A DNA stretch of 58,806 bases, counting the filler, from Gonapodya sp. JEL0774 (taxonomy: Eukaryota): the NCBI GenBank assembly GCA_027604505.1. It is 8 parts of 8 records of this genome, joined end to end, with 100 filler letters (N's around TTAATTAATTAA, not from the genome) between each part and the next. Parts side by side here need not be neighbours in the genome. Positions count along the whole stretch, not along the records: positions 29,511 to 36,770 come from JADIIX010000517.1; 7 more parts are not named here. The stretch is one strand, 5' to 3'. Below, piece after piece: positions 1 through 58,806 of this stretch. The position numbers and the translations under genes were made by a program. The notes beneath the pieces were generated by a model, which saw only the letters and a list, made by a program, of their open reading frames with translations, was not told where the DNA came from and did no database searches. Numbering within the stretch: position 1 is the first letter of the stretch; each line of letters starts with the position of its first letter.

Positions 1-100
1 TGTCCCCGGCGGATCCGCTCGCCATGGGGAGCACAGCAGCGACGCACGCGAGCAAAAACAAGGCCATCATCAGGCTCTTTCGCGTGGAGAAGGGAATCAT
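1..100 (-). CDS. 5' end of a secreted/membrane protein (signal peptide; possibly Per1/PGAP3-like), truncated by contig edge
   Basis: ATG at 100 gives MIPFSTRKSLMMALFLLACVAAVLPMASGSAGD: hydrophobic signal peptide followed by SAGD. Confidence 0.35.
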   Translation of the reverse strand, partial: MIPFSTRKSLMMALFLLACVAAVLPMASGSAGD

Positions 101-916
101 TTGCAGATTGTCGAATCGGTACAAAGAAACAGAGCGGAGAGATGTTGCGGGTCGATTTTGTAAAAATGCTTGAAGAGGTCCCGCTTGCTTTCCTCGTTGA
201 GACAAAACTCTTTCGTGTGCGGTCATGGATTGGTTCAGCTTGCATGGGGAGTCTGGAAATGGGAGTTGAAGGATGATCACAAGGCCTCAGTCAGTTCTTG
301 CAACTCCTCCGCTCGTACTCCCAAAACGATTAGCAAATTTGATCAATCTTCTCCCGATACTGCAAGTCCGTGGGGCGTAGGAGCCCGCCGTGAATTCGAG
401 ATTTATGTGACTGACAACATGCCTGAGTGGTGCAGGAAGAGCATTCCGTTGCACGCCATGTACTCTAGGAGCTACGTTCTTTAGGCTACAATACATCCTT
501 TGCAGTGTTTGTTCTCCACAGGAATGAGATTGCATTGCGTTTTGTTGTGCCGTTCGAAAACCGGAACAATTCATCATTACGCAATTCATCCTTCATAACA
601 AAGCCCTCCAACGCGCCCTGCCAGTGTAAGACCGGGAACATGTTTCATCTCCGTCACAATATTTCTGCTCGGTCATTTCCTTTGAACAACCTTTTCCGCT
701 TTCTTCTGGGACAACCACTACGTCGATTGTTTCATTCACATACCCCTATACATAGAGGCAACCCCGCCAACCATACAAAACTGCTTTTAACTGATTGTTA
801 GGTCGTATGTATTACTGCAATTAATTTCATCCTCGTATTTGATCGGCTCACCTGGGCACCAACCGCAGGAACGCAAATCCTCACAACATTAGCTTTACTT
901 CCATAAACGATTCGTG

Positions 917-1680
917 ATGTCCTCCGCTTATGGATCCATCCCACGTCCTTCTGCTTCTGCCGACCTCTCTGGCATCTTGCCTATCCCTGGCCTCCTTCGT
1001 GATCAAACGAGAATCACGATCGAGAAGGTGGAACCCGGGCACACGGACGATGCACTCATCGAGCAGATGCGAGGTCTGCTCAATCTGGAGATCCGAGAGG
1101 GTAAAACATACCCGCAGGAGCAAGAACTTGATCGGCACGCATTCGCTGTGTACTTTCTCTCCTATGATTCCTTCATGGCACGCGAAGTGGACACCGGGAC
1201 ACTTGTTGGATGCTTCTATGTCAAGCCGAATTTTCCTGGACGGTGCTCGCATGTGAGTTTCTTTATTTCATTCGCATGCTTTGTAAGCCCGGTCGGATTT
1301 ACCATCACACTCGAAAGATTTGCAACGGTGGCTTCCTAACCATGCCTACACACCGAAATCAAGGAGTCGGGAGAGTCGTGAGTTCTCTGCTTGTCTTACA
1401 CTCGGTGGGGCGAGATGTTCACCCCGCCACACCTGTCCAGATGGCTCGCGCGTTCCTCCGTCTGGCCCCCGCACTCGGCTACCGTGCTTCCATGTTCAAT
1501 CTTGTGTTTGAATCAAATGAGGCGTCGGTAAGGCTTTGGCGGTCTCTTGGCTTCCGAGAAACTGGGAGGGTTCCTAAAGCAGGAAGGCTTAAAGTCGGGG
1601 AAAATGGACAAGAGCAGTATGTGGATGCGATACAGTTCTTCTATGATTTTGATAGCGTGGAAACTCGGGTGGACAGATAG
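917..1680 (+). CDS. GNAT N-acetyltransferase, Mpr1/L-azetidine-2-carboxylate acetyltransferase-like (3 exons)
   Basis: GKTYPQE, GCFYVKPNFPGRCSH / ICNGGF...RNQGVGR / APALGYRASMFNLVFESNEASVRLWRSLGF...GRVPKAGRL; frame changes coincide with GT..AG introns. Confidence 0.88.
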
Positions 1681-1918
1681 GTCTGCGATAGTGACGTGGA
1701 AAGTTTCCCAAGACATCAGTGATGAGCGGAGATGAGAATACCTATATTTCACGATAACATAAGATTAACTATTGTATGTAATGCTGCTAAGCAAGTCTCG
1801 TTGACTTTTTGTTAGTGTGTCTGAGGTTACGCAGTGGTCAGTCCGGAAAGAGCAGAAAGGTGAAGGATTATGTATAAGTTCCGATCGACAACAACGTGAC
1901 TCTTCCAGCGCATCCCCG

Positions 1919-3358
1919 ATGCCACGCTCACAAAAGACCTGGCTGGAGGTTGCCGTTAATGGTAGCTGGACTCGCAAGGTGTGCTAAACTCTCATCTCGG
2001 TTGGTCGGAGCATTCGGGCGGGAAGAGCCGAATCGAGGTTTTGCACTGACGATTCAATCCCTGTCAATCTGGGATATCCGGGATGTTGAAAGATCCAGCC
2101 GGGTATACCAATCACTGTTGACGAAATCGTAAAGGAGAGCGTCGAGTGCGTCAAGCTGGGTGCATCGGTATGTGGACGTGATGTCCCAATTGGTGGAGTA
2201 TCAACCTGCAACTGACACTCCCTTCCAAAATATCACATTGGGTTTCAATTAATTTGGTGAAAACCTTGAATGTTGACCCGATAATGACGTCAATGAAGAT
2301 CATCCATATGCACGCATATGATGAATCTACTGGTGTCCAAAAGGAAGATCCTGAACTATACGCGGCTATTTTCCGAGGGTGGGAGTTCTACGTCGCATTC
2401 TCGGTGTTCTAGTGAATGCACTGAAACGTTGTTATCCTCACAATCGTATCAACAACAGAATCAAGTCCCAAGTTGACTGCATATGCTACCCGACGGTGCT
2501 GCAAGGTTCTCGTAGATTTGAAAGCATGCAGGATTTGGCGAGGAGAGGGGCGCTGGAGTGGTGCACCCTGGATCCGGGTAGCTGCAACTGTGAGAATGTC
2601 GACGTGAGCTCAGACTAAGGATCAGCGATTGTTGACCAGAGACGTATCCCATGTCGGAATGAAAGGGTCTCGAACCGAAGATATTTCCTGTGGAAAATCA
2701 GGCTTCGTGTATAGTGAGTGCCGAGCCTCCCAATTTGGAGCAGTAGTCAGAGTCCCACTTATTCGCTATGTACACTTGGGATCCATGTGCAGCGTGGAGC
2801 GATGATCACATCAAACAAGGGTATCACATTTGCTCCGAGCACAAAATCCATCCATGTTGGTTCCGTGTCGTTGCAATGAAGTTCCGAACATCTAATATTA
2901 AGTCCTCGGCACGCATCTGCAAATTAGCATTCGCAATATACGAGCCAGGCTTCCTTCGAGCTGGAGCTGCGTGGCAATCCTATTACCCAAATGCACCCAT
3001 TCCCATTTACCGCTTCATGTTCTCTTCTCAGTATCTCTGGTCGTTCCCTCCAAAACCGTACGGTCTGACTGCGTACCACTCTTTACTCAAAGACGAGGCA
3101 CCAGGCATGCCTTGGATGGTTGCAGGTCTAGACGTAGACATATCACCTTTGATCGAGGACACTGTGAAAGCTGGAGGACACGTGAGAGTGGGGCTGGAAG
3201 ACGCTCCGTTTGGGACTCGGATGAGTAACAAAGAATGGACTGAGATGGCGGTCAAGCGAATTGGAGAAGCGGGAGGGATACTGGCGACGGCGCAGGAAGT
3301 GAGGACAGACTTGAAAGAGATGGAGATTGAGTATCGGGCGAGGAAAGCACGCATTTGA
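1919..3358 (+). CDS. 3-keto-5-aminohexanoate cleavage enzyme family (BKACE/DUF849), multi-exon
   Basis: Spliced exons: MPRSQKTWLEVAVNG / PGIPITVDEIVKESVECVKLGAS / IIHMHAYD / ...DPGSCN / IYEPGFLR...GGHVRVGLEDAP. Confidence 0.85.
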
Positions 3359-3603
3359 ATGGGTGGACTGTGATGACCTCCGTGTTGACCTCCACATCTG
3401 TGTCTGAGCGAGCAATTAGATTCTGCTTCTCAACTAACTTATGTACTGGTTTCCGAGTGAAAAGGGCGGAGGCAAAAGAAACTGGTTGTTACACTCGGCA
3501 ACTTTTAAGCAAAAAGAAAATTCGGTTTCACACTCTATTGCGTACATCCCGGATTACTCAGAAGTAATATACTAAATATCTAAACTTAGCTCTAAAATGT
3601 CGC

Positions 3604-5695
3604 TCATGACGATTTTTCCTTGCCGTTTGCTGTTCCGTTCTCCACCACCTTCGGCACCTTCTTCTTCTCAGTCGGGAATCGTACTCCAACAGCCGCCAAG
3701 AGTATGTCAAGAACGATTAGCGCCGTGTTGACTACGGGAGACCACCAATACAGTGCAGACAGTGCAGGGATGATGTACTTGAGTTGGAGGAGGTCAAACG
3801 AGATGGCGCCAAAGTAGAGAACGGAGGTGGTGAGGACGAAGCAAAGGAGGCGATAGAAGAAGAACAGCAAGCGAGAAACAGCGGAGGTGGAGGTGGAGAG
3901 GTATTGGTAGATCTGTATATGACGGACGGAGGGTCGGGGCGTGAGAACGACCGCACATCGCCCCATTCATCACGCAAATGCGAGTATTCGGCACTCACTC
4001 CATCTCCGAACCTCCTCTTCAACCTCTTTTCCACATCCATGTCCATAAACTCAAGCGCAAACGTCGCGAAGTAACCAACATGGAAACCGTGCCACGCAGC
4101 GAGGAAGAGGAGGGTCGATATACCAGAAAGGTCCTTATTTCCAAGGAAACGAAGTCGCTTGTAAACGTAAATCTTTGACCAGTTGTTGGTGTTGATGTTG
4201 AATGACTCGACAATGTTCTGGACAGGAAGTGAACAGTGAGGAGAGCCACGACCAATGTTCGCACCGTATAGAACTCACCTGGAGAGACCATGGGAATTCG
4301 TACTTCAGCGTGTCGATGTTGCGCAGGCCGGACCAATCTGCGCGTCCGGTTTTGGAATCGACACCGTCGAAAGAGAGTCCAGAAATGGCGTTCGGTCCCT
4401 CCGTCAGAATCCAGATTCCAAGATACTATGATGTGGGACATCAAGACGCGTCTGAACATCAAAACGGTTGGAAGTCGGGCGAGAGACGTTTCCTAGGGTC
4501 TCACCTTCTCCAACGCAAACTTTCCAGCTGCCCACGAATACGCAAACCTCTTCCCCAAGGGAAATTCCGCGAACTCCTTGGTCGTGAGGAACAGAGTGGG
4601 GAAGTAACCGCCCACGACCTGGCAAAAGGCAAGGTATGCCAGGCCAAGGAACAGCGACCTCAGAGCGTACAACCATGACCCAGCGGGCAGACTTTTAGAT
4701 GCCTTTGCATCACCATTCGTCTTTGTAGAGTCAGCTGGAGCAGAGTAGAGGGTACCGTCGAGCCAGCGGCTGTAACGGGCGTAAGGGAACTGAGGACCAA
4801 CGAGCCAGCCACCTTTCGGGAAGGGAGCCTGAGATACGTCGATAGGGGAAAACTCCCATCAATAAACTTACCAAAGTAGTAGGCGTATCCAAAAGTGTTG
4901 AGAAGCGACGGTAGCTTCTCCAGAGGATGGTCTTCCTCAGAAATGATGGACGCCGAGGGTTTTCGCTTCTTCACTCACGAACCGCTTTGAAGAACAACAA
5001 CTGGGATGTTCTCGAATGATAGAAACTCACTGCGCCTTCCTTCGTTCGGACTGAACCATCCGAAAAGTCCATCGCGAAACCAATCAGGCGAAGACAGAGC
5101 ACGCACTGATGGCACTCGTAAAACACCAACGGTCACAAGTAATAAAAACAATCCAGCCTCACCTGTGGCATCAGCCAGCTGAATTATTGGTGCGGGGTTT
5201 TAAGATTTTCGGAGAAACAAGCATGATGAGCAAGGTGAAGACTCACTTGATATAGTAAACGTCACTCGCACAGTAGTAGTAACCAACACCGAGATACCCG
5301 ACATTAAAAAACCAAACGGCAGTTGAGCCGACTGATCGCGGAATACCGGTAACCTAGAAGGTTCACGTCGCAAATCATCACTGGAAAAACGAAGTATATT
5401 GTTTCCGAATATACACACTCACCTCCCCTGCTTTCAAAATCAGCCATGAGCCGAGCGTGGTTGCAAATGGATGAAAAAACTCCGTCCAATCACCCTGATG
5501 GAACCAGTATGCGGCCAGCAAACCAGAGACAACAACGAAAAGATTCCTGACAGTCGGGGATGCGGATGACGGTGATGACAGGAAGAGGATGCGGTAGAAA
5601 AGGGCGATTGGGTAGGCAAGAAGGAGATACGAGAGGAGGGCGAGATTGCCAGTGGGCACGCCCGTGGCGGCCGAAAGTTCTTCGATTGGATACAT
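3604..5695 (-). CDS. MBOAT lysophospholipid acyltransferase (Ale1/LPCAT-like), multi-exon
   Basis: N-terminal TM segment (LAYPIALFYR), PSLLNTFGYAYYF, FLVGPQF, SWNLDSD, FLVSAFWHGFH-like histidine exon (~4075-4140), C-terminal KKKxxK tail. Confidence 0.85.
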
Positions 5696-7287
5696 GAGAA
5701 AATATTGAACCCACCTGGTTTTGGGGGTTGGAGTCCTCCCGAGGCCTCAGACACGGCTAACATGGACAAGAGATCACAAGTAATAATGAAACTATTGAAT
5801 CGATTACCCATGAATGCTGCTCGGAATATAAAAAGCCATTTTATGTCGAGATTCCATCCACCGCGTGACGGAACGCTCGTGAAGATCAGCACTGGCAGTG
5901 CAGTTCGCACGACGCCTACGTCTCCAGCTGAGGTTTGACAACTATCACTATATGTAGCACACAGAATCTCCATCATGAATCTGCCCTGACAGTGGTCGTT
6001 CTCCTGGTATTTTACGCGAGGCGGTGGTTGGAGAACTCAAAGGTGCATACTAATCCGGCCACATCATGCCGTGGCAGAAAGCAAGAGCTTGCCAACTGCC
6101 AATAGACAGTGTTGCAAAATTATTTACCATTGCGTCTCTTCGAGCGCCACTGTGGTGGACTCTCCAACTCACTTGTGTTCGGCTCCACACATTATTTGAT
6201 GTTTTGATTGACACGTCGGACATAAATTATGCTATGAAATGAGGGCAAGATGTGGCTGTTGAGACGTCTTGGATGCATCTGTAGAGTGCTCTTTGATTGA
6301 ATTGTGAAATTCAAAGAATCTCTGGTTGCACTGCCGGTTAGTCCATGAGCAACATCAATCAAACTAATTTGCCATGCAACCTTCCAGTCCTCCATCGCCC
6401 TCCAATACTTCAGATCCACACACAAATGCTACTCCGTCTACGCCGAAGGAAAACCCATTGATGAAGTTCGCGTTCACGGGAGGACGGAAAGTGGGTCCGG
6501 GGACGATCGTGAGAAGCTGAGAGTTATAGAATGCATGGACAACCTTTGGACGTCGCAAACGATGAAACAATTAAACAGAGCTGCTTTTGACCTCTGATTT
6601 ACGGTTCCTGTCTCTCCATCGGCATCTTTTGTCGTGGGAACCGGAAACGGTTTTTCTCTTCGAATCCAATGTTCGATTGATCCTACCATCACTCTTAGAG
6701 ACGGCAAGGTCAGATGAATATTTGGTTTCAGCTGCCAAGGATTGTACTTGAATCTTCCTGTTTCGCCCAGATTCATTCGCGAATTCTCCAAGCACGTTAG
6801 GACTGCCATCCGCTCCACCAAGTCCGTCTACGCCCGATGGAGTCACCACGCGATCTCAAGATACATCGACGCCTCGAAAATTTTCGTTCAAGAAGCCAGC
6901 CAATACGTTATCGTTCCCTCCGATCTCCGCCACCTCAACACCAACCAAGAATCTGTTTCTTCCGCATCCGGACGTCTCTCCGGCTCCAACACACAACTCC
7001 CGCGCTTCGCGAGACTCGTTTGCGTATTCCATCCCCGAGATTCCAAGATTGGCTTCTGCTACTCCATCGGTCCACTCGGTTTCTGCCAATGGCGCGGAAA
7101 CACACGTGTCTCCGTGGTTTGGAAATAGCACACCGGACGTTGCCATTATGCCCGATCCAAATTTTCCACCTCATATTAAAGTTGAAATTCTTGACGACGT
7201 GGCCCAGGAACCGGGGATACCGCTCGCACGTCAGCCGGCCCAGTCCACGTTCGTGAGCAGGACCGAGTACAATACGGAGCAAGATGC

Positions 7288-7387
7288 NNNNNNNNNNNNN
7301 NNNNNNNNNNNNNNNNNNNNNNNNNNNNNNNTTAATTAATTAANNNNNNNNNNNNNNNNNNNNNNNNNNNNNNNNNNNNNNNNNNNN
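7288..7387. other. Artificial contig spacer (N-TTAATTAATTAA-N); repeated at 14674-14773, 22047-22146, 29411-29510, 36771-36870, 44128-44227, 51475-51574
   Basis: Identical 100-nt linkers with six-frame stops; intervening contigs decrease monotonically in length. Confidence 0.97.
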
Positions 7388-7958
7388 GGGCCGTGACCGC
7401 TGAAACGATGTCAGGGTGGCTGGATCGCGGAGTATTGTAGATCCATCAACGATCAGCGTTATGTGACGCGAATGAAATCGAAAGTGATTGAATGAAAGCG
7501 AAGTCATGTCTTGAGTATAGGGACACCCTTTCTCACCAGTGGCCAGTCGAAGTGGCTCCGATTCCAGCGGTGAAGTCAAGCAGCCTCTTGCCATCAACAG
7601 TGTTGATCCAGACACCTGATTCAGACAATCAAACACGCAAACGGCATGCAGTCAGCAGATTCAATCAAGAAGTTATGCAATTTTCGGGAAGGCACGGTCA
7701 ATTTGATCCCCCGAGTTTGATTCCGCTTCGGGCCAACTCACCACTCGCACTCTGAACGACATGGTCCGACATCCTCGCAAGACCACTGGTCAAGTGCTTG
7801 CTCGCGATCGCGGCCATTTCAGCTTCTGAAACCGGGCTAGACCAGTCGGCTACTTTCTCTGCGGTGAGCGTCGCGACAGAGTATGAGAGGCGGGATTGGC
7901 GAGAGAGAGATTTGTGCCCAAGAGCGAGAGGGAGCCGGGTTCGCAGGAGAGGGATCAT
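7388..7958 (-). CDS. Class III PLP aminotransferase (GABA/acetylornithine transaminase-like), N-terminal part with likely mitochondrial presequence
   Basis: Exon 1 MIPLLRTRLPLA...HVVQSASG; exon ~7540-7615 reads GVWINTVDGKRLLDFTAGIGATSTGHC. Confidence 0.8.
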
Positions 7959-8501
7959 GGCGACGAGTATTGAAACTGAGGAATGCGGCTTGATGGGAAA
8001 CTTCAGGCTTTTCTTTGCAGTCTCGGTGAGGGCGGCCCGCGGTTTCACTTCTTGAACGGGTGTGGACCCCGCTCTTTCAAGGCAGACAGGAACAACCCAC
8101 AAAATCCTGTATTCTTCGACATACCCCTTTGACAGATTATGAAGAGTGGAAACGTCTGTTGGGCGTTCCTCGTGACTTTCCATACTTGACTATGCTCCAG
8201 GCGGATGATGGGCCGCTGCAACACCTATCATACACATATTGGAGATGGATGGACTGACGGAATACATTCCTATTTCATGAAGGTAGTTTATTGTTGATTG
8301 CGTTTGGGCCGGAGTGGGGACAAACGGCAACAAGTGAACCTCATGTTTTGTAGGGCAAAACCTGGAAACCTCTTGACATTTGTGCCGGGCAATTACGATA
8401 CGTTTAGGCCTCCGCTGGGCAGAGAACGGGTGAGCACTGGCCTTTTCTGGACTGCACTGCAATTCGCACCAGGACAGGCTGTGACGCGTGCAGACACTCC
8501 G

Positions 8502-9544
8502 ATGAGAAGTCCAGCCCCCGAAACAGCCATCGCTCGTATTGCCTCCGGAAGCATCAGTACATCGCGCCAAGCGTCCGTAGGGAATAATAATGAATTCAAT
8601 CGCTCGACGTGAGTGAAGTGGGGCTCGAACGAACAGGAGGACGTATCGTTGATCACATATTTCCATCAACACATCGGACCCTTCCAGCCGTGTTTTCGCC
8701 GAGCTCTCCCCCGAAACGCCCCTCGCCTGCATCGACCACTTCCGAGCCCGCATCGCCCACGAGTCGGAGCTCCATAATCTTCTCATCAGCGTGGACCTCG
8801 GACTCTTTGGCAAAGGGAACGTGACGGACCGGCGGATACTCGGCATTATTGCCTCGTCCGACGTTGTGAGACTCCTAACGGAGAAATCCTCGCAGCGCGC
8901 CCAAGGGTGCCGAGGGTGGGAGTACGGAGGGCGAACTCCGTGTGGACAGCACCTGGACTCGACCGATCCAGATCCTGGCCATCTTGTGTGAATTTTCCTC
9001 GGCACGAAAGTTGTTCTGGCGTGGGCAACAAGGCTCATCATATCTCGACAGATTCTTGAACTTTTTGGAACCGTTCCTGTCGCTCGCCGAAGTCAAGTGG
9101 AACCGAGGCGCACAGGGCTACTTGCATGACCTCTCCCACCTCCCCGACGAAGATGAGCAAAAGTACCGCCAAACCACGATAAAATCGACCAATGAAACCC
9201 TCAGTATTCTCTACGTGCTGATGGTGGACGACGAAAAGAAAATCTCGGCCGCTTTGCTCGCCTCGCGGCGTCTCCACCAGACCAGGTTCCTTTGCGTGGC
9301 GATCCTCAGCGATGTCGTTCCGCAAAGAAAAAGTGTGCATGGAATAGTCTGCTACGACCACGCAGAGGTCTTGTCCCATCTCCACAGTGCGCTAATGGGC
9401 ATCCTGGCGGGCTTGGACTCGGGTCGCGACTGGTGGCACGCCATGCAAACGTCCATGCACAAAACCGTCAGAAAAACGCTCGATTTCTCACACATGTGCG
9501 CCAACTCGGTCGACCTGCGAATGTATCATGAAGTTAAACCGTAG
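8502..9544 (+). CDS. Hypothetical helical protein, multi-exon (structure uncertain)
   Basis: ATG 8502, GTGAGT donor ~8609, 200-aa ORF 8942-9544 with protein-like composition; no recognised motif. Confidence 0.35.
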
Positions 9545-12500
9545 CTTGAATCAACGGACGGAAAGCTACAGGCCTGTTGGGAGTGGGGACTGGCGAAAAT
9601 GAAACAGACGCGAGTCGTCACATGTACAATTCACATGACATACACAATCGCCACACAAGTTATGGACGCCTTAGTGAAACAGCGTGAGTGGGATTTTGGT
9701 TACCCTGGTGGAGCGGTGGTCGTAAGTCGTGAGAGGTCACGATATGAGTTTTAAATCTTTCTATCGACACCGCTGCAGTACCACTCGAGTGGTTGCCGTC
9801 AGCATAGGACAAAACGGGATATGTTTCGAGTTCGCGTGGTCGGTGCTTTTGTCTCGCGGTGTGCGAATTGTTTCGAGAAGGGTGCAACTTTTAGAAGTTC
9901 CCCTCTCCCATTTGAACTGCGAGCCACCGAAAATTTGTAGCCACTAGAAATATTTGGGTTTGAATCTTCGTATGGCCTGTCGTCCTTTCACTACCCGTCC
10001 ACAATATATGCTGACAGCAGGTTAATTGGAAATGTGACCACGATCGTAGGATCACACGTTCCGTGAAGAGGACACGTCACTCGATGGTAGATTTCCAGCG
10101 AGCCAAGCGAGGTACGAGGAGCAAATCATGACAGACCGAGCCGAGGAAGATTGGAACTATCTGATTCCAATCCCATCCTCCCGGACCCGCCGGACCGCTC
10201 ACAAAAGTTAGGCTCATATGTATCCGAATCCATTTAATTCAATCGCCTCCCAAGTCTCTCCGCGCGCGGCCTCCTGCAGAAACCTGACACGACCAGTGAA
10301 ATATGTTGTCCGGAGTCGTTGCTTTTTCGCGACACTGTACCGTGACGGTGAACATCGTAGAAAAAGCAACAACACCTTGACGACATGGGACGGGAGAGAG
10401 CATAATCGTTGAATGGGCTTGCATTGGAGAGAATGGTTTGTCGAGTCGATGTCTGTTTGACTTGGACCATCTTGTCCGGGGAAAGGGAGATTGGAGACAC
10501 GCAGCCCGGAGACCAAGAATCACTGCTGCAGATGGACGTCATCTGGATGTCCCGAGTTGCTTTTCCACGGCTTGAAAGGAGAACATGTCGAGCTTCACAA
10601 TCGCTGGCATCTTCGCGACGATGTTCACAAATCAGCGAAGTTCGTGAGCCTCTGGTTTGGTGCCAAGTCACCCAACGTGCACCACCAATCAGACTCGTGC
10701 GAAGGGAATTGAGCACGGTGGAGACGTATTTAGCCGGAACTGTTGGGTGAACAAGAGACGTTTGCTTTGGTCAACCTAGGCTGGGTCCCCCAATGAAACG
10801 ATTTATTTGGCTTTCATTTGTCTGGGCCGTCTGGATTTTCGCTTGGCAATCCTGCGCTTCTCATGCTATTCTATGTCCAGTCACCTGCCTGCTGTGTTAT
10901 TCGGCACTCTTTCCTGCTTGAAGTAGAAATCTAGGTCCACGTCATCCATCTGAACTTGTTCGCTCCATTGTTTGGAGAGCTTTCCCCGGCAATTTGGTTC
11001 TTTTTGTGATGCTTCTCCCAGACGTGGATCGTTGGTCAGAAGCTGTCAAGCTCTTTCATCTTACTGGCCGAAGGCGAGCTGATGTCTGCTCCGGCGCTGT
11101 CAGTCTTCTTCTCCTCTGTCTTTTCCCCATCCACCTAACAGTTGGTTTCAAAACCAAATCGACGTGGATGGAATGGTTACTACCTGTTTGCTTGCTGTGT
11201 CCGCGTTGTCACTCAAGGCCGTTCACGAACACAGATATCGATGTCTCCACTACTCTTATTTCGATCCATTCGTCCCTCCTACGCTGGTTGGCAGACAACC
11301 TCGATTCTATTTTTCAATGATTACCTGCCTCACGACTGGCTAGGTCCTGCTTCTTTCGCTCGTTCGGTCGAAAGTCTGAGATCCAAGTGAATCATGAGAA
11401 TCCCTTCCCCCGCAACGGGTATCTCTACTGGGACTTTTATGCGTATTTTGACTCAGCGTTCTCAAGGACTGAAATTATGCGACTCGACTGACACATTTTG
11501 GACCCGGTGGTCCCTGAGGACTTCAAAGAGTGCCTTTCTGTTCCGAATCGCTATATCATTTGCCGCGACTTGACGCGTTTTTGAGACTCTAAGCTCGTCT
11601 GCCTCACCAACGGGCACTCGTTTGCTTATGGCGCATCGCGTAATGGACCACAAAGTCATCATTAACATTTCGGGTCCGCGACCCCAGGAGAGAAATGTAA
11701 ATTTCTATTGGCGGTCGTTTCACTGAAGACACGTTACTTCTGCAGACTCACTTCTAATAATTGGTATATTCCCGTGTGGACCACGGTGCACCTTCGATTG
11801 AACATAATGGTTCTCAAATTGCAACATCGTGTACATCGTGATCACCGCTTTGCCTCTGCTCACTTCCGGAGATTTCTGTCGAATTTTTGTAGGCCAAGGC
11901 CTTTCAGCTGGTTTTTCAATCTGACAATATCACTTTCGAGACTCTGATCCTCTGTCTATTTTGCCTCCCACTCGACGGTTTGATTTCAAAATGAAATCGT
12001 CACGATGACAAAATTTTGTTCAATGCCTTTCGCCACTAGTGAGATTGCGCTGTCAGAGGCTCCATGGTTGATGGATCTTCCGGAGAACATCCTTGTATTG
12101 CAGTGAAAGCATCTGTTTCTATATGGGTAACCTCTTTCCCGACAATCAAAGATATCTCCGAGGCTGCGTTTCACAGCGCACCGTCGGTCAGAGCCCGCCA
12201 CCAAGCCATCTTTGTTCATTTGATGAGCTCTTCCACCCACCCTCGTTTTGTCTGTCTATGTTACCGATGACCACACCTACGCATCTGTGTCGTGGATGGA
12301 ACTTCATTTCTTGGGTTCACGGGAATGGCTGCGTCTGCGATGGTGCTCAGGAGCCCACACTTCGTACCAACCAATCTCAATGTTCAGGACAACCGCGTGT
12401 GATCATCGTAGTGCAAGAGTTGTCTCGCCTACTTCGTTCTGAGATATTGTTCGCCCTCTCTTTGCTGTACAGTCGATTGGTTCTGCCCTTCCTGCAAATG

Positions 12501-13935
12501 GTCGTCTTCACAAATCACCTTGCAAGCGATTCACAGATGATACTCGTACTATTGCGAGCCTGCTTACTGTACTTTTGCGCGTGATTTTTGCGTGTGATAG
12601 ATTCTTGTCTTGGTTTTTGGAAGGACTCAATGGTCTCTTGACTGAACTAGTGCATTTCATGACTCAAGTCGTCGCATATTTCTTTTGTCGTTCGCTGGTG
12701 GGGAGCGTTTCGGCTCATTGATTGGATGTTTTCTCACTCCTCTATACGACGGTCAGGACCGTCCCTTGATTTGCTACGTTCTTATCTATCACCTGTGTCG
12801 TCATGAACGCGCTTTCTGTTACTCATGCTCATGATGTAACGGGAGATGGACAACAGTCCGTCCAACGCTTTTTGGGCCTGCCGACCTGCAGAGAAATATG
12901 CATTTCCCATCGCGGGTTATTTGGCCATGACTTTGGATCAGATGGTGGCCCTGCACTCGAACCAATTATCATAAATCTCCGTATGGACCGCGGTGCACCA
13001 TGGATGCATCGTCGTGGTTCCCTCTTTTTTGCGTCACATGATGCAAATTGTAAACAGCGTGTAGCTCGCGGTCACAAATCTCCGTCGTGCCATGACCGCT
13101 CAATGTCTCGTGCAACTTGCTCTCACACGGTTACTTCCACATCAAAATATTTCTGCGTTTGTTTTGGTCGACTCAGATGTATCCACTGCATAAAAGTGTG
13201 TGCCTGTGGCGCCAGCACAGCCGTTGTGGCGCCAGTCGCAATTGTAGAAAGTTCATTTCTGAAGCGTAAATGAGAGTCTATGTCTCGCACTTCATTTCTT
13301 GTGCTAGTTGAGTCCTTTGATCGCGGTCTTCCTCCCCAGTGAGAGCACCAAACCCCTGCTCCATTTGACGCTTGAGGTTTTCGCAGATGCTCATTTCTGA
13401 AATTTTTTTGGGGCATGTCAGTAATCGTGCCACCATTAACATATTGTGGATACATCCCCTATCTGGTAACTGTTTCATCAGATGACGCACTTAAAAAATA
13501 CGCAAAAAGTCTTGCAACCTGCAGTGTCTGCGTAGTGAGGCCTGTTGCTGGTTGGGTGCAGGACTGTCAGAAAAGAGATGGTTCAAAAAGAAACACCGCC
13601 ATTCTGCGAGTTCTTTTTCATATTTTCTTCGTATTGTTCATGTTTTGTGCAACATCTAGCTAGTCTAGTAGCCTGATCTGACATCCGACGTCTGTGCTAA
13701 CACTTGCTGCCATTTTCCGCGCTCGACTGCACATCATGAACCTCCTCGAAGATGGATTTTACATTGCAAGACGATTTCTATATGTACTCGAATGTTTTGT
13801 AACAAAGTTGAGGACATGTGGCCTTGACCTTACACGAAGTGCCTGAGCTGGGAGGCTTTTGGGAAACATTCGTTCTAAACGAATGTGAACTTCGGGAATC
13901 AACCATCGCCATCTAACACCCAGTTGACGCCCACG

Positions 13936-14673
13936 ATGTCATCGTCCGCTGGAAGCGCTTTCGTGACGATGGTGACCTCAGACTGGTACACCGTGCCGGC
14001 GATTGTCCTGGCTTCAACTTTGCGACGACTTCACCCTCACACGGGCACGACTCCGGCTCCTGATATCGTTGTGATGGCTACTACTAGCTCCATCAGTGCC
14101 CCAAACTTGGCGCTTCTTGGAACCTTCTTCGATGCAGTACTTCCCGTGCGTCCGATCCAGACAAGATTGCAAGATGCGACCACGCTCAATCACGTGCTCG
14201 AAAGACCAGATCTATACGCCGCACTCACAAAGCTTTGCATTTTCGATCCACAAGTAACTGGACGATGGGAAACGGTGGTGTTTCTCGATGCGGACACCCT
14301 ACCCATGCAGAACATCCACGAGCTCTTTGGAGCACTTGCAGGAGGAGCCCAGCTAGCAGCAGCACCGGACACAGGGTGGCCCGATATGTTCAATTCGGGA
14401 GTATTTGTGACGAAGCCCGATAGAAAGGTGTACGAAGAGTTGGTTGAAATGTCGGTCCGAGATGGCAGTATGGACGGTGAGCTGGCATATCTTTCGCTGA
14501 CAATGCCGACAAGGATGCATCTGTAGATGTATTCCGTCACTTTGGTGTTGTCAGTCTGCGACATGATAGGGCCTACGCAGTCCCGCACGCGTTGTAAGGA
14601 ACGATGAAGACACCTCACGCTTTGTACTTGGATTATTTTCAGGTGCCGACCAAGGCCTCCTCAACTCCTTTTT
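13936..14673 (+). CDS. Glycogenin-like glycosyltransferase family 8, N-terminal part
   Basis: AFVTMVTSDWY, RPDLYAALTKL, VFLDADTL, AAAPDTGWPDMFNSGVFV, SMDG / ADQGLLNSF after intron. Confidence 0.9.
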
Positions 14674-14774
14674 NNNNNNNNNNNNNNNNNNNNNNNNNNN
14701 NNNNNNNNNNNNNNNNNTTAATTAATTAANNNNNNNNNNNNNNNNNNNNNNNNNNNNNNNNNNNNNNNNNNNNT

Positions 14775-14939
14775 TTGGGTGATTGCGTTGGCCTCATATT
14801 ATAGTATAACATAGTCTATTAGTCTTAGTCTTGTTTCTACTACCTGGCCAGCTCGGCCTTTGGAATACACGGGGGGCGGAAATGCCCCTCTTACGAGCCT
14901 AATCTGAGCGAGTGCAGTGTGTGCGACAGTAAACATAGT
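14775..14939 (+). repeat. Left arm of ~165-bp inverted repeat bracketing the kinase-LRR gene
   Basis: Reverse complement of 21884-22045, including a long near-exact stretch ggcggaaatgcccctcttacgagcctaatctgagcgagtgcagtgtgtgcgac. Confidence 0.93.
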
Positions 14940-15396
14940 ATTGCAATGCTCAATTATTTGTGCGAGCCAGGATTTACAGGAATGCAGGATAAGACCTTTT
15001 ATAGCAGTCCAACAACGCTCTCCATCACTCACATCTATAATAATGCGACCCCCTCATAATTACGTTCATGGTGTGTGTTATGTTACATCGTTTACTCTGG
15101 TCATTTCAAACATGATAGAGATCTCCCAGGTGAGCAGGGAACAGCAGCATTTACATAAAAGAGGTTGGTGGATAAGTGAAGAAAACTGCGCTACTAACTT
15201 ATAACTACACAATGTCACTTGAACCCTCCCTAACAATCGCAACTTATCCTGTTTATCCTATTATCCTGTTACCCTTCACCTTTTGTTCTCTTGTGACATC
15301 GCTACACAAGCCTCCATAACAACTTGAAACTGAAAACAACACAAAAACAAAACGAAACACCCTACAAACGACAAAAACTATGAACTTTGAGCTTCT

Positions 15397-18300
15397 TCAT
15401 ACGTCAATTGTTCGTTGAGCATTGGCAAGTGCCTTGATTGCGCTTCTCCGAGCGTAGCTGATTTTGTTGTCTGGAGGATGGAGAGAGGGGAGAGAGGAGA
15501 CGGTGTGTGAGTGACTCAGCGACTCTGAGCGAGAGCAAGCGGGAAGTCAAACTCTGATACTCACAATAAAGGTAAAGCGACGTCAAGGTGGAATTGGTCT
15601 TGAGGGCCTGAGCAAGCGCGGTGGCGCCAGTCTCACCGATCGAGTTGTCTGGAGTCGAGAGAGAGGAGAGAGGAGACGGTGGTGTGTGTGTGTGTGTGTG
15701 TGGGACTCGGCAGTCTGAGCAAGACTGCAAGAGCGAGAGGTCACACTCTGATACTCACCGTAAAGGTTGAGCGACGTCAAGGTGGAGTGGGTCTTGAGGG
15801 CCTCAGCAAGCGCGGTGGCGCCAGTGTCACCGATCGAGTTGCCTGGAGTCGAAGTAGAGACAAGAGAGGGGAGCAATGAGACGACGAGTGTGTATGTGTG
15901 TTTGTGTGGGACTCTACGACTCTGAGCGAGAGCGAACTGGAGGTCACACTCTGATACTCACCACTAACATTGAGCCACGTCAACGTGGAGTTCGTCTTGA
16001 GGGCCTCAGCAAGCGCGGTGGCACCAGTGTCACCGATCAAGTTGTCTGGAGTCGAAGTAGAGACAAGAGAGAGGAAAGAGGAGACCGTGTGTGTGTGTGA
16101 GAGTTCATATGTATGTGACTTAGCGACTCTTGAGCGAGAGCGAGAGATCACACTCTGATACTCACAACTGACATCGACTGACGTCACAGTGGAGTTGGTC
16201 TCGAGTGCCCCAGCAAGCGCTGTGGCACCAGCCTCACCAATCAAGTTGTCTGGAAGAGAGTAAAGACGAGAGAGAGGAGAGAGGAGACGGTTTGTGTGAG
16301 GTGTGTGAGACTCAGCGACTCTGAGCCAGAGCAAGCAGGAGGTCAAACTCTGATACTCACTCCTGAGATCGAGCGAATTCAAGGTTGAGTTGGTCTTGAG
16401 GGCCTCAGCAAGCGCTCTGGCGCCAGCCTCACCAATTGAGTTGTCTGGAGTCGAAGTAGAGACGCGAGAGAGGAGAGAGGAGACCGTGTGTGTGTGCGTG
16501 AGTGAGTTCATGTGTATGTGACTCAGTGACTCTTGAGCGAGAGCGAGAGGTCATACTCTGATATTCACTGTAAAGGTTAAGAGACGTCAAGGTGGAGTTT
16601 GTCTTGAGGGCCTCAGCAAGCGCTCTGGCGCCAGCGTCACCGATCGAGTTCCCTGCAGTCGAAGTAGAGGAGACAGGAGAGAGGAGACGGTGTGTGTGAG
16701 AGATAGTGTGACAGACTCTGCGACTCTGGAGTGTGAGCAAGATGTCACACTCTGATACTCACAATAAAAGTTAAGCGATGTCAAGGTGGAGTTGGTCTTG
16801 AGGGCTTTAGCAAGCGCGGTGGCGCCAGCCTCACCGATCAAGTTCCCTGCAGTCAAAGTAGAGGAGAAAGGAGACGGTGTGTGTATATGTCAGTGTGACA
16901 GCCTCTGCATCTCTTGAGCAAGAGCGAGCAGGAAACCAAACTCCGATACTCACCAGTGACATCAAGCGACGTCAAGGTGGAGTTGATCTTGAGGGCCTCA
17001 GCAAGCGCTCTGCCGCCAGCGTCACCAATCGAGTTGTCTGGAGTCAAAATAGAGGAGAGAGGAGACGGGGTGTGAGTGACTCAGCGACTCTGAGCGAGAG
17101 CAAGCGGGAGGTCAAACTCTGATACTCACTAGTGACATCAAGCGACGTCAAGGTGGAGTTGGTCTTCAGGGCCTCAGCAAGCACACTGCCGCCAGCCTCA
17201 CCGATCGAGTTGTCTGGAGTCGAAGTAGAGGAGAGAGGAGACGGTGTGTCTGTGTGTCAGTGTGACAGACTCTGCAACTCTGAGCGAGAGCGAGCAGGAA
17301 ATCAAGCTCTGATACTCGCTCGTGAGATCAAGCGATGTCAAGGTGGAGTTGGTCTTGAGGGCCTGAGCAAGCGCGGTGGCGCCAGTCTCACCAATCGAGT
17401 TGTCTGAAGGCGAGAGAGAGGAGAGAGGAGACGGTGGCGTGTGTGTGTGTGTGTGTGGGACTCTGCAGTCAGAGAGAGAGCGGGAGGTGACACTCTGATA
17501 CTCACCGTAAAGGTTGAGCGACGTCAAGATGGAGTTAGTCATGAGGGCCCCAGCAAGCGCGGTGGCGCCAGCGTCATCGATCGAGTTGCCTGGAGTCAAG
17601 AGTGTGGAGAGTGGAGCGAGGAGACAGATGAGACGACGAGCGTATATGTGTGTTTGCGTGAGACTCTGACTCTGAGCGAGAGCGAGGGGGAGGTCACATT
17701 CTGATCCTCACCACTGACATCGAGCGACGTCAAGGTCGAGTTGGTCTTGAGGGCCTCACCAACCGCGTTGCCGCCAGCGTCACCGATTGAGTTCCCTGAA
17801 GAAGTGAAGGAGAAAGGAGCAGAGAGAGAGGTGAGAGAAGACGGTGTGCCTGACTTTGCGAGTCTGAGCGAGAGCGAGCAGGAGGTCACACTCTGATACT
17901 CACCATAAAGGTTAAGCAACGTCAAGGTGGAGTTGGTCTTGAGGGCCTCAGCAAGTGCTCTGGCGCCAGCGTCACCGATTGAGTTCCCTGCAGTCGAAGT
18001 AGAGGAGAGAGGAGAAGGTGTGTGTTTGTGACCATGGGACAGCTCTGTGACTCTGAAGTGAGAGCAAGAGGTCATACTTTGATACTCACAATAAAGGTTG
18101 AGCGACATCAAGGTGGAGTTGGTCTTGAGGGCCTCAGCAAGCGCGGTGGCGCCAGCCTCACCGATCGAGTTCCCTGCAGTCAAAGTAGAGGCGAGAGGAG
18201 AGAGGAGAGAGGAGACGGTGTGTGTGTGTGTGTCAGTGTGACAGACTCTGCGACTCTGAGCGAGAGCGAGCAGGAAATCAAATCCTGATAGTCACTTGTG

Positions 18301-21300
18301 ACATCAAGCGCCGTCAAGGTGGAGTTGGTCTTGAGGGCCTCAGCAAGCGCACTGCCGCCAGCGTCACCAATCGAGTTGTCTGGAGTCAAAATAGAGGGGA
18401 GAGGAGAAAGGAGAGAGGAGACGGTGTGTGAGTGACTCAGCGACTTTCAGCGAGAGCAAGCGGGAGGTCAATCTCCGATACTCACTAGTGACATCAAGCG
18501 ACTTCAAGGTGGAGTTGGTCTTCAGGGCCTCAGCAAGCGCACTGCCGCCGGCCTCACCAACGAATTGTCTGGAGTCGAAGTAGAGGAGAATGGAGATGGT
18601 GTGTGTGTGTCAGTGTGACAGACTCTAAAACTCTGGAGTGAGAGCAAGTGGTCACACTCTGATACTCACAATAAAGGTTCAGCGACGTCAAGGTGGAGTT
18701 GGTCTTGAGCGCCTCAGCAAGCGCACTGCCGCCAGCGTCACCGATCGAATTGTCTGAAGTCGAAGTAGAGGAGACGGTGTGTGTGTGAGACAGTGTGACA
18801 GACTCTGGGACTCTGGAGGGAGAGCAAGAGGTCACACTCTGATACTCACAATAAATGGTAAGCGACGTCAAGGTGGAGTTGGCCTTGAGGGCCTCAGCAA
18901 GCACTCTGGCGCCAGCCTCACCGATGGAGCTGCCTGTATGTATGTATGTATGTGTAAGTAAGTGGAGCGTGGGTGGGGTGAGTGAGTGGGTGTGAAAAAA
19001 AGCTGGAAGTGGTAAAGGCCCCTTCCCCCTCCACCTACTCCCCACTTAGAGTAACCAATCTTCTTAACGTCATCGAGACTATCGTACGGTTGTATTGAAG
19101 CGCCAGGACCAAAGCTTGAACTAATAGCACTTCATGGGTAATGCAATTCAGAAGTTAGTATCGTTTTTGAGGCCCTCTACTGCCAGTGATTCGAAACTGT
19201 CCGAGACTCACCATTTCCTCCTGTCAAGGTGACCTCTGAGTCACCGTTTAAAACGTCTTTCAAAATCCTATCTCTTTGCCATTGATTTAAATTTTCCAGT
19301 AACCTTCTGAGCCTCCGGGGGATATCTGAATAAGTATAGCAGTGACTTAAGAGTACAAGGGGCCGGATAATGGACATAATCCAACCTTCCACGCCAATGG
19401 TCCGAACAGCATTTCGCACCTCCTGTGCCTTCTCAATGTTTTGTTCAATCCCATGACCACGTCGATAGCACATAACCAGATTCAATTGCGCTATTTTGTG
19501 CCCTTCAAGAGCTGCTCTTTGATACCACCGAAATGCCTCCGTGTAGTCCTGTGGTACGGCAAACCCAAAGTAGCGTATGTCGCCCACTGCGTTCATTGCT
19601 TCTGCTGACCCCTGGTTGGCATATTCGATGCAATATGGTACCACGGATTTGAAGTCTTCAGAGGAAAGTCGTCCCTCCTTAAAATACATCACCAATGATT
19701 CAAATGATCTGGTTACCCCGTCCTTCAAAGATTTCAAGAAGTTTTCCATGGTCGGGTTCCGTACAATATTTTCTTCCTGCTCATTGTCAATTTGTTTCTT
19801 CAGGGGGTTCTTTGTCTCAATATCAAATATGGGCTGCAAAGCTTCCACTTCGACTGATTCTATGATCTTCTCGAGAGCTCTAACAATGTTCTCGAAACTC
19901 GGGCGTCTTCCAGGATTAGCATCCCAACATTGTGTAATCAAGACTTTAAGCTCAACAGGAATGTTCCAAAAGTGGTCAAGATTGGGTCTAGCACCACTTT
20001 TCACTTTCTCTGGTACATCGTCTTCGTCCATGTCGGCGAGTGGGATATCTCCAAAACTCCAGATTTCGTAACAGGTGACTGCGAATGCAAAGACATCTGC
20101 TTCCTTGCTCCCAATCCCATTGCTAAATAGCTCTGGCGCCATCCACCTGAGTGTTCCTACTCCTCTGTGAGAAGCTGAAGGTTCTCGGCTGGTGTTTTCC
20201 ACTTTTTGAGACAGCCCAAAGTCCATCAGTACTGCTCTCCCATTTTCGTCCACCAACACATTGTTCCCTTTTAGGTCACGATGAATGTAGCCAAGTGCGT
20301 GCAGCCATTTCATCCCATCAGCAACATCAGATATCTAGCAGTCAGAGGCAACGTCAAGTTCAAGTAGGGTAGGAGGGTTCACTATACCCTCACAAGTTGA
20401 AGCAGATCCCTCATAGGAATTGCTCGCTTCTTCTGAAGATAGTCAACAACGGTTCCATGTCTTAATAGTGGTGATATCACAAACGGCCAGGGTTGTAAAG
20501 CTGCTCCATAAACGGGGAGAATTCGCGGATGTGTGGATACAACTGTCCACAAGTCAACCTCTTCTATGAAGGACTGCCGGAAACACATAGTTACGTAATA
20601 ACATACCGCAAAACTCCTTCAAACTGACTTACTTACAGTGATACCCTGCTCCGACAATGGGCATTTCACTGCAACCTTTTGGCCTTGCCATGTGGCTTCA
20701 AATACTTCACCGAAACGACCCGTTGCGAAAGGCACTCTATTCGTATTCAACTCAGAGTAGGGAATACTGCGAACAGAATTCTTCCACGGACTGTCATGGA
20801 GAACTTCAGAATCAATGTCGGATTCTTGAGGTTTGACGCCAATGGATGTCCTCTTCCTATCACGTTGGTGTTGGCTCCCATTTGATATGCTCCTGGTTTG
20901 ACGCCTATTACCAGAGAGACTTCTTGTTCGGTGGCTACCTACCGATGAACACCTGCTCAACCGCTTCATGCTTTCGCTTATTCTCCTCACATCTTTGCGG
21001 GCTCTTTTAACTTCTTCCCATGCACCTGCGGCTTCGCTTTGTGCCTTTTTCACTTCGCTCTCTGCTTTTTGTAACGCTTCTTGGGTTTTGGAGTGTCCAG
21101 CTGCATTGAGAATTTCCGCTCTGTTATTCTGGACAATATGGTCTAGGTGGAGAACCAGCTGCAGGAAAGGTTCTCAAGAACAATTTCTTTGAACTGCAAC
21201 ACGTAAGGTCACTCACAGAAAAGTCTGCTAGTAAACCTCCAAGGGTCCTCTCATGAGTAGCTATGCTTTCAGACATCTTTTGGGGCTCCAAAAGCGAATT

Positions 21301-21807
21301 TGAAAGTCGTTTGAAGATGTTAGAGTTCTTTTTCTTTGTGCATGCCTCCAGAATCGCCTCCAGCAAGCTGAAATATAAAATATTCAAGGAAAAAGTGCGT
21401 GTTTTGCACGGGTGGTACTCTCACCGTGACAATCGTTCCTTGTATCCATGAAAATATTCCTTCAAAACCACCTCTTCTATTTCCTTTAGTGATAGAATCG
21501 CTTTCAACAGCAGAGCGGTTCGTGATGCCAAGAGAACCAAGCGTTCTCTATTCTGTAGTGAAGTCTTCAAAGTGTCGTGAATCTTCCGGAGAATTGCGAC
21601 AACGGACTCCAAAAAAGGAACCATGTCCGCCTTCGCGACAGCTTCTATAATGGAAAGGAAGAAGTCCACCGAATTCGAGGTCGCGATGCGTCTCCATTGG
21701 GGGAGCTCCTCGGCCAGACCAAGCTCCACGGCAGTTCCATTGAACAATTCCTCGGCAGAGAGCGCTTCAAAACGTTCTCGCTCCTCGCTCCTCTGGAGTG
21801 TCAGCAT
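15397..21807 (-). CDS. MLKL-like N-terminal domain - coiled coil - TKL kinase - SEL1 repeats - 18 single-exon RI/NLRC3-type LRRs plus cap exon
   Basis: VPFLESVVAILRKIHDTLKTSLQNRERLVLLASR (MLKL-NTD-like); GRFGEVF, VAVK, HRDLKGNN, DFG, GTLRWMAPE, DVFAF; SEL1 QDYTEAFRWYQRAA; LRR exons NSIGxAGAxALAEALKTNSTLTxLxL; terminal exon 15470-15397 NKISYARRSAIKALANAQRTIDV*. Confidence 0.88.
15565..18933 (-). repeat. Tandem array of 18 exon+intron units (84-nt LRR exon + ~90-125-nt homologous intron)
   Basis: Exons at 18850-18933, 18670-18753, 18486-18568 (83 nt), 18296-18379, 18090-18173, 17904-17987, 17712-17795, 17506-17589, 17320-17403, 17130-17213, 16954-17037, 16763-16846, 16569-16652, 16361-16444, 16166-16249, 15962-16045, 15759-15842, 15565-15648; each bounded by CAG and a GTGAGT-like donor. 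Confidence 0.93.
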
Positions 21808-21883
21808 TTTTTCCGCGATTCACTCAGTTATCAGTGGTTTGGAAAAACTCCTCTCTTGACTAAGCAAGCTCAGTCCACAGCAA

Positions 21884-22045
21884 ACTATGTTTACCGTCGC
21901 ACACACTGCACTCGCTCAGATTAGGCTCGTAAGAGGGGCATTTCCGCCCCCCATGTATTCCAAAGGCCGAGCTGGCCAGAGGACAGAAATAAGGCTAGGA
22001 CTAATAGACTATGTTGTACTATACGAGGCCAACGAAATCACCCAA
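21884..22045 (-). repeat. Right arm of ~165-bp inverted repeat
   Basis: Inverted copy of 14775-14939; the ORF track shows the same peptide MFTVAHTALAQIRLVRGAFPPP on opposite strands at the two sites. Confidence 0.93.
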
Positions 22046-22146
22046 CNNNNNNNNNNNNNNNNNNNNNNNNNNNNNNNNNNNNNNNNNNNNTTAATTAATT
22101 AANNNNNNNNNNNNNNNNNNNNNNNNNNNNNNNNNNNNNNNNNNNN

Positions 22147-22726
22147 ACGTACGTTGTTGATGAGAGCGTAGATTCCACCGGGTGAGCCTTTCTCGACCTC
22201 CGAAACAGCCGCTTGGACCTCGTCGTCCCTCGTTATGTCCATCTACAGCGCGAGGAATGGGAGTGTTTTCGATCGATCCCGTTGTGTGTCGTGTTGGTAC
22301 AATCGTGACCGCTCACCTTGAGAGCCTTGATGGTACCTCCACCCTCACCGTTGAGCTCGTCGACGGACTTTTGCAGCAAACAACCGGCGTACACCGTGTA
22401 TCCCTTTCGAGCCAACTTTATGGCACACTCTCGGCCGAGACCTTTGGGAGCGCAGAATGCTAGTCGTGGTCAAAATTACCAGCGCACTCGTCGAATGAAA
22501 CCCATAACTACAGCCGCTCACCAGTATCACACCCAGTAATAACCACCACGAGTCCCTCCCCCATTGAGAGCCGTTTAGACCGCGACAGAGTGGCTGCTCC
22601 GAGCAGTGTAGCCAACGCCGCTGCTCCAGCTGCGACGGCCCACTTGGGAGCTTGAGTCGTGTCAGATGCTCTTTGGAGAACTCCATCGACAGCTGTGATG
22701 GCGTCGTTGACGATCGACGCGTCCAT
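22147..22726 (-). CDS. Short-chain dehydrogenase/reductase (retinol/17-beta-HSD-like), N-terminal part
   Basis: TM anchor then VVVITGCDTG / LGRECAIKLARKGYTVYAGCL / MDITRDDEV...IYALINN. Confidence 0.85.
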
Positions 22727-23095
22727 TGGATGTTGCGCCTGGAGGTTACAGTGAGTTGATTAAGGTGGTTAACTTGGTAGGCAGCTCAAGCAACGCTTTT
22801 ATGTGGTTGCGATCCGGGGAAGGTTTCTTCCGGTTTTCCCTGAGAGTTCACCGTTCGCCGGCTTCTCCGGCAAAATCATGGCTTGACGTCGTGGAACAAT
22901 GGGTTGATGGGATGGGATGGCGAGAACAGGCAGCAGGTACGAAGAGACCTCCGGGCCGCCAAGAGGGCCCCGGCAAATTTACTGCCATTCTGCCGGTGCT
23001 TCTTTTGCGGTGCGAGTTTCCATAAAAACCGTTTCGATGGATGACTTGTCTGACGCGAATCGCCTGCATAAGCATTCGACCTTGTCGTATTCTAC

Positions 23096-25383
23096 ATGCC
23101 ATCTTCAACAACTGTCCCCAGCATCGCGGTGATCGGAGCAGGGTGAGTCCATCATAAACGTGCGATGGCAAGACCAGTCTCATTCTCATCTCTATCTATC
23201 TCTCTTTCTTCTCTCTGCCGGAATCGAAGATTCTCTGGCTTGGTGGCCGGGGTTCAAGCACGCAAAATTCTCCGGACCGACAACTTCACCATTTTCGAAA
23301 AGGAACCAAATGTTGGAGGGACATGGCTCGTAAACAAATATCCTGGTGAGTCTGTCCTAGTTTTGATTCTACACTGTGTGCAAGGCCGTGCTCATCCGTT
23401 TACGTACCTTGTCGCGTTAGGTGTCGCGTGTGACGTTATGTCTCACTTCTACTCGTTTTCTTTTGAATTGAACCCCGGTGAGCGCCGTTGTAGCCACCAG
23501 CAGCTGTGTATGCTACATTGCTTACGACGAGACCGCTTTAAGATTGGTCGATGTCGTATTCTCCTGGCAAGGAGATTTGGGAGTACATGGACGGCGTGAC
23601 GACGAAGCACGGTTTACCGGAGAAGACGCGTTTCGGATACGAGCTGAAGGAGGCACGGTGGAATGAAGAGGAAGGCGTGTGGGATTTGGTGGGTTGATCT
23701 CTCCTTCCCCTCACCACGAGCCGGTGGGAGTTGTAACTCGTCGATCGCTGCACCGCAGCTCTTTCACATCCACAACCCTTCCCCTTCCGCGACAAACGAT
23801 CCAACCGAGTACCGCGCGAAGTTCACTTACCTCATTACTGCCGGTGGCAGTCTGCACATCCCCAAGCTTCCGGATTACCCAGGTTGGGCCAAGTACCAGG
23901 GTCTGGCCCTTCATTCCGCTGCTTGGCCCAGTGCGGGTGTCGACCTCCGTGGCAAGAACGTGGCAGTTATAGGGAATGGAGCGAGTGCCGTGCAAATCAT
24001 TGAAAAGATTGCTCCACTGACGAAACATCTGTCAATATTTCAGGTAAGTTTGTGATGTACAACGTCACTGGATCCAAACTCGAAACATCGATGGTCCATT
24101 TTCATTGTCTATCAGCGTACACCCAACTGGTACCTTCCAAAGCTCATGTTTGCGTACCCGGGCTGGCTACGTTGGGTGTTCCGCTACATCCCATTCGTGA
24201 TGTCGCTGCACCGAGCCTACATCTCTCTGTCGTCCGAGCTCATGTTCCCCATCTGGCTCCGAGGCACGTGGATGCAATCCATTGCCAGTTTTGCCGTTCG
24301 TTGGTTGTATCAGATCACCATCAAGGATCCCAAGCTCCGCGAAGCCTTGACACCAAAGTACGACGTGGGAACCAAACGCGTGCTACCGCAGATCACATAC
24401 CTGGAAGACTTGAATCGCCCCAACGTGGAGCTTGTTCACGGAGAGAAGATCGTTGAAATCGATGAGGCGGGCATATGGACCGAGACAAAAGCGACCGGGA
24501 GGAAGCACAGGAATTTCGACGTCATCATTTCGGCGACGGGGTTCGACGCTTCACCCAACTCATCTCCTGTCAAGTTCTACGGACGAGGTGGAGTCGAGCG
24601 GGGAGAAAAGTGGTTCAAGCAAACTCGAGAGAAGAGTCTCGCTCTTCACTACAAGACGGTGATGACAAGCGCGTTCCCCAAGTAAGTTGTCGGGGTTGAA
24701 GATTGCAGATCTCCTTGGAGAACGCCCGCGACACTGCCACTCATCTCTTCCCCCCATCCTCAGCTTTTTCATGATTTACGGTCCAAACACCGGTGTGGGG
24801 CACACCTCGGCCGTGACCATGATCGAGAGCGAAGTCGATCTTTCCCTCCGCGTCATCAAAGAGGCCATTGACCACCGTCTCAAGGGAATCGAGCCCAAGG
24901 AGGAAGTTGAGAAGAAGTACACCGAGAACCTGTGGAAGGATTTGAAGAAGACTGTGTGGTGTGGTGGTCAGACGCACAGTTGGGTGAGCATGTGCATCAC
25001 GTTCCCACCTTTTCGGCGGCACAGTTTGTTCACAGCGAAACCAACTTGACTTTGTTCTCCAGTACAATCCAACCAACCGCACCGACGGTAAACTTTCCAC
25101 GATGTGGCCGTACGACGCCTTCGTAATGGAACGACAGTTCAGCAAAGTGGACATGGGCGACTTCAAAGCATGGGACAAAGACGGTAACGAGATAAACACC
25201 ACCAAGCTCCGCCGGAGTTCCTCGTGGGTGCCGTGGGTCCTCTGCTCTTTGGTGTTGGTCGGTGGTGTGGCGGTCGGACTGTCATACTCCGAGGAGGTGC
25301 TGCAGTGGACTCGGGAGCCGATCACGCTCGTTCAAGAGACTGTGCAGTCAGCGATGGACTCGGTTCAGCAATTGATTGGGTGA
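23096..25383 (+). CDS. Baeyer-Villiger/flavin-containing monooxygenase, multi-exon, C-terminal TM segment
   Basis: IAVIGAG, FEKEPNVGGTWLVNKYPG, ACDVMSHFYSFSF, HSAAW...GKNVAVIGNGASAVQI, DVIISATGF, FFMIYGPN. Confidence 0.92.
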
Positions 25384-25925
25384 ATCTCAATTTTTGAACC
25401 AACGATCATCCAGGCTCTCGACATGGTGAGAGCTTGAAGACCCTGCGGAGGCCATATTTTAGACTCGGTCATAGAATTGCCCAGCATTTACGCTTATGTT
25501 GTTTTCGAATTTTGTCTTGGCACGTTTCCCAAATGGACGCAAAAAATTAGAATATATTCTGGATGATAATGCACGCCGAACGAATACGCAATTTCATACC
25601 AATGTTTGAATACCGCTGCGGATCTGTCATCGCCAGATACTCACCAATGCGACGTGCAGCATTGGCACTGTGCTCGATCTCGGTGGTTCCCAGCAAACTA
25701 TCAGAGCGACTGAGCACGTTTCGACTGTGCTCAGGACTTTATGCGCTTCGCATTTCACCTCGAAAAATGTACCTTCCCACCGAGCAACACTGTGACCGCC
25801 GTTCATGGCCCCTCACAATCAGAACGCTTGCTACCATTGTACGGACTGCGCGTTCGACCACCGTCATTTCATCCCCGAACGTCCATTCGCTCCTATATCA
25901 TCTTGTTAATCAGCATTCAGCACGG

Positions 25926-26600
25926 TTATACTGTCCACGACCCCGCTCGTCGCGCGAGTCCTGCCAATAAGATCTTTGTGTAGCACTGATGAGCCACCGT
26001 TGCCCAATATGGTACCGGCTTATACAATCCTGATCCAAATAGTATGTTGACGCTGACGGTATCACTTGCAGATTCAGGTGGAGTTGTGCGGTCGGATTGG
26101 ATACGCTCGAAAGCCAGATAAGTGACTCCACTCAGTCCCTTTGCGTCGTGTTTCACAACACCATCGCTACCTGGCCACTCCATGATCACCTCTTGACCTG
26201 ACCTGCCCACCACCTTCCACGCCAACACGTCATCCCTCTCTGAAAACCCGCACTGTGCGATGTCCGCATGGCGAGTGATGGCACTCCGAGCCATCGGGAA
26301 TATAACGTTGGGGAGCAAGGTGAGGACCGTCAGCTCTGGTGCGAAAGCGGCGGACGTGAAGAGGGATCGGGCAACGTGTGTGGTGATGGCGGCTTCGTTC
26401 CCGAATGCTCTGTCCGATTCGGCTCGAATGCGTAGCGTGCAACGTACAGTGAAGCAATCACGGTATGCTAAGCCTCTGGTCTGCTCGAGTAAGGAACCCT
26501 GGGGCACCGGGACTGCCGAGACACCTCTGGTGAAGATGACGAAGGCGATTGGCGGGGCGGAAAGAGCAGCGAGGCCTACAACGGAGAGAAGAGACGGCAT
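25926..26600 (-). CDS. Hypothetical protein with N-terminal TM segment (DUF2867-like fold possible)
   Basis: Open frame from MPSLLSVVGLAAL; YRDCF, WKVVGRSGQEVIMEW, AHQCYTKILL. Confidence 0.55.
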   Translation of the reverse strand: MPSLLSVVGLAALSAPPIAFVIFTRGVSAVPVPQGSLLEQTRGLAYRDCFTVRCTLRIRAESDRAFGNEAAITTHVARSLFTSAAFAPELTVLTLLPNVIFPMARSAITRHADIAQCGFSERDDVLAWKVVGRSGQEVIMEWPGSDGVVKHDAKGLSGVTYLAFERIQSDRTTPPESASDTVSVNILFGSGLYKPVPYWATVAHQCYTKILLAGLARRAGSWTV

Positions 26601-27016
26601 AGACGTGGAGTAGGAGGAGCTCTTTGTTCGTGTTGAAGCCCAGATAAAGAACAGGACGCGGCCACGTATACACCAGCAAAAGGGCCAGAGGGACGGAATC
26701 AGCCTTTCCACTCCCGCTGGGCTAAACCATATACCCGCCTGCCAGACAGAGAAAATAACATGTAAATTCCCCAATTTATTCGCGGTGGGTGTCTCTGCTG
26801 CTTGTGTGCCCAGGTACTGTAAGTTGGTAACTGAACCTACTTGATGGCTTCCGCCATAAACTACCAACATACTTCGCTCGTAATACATTCTATTACTGTT
26901 CTGTTACTCTGCATTCTATTGTCACAAAATGGGAATACATGTTTCTACTTTGGCCCCGTCGTTGCGCCCGGTGTGTGCCCTTAGTCACATAGCATCACTC
27001 CCCCGAACAAATCCCC

Positions 27017-28640
27017 ATGGCCACTTTCAAAGATCGCGCTCTCATAGACGCCGTCGAAAACTCCGACCTTGATGGCGTGACCAAGGCTCTCAGGGACGGC
27101 GCGGACCCCAACGCGAGAAAGAGGGTGACACTTACTTGCGACATACAAGCTGGGCGATTCACGGACACGATCTCGGCGGAGTCGGCGATCGTCCGCGCGG
27201 TGGTCACCGGAAGGGCCGATGTTGTGGAGGCGTTGCTTGTCGCTGGAGCGGTCGTGAACGGAGCTGCGCTCGAGTGGGTGCTGCCGAATCACGCGGCGAA
27301 CTCAGCTTGGCCCGGTCAGAAAAAGGACTACTGGGACAGTTCTCGATGGAGATGGAAGATTACTTTTCCGTCCGTGTTGAGCTTTGCACTGGGTCGAGGA
27401 GGGAAGTCCACTAATAACCAGTCCCCGACTGATGATTCAGGTTGGAACCAGTCCGACACCGACAAGGGTATCATTCGTCTCAACAAACGCGGTAGTGATG
27501 TCATCCTCCAAAACCCAAAGGACGAGAATCAAGCTTTCGAAAAGATCACCCTTGAACCCCGTCTGGAAATCATCGCCGTCCTTCTGAAACACGGTGCAGC
27601 CATCACCAACGAGGTGCGGGCATTCATTCGTGGGTACCATGATCGGCAGATCAAGGATCTCGTCGAAGCCAAGGCCCAAAATGAGCTGGAAGTCGTTCTT
27701 GCGTCGATGGTTCCGAATGCGATGTCCAATGTGGAGTTGGCCAAGTTGGTCGCCGAGCAAGGCAAACACATGGCTGCCCTCAGTTCGCAGCTCGCAGAAC
27801 AGGGCAAGCAAATCACAGCACTCGCCAAGCAGCTCACCTCTCTTGAAGTGGAGAACGCTGCTCTGAAAGTTGACAACGCCGCCCTCAAAGTTGACAACTC
27901 CGCTCTCAAAGGGGCGAGTCTTTCTCTCAAAAACGATCTGTCCACGACAGAAAGGAGGACTCTCGACCTCGAACGCCGTTGTGCAACTCTGGAAACTTCT
28001 CCGCCCGCGCGCACCCTCCAGGCAGATTCAAGCTTTTCTCCGCAACTTCATACCTCGTACCATCCTGGCACTTCTCGACTTGCTGACATCGATCGCCGTG
28101 TTCTTCTCGTCGAACGCGAACTCGCAACTCTCCGCGGTAACCCCCTTCCATCCGCACCACCTCCGCCTATTGACGTGAAACGTCTCCTCTGGGCCGTTGC
28201 AAGATTTGACCCGAGTGGCCCGGACGAGATCCATGTTGCGGTGGGACATCAAGTGTTTGTGAATCTTCAGTACCCGGATGGGTGGGGTACCGTGAGTGTT
28301 TGAACAGCGAGCTACCAAGGGACGCGAGTTTTCATCACGTTTGATGAATATACCTGCCTCCGTTGATCACAAGGGTCTCAACACCACCACAAACCAGCAG
28401 GGCTTCTTCCCCATGGGCTGTCTCTCCGACGATCCCTCCGCTCTCAACCTCAACCCTGGCTCGGGCTCCAACACTGCCTCTTTTGCCCGCCGTGTCGCTT
28501 CAGTCGATCGGGTCGGTACTCCAGTGGCTGGTCAGCAGGGTGTCGGTGGCGGCGCGGGAGGGTACCAGAACCAGGCTTACGCTCCGCTGACGACGCAGTT
28601 GCGGGGGACGTGGGATGGGAGGGTGGGCGGTGGCTGGTGA
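27017..28640 (+). CDS. Ankyrin-repeat - coiled-coil - SH3 protein (2 exons)
   Basis: ALRDGADPNAR, DVVEALLVAGA; heptad repeats ENAALKVDNAALKVDN; SH3 AVARFDPSGPDEI...YPDGWGT / GLNTTTNQQGFFPMGC. Confidence 0.82.
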
Positions 28641-29510
28641 GGGTGCGGTTCCTTGGAGCCTGGGGAGCCAGCCTGGAACTATGTAGGGAGAGAGGTTTGT
28701 AGAGCGGCGAGTGAGACACCTTTTCCGAGGACATCTTTTTCAAGCGCTTTAACCCGTCGTGTATTGGTATAAGTACTGCAGAATGCGTGGTTTCTCATTG
28801 GTTTCGACAAATATGAGTCCGGATATGAATGTTGGAGTAAACGAACATTTTGTTTACAATATCAAATTTTGCGACTTGTAAGATCAGTTTCTTTCTTAAA
28901 TTGTGGACACGCTGAATACTATCTCAACCGATGACCTTGCGTCCGGCATGGAATGCGATAGCACTGTATCTTGCGACAGAGAAATTAAATGATCCCCCAG
29001 AAACGCTGACGGCGGTTGCGCAATTATCTGCGGGAAAGTGGAGTGTACATCTATAAATGGGGACGCGGGGACACTGTTGGTATATTAATTGATACTCACC
29101 GACAGCATTACAGTCTGCCAGGATGGGATGTGGATCAATATAGCGTCAGATTGCAGTCGAGTACACAAATGTCATAGTCAAGAGTTCGTAACAGTACTTA
29201 CATTTTCCATCCGCCACATCCGTCACCATATTTCCTGTCCACAGTGATGCTGCGTTATTGATAACCACGTGAGCATTCACACCACGACCAAACGAAATAC
29301 GATCACCCGTGGCGGCAACAGCTCGAGTGAGGAAGGATGATCCCACGTAATTTCGAAAACTGGAGGAAAAGTCATCTAGTTGGTGGAGGCCGATACAAGA
29401 GTACGAATTANNNNNNNNNNNNNNNNNNNNNNNNNNNNNNNNNNNNNNNNNNNNTTAATTAATTAANNNNNNNNNNNNNNNNNNNNNNNNNNNNNNNNNN
29501 NNNNNNNNNN

Positions 29511-30218
29511 GTCTTGAGTGCGTTGGCCACCGCCCTGGCGCCGGCCTCGCCGATCTCGTTCCCTAGCAGAAGAGAGACGGAGTGGGTGCGTGACCAAATC
29601 CAAACATGCACCCGGGGCTAAAACTCAAAAATCAAAACTCACTACCGAGGTCAAGCGATGTCAAAGTCGAGTTGGTCTTGAGTGCGTCGGCCACCGCCCT
29701 GGCGCCGGCATCGCCAATCCCGTTATCTAGCAGAAGAGAGACGGAGTGGGTGCGTGACCAAATTCAAACATGCACCCGGCGCTAAAACTCAAAACTCAAA
29801 ACTCACCATGCAGGTCAAGCGATGTCAACGTCGTGTTGGTCTTGAGTGCGTCGGCCACCGCCCTGGCGCCGGCCTCGCCGATCTCGTTATCTAGCAGAAG
29901 AGAGACGGAGTGGGTGCGTGACCAAATTCAAACAAACACCCCGCGCTGAAACTCAAAACTCAAAACTCACGCCTGAGGTCAAGCGATGTCAACGTCGTGT
30001 TGGTCTTGAGTGCGTTGGCCACCGCCCTGGCGCCGGCCTCGCCGATCTCGTTCCCTAGCAGAAGAGAGACGGAGTGGGTACGTGACCAAATTCAAACATG
30101 CACCCGCGGCTAAAACTCAAAAATCAAAACTCACAATCGAGGTTAAGCAATGTCAACGTCGAGTTGGTCTTGAGTGCGTCGGCCACCGCCCTGGCGCCGG
30201 CCTCGCCGATACTGTTAG
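29511..30218 (-). repeat. 164-bp tandem units = 84-nt LRR exon + 80-nt near-identical intron (4 complete + 1 partial)
   Basis: Exons 30135-30218, 29971-30054, 29807-29890, 29643-29726, partial 29511-29562; intron gtgagttttga...ctctcttctgctag. Confidence 0.93.
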
Positions 30219-32596
30219 CTAGAAGACGTGCGCAGAGTGTGAAGTGAAGAGAGATGGACAATCCGAGAGTTCAAACAACAGTATGAGTATTGCATTTTGG
30301 AGGTGACGTGGGTCAATGGACAAGTTCTGAGATCAGCCGCAGCACCACGAAGGTGTTATGAAACAACTCACATCGCAAATCTAATTCTGTAGGATTTCCG
30401 TTGTAAAGTTGGAGAAGTGCATCTTGTACCTTCTTCCCAAGTTTCTTTTCGTCAGCGGTTAACTGCCTGGGGGTTCTCACAACACGAGCATTCTGTTTGG
30501 GTCCTGGAATCTGTCTTTTCTGCTCTGCTTCTTGGGCTTTGAGTAATCGACTCTCTTCATCGACCTTGAGACGCCTTGTTTCTTCCGCCTGCTTCTCGAG
30601 GACTGCCAGTCGCTCCCGCAATTCCGACTGTTCTGCTTCGAACTGCGCGCGAAGTCTTGCTTCGGTAGCCTTCTCAATGATTGCATGCTCTGCCTCAGCA
30701 AACATTGTGCGTTCTGTAGACGGTTTGGCCGATGGAGTTCTTGACGGAGATAATGCATACTGCGACTGAGATGGAGAGAGTGTGACTCCAGAGTCATGAC
30801 TACGTCCTTGTATCGACAAAAGGCGACTTGGTGGGGAGGGATTGTTCAAGTCGGGATATGCTCTCTTGAGTTCCGAAATTAAGGTAGCAAAAGTGGGTCG
30901 CTTGCCAAGCTGTGGGTCCCAGCAACGTCGAACAAGATCCTGTATTGGTTTGGGCATAGGAACAGTGGCGGCTAACTCGGCGTCATCGATTTCCTCGACG
31001 TCTCTGAGGTCCTCATAGGTTTCAATGTCTGGTCGCTCGCCCGACTTCATCACAGTTACGACAGCGTCATCGGCTACACCGGCGAACGGCATTTGAAGTG
31101 TGTACATCTCATACACAGTCATGGCAAATGCATACACGTCCAGTTTCTCAGTCAATGTAGGCTTTGTGGCAAAAAGCTCAGGGGCCATCCATCGTTTGGT
31201 ACCAACTCGGGCCAGCCCAGTGAGATTAGACACCTGTTTTGTGACAGCTGCGAAACCGAAATCGGTGACCAGAGCGTTCCCGAGATTGTCCACCAGCACA
31301 TTGGCGGCCTTAAGATCGCGGTGGAGGATACCTTTTCCATGGAGGTACTGCATTGCGGATGCAACGTCAAAGACGAGATGAACACGATTGATGTGCGGAT
31401 ATTTTTGGAGATACGAGAGGAGGTGACCATGCTGCATGTATGGTGACACCATGAACGGCTGGGTAGCAATGAGATTAGCTCCAAAGAGTTGCAGAATGTT
31501 TGGATGGCGCAGTTGTGACCAACGCTTGACTTCGTTGTAGAGAAGCTATGTACACATAATCCATGACCTGCTGTGTAACATCATATGCAATATGAATGAT
31601 CACTCACGTCCGTCAGCTTTTGGCTTGGGTTTCTCACAAGCAAACGCTTGAGAGCCACAGTACGGGTTCCACTCCACGTGGCCTTGAAGACTTCGCCAAA
31701 ACCACCAGAAGCAAATGAGTCTCCCTCGAGAACAATGTCGGATTCCGGGATATGCCAATCCTCCTCTGTAAGATCTTCTCCGGACAATCTAGAAAGGCTT
31801 GCACGGGTTTTTCTGAGAAGAATTTGTTCTCGTGGAGTAGCATCCCCTGTGGTGATAGCCGCTTGAATGGTTCGCAACACCTCCATTATTTGAGCGTTCC
31901 CAAGCTCCAGAGTCGCGAGTAATGTTGCGTCGTTTTTCTGCAGCTGTTCGAGCATATCTTGTGCTGCATTCTCTGCAATGTTTCGATCCGCGTTGTTTTC
32001 GGCGGCCCACCTATCAAGGTTCAACACCGCGGCAAGCTTAAGGGAGTCCGAAGCCATGTGACCAGGGATATTGAGAAAACACAACATACGAGTACCTACT
32101 TGAAAGTCCTTGACCATGGTTTGAAGTCTGAGATCAAACTCTTCGATTTCCTTCCGCGTCACACTGCTGTTCAGAATGCGGTACCATTTGGGTTTGCTTT
32201 TGACAGTCTCCAGAAAGTGAGCAACCTCTACCAGAAACCTTTGAACAAAGCCAGTAAGACACAAGAGTGCAGAGCCCTCCAGGAAGTTACCCACTTGGTA
32301 AAATCGACGGCATGTTTGCGGAGAGGTTCCCGCAAATCGGTGCTTCCGGGATCCATCCGGTGAGCGATAGCCTCCACGAGCAAGGCACATCGACTGGCAA
32401 GGCGCACTACGAGCTCTTTATTCTCTCGGAAGTCTTTTGCGACGGTGTAGACTGCGCGAAGACCTTGAGCGCAGGCTCCAAACACGGGGACATTGGTGAT
32501 AGTTCCGACGGCGCCCAGGACGGCAGCGACGCCATCAAGCAAGTTGCCGGCAAGGTGTGGATCAACTCCCTTGAAAGCACCTCCGTGCGCCTGCAT
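29511..32596 (-). CDS. Second MLKL-like NTD - TKL kinase - coiled coil - single-exon LRR array gene (3' end runs off contig)
   Basis: VPVFGACAQGLRAVYTVAKDFRENKELVVRLASRC (MLKL-NTD-like); GGFGEVF, VALK, HPNIL, HRDLKAAN, DFG, GTKRWMAPE, DVYAF; then LRR exons N(S/E/G)IG(E/D)AGARAVA(D/N)ALKTN(S/T)TLTxLxL. Confidence 0.88.
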
Positions 32597-32735
32597 GCTT
32601 TCGATTTCCGGGGAAACTCAGTGGGTGAGGGGGAAATCGGGACTGGTTCAGTCCACAGCTGTGGCCCAAGCAAAAACGAAACCCAATTGTCCAAAAGTGT
32701 AAGTCACACTCATATACCATGATTGAACGGCTATA

Positions 32736-33354
32736 CCATGATTGAACGGCCACCCCAAAACGCGAGTACTTTCATTTTCAAAATCACACTTTTCTTTTCA
32801 AAAGCACGTAATTTTGTAAGAAAAGTAAACTGTGGAAAACCAAATGTCAAAAGTACATAAAAATCGTTTTCTCTTCTTCAGGGTCCTGCACAACCTCGTC
32901 AATTTCACCATTGTCTCTTATCGTCTCCTTGCCAATGCCACGCTTCTTCCGATATCTTCGAATGCTTCGCTCGGAACAGCCTTGTACGTCTCCGAAATTT
33001 TCAATAAGAATCTGACTTATCTCCTCGTTGGAGTAGCGGGCGTGCACCAACACCGCGAGGTCCTCTTCCGACAACAGTTTCTCGACGTCCATGCGCCAAC
33101 AACGCTATCAACGCGTACCAGTGCGTCGTGGGGGACGGAGATCGGAGCTGTCCCCGCCGCTGAGCTGGCATCTCTCGGAGGCAGGGCCGTAAGGGGTTGT
33201 TGCACGAAATGTGTTTCCATTTGCACTTTTGCAAACATTCTATATTCACTTTTACATTTAACGCCTTTCCCTCAAAAAAAAGACATTTTGAAAATGAAAT
33301 GAACGAAATGGAACACGAAATAAAGTCAAAAGATGGGTGGCCGTTCGGTCATGG
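32736..33354. mobile_element. Small non-autonomous IR-bounded element containing a short HTH (Clr5-like) ORF at 32847-33092 (-)
   Basis: ccatgattgaacggccaccc (32736-55) vs gggtggccgttcggtcatgg (33335-54); inner IR tttcattttcaaaat/attttgaaaatgaaa; ORF YSNEEISQIL...CSERSIRRYRKKRGI. Confidence 0.55.
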
Positions 33355-33568
33355 GTTACACTCACCCATCAGTCATCGTTTTCATCCATCTGATTCACAA
33401 AGAATCTTTGAAGAGTTTCGTCCATCTGCACTCCAAAACATGGGATGGGGATGGGATGAGGATGAGGATGGGATGGGGATCGGTTGGACCTTCTGAAACT
33501 GTTGCAAAATGGGATGGAGGTTCTGAAACTTTCTTTCTATAAAAGTAGTCTATTTGATTGATTCGGTA

Positions 33569-36500
33569 ATGGCAGCCAAACATCATCTCACTCAATACTG
33601 GCAATTGGGATGGATAGCTTTCCCAATTTCGATTGCATGGAACTCAAATCGCCAGAAAAAGGAGTTGCAGGCTCCAAAGGGATGGCAGAATCTTGATGTC
33701 GAGGCAGCCAAGGCTCTGCCAACGAGAAATGCCATGGCCATCCAAACAGGCTCAGCTTCGGGCATTATCGTGCTCGACATTGATGACGTTGATGGTTGGC
33801 GACAATTTCTCCACGAAAACGACCAAGTCGAACCACATACAGTAACAGCACGTTCTCAAAGCGGCGGCATTCACTATTACTTCGAATGGAGCGAATCGGT
33901 CAACGACCTGAAATCCACATCTGCTCTTCTGGGTGGATGCGCAGATATCCGCAACAAGGGCGGCATGATTATCGCTCCACCGACATCGTTCGCCGTTCCG
34001 GGCGAAACCGAAGCACGGACTTACGCGTGGCTCGAGGGGAAATCACCATGGGATTGTGAGCTTGCTCAAATGCCAGACTGGCTCGCATTGGCTCTTCGTG
34101 AAAGAGGTGGCGGTAATTTGGGTGCTTCGAAGCGAGAGGCACGCATACAATCCACTGGCCCCGACTCCGTACCCACACCCTCCGTGGTAAAAGAATACAT
34201 TGCAGAATTCTACGCAATAATGCCAGACAACGTTGGCGATACCAAGTGGCTTGGCGATGGAGGAGGGTTTGCTGTGAGCACAAAAGTATATGATTGTTGC
34301 TTTAAAAAAGCGCCTCACAAAGGAAACAAGCAGTATCTTTTTGTGAGCGCGAATGGAGACATGTCACGTCGTTGTCACGACGGGGATTGTGTCGATAAAA
34401 AGTGGGGGAGTCGGAGAGTGCCTACAGACATAGTGAACGCTATCACGGCTCTTTTTGTCAGGATACCTGACGTCTCTCCTGAAATTGTACAAGGAGCTTG
34501 TCAGGAAGCTGTAACTCTTGTCAATGATGTGCATCCAGGCAATGCGAACGTTGCAATGGTTTATCGCCCAGACGCACACTCATTTCAAGGTGCTCTGGAC
34601 ACGTATTTTGGCCGGAAAGTGTGTCCATTTTGCGAACAGGGAAAATTAGTTGCTATTACAAGCAGGGAGGGTCTCGCGATTCGTTGCGATTCTGCTGTTT
34701 GTGGATACAGGTCACCAGCAAATGGAGCCATGCCCGTCGGCATGGATAAGTACAGCAGATTGGGAAACTTTTTCATGGTGGTCAACGTCAACGTCACAAA
34801 CAACAACGCAATAACTACCATCAACAATTTTGGCTCAGACGCTGACATACCGAGTTTGTTTCTCGGGGATGACGTCATGGTACGTCCTGAACCTGAACTA
34901 AATCGTCTCATACTTCACGCTCTTGGCGGCAGCGATAGTACGATGGCAAGACTCTTTGCTCGTCTTTATTCTGGGCGCGTGGCGTTTGCAGGTGGGAGGT
35001 GGTTCACCTTCTCCCACAATCGATGGAGAGAGGGTGACGAAAGTCAGGTGATGGCGATTATGGATGATCCAAATAATTCCGAGTTTGTTCGTGCTTTGTA
35101 TGACGCGCGCGCCGCATACACAAACGCAACGATGGACAAAGATGTCAAGGAGCAGAAACTGAAGCGCATCGCAGCAACGATAGTAAGCTCAGAGAGTCGC
35201 CATAAGCAAAGTGATATTGCCGCCATGTGCAAGAAGCCCACCCTTCTGGGTATCGCAGACGAGCTCTTTCTGGACAAACTAGACACAAATCACAAATTAC
35301 TCGGCTTTGACAACGGCGTTTACGATTTGAGCAGCCGTGTATTCCGCCCGGGCGAACCAGGAGACTACGTCTCGCTGAGCGTCGGTTACGATTTTGTACC
35401 GAACAAAATGTCAGATCCAGTTACAAGAGAAGAGGTCATGAGGTTTTTGGAAACTGTCTTCCCAGATGCAGGCGTAAGAAAATACACGCTTCTCTTTCTT
35501 GCATCGGCTCTCGAGGGCTACAACAAAGATCATAGATTTCATTTTGCATATGGCAAAAGTGGGCGTAACGGGAAAGGTATCTTGATGAAAATCATGGAGA
35601 TGGTCCTCGGAGGTTACATGACGATGGTCAACTCGACACTGATTTGCGGAAAATCCGCAGATGCAAATGCTGCCACACCACAACTCACCAAAATGGTCTG
35701 CAAGCGCTTCGTCTATATGTCCGAGGTGGAAGCCGGTGCAAGAATCAATGAAGAAGTATTCCAAAGACTTTGCGGTGGCGACAAACTTGTGATTCGGCCA
35801 TTGTTCAAAGAATCTCGTGAAGTTGACAACATGGCGAAAATCCTGATGTTGTGCAACGACATGCCTAAAATTGACGGAAGCAAGGATTCCAACAAACCCC
35901 GAATTGCCATCATTCCATTTGTTAGTAGATTTATTGACGGCCCGTGCGATCCTACAAAGCACGAATATCCCATTGACACTGAGCTCCATATGAAAGCGAG
36001 TCAATGGAAGCACGCAATGATGGGCATACTACTCGATTACCACAAAATCTACATTCGAGATGGTCTCAAAGATATACCTGAAGCCATGAAGCGCGCAAAA
36101 ACCCAATATCTCGGAGTAAACGATCAATCTCGTCTAGTAGACGAGTTCGTTCAGGAAAGCCTTGTCAAAGGTGGCCAAGGCATTGTCACGGAGGAATTGA
36201 TTTCTAGGTATCGATCGTGGGAAAAGGAAAACGGAGTAAAGCACCCCGACAGCGATAAAGAGAGAATCATGATGACGCATTTTGAATCAGGCTCAACTTA
36301 CAGACATTGAAAATGGCGCCAAGCGTGCCAATGTTCGCCGCTTCTACGATGCCGAGAAGAAGCGAAAGCATGGGTACGGAGGATGGAATTTTGTGACACA
36401 AGTACCGCGAGAGAAGGGGCTGAGCGAATGCGCACGCTCTGTGACATCTCTCATTGAGGAGAACATTGCACAGGCTGAGTGGATGGTAGACACACGGACG

Positions 36501-36770
36501 AATGTGCATCGTGCTGTAAAGGTGAGGGATTGGATGAACAATGTGACTGCGTCCATTTTGGCTGGTGTCGTGGCGGAAGCACAAGTGAAATATTATCTGT
36601 GCAATGGTGTTGAATCTGACTGGCGTCAACTCATACTAGACATGACGGAAGTGTCGGCCGTGATAAGCGCAGATATTCTGTCGTTTTTCACCGAGCACGA
36701 ATATTCCGTCGCGGCTGCGGTAAAACACATCAAGACACTGACCAGTGTAGAGTACTGGGAAGCACCGACG
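33569..36770 (+). CDS. Intronless Prim-Pol (bifunctional primase/polymerase) - Zn-binding - D5-like SF3 helicase; +1 frameshift near 36280; runs off contig
   Basis: NAMAIQTGSASGIIVLDID, SQSGGIHYYF, DIRNKGGMIIAPP; LLGFDNGVYDL; Walker A GKSGRNGKG; YMSE; LMLCNDMP; RIAIIPFVSRF. Confidence 0.9.
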
Positions 36771-36870
36771 NNNNNNNNNNNNNNNNNNNNNNNNNNNNNN
36801 NNNNNNNNNNNNNNTTAATTAATTAANNNNNNNNNNNNNNNNNNNNNNNNNNNNNNNNNNNNNNNNNNNN

Positions 36871-39397
36871 CCTTAAGTCAACGTCTGCTCTCCTTGGTGG
36901 TTGTGCAGACATCCGTAGCACTGGCGGCATGATCATTGCGCCACCGACTTCGTTCACCGTTCCGTGCGAAGCTGAACCACGTGTGTATACGTGGCTGGAG
37001 GGTAAGTCGCCATGGGATCATGAGCTTGCTGAAATGCCCGACTGGCTCTTACAGGCTCTTCGCGAGAGTGGAAGTGGCTCTGCTATCACTGTCAAACTAG
37101 GTCGTCCTGAGACGCACGTGCAACTCGACGGCCCTGACATTGCCACGACACCAGATTTGGTGAAAGATTACATCATGGAGAGTTTTGGGATTGTGCCAAC
37201 GTGTGTTGGTGGCACGAAATGGCTTGGTGACGGATTGGGCTATGCTGTGTCAACAAACGTTTTTGACTGCTGCTTCAAAAAAGCCCCACATAAAGGAAAC
37301 AAACAGTACATTTTTGTGAGCGCAGGTGGTGACATGACACGCCGCTGTCACGACGGAGATTGTCGGGAGAAGAAGTGGGGTCAACGCAAGGTCCCGCCGG
37401 AAATAGCTCAAGCTCTGCGGGAGTTGTTTCCATCGAAGCCAATAGTCGATCCGGAACTTATCGAATTGGCACGAAAAGAGGCGGCTGACCACGTAAACGA
37501 TACAGTCCCCGGAAATGACGCGATGGTCATGGCACTCAAAGCGGATTCGTCTGGATTTGAGGGATCCCTCAAAACCTTCTATAATCGGGATCTCTGTTTC
37601 ATGTGTGAGAAAGGGGTGTTGATGGCCACCACGAATAGTACCGGACTGGCTATAACATGTGATAATGCCTCATGTTCGTTCAAGATACCGGCAACAAGTG
37701 GCATTCCTGTCCCCGCAGACAAATATGCCAACTTGGGGAAGTTCTTCGTCATCATTCAGGAGCTGAATGTCACAAATATCACCATCAACAATAACATCAG
37801 TAACACAGATATTGGTCCGAACGAGTTTGTCAAGGACAATGTTCAATTTTTCGAGAGTGAAACATTGAACAGTACCTTCCTTCGCTCTCTAACGGGCGAC
37901 GGAGTGCTGATCGCAGATTTTATACAAGAGTATTACGCCGATGCAGATGTTGTCCACATAGACGACGCCGAGAGAAATAAAGCGTGGATGATTTTTACAG
38001 AGGGCAAGTGGAGAGCGATGAGTCTCACCAACATTGCAAGACGCTTACTGAGTACCAGTGATTTTCGTGGTCATTATAACCGTGCGTGGACTCACTACGC
38101 TGATCTCAATGAACCACGTAAGGCGAAGAGGATCAGCGACACGCTGACCGCTATTGGTGAGCCACATAAGCTCAAAGGCTATATGGGACTCACGGAGAGT
38201 TTTTTTGGTACGAAAGGTACTGAATTTCAGAGACTGAGAGATACAAAGCGCAATCTTTTGGGTTTTGAGAATGGTGTGCTTGATCTAGATGCATTTGTGG
38301 CGGGAAAAAACCCGTACTTCCGAGAGGCTGAGCCAGCCGACTACATTACCATGAGCACTGGCTACGCTTTTAGCTCCACAGAGGCACAGGACAAAGTGGT
38401 GAAAGGGCGCATTATGGAAGTACTCGCTCAGATTCAACCAGAAGCCGAGAACCGTGACTACCTTCTGAAGTTCCTCGCTTCAATGCTCTCTGGGGAGATC
38501 AAAGACGCCAAACTTATGTTCTTCGAAGGGAGCGGCGCCAACGGAAAGAGCATGCTCACAAAGGCCGTGGTGGCAGTTCTAGGGGACTACGGAGGAATGG
38601 CGAAAACGGAAATATTTACCCAGAAGGCAGGTGCTGACGCCCGAGCACCCAACTCTGCGATTGCCAAAATCGCAAGGGCGCGTGGAGTATTCTGTGAGGA
38701 AATTGAAGTTGGTGCGAAAATCAACACCAAGGTCATGAAGGAACTCACAGGAGCCAATAAAATCTCGAACCGCGCTGTGTATGCTCGTGAAGAGATGACA
38801 ATCGAACCGCAGTGGCATTTTGCAATCTGTGTCAACCACGCCCCGAGCTTTGCAGATGACAAATCCGATGGTGCTACACGCCGCATCGACATCCTTCCCT
38901 TCACTTCTTCATTTGTGATCAGTGGAGACATTGACCACGCAAATCACGTGTACAGAGCAGATCCTGACATGGCCGAAAAACTGGGAGGGGAATGGCGCAA
39001 TGCGTTTCTCGGAGTTCTGATGGACTACTGCAAGAGATTCCGGACAGAAGGTCTGGAAAGACCAATTGAAGTACTGGAAAGGCGCGAGGACTACATTGCA
39101 AGCAACAACCCCCTGTGGGACTTCCTGCAGGAGTCTCTTGTGAATAAACCTGACAGTGCAGTATCTCTGGATGAGATTCTCATACATTTTCGTCGGTGGT
39201 TTGTCACAAAGTACAGTGAAGCATCACTTCAGGCACAGTACCCAGAGTATGTTGAAGCTAAAACCCAGAGAAGAGGAGGTAAGCTCAAAGTGATTCGGGA
39301 GATCGGTGGCAAACTTCGACAGATGGGAAGAACAGTCAGTTTCGTCCGCGATAAGAACACATGTGTCATTGGGTACATGTGGAAAACGGACAACTAG
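36871..39397 (+). CDS. Second intronless Prim-Pol - D5-like primase-helicase (5' truncated by contig edge)
   Basis: DIRSTGGMIIAPP; LLGFENGVLDL; GSGANGKS; FCEE; KELTG; ICVNHAP; RRIDILPFTSSF; N-terminal half closely parallels the 33569 protein. Confidence 0.9.
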
Positions 39398-39620
39398 AAA
39401 TACAGCATCAGTATATAAACTACAATCAACTGCGTAGATTTCGCTACACTTTGCAGCCAGAATTATTCACACCACATTACATGCCCTATCGTCATATCAC
39501 TCTTCCCATCAAAAATGTGCCCACATACTGCGGGCCATGTAACATTCACTGGGTCAGCTTGGCCAAGCTGAAAATAAACAACATGTAAAAAACCCTGAAG
39601 AGATGTAGTGATGTAGATAT

Positions 39621-40213
39621 GTAGAGATGTAAAATGAAAAGTAAGAATGAAGGACGTAGCAAATATATGATTCAAAGCATGAAGTTCAAAAGACCTGCAT
39701 TCGGCTTTTCAAAGACAAAAAGACAATCTCACATTTTAAAATTATCATGTTTATCTTTCATCAATACATCTCAACAATCAGCACTCACACATAGAAAACA
39801 CTTGTAGAGACGTAGAGATGTAAAATGGAAAGTAAGAATGAAGGACGTAGCACAATATATGCTTCAAGCATGAAGTTCAAAAGACCTGCATTCGGCTATT
39901 CAAAAGACAACAGACAATCTCACATTTTAAAATTATCATGTTTATCTTTCATCAATACATCTCAACAATCAGCACGCACACATGGAAAACACTTGTAGAG
40001 ATGTAGAGATGTAGATATGTAGAGATGTAAAATGGAAAGTAAGAATGAAGGACGTAGCACAATATATGCTTCGAGCATGTTGTTCAAAAAGACCTGCATT
40101 CGGCTTTTCAAAGACAACAGACTATCTCACATTTCAAATTACCATGTTTGTCTTTCATCAATACATCTCAACAATCACCACTCACACAGGAAACACTTGT
40201 AGAGATGTAGAGA
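39621..40213 (+). repeat. Three tandem ~190-207-bp AT-rich repeats
   Basis: Units start ~39621, 39812, 40019 (gtagagatgtaaaatg(a/g)aaagtaagaatgaaggacgtagc...gacctgcattcggc...tcatcaatacatctcaacaatca). Confidence 0.9.
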
Positions 40214-40515
40214 TACAGAGGTGGAGAGTTTGGTGTTCGATCAGCAAGGGCTGCTGAAGGAGAGAGCACCCTGTTTGCACAGGAAAGATAGGAGTTATCG
40301 TGACTCGCAACAATGGGAAGAGTAGGACGTAGCTGTGATTATACAGTGTAAGGGCACCAGAGCGATGATTGACGCCACCTCAAATATGGTCTGCAGTTCC
40401 AAAAATATCTCGATATATCTCATGTTGATGTAATGCTTACTTTATAATAAACCAGACACGAGATATGGTGACTGCATGAAGGCAAAAATACAATTGACTC
40501 CGTTATACAGGCTTT

Positions 40516-40783
40516 GCAACCCCGCCTATTGCCTTGTTACAACTCCAATGTTGCTAGTTTCAACTCCGCCTGTTGCCTCTTACAACTCCAGTGTTGCGAA
40601 TTTCAACTCCCCCTATTGCCTTGTTACAACTCCAATGTGCTAAATTTAACTCCGCCTGTTGCCTCTTACAACTCCAGTGTTGCTGATTTCAACTCCGCAT
40701 TGTGCCCTTTACAACTCCAATGTTGCTAAATTTCAACTCCGCCTGTTGCCTCTTACAACTCCAGTGTTGCTAATTTCAACTCC
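40516..40783 (+). repeat. Iteron-like array of ~13 CAACTCC-core units at ~21-23-bp spacing (43/86-bp higher order)
   Basis: ttacaactcca(a/g)tgttgc alternating with tttcaactccgcctgttgcc; inverted GGAGTTG copies follow at ~40822-40927. Confidence 0.85.
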
Positions 40784-41579
40784 AGAGACTCTCTAAAGTG
40801 AATCATTGTACGCGTCTTTTGGGAGTTGAATGGAGTTGACAGGTTTCAATAAGTGGAGTTGAATCGACACTTGAAACGGAGTCGAACTTGAACTGCATAC
40901 ACTGTACACTATCTGTGGTTGAGTTGAAATAACTCCTTTGAGAAAATCTATTGGTCAAGTCCATCTCACCTCCTCTCTTCTTTTGAAGAAGAGAATCATA
41001 GATAATAAATTAAGAGAAAGGAGTTATCGTGACTCCATAAAGGGGGAATATCAGGCAAACTCAAGACAATATGACTCCATCGACTTGGGCTATCAGCTCC
41101 GCCGCATGCTTTTTACAACTCCATGAGTGCCAATCTCAACTCCATGTCGAAAAGAAGCAATATTCCCCTGAGAATCTCTCCATGAAATGATCAAGTCTAG
41201 TTTTCGACATCCAGCAAGCCCTGCCGTGCATATCAACAACCTGACACACCAACATTCATACCCAGAACAAACCAACACGCGCCAACGCCCCCACGTGATG
41301 CCCATCGACCCGCTCGAACTGCTCCAGCGGTATCTGCTCTTCATCGCCCGCCGTCAGCGTCGTCCGTACCGTCCCGCCGACCGCGTCTAAATGGACATCC
41401 AATGAAAGTCATCGAAGTTCGCGAACCAGTCCCGAAACCATCGGCAAACACCCACTCAATGTCATCTCTGCTTTGCGATGCTGCGAAAAACGTGGCGGAT
41501 AAGGGGTTTCGTCCATCGGAACCTTCGCGACCCACATTTCGAGTTGTGAAGGCCCTACTGCCACTTTCTCCCCCATCGC

Positions 41580-41655
41580 TATCCGCTCCCTATTGCTTTC
41601 GCTCATTTTGGGCATGTCATTATTGCAGCACATGAGCATTTTAGCAGTGATTCGA
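41580..41655 (-). pseudogene. Short relic of a D5 helicase (motif C region)
   Basis: TAKMLMCCNNDMPKMSESNRERIA vs MAKILMLCNDMPKIDGSKDSNKPRIA in the 33569 protein. Confidence 0.5.
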
Positions 41656-41665
41656 TTCATTCGAA

Positions 41666-42385
41666 TCATTTCAGCTTTCCAACTGGTCCGCAAGCAGGTG
41701 GTGCCTTTTCTTTTGTTTTTCTTTCACGTATCGATATCTCTTTGGCGAGTGTATTTGGAATGAACGCTGCCAACGTCTTGTCAATCTTCTGTACTTCGAG
41801 TGCCCTGTGAGCTGCCATTCGCGCCACCATTTCAAATCTCGACCCGAACCTACTGTCAATCGATTCCTTCTCTTTAGAAAACGGAAGTATACCTGTAACT
41901 TCAAGTTGTTGGCCAATCTTCACTCCGATTGGTTCCGGCCATGGTGATTCGTACATCACATTACAATGAAATGAAACTTTTGCATCAACACCAAATGAAG
42001 TGTTCACAATTCTCTCCACGATCCCAGATGGCTCCCACGCCATATCTACAATACTCTTGCTTACGCTTCCATCAGCCCAAACACGCTCAATCTCTGTTCC
42101 ATCGTAAATCAACACTGTGTTCTTATGCGCTGTTCGAAGATCATATTGCCATTCTGGCCATCGGTCCACATCGTTCATCACTCTCCACAAAACATTCACG
42201 TCAACACCAGCAAATACATACTCTTCATCTCGAACTGTTCGCTTTTCTTGTGCTGCCTTTTTCATTGCCTCTTTTTTCGTGTATTCCGAAAGCACCATCG
42301 CATTTTCATGTCGGACAAGCTGTGCTGAAACTGTTTTCCCCAATTTTTCGAGTCCGTGAAGAATGTAAAGAGCATTCACATTCAT
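41666..42385 (-). CDS. Intronless ORF with SRPBCC/polyketide cyclase-like domain
   Basis: 239-aa ORF; VDVNVLWRVMNDVDRWPEW matches the SRPBCC N-terminal signature. Confidence 0.55.
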   Translation of the reverse strand: MNVNALYILHGLEKLGKTVSAQLVRHENAMVLSEYTKKEAMKKAAQEKRTVRDEEYVFAGVDVNVLWRVMNDVDRWPEWQYDLRTAHKNTVLIYDGTEIERVWADGSVSKSIVDMAWEPSGIVERIVNTSFGVDAKVSFHCNVMYESPWPEPIGVKIGQQLEVTGILPFSKEKESIDSRFGSRFEMVARMAAHRALEVQKIDKTLAAFIPNTLAKEISIRERKTKEKAPPACGPVGKLK

Positions 42386-42916
42386 TGTTTGAACGTGAGA
42401 GAATTTGTTGTTCTGGTTCTTTGATTGTAAGAGAATTTGTTGTTCTGTTACACATATACAACAGAAAAAAAAAACGTTTCTTCACCACATAGAACAAACA
42501 AAGGGTAACCTTTCATCCAACCATATCGTCTGGTGGTTGGTGCACGACTTTGGTGTTGGTGTGCCCAGACTTGTACTGACACAAACTACTCGAGCATCTG
42601 CAAACACATGATCAATGCAATCTTTCGATCAATTCTTCAACGTGACAATGAATTATACGTACGTGACGGACATTATGTACTCTTTGTTTACATTGTATTA
42701 TGTCAAAAGTTATTTGTACAAACGTGAAGTTGAAATGCAAAGATTCCATGGGAGTTCCACCGTCTTCCCGCACCAAATGGAACACGAAGGAAACTTCAGC
42801 AGTGGTCATAAAGAACGATCAATGATGTGTCTAGGCGCGTTCTCATCCTCATCCCCATCCCGGATGAGATTTCGAAAAGTTTCATAATGTCGAATCCCAT
42901 TCTCATCCTCATCTTT

Positions 42917-44071
42917 TCATTTGGGTCCAGGATGTGTATTCACGATACAGCCGGATGTAGTTGATTGCTGCATACAAAGCATATGAGCGAGGTGTGCTCC
43001 CAAAGCGTCTGACGCGGAGTCACTAATCAAATACTGGCACGTTTGTAGTAGTGAGAGCAGAGCAGAAGGGTCTTCGCAGACGGGAAGATTGAAACGCCCC
43101 GTACACGCGTAATTCTCGAGTGCTCGAAGTTGTTGAATGGTGATATTTGGTGCTGGTACCTCGATATGTGTTTCTTCACTCGCGCTGCGAGAACAATCAT
43201 CAATCACATGCTTCCAGATTTCAAATGAGCCCGAAAAGAGTGCATTGCTCTCATCAAAATCCAGAAATCCGTCTTTCGCGAGAATGCGAACTTTCTTCCC
43301 GGCCCATCGTTGCCTCTTTGTCTCTCTGAGCTGTAGTCCGTTCTCATCGCAGGGGTTACCGACTCCACCCACTTCGATTGCTGGTATCTCAGTGTGAGTT
43401 TTATTTCGACCAATGAGTCCATACTTTCGACCGCATTCATCGCCAAAGCCGTTCCCGAGACTGGAATCGCGGGTGAGTGGGAGGGAGCAGAAAACACATT
43501 TGCCAGAAAGTTTTCCCAGATACGACCCCATGTCGGCCGGATTCCGATCCAATAAGGCGAAAAAATTGAGCAGATCTCGCGTGTCCTCATTCCCAGTCGC
43601 CGACCCGTCGACGCGAATGATTGCACTTTCCATCCCCGTCTCCAGTCGATCTCCAAGTGCTCTGTTTCCAGGCGACCTCGTGAACACCTTCACACTGTGT
43701 CCGTTGTACACTGCGCGCAAGCTCCGAACCACCACTGTTTCGAGCTTGGACACGCCGTCGACAATGACATTCACGGACACTTCAGTCTTCCATGGGACTG
43801 TGCTGTTCCAGCTGGGTAGACAAGATGCGTCGACGCGGATCGACATCGAATTACCGGTAATAGTTGGTGCTGTTCCGTTTGACCTGAACCTCTTGGCCGC
43901 TTCAACGAACAATGATATGATTCCGCTGTATGTGCCCGGAGGAACACTCCATGTTTGTTGAGCAAATCGATGCCATCTCTGTAAACTCCGAATCGACGTC
44001 ACAATTTTGAGCCCTTCGACCTGCTGTGTTTTGTTCAACGTGTTCCATACGTCGCGTTTTGAGGAGATCAT
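42917..44071 (-). CDS. Intronless ORF: DUF6011-like Cys motif plus C-terminal BTB/Skp1-like domain
   Basis: GKCVFCSLPLTRDSSLGNGFGDECGRKYG; KVRILAKDG...WKHVIDDC...IEVPAPNITIQQLRALENY...LLSLLQTCQYL. Confidence 0.6.
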   Translation of the reverse strand: MISSKRDVWNTLNKTQQVEGLKIVTSIRSLQRWHRFAQQTWSVPPGTYSGIISLFVEAAKRFRSNGTAPTITGNSMSIRVDASCLPSWNSTVPWKTEVSVNVIVDGVSKLETVVVRSLRAVYNGHSVKVFTRSPGNRALGDRLETGMESAIIRVDGSATGNEDTRDLLNFFALLDRNPADMGSYLGKLSGKCVFCSLPLTRDSSLGNGFGDECGRKYGLIGRNKTHTEIPAIEVGGVGNPCDENGLQLRETKRQRWAGKKVRILAKDGFLDFDESNALFSGSFEIWKHVIDDCSRSASEETHIEVPAPNITIQQLRALENYACTGRFNLPVCEDPSALLSLLQTCQYLISDSASDALGAHLAHMLCMQQSTTSGCIVNTHPGPK

Positions 44072-44659
44072 CTCGTCCAGAGTGAGTGGGAATTGGAAAA
44101 GTCTGTCGACGTGTCCCCCAACTCGTCNNNNNNNNNNNNNNNNNNNNNNNNNNNNNNNNNNNNNNNNNNNNTTAATTAATTAANNNNNNNNNNNNNNNNN
44201 NNNNNNNNNNNNNNNNNNNNNNNNNNNGAAGAGTTTGTTTATAGTGTCCAGCAAACCAGATTTGATGGTGTGGTGGGGGTGGTGGATCTGTATTTGTTGT
44301 GCCACACACTGAGTATGAGGACGTGGTCATGGTGTGAGTTGTGTGCTGTTGTAGAACAGGGAGGGTGGCATTTTTGTGTCAGAATACAGGTGCCCTCTTG
44401 TGTGTGCTACTTAGTATATTACATGCCAGTGCACTCATCTAGTATACACTTATAGTACAAACAACACCACACAACCTTACACATATCCAACATTTTGTTG
44501 GTATTATCCTGACATGCAAGTGTCAGAATATAGATGCCCTCTTGTGTGTGCAACTTAGTATATTACACTTCAGTGCACTCATCTATGTGCCTGTGGCTAA
44601 TCTAGTATATACATATAGTACATACAACACCACACCACCTCCCACAGATCCAAGAGCAA

Positions 44660-44935
44660 GGAAGCTGATGATTATGGTTTTGAGGACGTTGATGGACAGG
44701 CCCCACACAAGGCAGTATTCAAGCAGGAGGTCAAGGGCCACCTTGGAGTAGGGCTATGATTAGGGCAAGTTGGATGAGGTCAGCAGCAAGTCTGAGGACG
44801 TTGTCTTTAGAGGGCTTTGGTCATGAAGTGGGGTGTGTCTCTGGATATGAAGTTGTAGATGAGGGTAGGGAGTGGGTCGCCCTGGGTGACTCCCCATTCC
44901 TGTTTGATGATTTGGGTGTCTCTCCCCAATCACAC
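44660..44935 (-). mobile_element. Decayed non-LTR (LINE) reverse transcriptase fragment
   Basis: Minus strand reads GVTQGDPLPTLIYNF ... AADLIQL (degenerate YADD region) ... WGLSINVLKT, with frameshifts/stops. Confidence 0.7.
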
Positions 44936-45599
44936 TATGACAAATATTCAAAATATTCGTATTCAATTCTATATTCGACCAATGAAATACGGTTACAAAT
45001 ACTGTTTTAGGCATTTGAGAGGTCGAATACGAATACGAATGCGAATACAATTATTGAATGGGTTAGGGCTTGTTCGGCAACAGTTTTTGGGTCATAATCA
45101 ATTGGTGCGTATGCAAAAATCAATTTTTGATGCAGTCAGTTCTCTTGTGTACCACAGAATCAAAATTCAATTGATTTGCACCAGATAGCAGCGTTTTCCA
45201 TCCATATTTGCCATAGAATGGACAGACAAAACCCCATCATCATGGATGTGGATGCCCTTGTCATGTCCATTGTTGCCACGTCTGCTGCATTCCTTGGCCC
45301 ATGACAATATCAATGCTGCAAGGAGAAATGTAATGAGCTTTTGTGGAGTTGGGGGTGGTTTCGACGTCTGTATATATATTCTCAATCGCTCAGTCTCTGT
45401 GCACTACTGTGGTCACCAGTACTGCACGCTCACCCCACACTCCAAGTACTACTGCTCACTACAGAACTCCACAACCAGAAACGCTAGAGAGGTCGCTCAA
45501 CAACCAAAACGTATCTACTCTTAAAGGCGGTTCCAATGCGACTATTGGCGTCCTTTGATCACTGTTTGTAGTTGAGCTATTTGACATCCAAGCTCAACC

Positions 45600-46700
45600 C
45601 ATACTTCAATAAAATGTGGACGCAGGAGCCGTTGCAGGGGCATCCCGACATTGCCTTGGACAATTTACAAATGGACCATCGCATTTTCCTCATCCTGTGA
45701 GACAAATTCGGGAGCGGACGCTTCTACAGAACACCTTGGAATGCAGCATGACACGGCAACTCGCGATGGCTATGTTTTTTTGGGGACATGGCATTGGTAT
45801 GAGGGCTGTATGTTTGCGGTTCCAACACTTGTTATCAACGGTTTCTGCATACATCAGGGCAGGAATTACAGCAATATGTGCACTTGCACCAGACTACATC
45901 ATTCACCCAACAGCCCCAAGTGCTTGTCCATGTCGGATCATGAACAATGGATGATTTAATCCATATTTTTGGGACTGTGTGGGAGCTTTGGACAGCACAC
46001 ACATTTGCGCTTTCATAAAGGCAGGGGACACACAGGTTCCATATAGGAATCGTAAGGGAACATTGACACATAAAACTCTTGCTGCTTGTAACATGGACAG
46101 GTGTTATGTATTCGTTTATCCAGGGTACAAAGGTTGTGCCCAAAACGGAACAGTGCTAGACAATGCACTTGAGCGTGGGGGACTGATAGTTCCCACTGGA
46201 TGATTCTAGCTTGTGGATGCAGGATACTCAAATACAATGGAGTTCCAGGGGCTCTACAAGAATGGTGCTCTGTACCACCTCAAGGAATGGCATAATCAGG
46301 GTCAACGGTATGTTACGCATGGACGCTTTTACTAGTGGTGCCAAGGCAACTCTCATGATGCTACAACAGGCCTGAAAATTATCACGAGCTATACAACCTC
46401 TGTCACTCATTGGGCCCCAATGTAATTGAACGGGTGATTGGCATATCCAAGAACCGCACACAGGCTCTGGACAAAGGAACCAGGTTTCACCTATTTCAAG
46501 ATCAAGTTTGAGCTGTTGTTGCATGCTTTGTCATCCATAACTTCATCCACCATCGTAGCAATGGTGCAGATGACAACATTGCTCGTGAATTCAACTGACT
46601 GAATGCCCTGCCCCACCAACCAGAAGTGAATGCGGAGATTCTGTGAGATCTCTGGTGCAGGTATGGAGGGATTGCACGGCAAAGAAGATGTGAGCAGTTA
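45600..46700 (+). pseudogene. Harbinger DDE_Tnp_4 transposase pseudogene
   Basis: FWDCVGALDSTHI, YRNRKG, LAACN, VYPGYKG, L*LVDAGY, YHLKEW, ELYNL...NVIERVIG; internal stops (~45952, 46201). Confidence 0.85.
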
Positions 46701-46842
46701 AATTGTGATCCAGGCAGAGCGTGGGTTCAGGAACGTGGCCATTATTGACTTGTATCTCTTTGTTACTTGCACTGTATTTCAAGTTACCTAATGACATGTG
46801 CTTAAACATCAATATGTCCTTGAAACATGTTACTACTGTGTC

Positions 46843-47880
46843 TCAATAACTCATTGTGAACCTCCTGGATGTGCCGGGCCATCCAAACTCGCTGACCTGT
46901 GGCACTCTCCATTCCAATAAAAATACCACAAACGGACTATCGTCTGCAAACCAAACTGCAAGGTCTGCACGCTCTGCATCTGTGAACCCATCCTCCGCCG
47001 CAATGCGCAGGGCCCTCTCAACAGGATTCATTGCCATTTCCGCCCGTCCCATTAACCCCTGCTCCAATGCATCTGCCAGCTTTTGAAATCCAGCAGTTTC
47101 CACTGGTGCAGATGGATCCGTGGTCAAAGACGTTCTTGGGTGTTTCCTTGTGGTTGGAGCTAGGGTGTGGGAGTGTCCAGTTGTGGCAATACAAGTGATT
47201 GCTGAGCTGGATTGGTGTCAGGTGGATGTGTGGCTAATATTCTCAGAGTCACAGCATACTGGGGTGATAGCACGCGTTGCTGCCACCGCAGGAGGTGCCC
47301 CACCAGTGTCACTACCACCTAACCAATTTGCATGCATATTGAAAGACACCAAACCAGACAGCAAGTTGCAGAAACTCACCTTCATCATCATGCAGATCAT
47401 ATTCATCTTTGTTGTCAGTATCCTTGTCTGTTTCCTGAGCGTAGTTCTGGCAGTACTCAACCAAATCCTTGTTCTCCTTCAGATCTGTCCCATTCTGAGC
47501 ATGTGCCCCAGTCGCTGCAAATGACCCAAGGAGTCTGTCCCCTTCTCTGAATAGAGGCCACCCATTCTCATGGAATACTTGGGTGTTTTTGTTGTGCTGC
47601 AGTGGGGGTGACGGTGCCAGTGAATAGAATCACCACAACCGTGAACTGCAAACTCACCTCAGCAAACTCTTGCCATGGTTCTGGTGTCATTGTCACTCTT
47701 GGTGGTGGTCCTGGGCTGTATCCGGCACTGCTTTGCTCCAGTGTTGGACATATACGATGTTGTTCTGTGTGTACTGTACTATATGGAGAATAAAAGAGTG
47801 GAAGTGATGGTAGTGTGGCAAAGTCAGCGGAATGCTTGACAGGCACACAAGGGACGAGAAAAGGCAGCACGAGCTCCATC
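46843..47880 (-). pseudogene. Probable Harbinger accessory (Myb/SANT-like) ORF, decayed
   Basis: Convergent with the transposase; acidic linker and C-terminal LADALEQGL...NPVERALRIAAEDGF helix typical of ORF2. Confidence 0.45.
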
Positions 47881-48952
47881 ACTCCGATTGGGCGGAGAGC
47901 AACTTGTCTGGACTGGGCAGCTTGGAATCTTCAATGATGGGCCGGAGTGAGAATCAAATAAGACAGGATTGAACTTCCCCGTCCCACTCTTCAGTTCTGA
48001 AGACAGTTTGAGTACAGAATGGTCGCTGAGGTTTTGATTACAGAAGATATCGACCAACATAGCCACTAGATATTATGTAAATACATGTTAATCGAACTTA
48101 TTGGATCAACATATGTCTATACTCGTGTTGACAGCAAGCACTTCCTCTCTGCAAATGTCGGGGAGTGACCAAGAAGGGACCGGTAAGACATGGAAGCCAC
48201 TAGAGCGCAAGACTTTATGAAATACAGTTTGATTTTGCGAGCGGTGGAATTGTACGAGGGAAGTCTGATAATGTTATCGCATGTGTGCGTTTGCATATGG
48301 CACATGACCCATCACATTCCGGAATTGTCCTTAAAATATGTCCTTGAATGTGATGGGTTGCTCAAGCTTGCAAAGGCACAGAATGTGATGGATCCACTGG
48401 ATTGTATGAACAAGAAAACCAGACATGGGCTGGCCGTGGCGGGGGGGGGGGNNNNNNNNNNNNNNNNNNNNNNNNNNNNNNNNNNNNNNNNNNNNNNNNN
48501 NNNNNNNNNNNNNNNNNNNNNNNNNNNNNNNNNNNNNNNNNNNNNNNNNNNNNNNNNNNNNNNNNNNNNNNNNNNNNNNNNNNNNNACTTGATTGTATGA
48601 ACAAGAAAACCAGAAATTTGATACCCATCCCCCCCCCCAGTCCCTTCACGTAACCAATTCCCCACTCCACCTTCCTTTCACATGTGCCATCCACCGCAAC
48701 CAAATCACACATTAGAAAAGTCGAACTATCTCCTACATGCCACCAATTTGGAACCAAGTGAATACTGGTCATGACATCTGAAAGTGGAGCCGCAGGGGAT
48801 TTGTCTGCAAGCGACGATGGCGATTGGAACGTTGGAACAGGTACGTCATCTTGTTCTTGTATAGCTTCCACTCGCTCCTATACTGATCCTGCGCTGACCC
48901 TGTGGTTCTGTCACACGTGAATTGTGTTGCTGACATCAACCACCTCGAATGA

Positions 48953-50424
48953 ATGAAAGTGTCTGCCCCTCACCACGCGCCAAAGCTTACGGTGCCATCT
49001 AAAGTATCTGGATCAAAGGCGTACAAAACGCTCATGGAGTACGGAGTGGATGTCTCCCGGTTCTCTCCCGGGAATCGCAATGAATTGCAGAAGCTGAAAG
49101 ACATCTACAAGAAGTTTTACCACGACTGGACAAAAGGGGGCCGCAAAACCCCAACACAGTGGAGATGGGATGATGCAGCTTTCCAGGCTGCACTTGCAGA
49201 AGTTTCTCCCTGTCCAAATGAAGCATGGCAGGGGCAACAAGTAAACCTGCAGGTGGAAACACCAGAGCACATTGAGAGATTCCACTATAGGAGTGTGAGT
49301 ACAAAGAATTCTCATTTATGAGCAACGTTTATCCCATCATAATGTTGTCCTGCGAGCCATTAGGCAGTGCTTTACAAGATTCTCAGTGAGCCCTTCATGT
49401 CGGCAATGGTGAGTATGAGACAGGTCGACGAGCTCTACGAGCTTCTTTTGGCGCGATTGGAAAGCCAAGGAGAAAGTGGTAAGTAGATTGGAAATAACGC
49501 TGCATTGCCTGTCTGGTGGTCTAACGAAGTGAAACATTTTTTCGTGGGTCCTGTTCAGCTGTTGGTCATTTCACTCCCCGTCATTGGTTCCCGCTCGTCC
49601 TTACCATTTCCAGGAAACAAAGGAAGTCTTGTGCTTACCACAGGGTCCAGCTTGGCATCAATGCCTCCACTAACAGGCAACCAAATGAACTTTCAGAGGC
49701 AAACTTCCTCAATACGAGTAGCAGTGGATTTGGATGCCTTTCAAACCCACCTGAATCCCCCCTCGCCATCAAGTTACAAGCTTCCACACAGTAAAAGAAA
49801 ACAGACAGACTCAAACAGCACCTGGGCGAGCATTGACACAGTGCGGGGTGGTCAATTGGAGCGGCAAAGGCAGGAACAAAGATGGATCTGCAAAAGTCAG
49901 TGGAGCAGTCCATTTAAACAAACTCAGTCACGTAGAAAAGTGGGTGAAGAATTCACATATGATACCTTATGTTGATCACAGTTCAATTTTGGACACAACA
50001 GGGTCTCTCAGACTATCTTGCCATTCAATATGAAGATGATCGGGATGCTTTTGAGAACAATCATCCATCCAAGGTTGCAACCACAAATAAAAAAGTGGCG
50101 CAGCTCTGGAGGCAGCAGTGCTGGTGGGAACGCATTGAGGAATTAAAAAAGGACAGACGCATGCCGTGGCTGTGAGGTATTACTTCTGGGACCGATACAA
50201 TAAACACTGGAATGTGTCCATCCGTCTACAAGACAGGGAAGTCCTTATATCTGCGGATCACTGAGATCAAGAAGTTCTTGAAAGATGAAGCAGAATCTAA
50301 AGAAACTCCTGAGGAGGATCGTGCTTATCTTTGGGAAACATCCGCACAGCTTTTCCAGCTGAGAAAGATTCAGAATTGGGACCCCAATGCAAATCAACCG
50401 TTTGAAACAACAGCGTTCAGATAA
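48953..50424 (+). CDS. Uncharacterised multi-exon ORF convergent with the tyrosine recombinase (possibly decayed)
   Basis: Chain of protein-like ORFs with GTGAGT donors; at least one in-frame TGA (~50173). Confidence 0.3.
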
Positions 50425-50467
50425 TGAAAACGAAATCTATTTTGTTAATACAAAACTATATTGACAA

Positions 50468-51215
50468 CTACTCTGAATCTGGCATGGCCGGCCTCAAAGC
50501 AGTGAAAATAGCATTGGTGGCGGCAACTTGCATGAGCTGCTCCCTCACAAGATCATCACCAGTTGCCAGAAACAGCTGGTCTGGCTGCTTCGCCCCATCG
50601 TCATCCCATCCAAGAAGATAAATGATGACAGTCAGATTTTCTGTGAACGTCCAGCCTCCCAGCCAACATATACCACGCAAATCCAGACGATATCTCTCAC
50701 TTGAGTAAGAGTAGTACCATTGAGCACCACCTCGGCGAAAGGAATGAGTACCATAGAGGAGGTGCTGCTTGCCGAGAACAGTAAGATCATCCTTGAAGGA
50801 TCGGAAAAAGGCATCATACGTCTGATTGACATGAAGAAAACATTTGGTGTTAGGAGCCATATCATGACTGCGGGATTCCATGTTGCAGTCCTTACACGAG
50901 GCTTCCCAAACTCATAAGCCGGATTTGTGCCACCAGATATTGGGACACAGAGTGGTCCTTTGTAGTAGCCTTGATGTCCGGAAGCTTTCCATGCCTCGTT
51001 GAGATCGTATATCAAGGTGAGGAATCCGCGGTACGGACAGAGATGAGGAAGATCATTTGCCCATGGAAAAACCACAGTGAAATCTGGTGGACGACCAAGT
51101 ACAAACCCACTGGTGAGATTAGATCACAGAGCTAACACACCTCAAAGTTCAAGTTGTCCACCACAGACTCACCGCGATCCTGATGTGTTTTGCGCTGGGT
51201 CAGTTGTAGAGTCAC
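50468..51215 (-). mobile_element. Intron-containing tyrosine recombinase, C-terminal catalytic half (Crypton-like)
   Basis: TLQLTQRKTHQ (catalytic K region), HLCPYR, THSFRRGGAQ (HxxR), WLGGW, VIIYL (catalytic Y); 5' part lost at contig edge or decayed. Confidence 0.75.
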
Positions 51216-51574
51216 ACTGTTAGTGTTTACTGTGCCGAGTTTGATGTCAGAAACCTGCATATTGAGAACTTCATTGACGCGGAACATTGCTTGGAAGAGA
51301 ATGGTGTACATAGCCTCAACAAGATGGAATGATAATTGCGGTTACAAACATGTGTGAAGTCTTGGATGATACCATTGGTGACACAATAATTTGTATTCAC
51401 TGGATTTGGACTCCAGAGATGATTTGGGGAAGTGGTTGGATGAGTCATCACTGTGGCCTGTGTGGCACAGCAGGNNNNNNNNNNNNNNNNNNNNNNNNNN
51501 NNNNNNNNNNNNNNNNNNTTAATTAATTAANNNNNNNNNNNNNNNNNNNNNNNNNNNNNNNNNNNNNNNNNNNN

Positions 51575-54500
51575 CGTGGCCGACCCATTCTCCATCCCAC
51601 TTTTGTAAGACTTCGGAAGGACACGTTTCACTTGAGGCTTTGTGACAGTTGTGCTGGAGGCCGGAATCAAAAATTTACCCTTCGCTGCAACGTGATCCGA
51701 TTGAGTGTCGTAGGGGAGCCTGCGAACTGGTTCATCGACGTTGAGCGAAGCTTTCGCAGGAGCCGCCTGAGCAGCAGGTGGAGGGTGCTTTGGTGTCAGC
51801 ATTTTCGAAATACTTGGTTGATGCAAGATTTGGGGTGACTTTTGAGCCAATGGGGAAGCAGCACTATGAGATAGCTTGGCCGTTGGTGCCGGTGGGTCCA
51901 TTGTCAAGTCGATCAAGAACGTCGGTTCCAATTTCTTCCGGAGGAGCAAACGTAGATCAGCTTCTACGCGATTATTTGTCTGCTTGGTGGCGACTTTTAT
52001 TAACCGTTCGCGAACCTCCTATTTACTCAGACGATAGATATCAGTCGGAGCAATGAGATGGATGTGGTCGACCTTCACACTCACATCATGCAAGAAGGTG
52101 GGTACCATTGCAACAACGCACTTGAGCGCGGCGATCGTCACAGCGTCATCAGCAGCTCTGGTCCAGCGAGCGGCAGCCACGAGAATCGCCTTCGCGTGTG
52201 TCATTGCGTCCTCGTCCAGAAGAGCCGGTGCAAGAAAGCCCCTGGTCGAGATTACCAATACCAAACCGAGAATCTTGTTGATGAGTGGAATCATTTGTTC
52301 GGCCTCAATGAGGTCCTTTGTTGTCCAGCTGACTGTACACTCAAACAGGACGCTGGTGGATCGACCGTATCAGAATACATCCAACTTCGTCGAAAGCGCC
52401 CTAAGTGACGTCGAAACTGACCTCAAAAAGGCCAGTAATCTGCCAATAAACAGTGTCCAAACATTGCCATAAGAAGTAGGGGTCACTACTGCAGCAATGT
52501 ATGCCAATGCTTCAATGATATGTTCTGCTGACTCGTTGAGTACGAGGTTTTCGGACGCAAGCGCGACCCAATCTTCTGTAGAGTTCTTCAGCTGTTCCAA
52601 AAGATTTTGAGCTACCAGACGGAAACATAGAAGGGGGAAAATTCAGAATTCACATTTAACTCAGCTGTGGGCGGTGACAAAACGCTTTACTGACACTAAA
52701 AACTCACCAACTTCATTGGAAGTGCCAAATACTTTTTTGAACGCGCTCGCGGGCGATCGGTCCTGAAAGGTAATCTCGAGCAGCTTGAGCCCAGCCAAAG
52801 CAAGCCTCTTGTGGCTTGTGCAGAGGAGTGGTGCCACAATGTCTCCAACAACATCCCGCCAGTCTGACAGAGAGCCATCAGATTCAGCAGAGCCAAGTAT
52901 CGATTCAACGGTCAAGACAATTTTGGAAACTGCGAGAGATATGACGTGAGGAATATTTTTGGACGGCAGTAGAGCCACTCTTGCAAAGTGCGAGAGGACG
53001 GTGAGATGCATCGATATAGTCGGGGTAGTCCCATCTTCTGTGGCCGGGTGTCTGAAAGTACACTCCGCTACGGCAGTCCATGTTTGTTCGTGCAATTCTA
53101 ATCGGTCGCTCATTCCACCACGAGCCAAATCTTCAACTGTGCGGCGAACTCTCGCCACATCAGTTTCGAGAATCTCTTGTACATATTCCAGCAACTGAAA
53201 TCGCTGTTCCGTGGATTGCATATTCCATCCACGGACAGCGGTTTGCAGTGCACCATCCACTACCGCCAAGGAGAGGGACTTCCGGTGCTCTTTGCAATCA
53301 CAGAGAACGGACATCAAAAAGATTCTAATGGCTCGAACGTATTCACTATCCGGAGATCCTGCTCTCGTCACCATCCTGATGACAGTGGTTAAGACTTGAG
53401 ACACCCGCCCTCCGGAAGTGACGCCCAGGAGTGCCATCCGAACGAACTCAAGAATATCTGTCGCATCTTCCATTTGCAAGTCCACAAAGGTTGATTGTCT
53501 TTCGAGCGCATCCAGAATACTGTCAACGAACCCGGCCAACTCTTCCGGATTGACCCCAACCTCCTCAAACGACTGCCAAAGGTAGAGTGGGTCAAATTCA
53601 CCTGCTTTGTGAAAAGCAATCCAAAAAAGCATAAGTCGCATAATGTCATTGCTGTTTGACGCTTCCGGGGAGGACCGGACTGCATTTGCTGCCTTGAGAA
53701 AACACTGAGCGAACAATGGCGCGAATCGGGGAAAGGATTGTGCAAAGAGCTGCACGGTTTCGGTCTTAAAGGACTCGAAAAGGGCAAAAAAACCCATAGA
53801 GTACGAGCTCACAGCCCTCACGAGATTAAACCGGAGAGGTTCGTTGTCAGTCACTGCACACTTTGCAAAACCATCTACGACCCCGGTGAGCACGCCACGT
53901 AAGTCTTCGAGGTCATCGGGAAGAATTTTACTTCTCATTTTCTGCATTTGGCGCTTGACTTGGTTTCTAGCTTCCTTCCTCGCGTGAAACAGTAGGAGAA
54001 TGGGCCCGGGGCGAACACCATCCATCGCCAGCCGAGTTCCAACACCAAGAAACAAATGCACGAATAGTTCATCAATCACCCGATTCTCCAACAAAAGTTC
54101 GGGAAACTCCAAAATCTCGGTGATGATAGGCAAACAATCATCAGCGAGGGCTTTATAACGGGGTGTCGGGTCCAGCTCTAAGTCACCATCCAGCCCTTCG
54201 TCCCCTGACTCCTGTGTATCCCTCAGTGTTTTTAAGTCTTGTAAGACTTGCAGCTCCGATACAGCCCACTTGAGTCTCTCGATAACCCGCTCAACATCCC
54301 ACTTGTGTATGTCTGACATCACCATTTCGAGCCCTCCCCGGTCCGCGCCCCGCTCTATGGACACATTGAAGAAGTCACGCTTGCATGTAGTGTGATACTC
54401 TGCCACGCAGTCTCCACATGTGGCGAGACTCTTCTTGAAGCGATTCAAGACGAAGTGCGCGTCCTCGTGCTCGGTTGAGAAGAGCAGCAGCAGTTCCGCC

Positions 54501-54739
54501 GCCAGGAGTCTGTGTTGGCAAAATATATGCGCAAATCGAGCAGGTGACTTTTTGATGGCGGCAGTGGCTGTCGAGAGAAAATCGCTGGCAGAAGGTTCAA
54601 TCAAATGTTTGATCCTAGAAGTCCAATCGAGCGAATTGTATTGATTCGCGTACCTCGCGGCTCCATCTCCATGAGGATTCTTCTGAAACACTTGCAGTGC
54701 TATCTTCAGCTTTTTGTCGTCGTCGTCCTCGGGTTCCAT
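51575..54739 (-). CDS. SEN1: Sen1/senataxin helicase, N-terminal domain (3' part off contig)
   Basis: HIFCQH...LLLLFS...LATCGDCVAEYH...WDVERV...EILEFPELL...PGPILLLF pattern of Sen1_N. Confidence 0.7.
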
Positions 54740-56302
54740 CGAAGTGCCAGGTTCTGAGTTTGGTCTTTGCGAAGTTCACTTCGTGCAGGTCCACCAGACT
54801 GAGTCCATCCACCCCATGTATGTACCACCACATGCACAGGGTCAATAATTATTCTGCTCTGCAGTTTTACGCTCCGCTTTTGCTGCCAAACGCGTGAATA
54901 TCAAATGTCTATATATATAGAGAGAGTTTGTTCTAGTTTGAGTCGTTGCCTCAATGAGTCAGATGTATATCCGAGGCAGCGGCTGAGAGCTTGAAACAGG
55001 TGCGTCGAGTCCGGACTATTTGCATATATGGAGATTCGCAGATATGTTTGCTTGCCGTCTTACTTGTCTAAGAAAGGCTGAAGACCCCACTGTCTTCCGG
55101 GCTAATCGAGTACAGGAAGCCAACAGGTAACAACAATTGGGATTGAGATGATTAGATTTGTTGGCGTCATTTCGGGATGCACCGGTGCTTTTTTTCCACT
55201 CGTCCGGCCTTCCACCGACGTTGCCCTGCGCTGCTGCCTGGTGGATTATCCTGATCTTGATACAAATTGTTCGTCTCGGAACAGGCCGCGTTCGGATTTG
55301 ACGAGTATGTATCTCAATAACTTGGATCCGATCCCTGATTTTTGTGGCGGTTGAAGGAGAATCGAAAGCGTCGCAACGATTCTCCTCTGAAAATTGGGAA
55401 CCCCTACAATTCAGATGTGAAACAGTTTTCCCGGTCGCTATAAGCACCATTTGGGTCAATCGCCATGACACAGCACTAAAGACTTTTAGAATGCTTTGCT
55501 TTCTGGTGCTCAAGGTGCCCAAAGCTGGTAGGGAACGTGAATTCTCGAATGAAACCTGTCTCTCCCTGACTTGGACCCGTGATCGGACCCTTGGACCTTA
55601 TCGGGGTCTCGAGCAGAATAGTGGCACGTCATGTCTTCAAATTTCCTGTACCAGTCACAAAACTACAGTAGTACATATGCTTGTGCTGATCTGAGATTTG
55701 AAGGTTTGCTGCTTCAGAATTGCAAGCTCAGCAACATTTCACCTCAGAACATTGCTGCGAAACCTCTACTTTTCAGAGGTGAAGACGTTTGGCAGTCGCT
55801 CCGAATCAGAATGTGCTCTATGCCCACGCCAATACAGACCATGGAGCATTCGTTCATTGCCTTCTGCCGGTGAAACGTTCAAAGCGGGAGAAAGATTCTC
55901 AACCCAAAGACAAGGATGACGATCAGAAGAGAGCGTGAAAAGTCAGGGCTTCCGTGCGGCATTCAGTCGGTCACGTATAGGGATCGCTTCTCTACACAAA
56001 TGGAGCACGCGCACAGCAAGTCCATTTACGAAAGAACCACAACCTATACACGAAAACTAATGTACAATTCAACAAATGCATCTATGATGACAGCAGAGAA
56101 GCACGGTTGGAAGATTCAATGACCTCCTTGAAAGACTTCACCAAATGACAATGTTCCAAAACCGAGTTCCAAATTCAAACAGAACCCAATGACCATATCA
56201 CCAACTCCACGCTTTAGAGGCCAGTACTGGCGATCTTAAATGAAGCACAGCAAGGCAGTCCCTGTATACTCTCCGCAAATCATCCTCACGAATCGTTCCA
56301 TT

Positions 56303-57804
56303 CTACCGCACACCTACGCCTGCTGACCTGGAGCTCCCACTCGAGCCGTTCATGTCCTGGAGAACGATCACCACCTCCCCCTCTTCCTCTTTCCCATTGC
56401 CCTTCCCCTCAATCGTTTCGTGAATTCGTGTCTCTTGCTCCTCTTCCTCTCGCTTTGCTGCTTGCCTTTCGGCAGCCTCTCGTTCCATCTCCTTTCGAGC
56501 ACGGTACTCGGCCTCCTCACGCTGCCTGCGAGTAGCGACCATGGTCGTAATGAGTTCTTGGCGTTGAAGTTCCGAGTCTGACGGATAAAGTGCAAGTGTT
56601 GAGCGCGTTTTGCGAACTGACAGTTTGTCTCCCCAGTTCAAGAGGAGATTCCCTCCACGAATGCCACGATAGAGCCGCTCTAGACCATTGCAAACAAAAA
56701 CTCCTTTGTTTGCCTCCTTTGCTAAATTCTGATATGCTCCAGCCAAGTTGCCGAGCTTCACATCGATCTTCCCACGGACCACTCACCCGGCCAGAACGAG
56801 TCCGCGAACAGTTTGAACCTCTCCCCTCGTTCAATGAGCCCGTATGCATAGAGCATGGGAAGTCCAGAGGTGCTTGTGCCGAATGCGGATGAGTGGTAGA
56901 TGATATCTGGTGTGGTACAGGAAGAGTGAGGCGACAGTGAAGATGTGAGTGTGGAGCGTCGGAAAAGGAAAAACCATGCAGCGTGCAAAGATGGTTTGAA
57001 TGAAATACAGGTCTGTGAATTGGGGTCACGGTGTCATCCCTGACAGCTTTGCGTGCATCACGTCATTCCGCCCAAAGTCAATTCGAAAATCGAATGTATG
57101 CAGGCCCCGAGGAAGCACGCGAACGCGAGCACACGCGCTACGAGCATTTCGCCCTTCCTACAAGCTGACTCCCGGAATATTGGCTTCCTGATACGAAGTC
57201 AAAGTTTTGCTTGGAGGCGGTGCACGTCACCAACCAAAAATCACCGGCCTTGGCAAACGTCCGCGAAATTAGCATAGCGATATAGATCAGCGATGACAGG
57301 ACGAATGTCGAACTCCGCGGCTGAGGTGCAAGATCGGCGGAAAAGGGAGTTCACCCGTTCAGGGTAAACTTCAACAGCGAGAGAGGGAGCAAGACACGAG
57401 AGTTCTGAGAGCACCAAGCGAGCAAGGCTTCTTGTCATGTGTACAATGGCGTTCCGCGTCCGGTCTGACAGCGATGACTCGAAATCAGCTGAGCCCTGGA
57501 CGCGAAAGTACTCACCCCGTTTGGTCAAACTCTCTTTCCATTCTTCCTGCTGAGTTTTAAACCACTCCTTAACGGATCCCTTTTCAGTCATGGCACCACA
57601 GACCGATGCTACGTAGTCTTCAGAGTAGCCGAGCTTTCGCAGATCCTCAGCCAGTTTTGTCGGATCTGCATCCGGAGAGTTGTCACCACCAAGAGAAACC
57701 ACGGAGGACTTGCGGGATCGGGTTGACCGGATGGCAGGAAATTGGGATTTGGCGTGTGATACAAACCGGCGCCATGTTGAGGGCTCGCGGTTTTGCGATG
57801 TCAT
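56303..57804 (-). CDS. Hypothetical multi-exon protein with C-terminal charged coiled coil
   Basis: ORFs 57241-57804 and 56303-56782 on the same strand with GTGAG donors; EEAEYRARKEMEREAAERQ. Confidence 0.5.
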
Positions 57805-58193
57805 TTGTGTATTGCGAGGTGCGGGCGGTGTTTTTCATGATGCTGGGGAGCAGTTCCAGGAGGCTCCCATCCATAGAGAAATAACCAATTTTATATTCAC
57901 TTTACTCGACAGAAGGACCGAAGATAACAAGCAGTGCCAAGGAAAACCGAGCGAACGAGCGTTTTTTCCTTACCGTGGTGTCAGGTTTTGAATGATGAAG
58001 AGTTCGAACAACATGGATGTACTCACCGATTACCTAAGCGATTTTAAGTAGGTGCAGAAAGAATCAAATTAGCCCAAGCATGTGCCTGTTCTTCACTGGG
58101 GATGTTGTTCGTTCGTGGCTACAATTTGAGTGCGGAGAGTAGTGCGCAGCACCTCAACCAAAACCCACTTCCTCTTGATTTCCACCATTCGCT

Positions 58194-58734
58194 ATGTCTG
58201 GAGGCAGCGGCGACGTTTCGCTTTCGATTGAAGAGACGAACAAACTGCGCATCTCTCTTGGGCTGAAGCCACTTCAGGTCGATGGGGACGACGCTGGTGG
58301 GACGGGAGAGTCTGCTTCAAAGGACGACGATGCCGAAGCAGAGGAAAATTACACGCAATATCGACAGCGCCAGAAGGACGACGTTGCACGTACAACAGCT
58401 CTCGACCGCATTGCGCGTAACAGGAACAAACGATTGCTCAATGCTCGCCTTGCCGGAGCGACACTCGCATCAGAGCGTCTCGCAGACGAGGTTGGAGCCG
58501 GTGGTACTGACGTAGATGACCCTTTGTCTTGGGTAAAAAGGTCTCGGCAAAGACAAGTGGAACTGGCGGAACGCCGTAGGAAAGAACAGGAGGAGGCCGA
58601 TCTCAAAGCACAAGAGGACGCGAAGCGGGAATACGTCGTGTCTGGGGTCCGTGTGGGGCACAAAGCAGATGATCTAGTGGACGCTGGCGAGTCTATCCTC
58701 GTGCTCAAAGACTCAACGATAGAGGAGAACGAAG
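58194..58734 (+). CDS. SNU66: U4/U6.U5 tri-snRNP protein Snu66/SART1, first exon
   Basis: MSGGSGDVSLSIEETNKLRISLGLKPL (HIND motif), GVRVGHK, ILVLKDSTIEENE then GTGAGT donor. Confidence 0.9.
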
Positions 58735-58806
58735 GTGAGTTGTGGTGTCTGTGCTTGCCCGCCTTTCTCGCTCAGGGGTTGAGAGTTCAGAAGAGCTTCA
58801 CCACAT

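What the first reader, a model, noticed from the sequence alone, without database searches (positions are those of the whole stretch)
15397..21807. All-in-one MLKL-like / kinase / SEL1 / LRR receptor with one LRR per exon: candidate diversifying fungal immune system
Seen: one gene joins an N-terminal helical domain, a catalytically intact TKL kinase, SEL1 repeats, and 18 LRRs each on its own symmetric phase-1 exon. There is also a divergent first repeat (~19060-19140, VQALVLALQYNRTIVSMTL) and a cap exon. Established: MLKL four-helix/HeLo-like domains execute lytic cell death; described fungal NLR-like receptors use WD40/ANK/TPR rather than LRR sensors; one-repeat-per-exon arrays underlie exon shuffling in brown-algal LRR-ROCO genes. 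Inference: this is a sensor-kinase-executioner fusion whose ligand-binding surface can be rearranged exon by exon.
Basis: partly seen in the sequence, partly recalled or inferred. Interest (0 to 1): 0.92.

Follow-up and report, generated by a model that had tools for sequence, protein, structure and literature searches.

The report
Fungal MLKL-like kinase with exon-cassette LRRs
This gene of a water-mould-like fungus is predicted to splice a four-helix module related to the cell-death protein MLKL, a protein kinase and 17 leucine-rich repeats, each on its own 84-base exon, into one protein that likely senses foreign molecules and would then trigger defence or cell death, although this particular copy carries signs of damage.

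Summary
The gene is real in outline (minus strand, 21807 to 15397; a database label names Gonapodya sp.). Its parts are an N-terminal helical domain, a TKL kinase with VAVK/HRD/DFG intact, about two SEL1 repeats, and 18 RI-type LRR exons. Corrections: only 17 LRR exons are 84 nt. Exon 3 is 83 nt and truncates the protein unless skipped; exon 9 has a GC donor; the divergent first repeat lacks its expected donor. The N-terminus (residues 63-210) is homologous to Pfam MLKL_N domains of fungal kinases by a profile built here and folds as a four-helix bundle in MLKL register. However, the non-lytic Cbl bundle fits as well, and Pfam itself gives no hit. A second, intact-looking paralog with the same layout lies in this window, with excess variation on its LRR concave face. 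Allomyces has MLKL-like/kinase/LRR and G. prolifera has kinase/SEL1/LRR proteins. No RNA was available, so splicing is predicted only. Exon-per-LRR arrays occur in other eukaryotes, and this scan earlier noted kinase-LRR exon arrays in other fungi. Best reading: an LRR-gated non-self receptor kinase; lysis is unproven (0.4). New variant of a known kind; interest 0.6.

The parts
21425..21807 (-). Exon 1 (aa 1-127): 62-residue helical extension, then the start of the four-helix bundle
21217..21367 (-). Exon 2 (aa 128-178): last helices of the bundle
   Evidence: intron positions shared with paralog
21063..21621 (-). MLKL_N-like four-helix bundle plus start of brace (aa 63-210, spans two introns)
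   Evidence: own HMM 30.5 bits vs best of 500 shuffles 7.1; VIA-align to MLKL Z 8.4, to Cbl Z 9.6
20637..21158 (-). Exon 3 (aa 179-352): coiled-coil brace, low-complexity linker, kinase Gly-loop and VAVK
   Evidence: database model P0001 drops part of it
20394..20573 (-). Exon 4: kinase alphaC to hinge
19212..20334 (-). Exon 5: kinase C-lobe (HRD, DFG, APE), linker, SEL1 repeats, helical LRR N-cap; ends in phase 1 at a GTGAGT donor
19873..20756 (-). TKL-type protein kinase domain, catalytic motifs intact
19399..19605 (-). About two SEL1 repeats
   Evidence: Pfam Sel1 E 8e-13 for the first; helix pattern; alignment to P0046
19046..19120 (-). Divergent first LRR exon; GA at the expected donor after 19061, weak in-frame GTGGGG donor after 19046; can be skipped in frame
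15565..18933 (-). Array of 18 exon+intron units; 17 exons of 84 nt, phase 1-1, each one 28-residue RI-type LRR; introns 92-124 nt and homologous to each other
18486..18568 (-). LRR exon 3, 83 nt (1-nt deletion): frameshifting, must be skipped for a full-length protein
17320..17403 (-). LRR exon 9, followed by a GC donor
15397..15470 (-). Cap exon with stop codon
21884..22046 (.). Right arm of a ~165-nt inverted repeat, 77 nt upstream of the ATG, running off the contig end
   Evidence: 90% identity between arms
14774..14939 (.). Left arm of the same inverted repeat, downstream of the gene, running off the contig end
29511..32596 (-). Paralog (gene B) on another contig: MLKL_N-like domain, kinase, coiled coil, at least 4 complete 84-nt phase-1 LRR exons, cut by the contig end; no SEL1

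Best explanation
The gene is predicted to encode a soluble receptor kinase in which a C-terminal LRR horseshoe likely binds a foreign ligand, would thereby release the kinase, and the activated kinase-brace unit would free the MLKL-like four-helix bundle to oligomerise and kill the cell. Shown in the sequence: the domain order, intact catalytic motifs, symmetric 84-nt LRR exons, and an array built by duplication of exon+intron units. Predicted: splicing into one mRNA with LRR exon 3 skipped, and the four-helix fold. Inferred: ligand sensing, the immune role, autophosphorylation and lysis. Specificity would change by gain, loss, conversion or skipping of whole exon cassettes. Because the codon for the exposed residue before each repeat's Asn is split across the intron, each new exon pairing also writes a new residue on the binding face.
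For: N-terminus 63-210 scores 30.5 bits (E 2e-11, single comparison) against an HMM of 12 MLKL_N-like domains from fungal kinases; best of 500 shuffles 7.1, reversed 2.6, best of 119 LRR decoy proteins 2.5; the paralog scores 65.3. ESM Atlas: score 0.93 to a cluster with PF22215 MLKL_N in 36% of members. AlphaFold model (pLDDT 71, 14 sequences) aligns residues ~63-178 to the N-terminal bundles of human MLKL (Z 8.4, rmsd 3.0, 112 aa), mouse MLKL (8.4), NRG1.1 CC-R (7.9), MLA13 (7.8) and AtMLKL3 (7.8, rmsd 2.5), each from its first residues. 5 of the 26 closest other kinases carry precomputed PF22215; 14 of 26 pass the own HMM, 12 of them being its seeds. LRR framework is under purifying selection (omega 0.37, p 2e-5 against 1) and concave positions evolve faster (0.81, p 0.025 against one ratio). 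In the paralog, 8 of 15 concave-face nucleotides vary against 9 of 80 intron sites (Fisher p 0.0006, four exons). All 136 forward pairs of the 17 intact exons give a stop-free junction codon, with 8 different residues. No segment looks like a transmembrane helix (best 19-residue hydropathy 1.57, within the bundle). Repeats of high internal identity mark fungal immune receptors (PMC4986451, passages).
Against: Pfam gives no MLKL_N hit on this protein. The Cbl four-helix bundle, a non-lytic adaptor (function recalled), fits at Z 9.6, and designed bundles and CAMP factors score higher than MLKL, all below the noise level quoted for helical bundles. A 62-residue extension precedes helix 1; for basidiomycete MLKL-likes with such an extension the function is stated to be open (10.1101/2022.03.16.484565, passages). 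The kinase is intact, unlike MLKL, and in Pm13 the bundle did not kill. Concave-face omega is not above 1 in this gene (p 0.51); the only site picked by M2a is position 10, off the concave face. The recombination signal (p 0.0005-0.016) vanished when thinned to one site per codon (p 0.26-0.79). This copy has three lesions. The G. prolifera kinase-SEL1-LRR model P0046 has no such N-terminal domain.
Confidence: 0.4

Rival explanations
1. It is the same LRR-gated non-self receptor, but it works like wheat Pm13: the four-helix bundle is an autoinhibitory or adaptor module, and the output is phosphorylation by the kinase, not a pore.
For: Intact VAVK/HRD/DFG; 62-residue extension before the bundle; Cbl bundle fits as well as MLKL; Pm13 brace-kinase kills and needs kinase function while MLKL_NTD alone does not (PMC11297308, passages); P0046 has kinase-SEL1-LRR without the bundle.
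Against: The domain is closest in sequence to MLKL_N domains, and the same clan executes death in animals, plants and ascomycetes (PMC12881547, PMC10197012, passages).
Confidence: 0.3
2. This copy is a decaying or truncated member of a fast-turnover family; the functional receptors are its paralogs.
For: Frameshift in LRR exon 3 (stop at aa 883 if included), GA at the expected donor of the divergent repeat, GC donor at exon 9; long kinase branch, 1.33 against a median of 0.67; weaker profile score than the paralog; flanking inverted repeats suggest a mobile or repeat-rich setting.
Against: 786 codons of core are open with canonical introns at positions shared with the paralog; every lesion falls in a symmetric exon that can be skipped in frame; the framework shows purifying selection; a single-base assembly error in a tandem array cannot be excluded.
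Confidence: 0.2
3. It is a non-immune signalling kinase (development, stress, cytoskeleton or flagellum), and the array is a neutral by-product of tandem duplication.
For: RI-type LRR proteins of axonemes are the best PDB sequence matches; the same exon design occurs in unrelated eukaryotes; positive selection on the concave face is not shown for this gene.
Against: Variation is concentrated on the concave face in both paralogs; no close orthologue was found (cluster of 1; N-terminus finds only itself), as expected of fast-turnover recognition genes and not of housekeeping kinases.
Confidence: 0.1

Closest known systems
Fungal MLKL_N (PF22215)/HELL-kinase proteins, e.g. P0123, P0127, P0133, P0131, P0136; noted in PMC12881547 (passage) as HELL domains joined to kinase/pseudokinase domains
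   Same: Four-helix domain, brace and TKL kinase in the same order; kinase falls in the same supported group of 25 of 30 rows (95/95).
   Different: Adds SEL1 repeats and an RI-type LRR array; domain too divergent for a direct Pfam hit; none is functionally tested to my knowledge.
Allomyces javanicus GGF32_003262 (P0134) and Gonapodya prolifera KXS19660.1 (P0046), both uncharacterised
   Same: P0134: MLKL-like domain (25 bits before it was a seed), kinase, C-terminal LRRs. P0046: kinase, SEL1, N-cap, divergent first repeat, RI-type LRRs.
   Different: P0134 has a different repeat unit and no SEL1; P0046 has more SEL1 repeats and no N-terminal bundle in its model; their exon structures could not be read.
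Wheat Pm13 / MLKL-K (PMC11297308, passages)
   Same: MLKL_NTD, brace and a functional kinase in one immune protein.
   Different: No LRR or SEL1 sensor; plant; death depends on brace-kinase, not on the bundle.
Animal MLKL and plant AtMLKL1-3
   Same: Four-helix bundle in the same structural register, then brace and kinase fold.
   Different: They carry pseudokinases and no built-in sensor; here the catalytic motifs are intact and the bundle is preceded by 62 residues.
Brown-algal ROCO and LRR-kinase genes with one LRR per exon (PMC3341825 abstract and section 15; PMC11378527 abstract)
   Same: One repeat per symmetric exon; an inactivated exon left inside the array; variable concave face.
   Different: 84-nt RI-type units instead of 72 nt; no Roc-COR; no inverted intronic exons (22 of 22 matches on the coding strand); no exchange seen between the two paralogs.
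Fungal NLRs with HeLo/HELL effector and high-identity WD/ANK/TPR repeats (PMC4986451, passages)
   Same: All-in-one effector-switch-repeat logic; internally conserved repeats (82% nucleotide identity between exons).
   Different: No NACHT/NB-ARC; a kinase sits in the middle; the repeats are LRRs, which that survey did not find in fungal NLRs.
Soluble kinase-LRR genes of Batrachochytrium dendrobatidis (BDEG00798, BDEG05169; PMC2939053 passages and two rows of Table S8)
   Same: Chytrid tyrosine-kinase-like domain followed by C-terminal LRRs, with an unannotated N-terminal stretch.
   Different: Only listed in 2010; no MLKL-like domain, exon design or function was assigned in what I read; not compared by sequence here.

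Membership tests
Fungal MLKL_N-TKL kinases | N-terminal domain homologous to MLKL_N (PF22215) | tested here: met
   Indirect: own HMMs from PF22215-positive relatives give 18.5 and 30.5 bits over nearly the whole profile (best shuffles 8.3 of 200 and 14.9 of 500 for the first HMM, 7.1 of 500 for the second). Pfam itself gives no hit.
Fungal MLKL_N-TKL kinases | Four-helix-bundle fold specific to the MLKL/HeLo clan | tested here: inconclusive
   Bundle predicted and aligned in register to MLKL, CC-R and AtMLKL3 at Z 7.8-8.4, but Cbl (9.6) and unrelated bundles (up to 11.9) score as high or higher.
Fungal MLKL_N-TKL kinases | TKL kinase behind the bundle, related to the family's kinases | tested here: met
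   Pfam PK_Tyr_Ser-Thr; grouping 95/95, unresolved inside.
MLKL proper (animal/plant) | Pseudokinase domain | tested here: not met
   VAVK, HRD, DFG and APE all present.
MLKL proper (animal/plant) | Bundle permeabilises membranes | not testable with these tools
   Needs expression or liposome assay.
NLR (STAND) receptors | Central NACHT or NB-ARC domain | tested here: not met
   No such family in Pfam scans of exons and of P0001.
Brown-algal ROCO-type exon-shuffling receptors | Roc-COR GTPase | tested here: not met
   Absent.
Brown-algal ROCO-type exon-shuffling receptors | One LRR per symmetric exon | tested here: met
   17 of 18 exons are 84 nt, phase 1-1.
Brown-algal ROCO-type exon-shuffling receptors | Inverted LRR exons inside introns | tested here: not met
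   22 of 22 blastn matches in the window lie on the coding strand.
Brown-algal ROCO-type exon-shuffling receptors | Recombination among units and diversifying selection | tested here: inconclusive
   Mosaic pattern and PHI-like p 0.0005-0.016, lost on thinning; concave omega 0.81 in this gene; excess concave variation in the paralog on four exons.
Brown-algal ROCO-type exon-shuffling receptors | Alternative splicing of LRR exons | not testable with these tools
   No sequencing run was listed.
Pm13-type kinase fusion proteins | MLKL_NTD, brace and catalytically competent kinase in one chain | tested here: met
   Architecture and motifs only; activity untested; no claim of orthology.

The most novel reading that the evidence does not exclude
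Zoosporic fungi have a family of all-in-one necroptosis-like immune receptors in which an LRR array directly gates a kinase and an MLKL-type killer domain, with no NOD domain. Specificity is recombined by whole-exon turnover and skipping, and each new exon junction writes a new residue on the binding face. This would be an LRR-based innate immune system in the kingdom thought to use only WD, ANK and TPR sensors.
Probability: 0.3. Interest if true: 0.85.

Novelty: new variant of a known kind. Interest (0 to 1): 0.6.

Why it matters
Surveys report no LRR sensors among fungal NLR-like receptors (PMC4986451, PMC2939053, PMC9119436; passages), and fungal MLKL-like kinases have no known trigger. A gene that carries its own candidate sensor, an active kinase and an MLKL-like bundle makes two open questions testable in one construct: do fungal MLKL-kinases kill, and do early-diverging fungi use LRRs for non-self recognition? 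The exon-cassette array also offers a small, tractable case of receptor diversification. The combination was not found in ten paper searches of a library that lacks most subscription journals.

Tried and rejected
No whole genome is held, so paralogs could not be counted genome-wide. No RNA or DNA run was listed, so no reads were laid; this is no evidence on expression. Searches with the N-terminus alone returned only the window's own protein (1 of 2749 candidates; 1 hit among 1.84 billion representatives). Pfam gave no MLKL_N or HeLo hit for either paralog's N-terminal exons or P0001. Foldseek against PDB gave no match at E <= 0.001. A profile search of PDB with alignment A1 listed only kinases in its top 60. 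The first gene-B model had wrong splice coordinates and stops and was corrected. A strict LRR-plus-donor pattern found 0 metagenome stretches; a looser one found 2. A second Atlas query on the post-kinase region did not complete. The model of exon 5 is low-confidence after residue ~305 and was not searched by fold. Rejected: the database model P0001 as the true protein, because it drops the kinase Gly-loop/VAVK and a conserved stretch after the bundle, whereas the longer model shares three intron positions with the paralog. Rejected: M2a as proof of positive selection, because it rests on one off-face site with multi-base changes and recombination inflates this test. Gene-B introns do not align to the gene-A array (best E 0.11), so no exchange between these two genes is seen. 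Earlier-finding look-ups by place, by sequence and by Gonapodya words returned nothing. No complex prediction was run.
Full report
Setting. The window is eight small contigs joined by N-linker-N spacers. The gene fills one contig (14774-22046, 7273 nt) on the minus strand. A homologue search with exon 1 returned the window's own database product, P0001, 898 aa, labelled 'hypothetical protein HDU93_007648, partial [Gonapodya sp. JEL0774]'. Gonapodya is a zoosporic fungus (Monoblepharidomycota; recalled). No whole genome and no sequencing run were available, so all splicing below is predicted.

Gene structure. Five core exons (21807-21425, 21367-21217, 21158-20637, 20573-20394, 20334-19212) have GT-AG introns and give an open frame of 786 codons with VAVK, HRD, DFG and APE in place. 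Pfam finds the kinase and one passing Sel1 repeat on exon 5; the helix pattern suggests about two. Exon 5 ends in phase 1 at a GTGAGT donor. Then come a divergent repeat exon, 18 LRR units and a cap exon. Seventeen LRR exons are 84 nt, phase 1-1. Exon 3 is 83 nt and gives a stop at aa 883 if included; no cryptic site within the range tested rescues it. Exon 9 has a GC donor. The divergent exon has GA where its donor should be, and the next in-frame donor inserts five residues against canonical repeats. All three lesions lie in exons that can be skipped in frame; the skip-3 model is 1311 aa and ends at the TGA at 15397. The database model also skips exon 3 and the divergent exon, but it drops the kinase Gly-loop, which I take to be an annotation error.

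Independent support for the fusion. A paralog on another contig of this window (32596 to 29511, cut by the contig end) has a fully open 793-aa model with canonical introns: N-terminal domain, kinase, coiled coil, then 84-nt phase-1 LRR exons. Three of its core introns sit at the same positions and phases as in the gene studied, and its kinase exon is joined to the first LRR exon through a GTGAGT donor. The two proteins are 29% identical over N-terminus and kinase. Among the 119 other proteins listed (best 120 of 618 hits), 4 join a kinase and LRRs; one is G. prolifera P0046, whose last SEL1 repeats, N-cap and divergent first repeat align continuously with this gene (E 2e-25). Allomyces javanicus P0134 has an MLKL-like domain, a kinase and C-terminal LRRs.

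The N-terminal domain. Pfam does not name it, and single-sequence searches find only itself. Three indirect lines point to the MLKL/HeLo clan. First, 5 of the 26 nearest other kinases carry PF22215 MLKL_N (14 of the 26 rescanned). An HMM of those five domains scores residues 63-208 of the spliced model at 18.5 bits, and a 12-domain HMM at 30.5 bits, against best shuffles of 14.9 and 7.1 (500 each), reversed 1.3 and 2.6, and best decoy 1.7 and 2.5 of 119; the paralog scores 39.2 and 65.3. Second, the Atlas places it at 0.93 near a cluster with MLKL_N in 36% of members (a lead only). Third, the AlphaFold model of residues 1-178 (pLDDT 71, bundle 70-86, extension 52-60) aligns from residue ~63 to the first residues of human MLKL (Z 8.4, rmsd 3.0, 112 aligned), mouse MLKL (8.4), NRG1.1 (7.9), MLA13 (7.8) and AtMLKL3 (7.8). 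Against this: these rows rank 17 to 31, below designed bundles and CAMP factors; c-Cbl fits at Z 9.6; Foldseek found nothing significant; and the tool warns that Z under about 13 is common for helical bundles. So homology is well supported by sequence, the fold is consistent, and the fold does not show lysis. A kinase tree of 30 of 32 rows (P0132 and P0135 dropped for short matches) puts both window genes in a 95/95 group of fungal kinases, unresolved inside, with a long branch (1.33) for this gene.

The array. Exons are 82% identical on average and the introns are homologous (mean p-distance 0.24), so the array grew by copying exon+intron units. The paralog has its own near-uniform 80-nt intron (6% divergence) that does not align to this gene's introns, so each array was homogenised separately. 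Similarity does not follow position (r 0.02, p 0.38), and exon distances agree weakly with flanking introns (r 0.15, p 0.09; r 0.08, p 0.22; the intron alignment is poor at the microsatellite 3' ends). A PHI-like test gave p 0.0005-0.016 with all sites but 0.26-0.79 with one site per codon: recombination is suggested, not shown. The framework is under purifying selection (omega 0.37, p 2e-5); four within-exon concave positions have omega 0.81, higher than the rest (p 0.025) but not above 1 (p 0.51). Pairwise pN at position 28 and at the junction codon is 0.62 and 0.65 against an all-site pS of 0.25. In the paralog's four complete exons, 8 of 15 concave nucleotides vary against 9 of 80 intron sites (p 0.0006; sites within a codon are not independent). 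The junction codon is split across the intron: all 136 forward pairs of intact exons are stop-free and give eight residues, mostly Tyr, Asp, Asn, Gly and Trp. No inverted LRR exon was found (22 of 22 matches on the coding strand).

The exon design is not special to fungi. A loose pattern scan of metagenomes found 2 stretches: L001 holds seven 84-nt LRR exons and L002 one, with the same boundary; L002's lie upstream of a Roc-like GTPase (read by eye, motif identity recalled). Brown-algal ROCO and LRR-kinase genes have one LRR per 72-nt exon; shuffling with inverted exons was seen for ROCO but not for the kinase loci (PMC3341825, abstract and section 15; PMC11378527, abstract). One 84-nt LRR per exon in vertebrate NOD/NLRC genes is recalled, not confirmed by my search. 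Earlier notes of this scan describe kinase-LRR genes with one repeat per exon in two other fungal genomes and a moss LRR-MLKL fusion (unchecked here).

Mechanism. I commit to an LRR-gated receptor kinase for non-self. Whether the output is bundle-mediated death (0.4) or kinase signalling with an inhibitory or adaptor bundle (0.3) is open. HeLo/HELL and MLKL bundles kill (PMC12881547, PMC10197012, passages), and HELL-kinase proteins are noted in fungi. But basidiomycete MLKL-likes with an extra N-terminal helix are of open function (10.1101/2022.03.16.484565, passages; its supplements were not read and may list such N-termini), and in Pm13 the brace-kinase, not the bundle, kills (PMC11297308, passages). 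This copy may be decaying (0.2), or the protein may be non-immune (0.1).

Novelty. Fungal NLR surveys found no LRRs (PMC4986451, PMC9119436, passages). Four soluble LRR-kinases of Batrachochytrium were listed in 2010 (PMC2939053, passages and two of four table rows), and MLKL-family homologues with Sel1 repeats were reported in Glomeromycotina (PMC8778642, passages). The joined MLKL-like/active kinase/SEL1/exon-cassette LRR design was not found in ten searches. Every part has a precedent, the combination appears undescribed, and it recurs in at least two paralogs and, in part, in two other zoosporic fungi. Verdict: new variant of a known kind, interest 0.6.

Noticed in passing
window 14774-14939 and 21884-22046: Both ends of the gene's contig carry the same ~165-nt sequence in inverted orientation (90% identical), one arm ending 77 nt upstream of the ATG. 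This may be a gene captured between long terminal inverted repeats (Pack-MULE-like; idea recalled) or two separate repeat insertions; both arms run off the contig, and there is no third copy in the window.
   Followed up: partly
window 29511-32596 (-): Paralog with MLKL_N-like domain, kinase, coiled coil and 84-nt LRR exons; looks intact as far as the contig goes and is the better candidate for experiments.
   Followed up: yes
window 33527-36310 (+) and 36827-39397 (+): Two long intronless ORFs with Prim-Pol, D5_N and DUF5906 domains, a primase-helicase type typical of large DNA viruses and their endogenous copies (recalled); the first lies about 1 kb upstream of the paralog on the same contig.
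   Followed up: no
window 26993-28303 (+): ORF with an ankyrin-like domain, coiled coil and the start of an SH3-like tail; 31% identical (E 6e-28) to the N-terminus of Gonapodya P0124, an ANK-kinase-ANK-SH3 protein whose kinase is among the nearest to this gene's. Suggests module swapping around one kinase clade.
   Followed up: partly
P0002-P0120: Near-identical RI-type repeats occur in many Mortierellaceae proteins, in coral NLRC3-like proteins and in unnamed NACHT/NB-ARC-LRR proteins from metagenomes; at least one Mortierellaceae protein (P0100) carries NACHT plus LRR by precomputed Pfam, which would be an LRR-type NLR in a fungus.
   Followed up: no
L001 1-1585; L002 1-1250: Unidentified eukaryotic contigs with the same 84-nt phase-1 LRR exons; L002 continues into a Roc-like GTPase.
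   Followed up: partly
window 39612-40214 and 40517-40783: Further tandem arrays with periods 191 and 43/87 nt, not examined.
   Followed up: no

Follow-up and report, generated by a model that had tools for sequence, protein, structure and literature searches.

A minus-strand gene of Gonapodya sp. JEL0774 encodes, in this order, an MLKL-like N-terminal domain, a protein kinase and an array of LRRs in which each repeat occupies an exon of its own, and a few predicted contact residues of these repeats have changed about ten times faster than the adjoining introns. Gonapodya is a genus within Monoblepharomycota, which are zoosporic fungi. We consider it probable, at roughly 60%, that the gene encodes an intracellular non-self sensor that is centred on a kinase, lacks a NOD and is under diversifying selection; ligand binding by the LRRs would switch the kinase, and the MLKL-like bundle would serve as the output.

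Gene structure and exon layout

The analysed window is a stretch of 58,806 nucleotides in which eight contigs from one assembly of Gonapodya sp. JEL0774 are joined by N spacers. The gene lies at the left end of contig JADIIX010000517.1, which occupies positions 29511–36770 (7,260 nt) between two such spacers. Its start codon is at position 32596, and its array consists of four 84-nt exons and a fifth that is cut at 52 nt by the contig end (Table 1); positions 29511–30226 form a tandem repeat with a period of 164 nt and 4.4 copies. All four array introns are 80 nt long, follow the GT-AG rule and are in phase 1, and every splice site and the reading frame are intact. The resulting model has 810 codons with no stop. 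It equals a database protein (P0001), whose source label is a Gonapodya, over all 765 residues of that protein and extends it by 45; the large exon matches at 100%.

Each 84-nt exon carries one 28-residue RI-type LRR, such that the array is built of frame-preserving, single-repeat exons in constant phase. The repeats follow the pattern L1-x2-x3-L4-x5-L6-x7-x8-N9-x10-L11. Because all array introns are in phase 1, the codon for x8 straddles the exon border, taking its first base from the end of one exon and the other two from the start of the next. A first-pass annotation of this DNA had described 84-nt phase-1 exons with 80-nt introns, junction residues that differ in every unit (LNLD-W-NE, LDLR-H-NE, LDLH-D-NG and LDLG-R-NE) and a helix that is constant across units (AGARAVA.ALKTN), and the exon model reproduces all three features.

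Table 1 Features of the MLKL-kinase-LRR gene and of a related locus in the window
Feature	Position	Strand	Evidence
Exon 1: ATG, glycine-rich hydrophobic N-terminal helix, first MLKL-like bundle helices	32295..32596	-	P0001 match; modelled helices 13–33, 37–54, 60–79
Exon 2: remainder of four-helix bundle	32100..32238	-	P0001 match; profile and structure matches to MLKL
Exon 3: predicted brace helices (W-A-A-E-N-x-x-D aligned to MLKL brace), kinase glycine loop, VALK lysine	31608..32036	-	P0001 match; profile alignment; motifs
Exon 4: remaining TKL kinase (HRDLKAAN, DFG, WMAPE), low-complexity linker, long coiled-coil helix, LRR cap, first strand	30372..31545	-	Pfam PF07714; motifs; helix 570–633 in full-length model
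Intron, 153 nt, phase 1, unlike the repeated introns	30219..30371	-	
LRR exon 1, 84 nt	30135..30218	-	
Repeated intron 1, 80 nt, phase 1; split codon gives Trp	30055..30134	-	
LRR exon 2, 84 nt	29971..30054	-	
Repeated intron 2, 80 nt; split codon gives His	29891..29970	-	
LRR exon 3, 84 nt; P0001 ends here	29807..29890	-	
Repeated intron 3, 80 nt; split codon gives Asp	29727..29806	-	
LRR exon 4, 84 nt; absent from P0001	29643..29726	-	
Repeated intron 4, 80 nt; split codon gives Arg	29563..29642	-	
LRR exon 5, 52 nt, cut by contig end	29511..29562	-	
Related locus: MLKL-like domain, kinase, Sel1, 18 LRR exons (17 of 84 nt, one of 83 nt), introns of 92–124 nt, terminal exon	15397..21807	-	

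Domains of the predicted protein

A Pfam scan of P0001 assigns a kinase domain (PF07714) to residues 255–516 (E 6e-46) and detects LRR_6 (E 7e-15). The kinase motifs GGFGEV, VALK, HRDLKAAN, DFG and WMAPE are all present, and the best solved relatives of this domain are Raf-like, CTR1 and RIPK1 kinases. With glycine loop, VALK, HRD and DFG intact, the predicted protein does not appear to be an MLKL in the strict animal sense, that is, a pseudokinase. A search of a protein atlas with the whole sequence returned kinase clusters, some of them with MLKL_N or LRR.

The same Pfam scan gives a weak MLKL_N match at residues 48–167 (E 0.002; 18.4 bits against a cut-off of 27 bits). When a profile built from nine N-terminal domains was compared with PDB sequences, seven MLKL sequences came first (E 8e-9 to 7e-7), and the next match followed at E 0.018. 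Profile positions 49–203 align to the bundle and brace of full-length MLKL, including a W-A-x-E-x-x-x-D stretch. A model of the N-terminal domain (pLDDT 74.6) contains helices at residues 13–33, 37–54, 60–79, 154–178 and beyond. In a structural search of 48,161 chains with this model, the MLKL N-terminal domain and full MLKL ranked first and second (Z 13.3, rmsd 2.9, 138 aligned; Z 12.9) and plant AtMLKL3 ranked fifth, with the caveat that a Z of 13 is close to what unrelated helical bundles may reach. Foldseek with the same model returned no match at E 0.001 and placed MLKL only at rank 50. The profile matches and structural ranks suggest that the four-helix bundle is homologous to that of MLKL, as the first-pass annotation had claimed, with the single-sequence Pfam score lying below its cut-off. 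Likewise, the profile alignment and the modelled helices point to brace helices between the bundle and the kinase fold.

For the LRRs, the best matches (among the best 120 of 874) are Mortierellaceae RNI-like proteins and animal NLRC3, and the best among solved structures are axonemal RI-type proteins, with DRC5 and LRRC34 among the top. The full-length single-sequence model is poor (pLDDT 42), and we used it only for the strand-helix alternation in the last repeats (pLDDT 50–60).

The protein has an NLR-like layout, in that an effector-type domain stands at the N terminus and superstructure-forming repeats at the C terminus. We rejected its assignment to the NLR/STAND receptors because it has no central NACHT or NB-ARC domain: the Pfam scan of P0001 found neither to E 0.1 (kinase, LRR and MLKL_N were the only matches), and the centre of the protein is the kinase. 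Assignment to the LRR receptor-like kinases, which have extracellular LRRs, a single transmembrane helix and a C-terminal kinase, was also rejected, because here the kinase precedes the LRRs, which is the reverse of the order in that class. The eight most hydrophobic 19-residue windows all begin at residues 15–25, and none lies between the kinase and the LRRs.

Excess amino-acid change at exposed repeat positions

The near-identical introns of the array provide a built-in neutral yardstick, so that selection can be measured within a single gene. We compared the four full units of this locus, taking the six codons x2, x3, x5, x7, x8 and x10 (18 columns) as the exposed set and the other 66 exon columns as the scaffold. 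Pairs of introns differ at 3–8 of 80 nt and pairs of full exons at 8–13 of 84 nt. Variable columns number 11 of 18 in the exposed set, 6 of 66 in the scaffold and 9 of 80 in the intron, and the exposed set differs from both others (Fisher P 2e-5 against the intron and 1e-5 against the scaffold). The outcome that the first-pass annotation had named as refuting its proposal, a uniform spread of substitutions over exon and intron, is rejected by these counts. Its description of the introns as near-invariant holds in that 71 of their 80 columns do not vary, but they are no more conserved than the exon scaffold (P 0.79).

Pairs of units differ on average by 0.06 in introns, by 0.095 at synonymous sites and by 0.035 at non-synonymous scaffold sites; the value reaches 0.45 at non-synonymous exposed sites, and 0.72 when these are confined to x7, x8 and x10. 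A simple codon model, run on a small sample with equal base frequencies and shared branch lengths, yields omega values of about 11 for the exposed codons and 0.5 for the others. An omega of 1 is rejected with P 4e-8 on the best tree when introns serve as the neutral reference, and with P 3e-5 when they are omitted. In its near-identical units and the high omega at their exposed codons, the array resembles the highly conserved (HiC) repeat receptors of fungi. In neutral simulations, the 14 observed changes were reached in 0 of 20,000 runs at both the fitted and the doubled branch lengths. At four times the fitted length 1.8% of runs reached the observed count, and so an older divergence that was shielded from homogenisation could explain part of the excess.

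The changes are concentrated at x7, x8 and x10, whereas x2, x3 and x5 each have no more than one variant. The full-length model, whose confidence is low, has the strand spanning L1–L6, which would place the hottest residues at the strand end and in the following loop. The proposal that residues of the concave LRR face are diversifying is thus upheld as regards the excess of amino-acid change over intron and synonymous rates; its placement is not, because the hottest sites lie past the predicted strand and x2, x3 and x5 are nearly constant. The excess is not explained by relaxed constraint alone. Either new changes were favoured or older differences were retained against homogenisation, and both amount to selection for diversity.

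History of the repeat units

In a phylogenetic tree that also includes the related locus, which lies on another contig and contributes 17 intact units, the four units of the present gene group as a single clade (UFBoot 100). Eight columns share no base between the loci, and the mean unit difference is 0.30 between loci, 0.18 within the other locus and 0.12 within this one. The intron types of the two loci have only short stretches at their ends in common (local score 20.7, versus 14.6 for shuffles). Judged from these comparisons, the units of this locus share a recent common ancestor. Of its seven informative columns, six support the split of units 1 and 4 from units 2 and 3, and the seventh lies in x7, so a plain recent tandem duplication suffices; no recombination signal was found in the four units. 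Independent concerted evolution of the two loci had been proposed. Separate homogenisation is borne out by the clade, but an ongoing process is not, since plain tandem duplication fits six of the seven columns.

In the other locus, the third LRR exon (83 nt) was left out and the 17 intact exons were used for the tests. Its N terminus is MLKL-like (E 6e-15 against the profile) and 26% identical there to the present gene; the kinases of the two loci are 37% identical. The two had been described as having the same architecture, which is approximately correct, but the other locus contains a Sel1 repeat and its kinase is distant. The six-codon exposed set is not significant there (omega 1.5, P 0.11), whereas x7 and x8 alone give an omega of 3.3 (P 1.5e-4). 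Sites that lie close together show greater compatibility than under permutation (P 0.006), and the most similar units do not lie side by side; this suggests that units of that locus have exchanged sequence. At fourfold sites, the two kinases are identical at 13 of 55 (saturated), and the LRR exons at 43% versus 31% expected from composition. This weakly hints that the LRR cassette may postdate the divergence of the two genes and have passed from one to the other.

Relatives of the MLKL-kinase module

The four closest relatives have kinases that are 55–66% identical to this one and fall into one clade at 100/100. Their ends differ, comprising an LRR start, a degenerate LRR, a PNP_UDP domain and a tail with no Pfam match, and a fifth relative carries a PARP-like domain. 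Three more fragments bear the same organism label. Altogether, at least seven further relatives with this source label occur among the matches listed, and an LRR trace is found in two of them only. The expanded family that the first-pass annotation had deduced from two such genes in eight contigs is real for the MLKL-kinase module; two LRR arrays in eight short contigs overstates their frequency, because arrays break short-read assemblies.

The N-terminal profile recovers 1,014 proteins at E 0.001. We scanned the domains of 100 relatives of at least 400 residues, drawn from the 145 new proteins among the best 150 of the 1,014. A kinase is present in 78, of which 59 have no repeat domain and 19 combine the kinase with repeats (7 LRR, 6 TPR, 4 Sel1, 1 ANK and 1 WD40). 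Among the scanned relatives the module also occurs on HECT, RhoGEF-CNH, GOLD and NADAR tails. According to labels obtained for 20 relatives, the LRR forms belong to Polyrhizophydium, Homolaphlyctis and Entophlyctis, whereas Rhizophlyctis has ANK and Sel1 forms and Mycena has TPR and WD40 forms; the MLKL-kinase-repeat layout therefore recurs in chytrids and agarics. The LRRs of those chytrids are 23–24 residues long and their kinases form a separate clade, from which it is likely that LRRs joined the module at least twice.

One chytrid relative has 16 LRRs of another class that are 73% alike and vary at x3, x5, x7 and x8. Three Mortierellaceae proteins and one unnamed NACHT protein show the same repeat profile, a protein-level comparison rather than a test of selection. 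At the same level, four other chytrid proteins and two NLRC3 proteins have old, divergent repeats.

Comparison with known systems

Brown algal LRR-ROCO and LRR-kinase genes, which are candidate immune receptors without direct functional proof (Zambounis et al., PMC3341825; Teng et al., PMC11378527), are described as having one LRR per exon, a constant intron phase and positive selection at a few exposed strand positions, as in the gene described here. They differ from it in using 72-nt phase-2 exons and 24-residue repeats rather than 84-nt phase-1 exons and 28-residue RI-type repeats, and in carrying a ROC-COR GTPase or a C-terminal kinase rather than an N-terminal MLKL-like domain and kinase. 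Inverted or intronic spare exons, as reported for the algal genes, were not seen in this locus.

Fungal NLRs, such as Podospora het-e and het-d and others with WD, ANK or TPR repeats, are likewise reported to place effector, switch and repeats in that order and to have near-identical repeats, a binding surface under diversifying selection and terminal domains that are swapped (Dyrka et al., PMC4986451), and MLKL/HeLo-like effector domains are described as common among them (PMC9815663). Unlike these, the present gene has a kinase instead of NACHT or NB-ARC and gives each repeat its own exon. A survey of 5,616 fungal NLR candidates is reported to have found no LRR repeats (PMC4986451).

The order of four-helix bundle, brace and kinase fold is that described for the MLKL family (animal MLKL, AtMLKLs and wheat Pm13), from which the predicted protein departs by about 35 extra N-terminal residues. 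Its intact catalytic motifs resemble those of Pm13, and animal and Arabidopsis MLKL are described as pseudokinases (PMC10951266). Pm13, in which an MLKL domain is joined to a kinase that retains every catalytic residue, has been proven to be a resistance gene, and its authors leave open whether the MLKL domain kills or senses (PMC10951266). Glomeromycotina are reported to have MLKL-Sel1 proteins (PMC8778642). In the texts cited, none of these proteins is described with a C-terminal LRR array.

A 28-residue RI-type repeat, carried singly on a frame-preserving exon whose border has a constant position next to the strand, is also described for animal NOD/NLRC genes (Hoss et al., PMC6642158). Unlike the present gene, these are NACHT-based, and the NLRC3 repeats are old (about 40% alike) and not homogenised. 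Tetrahymena LRR genes are described as sharing tandem exon/intron units, a junction residue derived from two exons and expansion by unequal crossing-over (Xiong et al., PMC6564038); they differ in having 90-bp phase-2 exons and in numbering thousands, and the term 'positive selection' is absent from the main text of that study.

LRR pattern-recognition receptors and LRR-type NLRs are reported to be absent or nearly so in fungi (PMC2939053, PMC4986451 and a 2025 review, PMC12881547). Soanes and Talbot (PMC2939053) describe LRR receptors as almost absent, yet note four chytrid genes with LRR and kinase domains (Table S8). Our literature search, which covered main texts and few subscription papers, found no description of fungal MLKL-kinase-LRR genes; domain tables in the supplements of PMC2939053 (Table S8) or PMC9815663 may contain relatives. 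Each ingredient is known, but their combination in a fungus, with a kinase replacing the NOD, appears undescribed.

Proposed mechanism and alternative explanations

In the proposed mechanism, the LRR array would bind a variable non-self ligand through its exposed residues. Binding would switch the kinase, whose motifs are intact, and release the helical bundle, which may then trigger membrane damage or defence signalling; the kinase would occupy the place held by the NOD ATPase in NLRs. Unequal crossing-over of exon-plus-intron units would let the array grow and turn over, keeping scaffold and introns alike, and selection would retain or create residues that differ between units at the end of the strand and in the loop after it. 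Since an intron interrupts the x8 codon, exon skipping or unit exchange would create new x8 residues without introducing stops. All 12 pairings of an exon end with an exon start give a sense codon, which allows skipping but does not show it; we set aside the idea that stop-free junctions are a design for skipping, as only three different exon starts occur here. The sensor reading builds on the observed domain order, exon design and excess of amino-acid change and on the units' common origin. Cytoplasmic location, autoinhibition by the LRRs, kinase activity and cell death are suggested by analogy with known systems, and the ligand may be a pathogen molecule. Different tails on the closest kinases (PNP_UDP, PARP-like or a partial LRR), the kinase-plus-repeat forms among the scanned relatives, the x7 and x8 signal of the other locus and the resistance gene Pm13 favour a sensor, whereas the non-significant six-codon set of the other locus, the occurrence of RI-type LRRs in axonemal proteins (DRC5, LRRC34) and the preponderance of repeat-free forms among the kinase-bearing relatives speak against one.

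A recognition kinase under diversifying selection could also act through phosphorylation as its sole output, with the MLKL-like domain as a scaffold, oligomerisation module or decoy and perhaps an allorecognition or symbiont cue as ligand rather than a pathogen molecule. We think this rather unlikely. It draws support from the retention of all catalytic motifs, unlike in animal MLKL, from the many unrelated tails on which the N-terminal module is found, and from the role of the MLKL domain that the Pm13 authors leave open (both points on MLKL as described in PMC10951266). Less likely still, the array would have arisen by recent tandem duplication within an ordinary signalling kinase, and its exposed sites would be unconstrained, or short older tracts by the splice sites would have escaped homogenisation by chance. 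In all LRR proteins examined, NLRC3 among them, variability is greatest at exposed positions; a single duplication tree fits nearly all informative columns; of the three synonymous scaffold changes close to the strand end, two (L6, I11) flank hot codons; and the six-codon test fails in the other locus. Relaxed constraint, however, caps the rate at the neutral level given by introns and synonymous sites, and the non-synonymous values at exposed positions far exceed it. Moreover, the Asn codon between x8 and x10 is invariant, with no change even at its third base.

It is very improbable that the pattern is a product of assembly, in which collapsed or chimeric units of several paralogues or alleles were joined into one array. 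The terminal 77 nt of the contig recur without a mismatch 492 nt further in, as expected where a de Bruijn assembly breaks at a repeat, and exon 5 is identical to exon 2 over all 52 nt. The contig breaks within the array after 4.6 exons; the internal copy suggests that the repeat itself caused the break in the assembly, and further units very likely follow past the contig end. Adjacent periods, however, never share more than 50 identical nt, so that units 1–4 are separable, and splice sites and frame are all intact. Chimerism can reorder real units but does not give rise to codons that none of them had, and variation at the same two sites, x7 and x8, is present in the other locus, whose array is complete.

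Implications

The kinase-centred sensor reading would give an early-diverging fungus LRRs that bear the evolutionary signature of immune receptors and are fused, via a kinase and not a NOD, to a necroptosis-type effector. It is possible, if doubtful, that fungi have a second, NOD-less class of intracellular immune receptor in which an MLKL-kinase-repeat protein would be sensor, switch and executioner, and that the LRR array described here would make new specificities by exchanging or skipping single-repeat exons, with its most variable residue encoded across a splice junction. In chytrids and agarics, one and the same MLKL-kinase module is joined to LRR, ANK, TPR, WD40 or Sel1 repeats, which suggests that a receptor class parallel to the NLRs has been overlooked.

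Splice irregularities in the other LRR array

At the other MLKL-kinase-LRR locus, the third LRR exon retains intact splice sites; its length shifts the reading frame unless the exon is skipped. Possible explanations are that the assembly is wrong here, that the exon is dead or that the gene is broken. One intron of the same array begins with GC rather than GT.

Coordinates of features in the window
Feature	Position	Strand	Evidence or note
Intron with GC start, other array	17214-17319	-	one intron
Third LRR exon of other locus, 83 nt	18486-18568	-	exon model
Open frame, 436 codons	26993-28303	+	frame search, Pfam
Tandem duplication, 19 nt	32713-32750		tandem-repeat search
Inverted repeat, 20-nt arms, 90% complementary	32736-33354		inverted-repeat search
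PrimPol/D5-type primase-helicase frame, intronless	33569-36310	+	Pfam PF09250, PF08706, PF19263; PHROG primase families
Second primase-helicase frame	36872-39397	+	Pfam, PHROG matches
Tandem repeat, 191-nt unit, 3.1 copies	39612-40214		tandem-repeat search
Tandem repeat, 43-nt unit, 6.2 copies	40517-40783		tandem-repeat search
DUF6011 frame	42920-44125	-	same contig as second primase-helicase frame

Mobile-element-like neighbours

Roughly 140 nt upstream of the ATG of the MLKL-kinase-LRR gene under study lies an inverted repeat within which a second inverted pair is nested. Together with the 19-nt tandem duplication, this arrangement suggests a MITE-like insert. The intronless primase-helicase frame resembles the remnant of a large mobile element or of a DNA virus; the second such frame, which is related to it, occupies the beginning of the following contig. 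The intronless frame and the MLKL-kinase-LRR gene are oriented head-to-head. Separately, the 436-codon open frame shows a weak ankyrin match together with a coiled coil, and its end is rich in proline.

Relatives of the module and of the repeats

In two close relatives of the MLKL-kinase module (P0004 and P0008), Pfam places a C-terminal PNP_UDP or PARP-like domain that replaces the repeats. Among the 120 listed of 874 matches to the LRRs themselves, the Mortierellaceae proteins P0121, P0123 and P0126 (1,000-1,300 residues) each carry 15-20 RI-type LRRs that are 63-73% alike and vary at positions x5, x7 and x8 of the motif L1-x2-x3-L4-x5-L6-x7-x8-N9-x10-L11. A Pfam scan of their long N-terminal parts returned no match. 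These proteins constitute a candidate for another fungal LRR receptor family.

What the first reader, a model, noticed from the sequence alone, without database searches (positions are those of the whole stretch)
33569..36770. Virus-like intronless Prim-Pol/D5 primase-helicase in a fungal contig
Seen: an intronless ORF of more than 900 aa in an intron-dense genome. It has a Prim-Pol domain, Cys/His clusters (CCFKKAPH..RRCHDGDC; CPFC..CDSAVC), an Asn-rich linker (NVTNNNAITTINN) and an SF3 helicase. Established: primase-D5 fusions are replication proteins of NCLDVs, virophages/Polinton-like viruses, phages and plasmids, not of fungal chromosomes. Inference: an endogenous virus or a self-replicating element family.
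Basis: partly seen in the sequence, partly recalled or inferred. Interest (0 to 1): 0.7.

Follow-up and report, generated by a model that had tools for sequence, protein, structure and literature searches.

The report
Viral replicase-nuclease jumping gene in fungus
A virus-type DNA-copying gene (primase-polymerase plus helicase, with the start of a predicted DNA-cutting tail) sits beside an ordinary intron-containing gene of what is likely an aquatic fungus, and ten related proteins with swapped parts are on record for one Gonapodya isolate, which suggests a jumping element that would copy itself with a single protein.

Summary
The ORF is real: 33569-36310, 913 aa. It has a pRN1-type Prim-Pol, a herpes-UL52-type zinc finger, a C4 ribbon and a D5/SF3 helicase. 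A frameshift near 36280 cuts it from a tail (36276-36770) that in full-length paralogues is a predicted RecB/Cas4-type nuclease. The window is a string of separate length-sorted contigs. The finding's 7,260-bp contig also carries an intron-bearing kinase-LRR gene, so a phage or bacterial contaminant is unlikely. Ten paralogues (33-75% identical where alignable) are named for Gonapodya sp. JEL0774, two decayed ones lie on large G. prolifera scaffolds, and another copy opens the next contig. Copies have swapped modules. Their helicases form a clade with unnamed environmental and Quaeritorhiza proteins (97/90), with none of 16 giant-virus-MAG or 7 phage rows inside. No capsid, packaging ATPase, PolB or integrase was found on either contig, but both are cut. 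Best reading (0.5): a dispersed, virus-derived self-copying element built on one primase-helicase-nuclease protein. Main rival: the replication end of a Polinton-like provirus (0.22). A table in a 2017 paper appears to list a D5 gene for G. prolifera. I did not find the nuclease fusion or the mosaic family in print.

The parts
33569..36310 (+). Primase-helicase ORF, 913 aa, intronless, ends early at a frameshift (copy a)
33596..34081 (+). Prim-Pol domain (pRN1 ORF904 type); catalytic-type residues D70, D72, H102, D126 present
   Evidence: Pfam PF09250; residues; model of paralogue P0014 (pLDDT 86) matches pRN1 ORF904, Z 14.3, rmsd 3.2, 170 aligned
34295..34390 (+). CHC2 zinc finger of the herpes UL52 type (C243, H250, C269, C274)
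   Evidence: nearly invariant columns; weak Herpes_UL52 hits in relatives P0058, P0160, L171, L172; P0014 residues 199-289 align to HHV1 helicase-primase chain B 925-1043, Z 4.5, rmsd 3.5, 91 aligned
34622..34702 (+). C4 zinc ribbon (CPFC...CDSAVC), followed by the Asn-rich linker
   Evidence: C352 and C373 nearly invariant; the same module is present in NCLDV-like D5 of L161-L171 and L181
34946..36310 (+). D5_N domain, SF3 ATPase (Walker A ...GRNGKG 665-670 with G in place of the usual S/T; Walker B SE 718-719; motif C N763; R778) and start of the winged helix
   Evidence: best solved relatives ASFV C962R and poxvirus D5/E5
36276..36770 (+). Frameshifted continuation: end of the winged helix and N-terminal part of a RecB/Cas4-type PD-(D/E)XK nuclease domain; cut by the contig end before the catalytic motif
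   Evidence: 81/113 identical to P0040 and 75/113 to P0003; about 10 bases missing against P0040 near 36270-36290; domain identity from paralogues
32736..33354 (.). About 620-bp unit closed by inverted repeats (32736-32793 against 33276-33354), with a short HTH-like frame 33104-32850 (-); likely a separate non-autonomous DNA transposon between the host gene and the primase gene
   Evidence: inverted arms 20 nt at 90% and 24 nt at 83%; local score 52 against a maximum of 37 in 300 shuffles; no informative family hit
29511..32617 (-). Host-type protein kinase gene with spliceosomal introns and a 164-bp exon-intron LRR array; on the same contig as the primase gene
   Evidence: PK_Tyr_Ser-Thr E 5.5e-40; GTGAGT...TAG intron at about 31608-31546; LRR array shared with the contig at 14774-22046
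36771..36870 (.). Artificial spacer between separate contigs (44 N + TTAATTAATTAA + 44 N)
36871..39397 (+). Second family member (copy b) on a separate contig, cut at its 5' end, no nuclease tail; 41% identical to copy a, with a mosaic pattern

Best explanation
This is likely one broken copy of a dispersed, virus-derived mobile element of Gonapodya-type zoosporic fungi, whose single large gene joins a primase-polymerase, two zinc modules, a D5/SF3 helicase and a predicted RecB-type nuclease, and which would copy itself without capsid or PolB genes. Inferred mechanism: the helicase hexamer loads at an origin in the element's short non-coding part and unwinds it; the Prim-Pol with its UL52-type zinc finger primes and extends new strands; the nuclease tail cuts or resects DNA so that the copy enters the chromosome by recombination, often next to or into a sister copy, which would explain tandem copies and swapped modules. 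Shown: domain order, motifs, linkage to a host gene, multiple paralogues, mosaicism, a separate clade. Predicted: the nuclease fold. Inferred and untested: autonomy, origin, integration route, lack of a capsid.
For: Ten named paralogues on nine contigs of Gonapodya sp. JEL0774, copy b in the window, and two decayed copies on 357-kb and 183-kb G. prolifera scaffolds. Modules are swapped. Copy b against copy a: 81/68/43/27/35/21% over Prim-Pol, CHC2, C4, D5_N, SF3, winged helix; P0002: 74/67/44/73/88%. P0163 shares its N-terminus (178/289) and nuclease (121/187) with P0003 but carries two other helicases (102/309 and 29/91). Codon-position differences of 42/36/96 in 183 codons between copies a and b point to purifying selection. 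Nuclease tail in five paralogues plus the window: atlas first hit PDDEXK_1 at 0.90, and the ten best family hits share its family or clan; model residues 434-594 align to AdnA (Z 7.8, rmsd 6.6, 149), AddAB (7.8, 3.6, 119), RecB (7.0, 4.5, 147), RecE, Dna2 and Cas4. Flanks of nuclease-type copies: copy a has a host gene 0.95 kb to its left, and P0005 (5' cut, nuclease complete) shares a 3,812-bp contig with P0014 (3' cut) under consecutive locus tags, which leaves at most 746 bp and implies a head-to-tail pair (inference from tags and lengths). Clade of 23 rows (97/90) with 0 of 16 GVMAG and 0 of 7 phage rows. CpG o/e is 1.05 in copy a against 0.43-0.55 in the decayed transposons of 44228-51474 (one control contig).
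Against: No complete element was seen: no target-site duplication or terminal repeat could be assigned to it, and copy a is cut on the right and copy b on the left. The nuclease is absent from copy b, P0027, P0029 and all environmental relatives fetched, so it is not required family-wide and could be a passenger like the GIY-YIG/HNH tails of Tlr1 helicases (PMC11161782). The nuclease model is weak (mean pLDDT 52, six sequences) and its Z values are under 8. RecB-type nucleases are not known integrases (own knowledge). Walker A ends in GKG rather than GKS/T, although most of the family shares this. Paralogues are 33-75% identical, with no near-identical pair seen, though clustered databases would hide such pairs. 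P0160 and P0161 lie on 22.9-kb and 17.7-kb contigs, the size of Polinton-like viruses.
Confidence: 0.5

Rival explanations
1. The gene is the replication end module of endogenous Polinton-like viruses. Capsid, ATPase and integrase genes would lie beyond the contig break at 36770, and the copies are independent provirus insertions and their relics.
For: PLVs encode AEP-S3H fusions and swap replication modules (PMC4642659, PMC11161782, PMC12220804), and primase-helicases sit next to the inverted repeats in end modules (PMC11296320). Copy a starts 215 bp from an inverted-repeat arm. Two relatives lie on 17.7-kb and 22.9-kb contigs. Five fungal capsid-gene contigs carry polinton-like integrases (PMC13533422).
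Against: 4.7 kb downstream of copy b holds tandem repeats and two ORFs with no capsid, ATPase or integrase hit. P0005 appears to be followed directly by another primase gene. No member of the clade was found in IMG/VR: one family motif gave 0 matches, and another gave 20 matches of which 1 was a relative, NCLDV-like and outside the clade. The inverted repeats at 32736-33354 close on each other.
Confidence: 0.22
2. The copies are relics of one or more giant-virus (Mycodnaviridae or other NCLDV) insertions. An accessory primase-helicase was scattered and shuffled passively by host recombination and is not mobile on its own.
For: G. prolifera carries NCLDV gene islands (PMC5294986), and giant-virus capsid genes occur in two Monoblepharidomycota genomes (PMC13533422). 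The CHC2+C4+Asn-linker+D5 layout is shared with D5 of NCLDV-like contigs L161-L173 and L181. The best predicted-structure match of the N-terminal half is a Bodo saltans virus D5 helicase-primase (E 2e-19).
Against: No other NCLDV gene was found on either contig, and the left neighbour is a host gene. There are ten or more divergent copies, whereas each Allomyces virus bin has its own D5. The clade excludes all 16 GVMAG rows and the 17 zinc-finger NCLDV-like rows, and all 60 GVMAG rows of the 315-row FastTree. Mycodnaviridae D5 sequences were not in these trees.
Confidence: 0.13
3. The primase-helicase is cargo inside an ordinary cut-and-paste transposon with terminal inverted repeats (about 6-7 kb), which moves it with a transposase encoded beyond the break.
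For: An inverted-repeat unit with an HTH-like fragment abuts the gene. 11 of 18 non-Gonapodya clade members lie on contigs of 5.9-7.3 kb.
Against: No transposase was found on either contig. The inverted repeats enclose only 620 bp and exclude the gene. The apparent P0005-P0014 pair leaves no room for a transposase between copies.
Confidence: 0.1
4. A phage, bacterial or free-virus contaminant, or a chimeric join.
For: The gene is intronless in an intron-rich genome, the assembly is fragmented, and read coverage could not be examined.
Against: It shares a contig with an intron-bearing kinase-LRR gene, with no gap between them. GC 0.48 and GC3 0.49 lie within the range of host-type frames. Best phage match is 24.7% over half the protein among 604 records; three prokaryote-genome loci at 23-25%. 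Relatives lie on large scaffolds of a second Gonapodya species.
Confidence: 0.03

Closest known systems
AEP-S3H primase-helicases of Polinton-like viruses (PMC4642659, PMC11161782, PMC12220804)
   Same: One polypeptide joins a primase-polymerase to an SF3 helicase; many endogenous copies; replication modules are swapped.
   Different: No capsid, packaging ATPase, rve or tyrosine integrase seen on the two contigs (both cut). The C-terminal tail is a predicted RecB-type nuclease. The primase is of the pRN1 Prim-Pol type with a UL52-type finger.
Mobile D5-like helicases of entomopoxvirus and PLV ends, linked to T5orf172/GIY-YIG nucleases (Barth et al. 2024, PMC11296320)
   Same: Accessory, repeated D5-like helicases with signs of recombination and a partner nuclease. 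That paper notes distant homologues in chytrids and speculates that a non-HUH nuclease fused to the helicase could drive mobility.
   Different: There the nuclease is a separate GIY-YIG gene in a virus genome; here it is a fused PD-(D/E)XK domain in fungal nuclear DNA. Its supplement has 0 hits for Gonapodya or for five accessions of this family.
NCLDV D5 (vaccinia D5, ASFV C962R, Bodo saltans virus D5-family protein; Mycodnaviridae D5)
   Same: D5_N + SF3 + winged helix, with best solved matches C962R and D5/E5. CHC2+C4+Asn-linker layout as in L161-L173 and L181.
   Different: Prim-Pol (PF09250) in place of the viral AEP; many copies; its own clade apart from the sampled GVMAG D5s; no neighbouring core genes.
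Sulfolobus plasmid pRN1 ORF904 and phage NrS-1 / P4-type primase-helicases
   Same: The Prim-Pol fold (Z 14.3) is fused to an SF3 helicase as a single-protein replicase.
   Different: The helicase groups with eukaryotic-virus proteins, not phage (100/100). Zinc modules and nuclease tail are added. Eukaryotic host.
Helitrons, casposons and transpovirons (self-copying elements without capsids)
   Same: Works like them in logic: replication enzyme plus a DNA-cutting domain in a small mobile unit.
   Different: No HUH Rep/Pif1 (Helitron), no PolB/Cas1 (casposon) and no pPolB-SF1 helicase (transpoviron) in this protein. The defining features of Helitrons and casposons are partly recalled.

Membership tests
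Prim-Pol (pRN1 ORF904-type AEP) | PF09250 domain with DxD, H and D catalytic residues | tested here: met
   fold match Z 14.3, rmsd 3.2, 170 aligned (paralogue P0014)
D5-like SF3 helicase | D5_N plus Walker A, Walker B, motif C and arginine finger | tested here: met
   Walker A ends GKG instead of GKS/T, as in most of the family
RecB/Cas4-type PD-(D/E)XK nuclease | G-x-x-D ... E-x-K ... Q-x-x-x-Y motif on the restriction-endonuclease fold | tested here: inconclusive
   Motif and fold present in paralogues P0003, P0005 and P0163 (model pLDDT 52, Z 5.3-7.8). The window copy is frameshifted and cut before the motif. No Pfam hit.
Giant endogenous virus (NCLDV, Mycodnaviridae) | Gene-dense region with other core genes (MCP, PolB, A32 ATPase, VLTF3) | tested here: not met
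   None on 29511-36770 or 36871-44127; host gene 0.95 kb to the left. Both contigs are only 7.3 kb.
Giant endogenous virus (NCLDV, Mycodnaviridae) | D5 nested among NCLDV core D5 genes | tested here: inconclusive
   Clade of 23 (97/90) holds 0 of 16 GVMAG rows, but the backbone is unresolved and Mycodnaviridae D5s were not available
Polinton-like virus | PgVV-type major and minor capsid proteins and packaging ATPase | tested here: inconclusive
Polinton-like virus | Terminal inverted repeats and an rve or tyrosine integrase | tested here: inconclusive
   The only inverted repeats (32736-33354) close on each other; the 85-aa HTH-like frame has no informative family hit
Transpoviron | pPolB-derived protein with SF1 (Tlr1-like) helicase (PMC11161782) | tested here: not met
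   The helicase is SF3/D5 and the polymerase domain is Prim-Pol
Helitron | HUH Rep domain and Pif1 helicase | tested here: not met
   No such Pfam hit in the window ORF or in P0002-P0005 and P0163
Transposable element (any class) | Defined ends, target-site duplication or empty site, near-identical dispersed copies | not testable with these tools
Phage P4-type / plasmid primase (contaminant) | Groups with phage primases in prokaryotic gene context | tested here: not met

The most novel reading that the evidence does not exclude
A new class of eukaryotic self-synthesizing transposon made of one gene (Prim-Pol, zinc modules, D5 helicase, RecB-type nuclease), which replicates itself and inserts by nuclease-driven recombination. 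It would be the integrated branch of an undescribed clade of small capsid-less replicons of about 6-7 kb (11 of 18 non-Gonapodya members lie on contigs of 5.9-7.3 kb, against 2 of 17 other D5 hits; the size window was chosen after the fact).
Probability: 0.25. Interest if true: 0.85.

Novelty: new variant of a known kind. Interest (0 to 1): 0.6.

Why it matters
Known self-copying eukaryotic elements rely on PolB (polintons), an HUH Rep with Pif1 (Helitrons) or a capsid stage (PLVs). A unit that primes, unwinds, copies and cuts with one protein would be a further minimal design. It would give a concrete case of the fused helicase-nuclease mobile module that PMC11296320 only speculated about. 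It would also caution against reading every fungal D5 gene as the relic of a giant virus. The family is testable: a full-length paralogue (P0003) is annotated and the host genus is in culture. If it proves to be a PLV end module, it would still extend PLVs to Monoblepharidomycota, which the searches here did not find reported.

Tried and rejected
The sequencing-run search listed no run (none was listed, which is no evidence), so coverage, the host junction and the frameshift were not checked against reads. Adjacency of copies a and b was rejected as real linkage because the spacers are uniform and the contigs are sorted by length; neither contig has terminal overlaps or terminal inverted repeats. 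The JGI metagenome scan gave 13 loci at 23-28%; those examined were NCLDV-like and outside the clade. The nuclease-domain search among shorter proteins returned 1 of 150 candidates, itself a Gonapodya paralogue; this word-based search misses distant relatives. The ORF at 42917-44127 has no relative in IMG/VR and only a weak BTB lead. No Rfam match in 29511-44127. A programmed frameshift at 36280 was considered and is disfavoured, because about 10 bases are missing against P0040. A 55-nt GT-AG stretch (36236-36290) could in principle be spliced in frame, but it encodes conserved residues and is untested. A GGATGAG...TGAAACT motif is shared between 33454-33517 and 42855-42915 (score 50 against a shuffle maximum of 34), but it is low in complexity and was not used. 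Earlier scan notes on this genome or sequence: none. Supplements not seen: 6 of 10 files of PMC13533422 were unreadable, and the figures of PMC5294986 are not held, so whether either paper shows this very family is open.
Full report
Layout. The window is eight separate contigs, 7287 down to 7232 bases, joined by identical 100-base spacers. The finding lies on the contig 29511-36770; the protein collection holds the window's protein on a 7,260-bp contig. Neighbours across spacers are not real neighbours. No whole genome is held. The window's own source was not established; all close named relatives are from Gonapodya.

The gene. ORF 33569-36310 encodes 913 aa without an intron. It holds a Prim-Pol domain (aa 10-171) with D70, D72, H102 and D126; a C243-H250-C269-C274 zinc finger; a C4 ribbon; the Asn-rich linker; D5_N; and an SF3 ATPase. 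A model of the N-terminal half of paralogue P0014 (17 sequences, pLDDT 86) matches pRN1 ORF904 (Z 14.3, rmsd 3.2, 170 aligned). Its finger region aligns to the HHV1 helicase-primase (Z 4.5, rmsd 3.5, 91 aligned), in line with weak Herpes_UL52 hits in relatives. That this type of finger supports de novo priming in human PrimPol is recalled, not tested. The helicase's best solved relatives are ASFV C962R and poxvirus D5/E5.

Full-length paralogues run on for about 230 aa (P0003, 1141 aa). In the window this part is in another frame, 36276-36770, 75/113 identical to P0003 and 81/113 to P0040. About ten bases are missing at the switch, and the contig ends before the catalytic motif. In P0003, P0005 and P0163 the domain reads GR(V/A)DF...YI(L/V)ETKF...H..Q..(L/M)Y. 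The atlas gives PDDEXK_1 first (0.90, 133 shared features: a lead). A weak model of P0005 (pLDDT 52) aligns residues 434-594 to AdnA, AddAB, RecB, ACE1, RecE, Dna2 and Cas4 (Z 7.8 to 5.3). Motif, atlas and fold agree on a RecB/Cas4-type nuclease; activity is untested. The domain was found in 5 of 173 fetched proteins, all Gonapodya, plus the window, and in none of 196 loci. A search among shorter proteins gave 1 hit of 150 candidates, again Gonapodya.

Endogenous, not a contaminant. The same contig carries a kinase gene with a GT-AG intron and a 164-bp LRR exon-intron array, which is also found on another contig of the window. About 620 bp closed by inverted repeats lies between the two genes. 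GC and GC3 match host frames. Phage matches reach 24.7% over half the protein (604 records), and three prokaryote loci reach 23-25%. Decayed relatives sit on 357-kb and 183-kb G. prolifera scaffolds. Reads could not be examined.

A multi-copy mosaic family. Ten annotated proteins on nine contigs of Gonapodya sp. JEL0774 belong to the family; databases clustered at 90% and 50% may hide more. Copy b opens the next contig (36871-39397, 41% identical). Identity to copy a changes sharply by module: copy b 81, 68, 43, 27, 35, 21%; P0002 74, 67, 44, 73, 88%. P0163 has two zinc fingers and two different helicases between a P0003-like Prim-Pol and a P0003-like nuclease, and P0029 has the second helicase type without the nuclease (456/565 identical to that part of P0163). 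Third codon positions differ most between copies a and b (42/36/96 of 183). P0005 and P0014 share a 3,812-bp contig under consecutive tags, one cut at its start and one at its end, leaving at most 746 bp. I infer a head-to-tail pair; the DNA was not seen.

Relatives. HMMER over 1.84 billion representatives found 36,730 hits at E 0.001. After Gonapodya come unnamed proteins that match along most of the length at 32-40%. In a 72-row IQ-TREE of the helicase core (72 chosen from 316 cores), 7 Gonapodya, 14 environmental and 2 Quaeritorhiza rows form a clade (97/90). It holds 0 of 16 GVMAG, 0 of 17 zinc-finger NCLDV-like and 0 of 7 phage rows, and all non-phage rows stand apart from phages (100/100). 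The environmental group was picked by similarity, the backbone is unresolved, and Mycodnaviridae and PLV sequences were absent. In the 315-row FastTree copy b and two paralogues fell outside the main clade on long branches. Within the clade the primase varies: Prim-Pol with CHC2+C4, C962R-type AEP with CHC2+C4, or Prim-Pol with PriCT-2. 11 of 18 non-Gonapodya members lie on contigs of 5.9-7.3 kb, against 2 of 17 other D5 hits (Fisher p 0.005 for that after-the-fact window, 0.01-0.09 for three others). Two lie on 17.7 and 22.9 kb. No member of the clade was found in IMG/VR or JGI contigs.

Mechanism. Best reading (0.5): a single-gene, capsid-less, self-copying element in which the helicase unwinds from an origin, the Prim-Pol primes and copies, and the nuclease makes ends for insertion by recombination, often at sister copies. 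The window copy is likely dead for the nuclease. Against this reading: no ends were seen, many members lack the nuclease, and RecB-type enzymes are not known integrases. Rivals: PLV end module (0.22), scattered giant-virus relic (0.13), cargo of a TIR transposon (0.10), contaminant (0.03).

Literature seen. PMC5294986 (passages, section 3.3, and the 1,677 characters of supplement held): NCLDV gene islands in G. prolifera; its Table 1, as flattened text, appears to list DNAP and D5; accessions not seen. PMC13533422 (one results section, passages, 4 of 10 supplements readable): Mycodnaviridae; no occurrence of 'Gonapodya' in the main text. PMC11296320 (abstract, passages, first part of section 9, supplement searches): mobile D5-like helicases with GIY-YIG partners. 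PMC4642659, PMC11161782, PMC12220804, PMC5871332 (passages). Nine searches listed no paper whose title, abstract or read passages describe a Prim-Pol-D5-RecB fusion or this family; subscription papers are not covered.

Verdict. Observation confirmed, interpretation partly supported. A D5 gene in Gonapodya is probably not new; the mosaic multi-copy family, the nuclease fusion and the separate clade appear to be. New variant of a known kind, interest 0.6.

Noticed in passing
window, spacers at 7288, 14674, 22047, 29411, 36771, 44128, 51475: The window is a concatenation of length-sorted contigs with 100-base spacers; other findings in this window that cross a spacer are artefacts. Two of the 8 contigs carry this gene family, which hints at more copies than are annotated.
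   Followed up: yes
window 39612-40214 and 40517-40783: Tandem arrays of 191 bp (3.1 copies) and 43 bp (6.2 copies) downstream of copy b, with an inverted copy of the 43-bp motif at 40831-40863; candidate origin or element end.
   Followed up: no
window 42917-44127 (-) and 41666-42481 (-): Two long open frames on copy b's contig: 402 aa with a phage-type DUF6011 zinc motif (E 2.5e-5) and a weak BTB lead (atlas 0.80), and 271 aa with no family hit.
   Followed up: partly
window 41580-41648 (-): A 70-bp relic resembling helicase motif C of the same family (14/18 identical to P0005, E 0.007), on the strand opposite copy b.
   Followed up: partly
window 32736-33354: Small inverted-repeat element with a 19-bp duplication at its left end (32713-32750) and an 85-aa HTH-like frame that resembles, from memory, the N-terminus of integrase-core transposases; no database support.
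   Followed up: partly
window 44228-51474: CpG-depleted contig (o/e 0.43-0.55) with what look by eye like a decayed Harbinger-type transposase (about 45600-46600) and a tyrosine-recombinase fragment (50468-50911, HSFRRGGA motif); no Pfam or NCBIfam hit at the thresholds used.
   Followed up: partly
P0163 (Gonapodya sp. JEL0774, HDU93_005764): 1,848-aa protein with Prim-Pol, two CHC2 fingers, two unrelated SF3 helicases and the nuclease; likely a recombinant of tandem copies.
   Followed up: partly
P0035, P0046, P0173 (Quaeritorhiza haematococci): Three clade members on contigs of 6,691, 7,029 and 7,234 bp; the two scanned carry PriCT-2. Candidates for unit-length elements.
   Followed up: partly
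P0136, P0015, P0160-P0162 (unnamed records): The same pairing of one Prim-Pol/CHC2 front end with two helicase types recurs outside the named Gonapodya set (P0136 front 187/292 identical to P0160; its helicase 218/522 identical to P0029).
   Followed up: partly
window 16520-18936 and 29511-30226: LRR genes built of near-identical exon-intron repeats (periods about 190 and 164 bp), apparently an expanded host kinase/LRR family.
   Followed up: no
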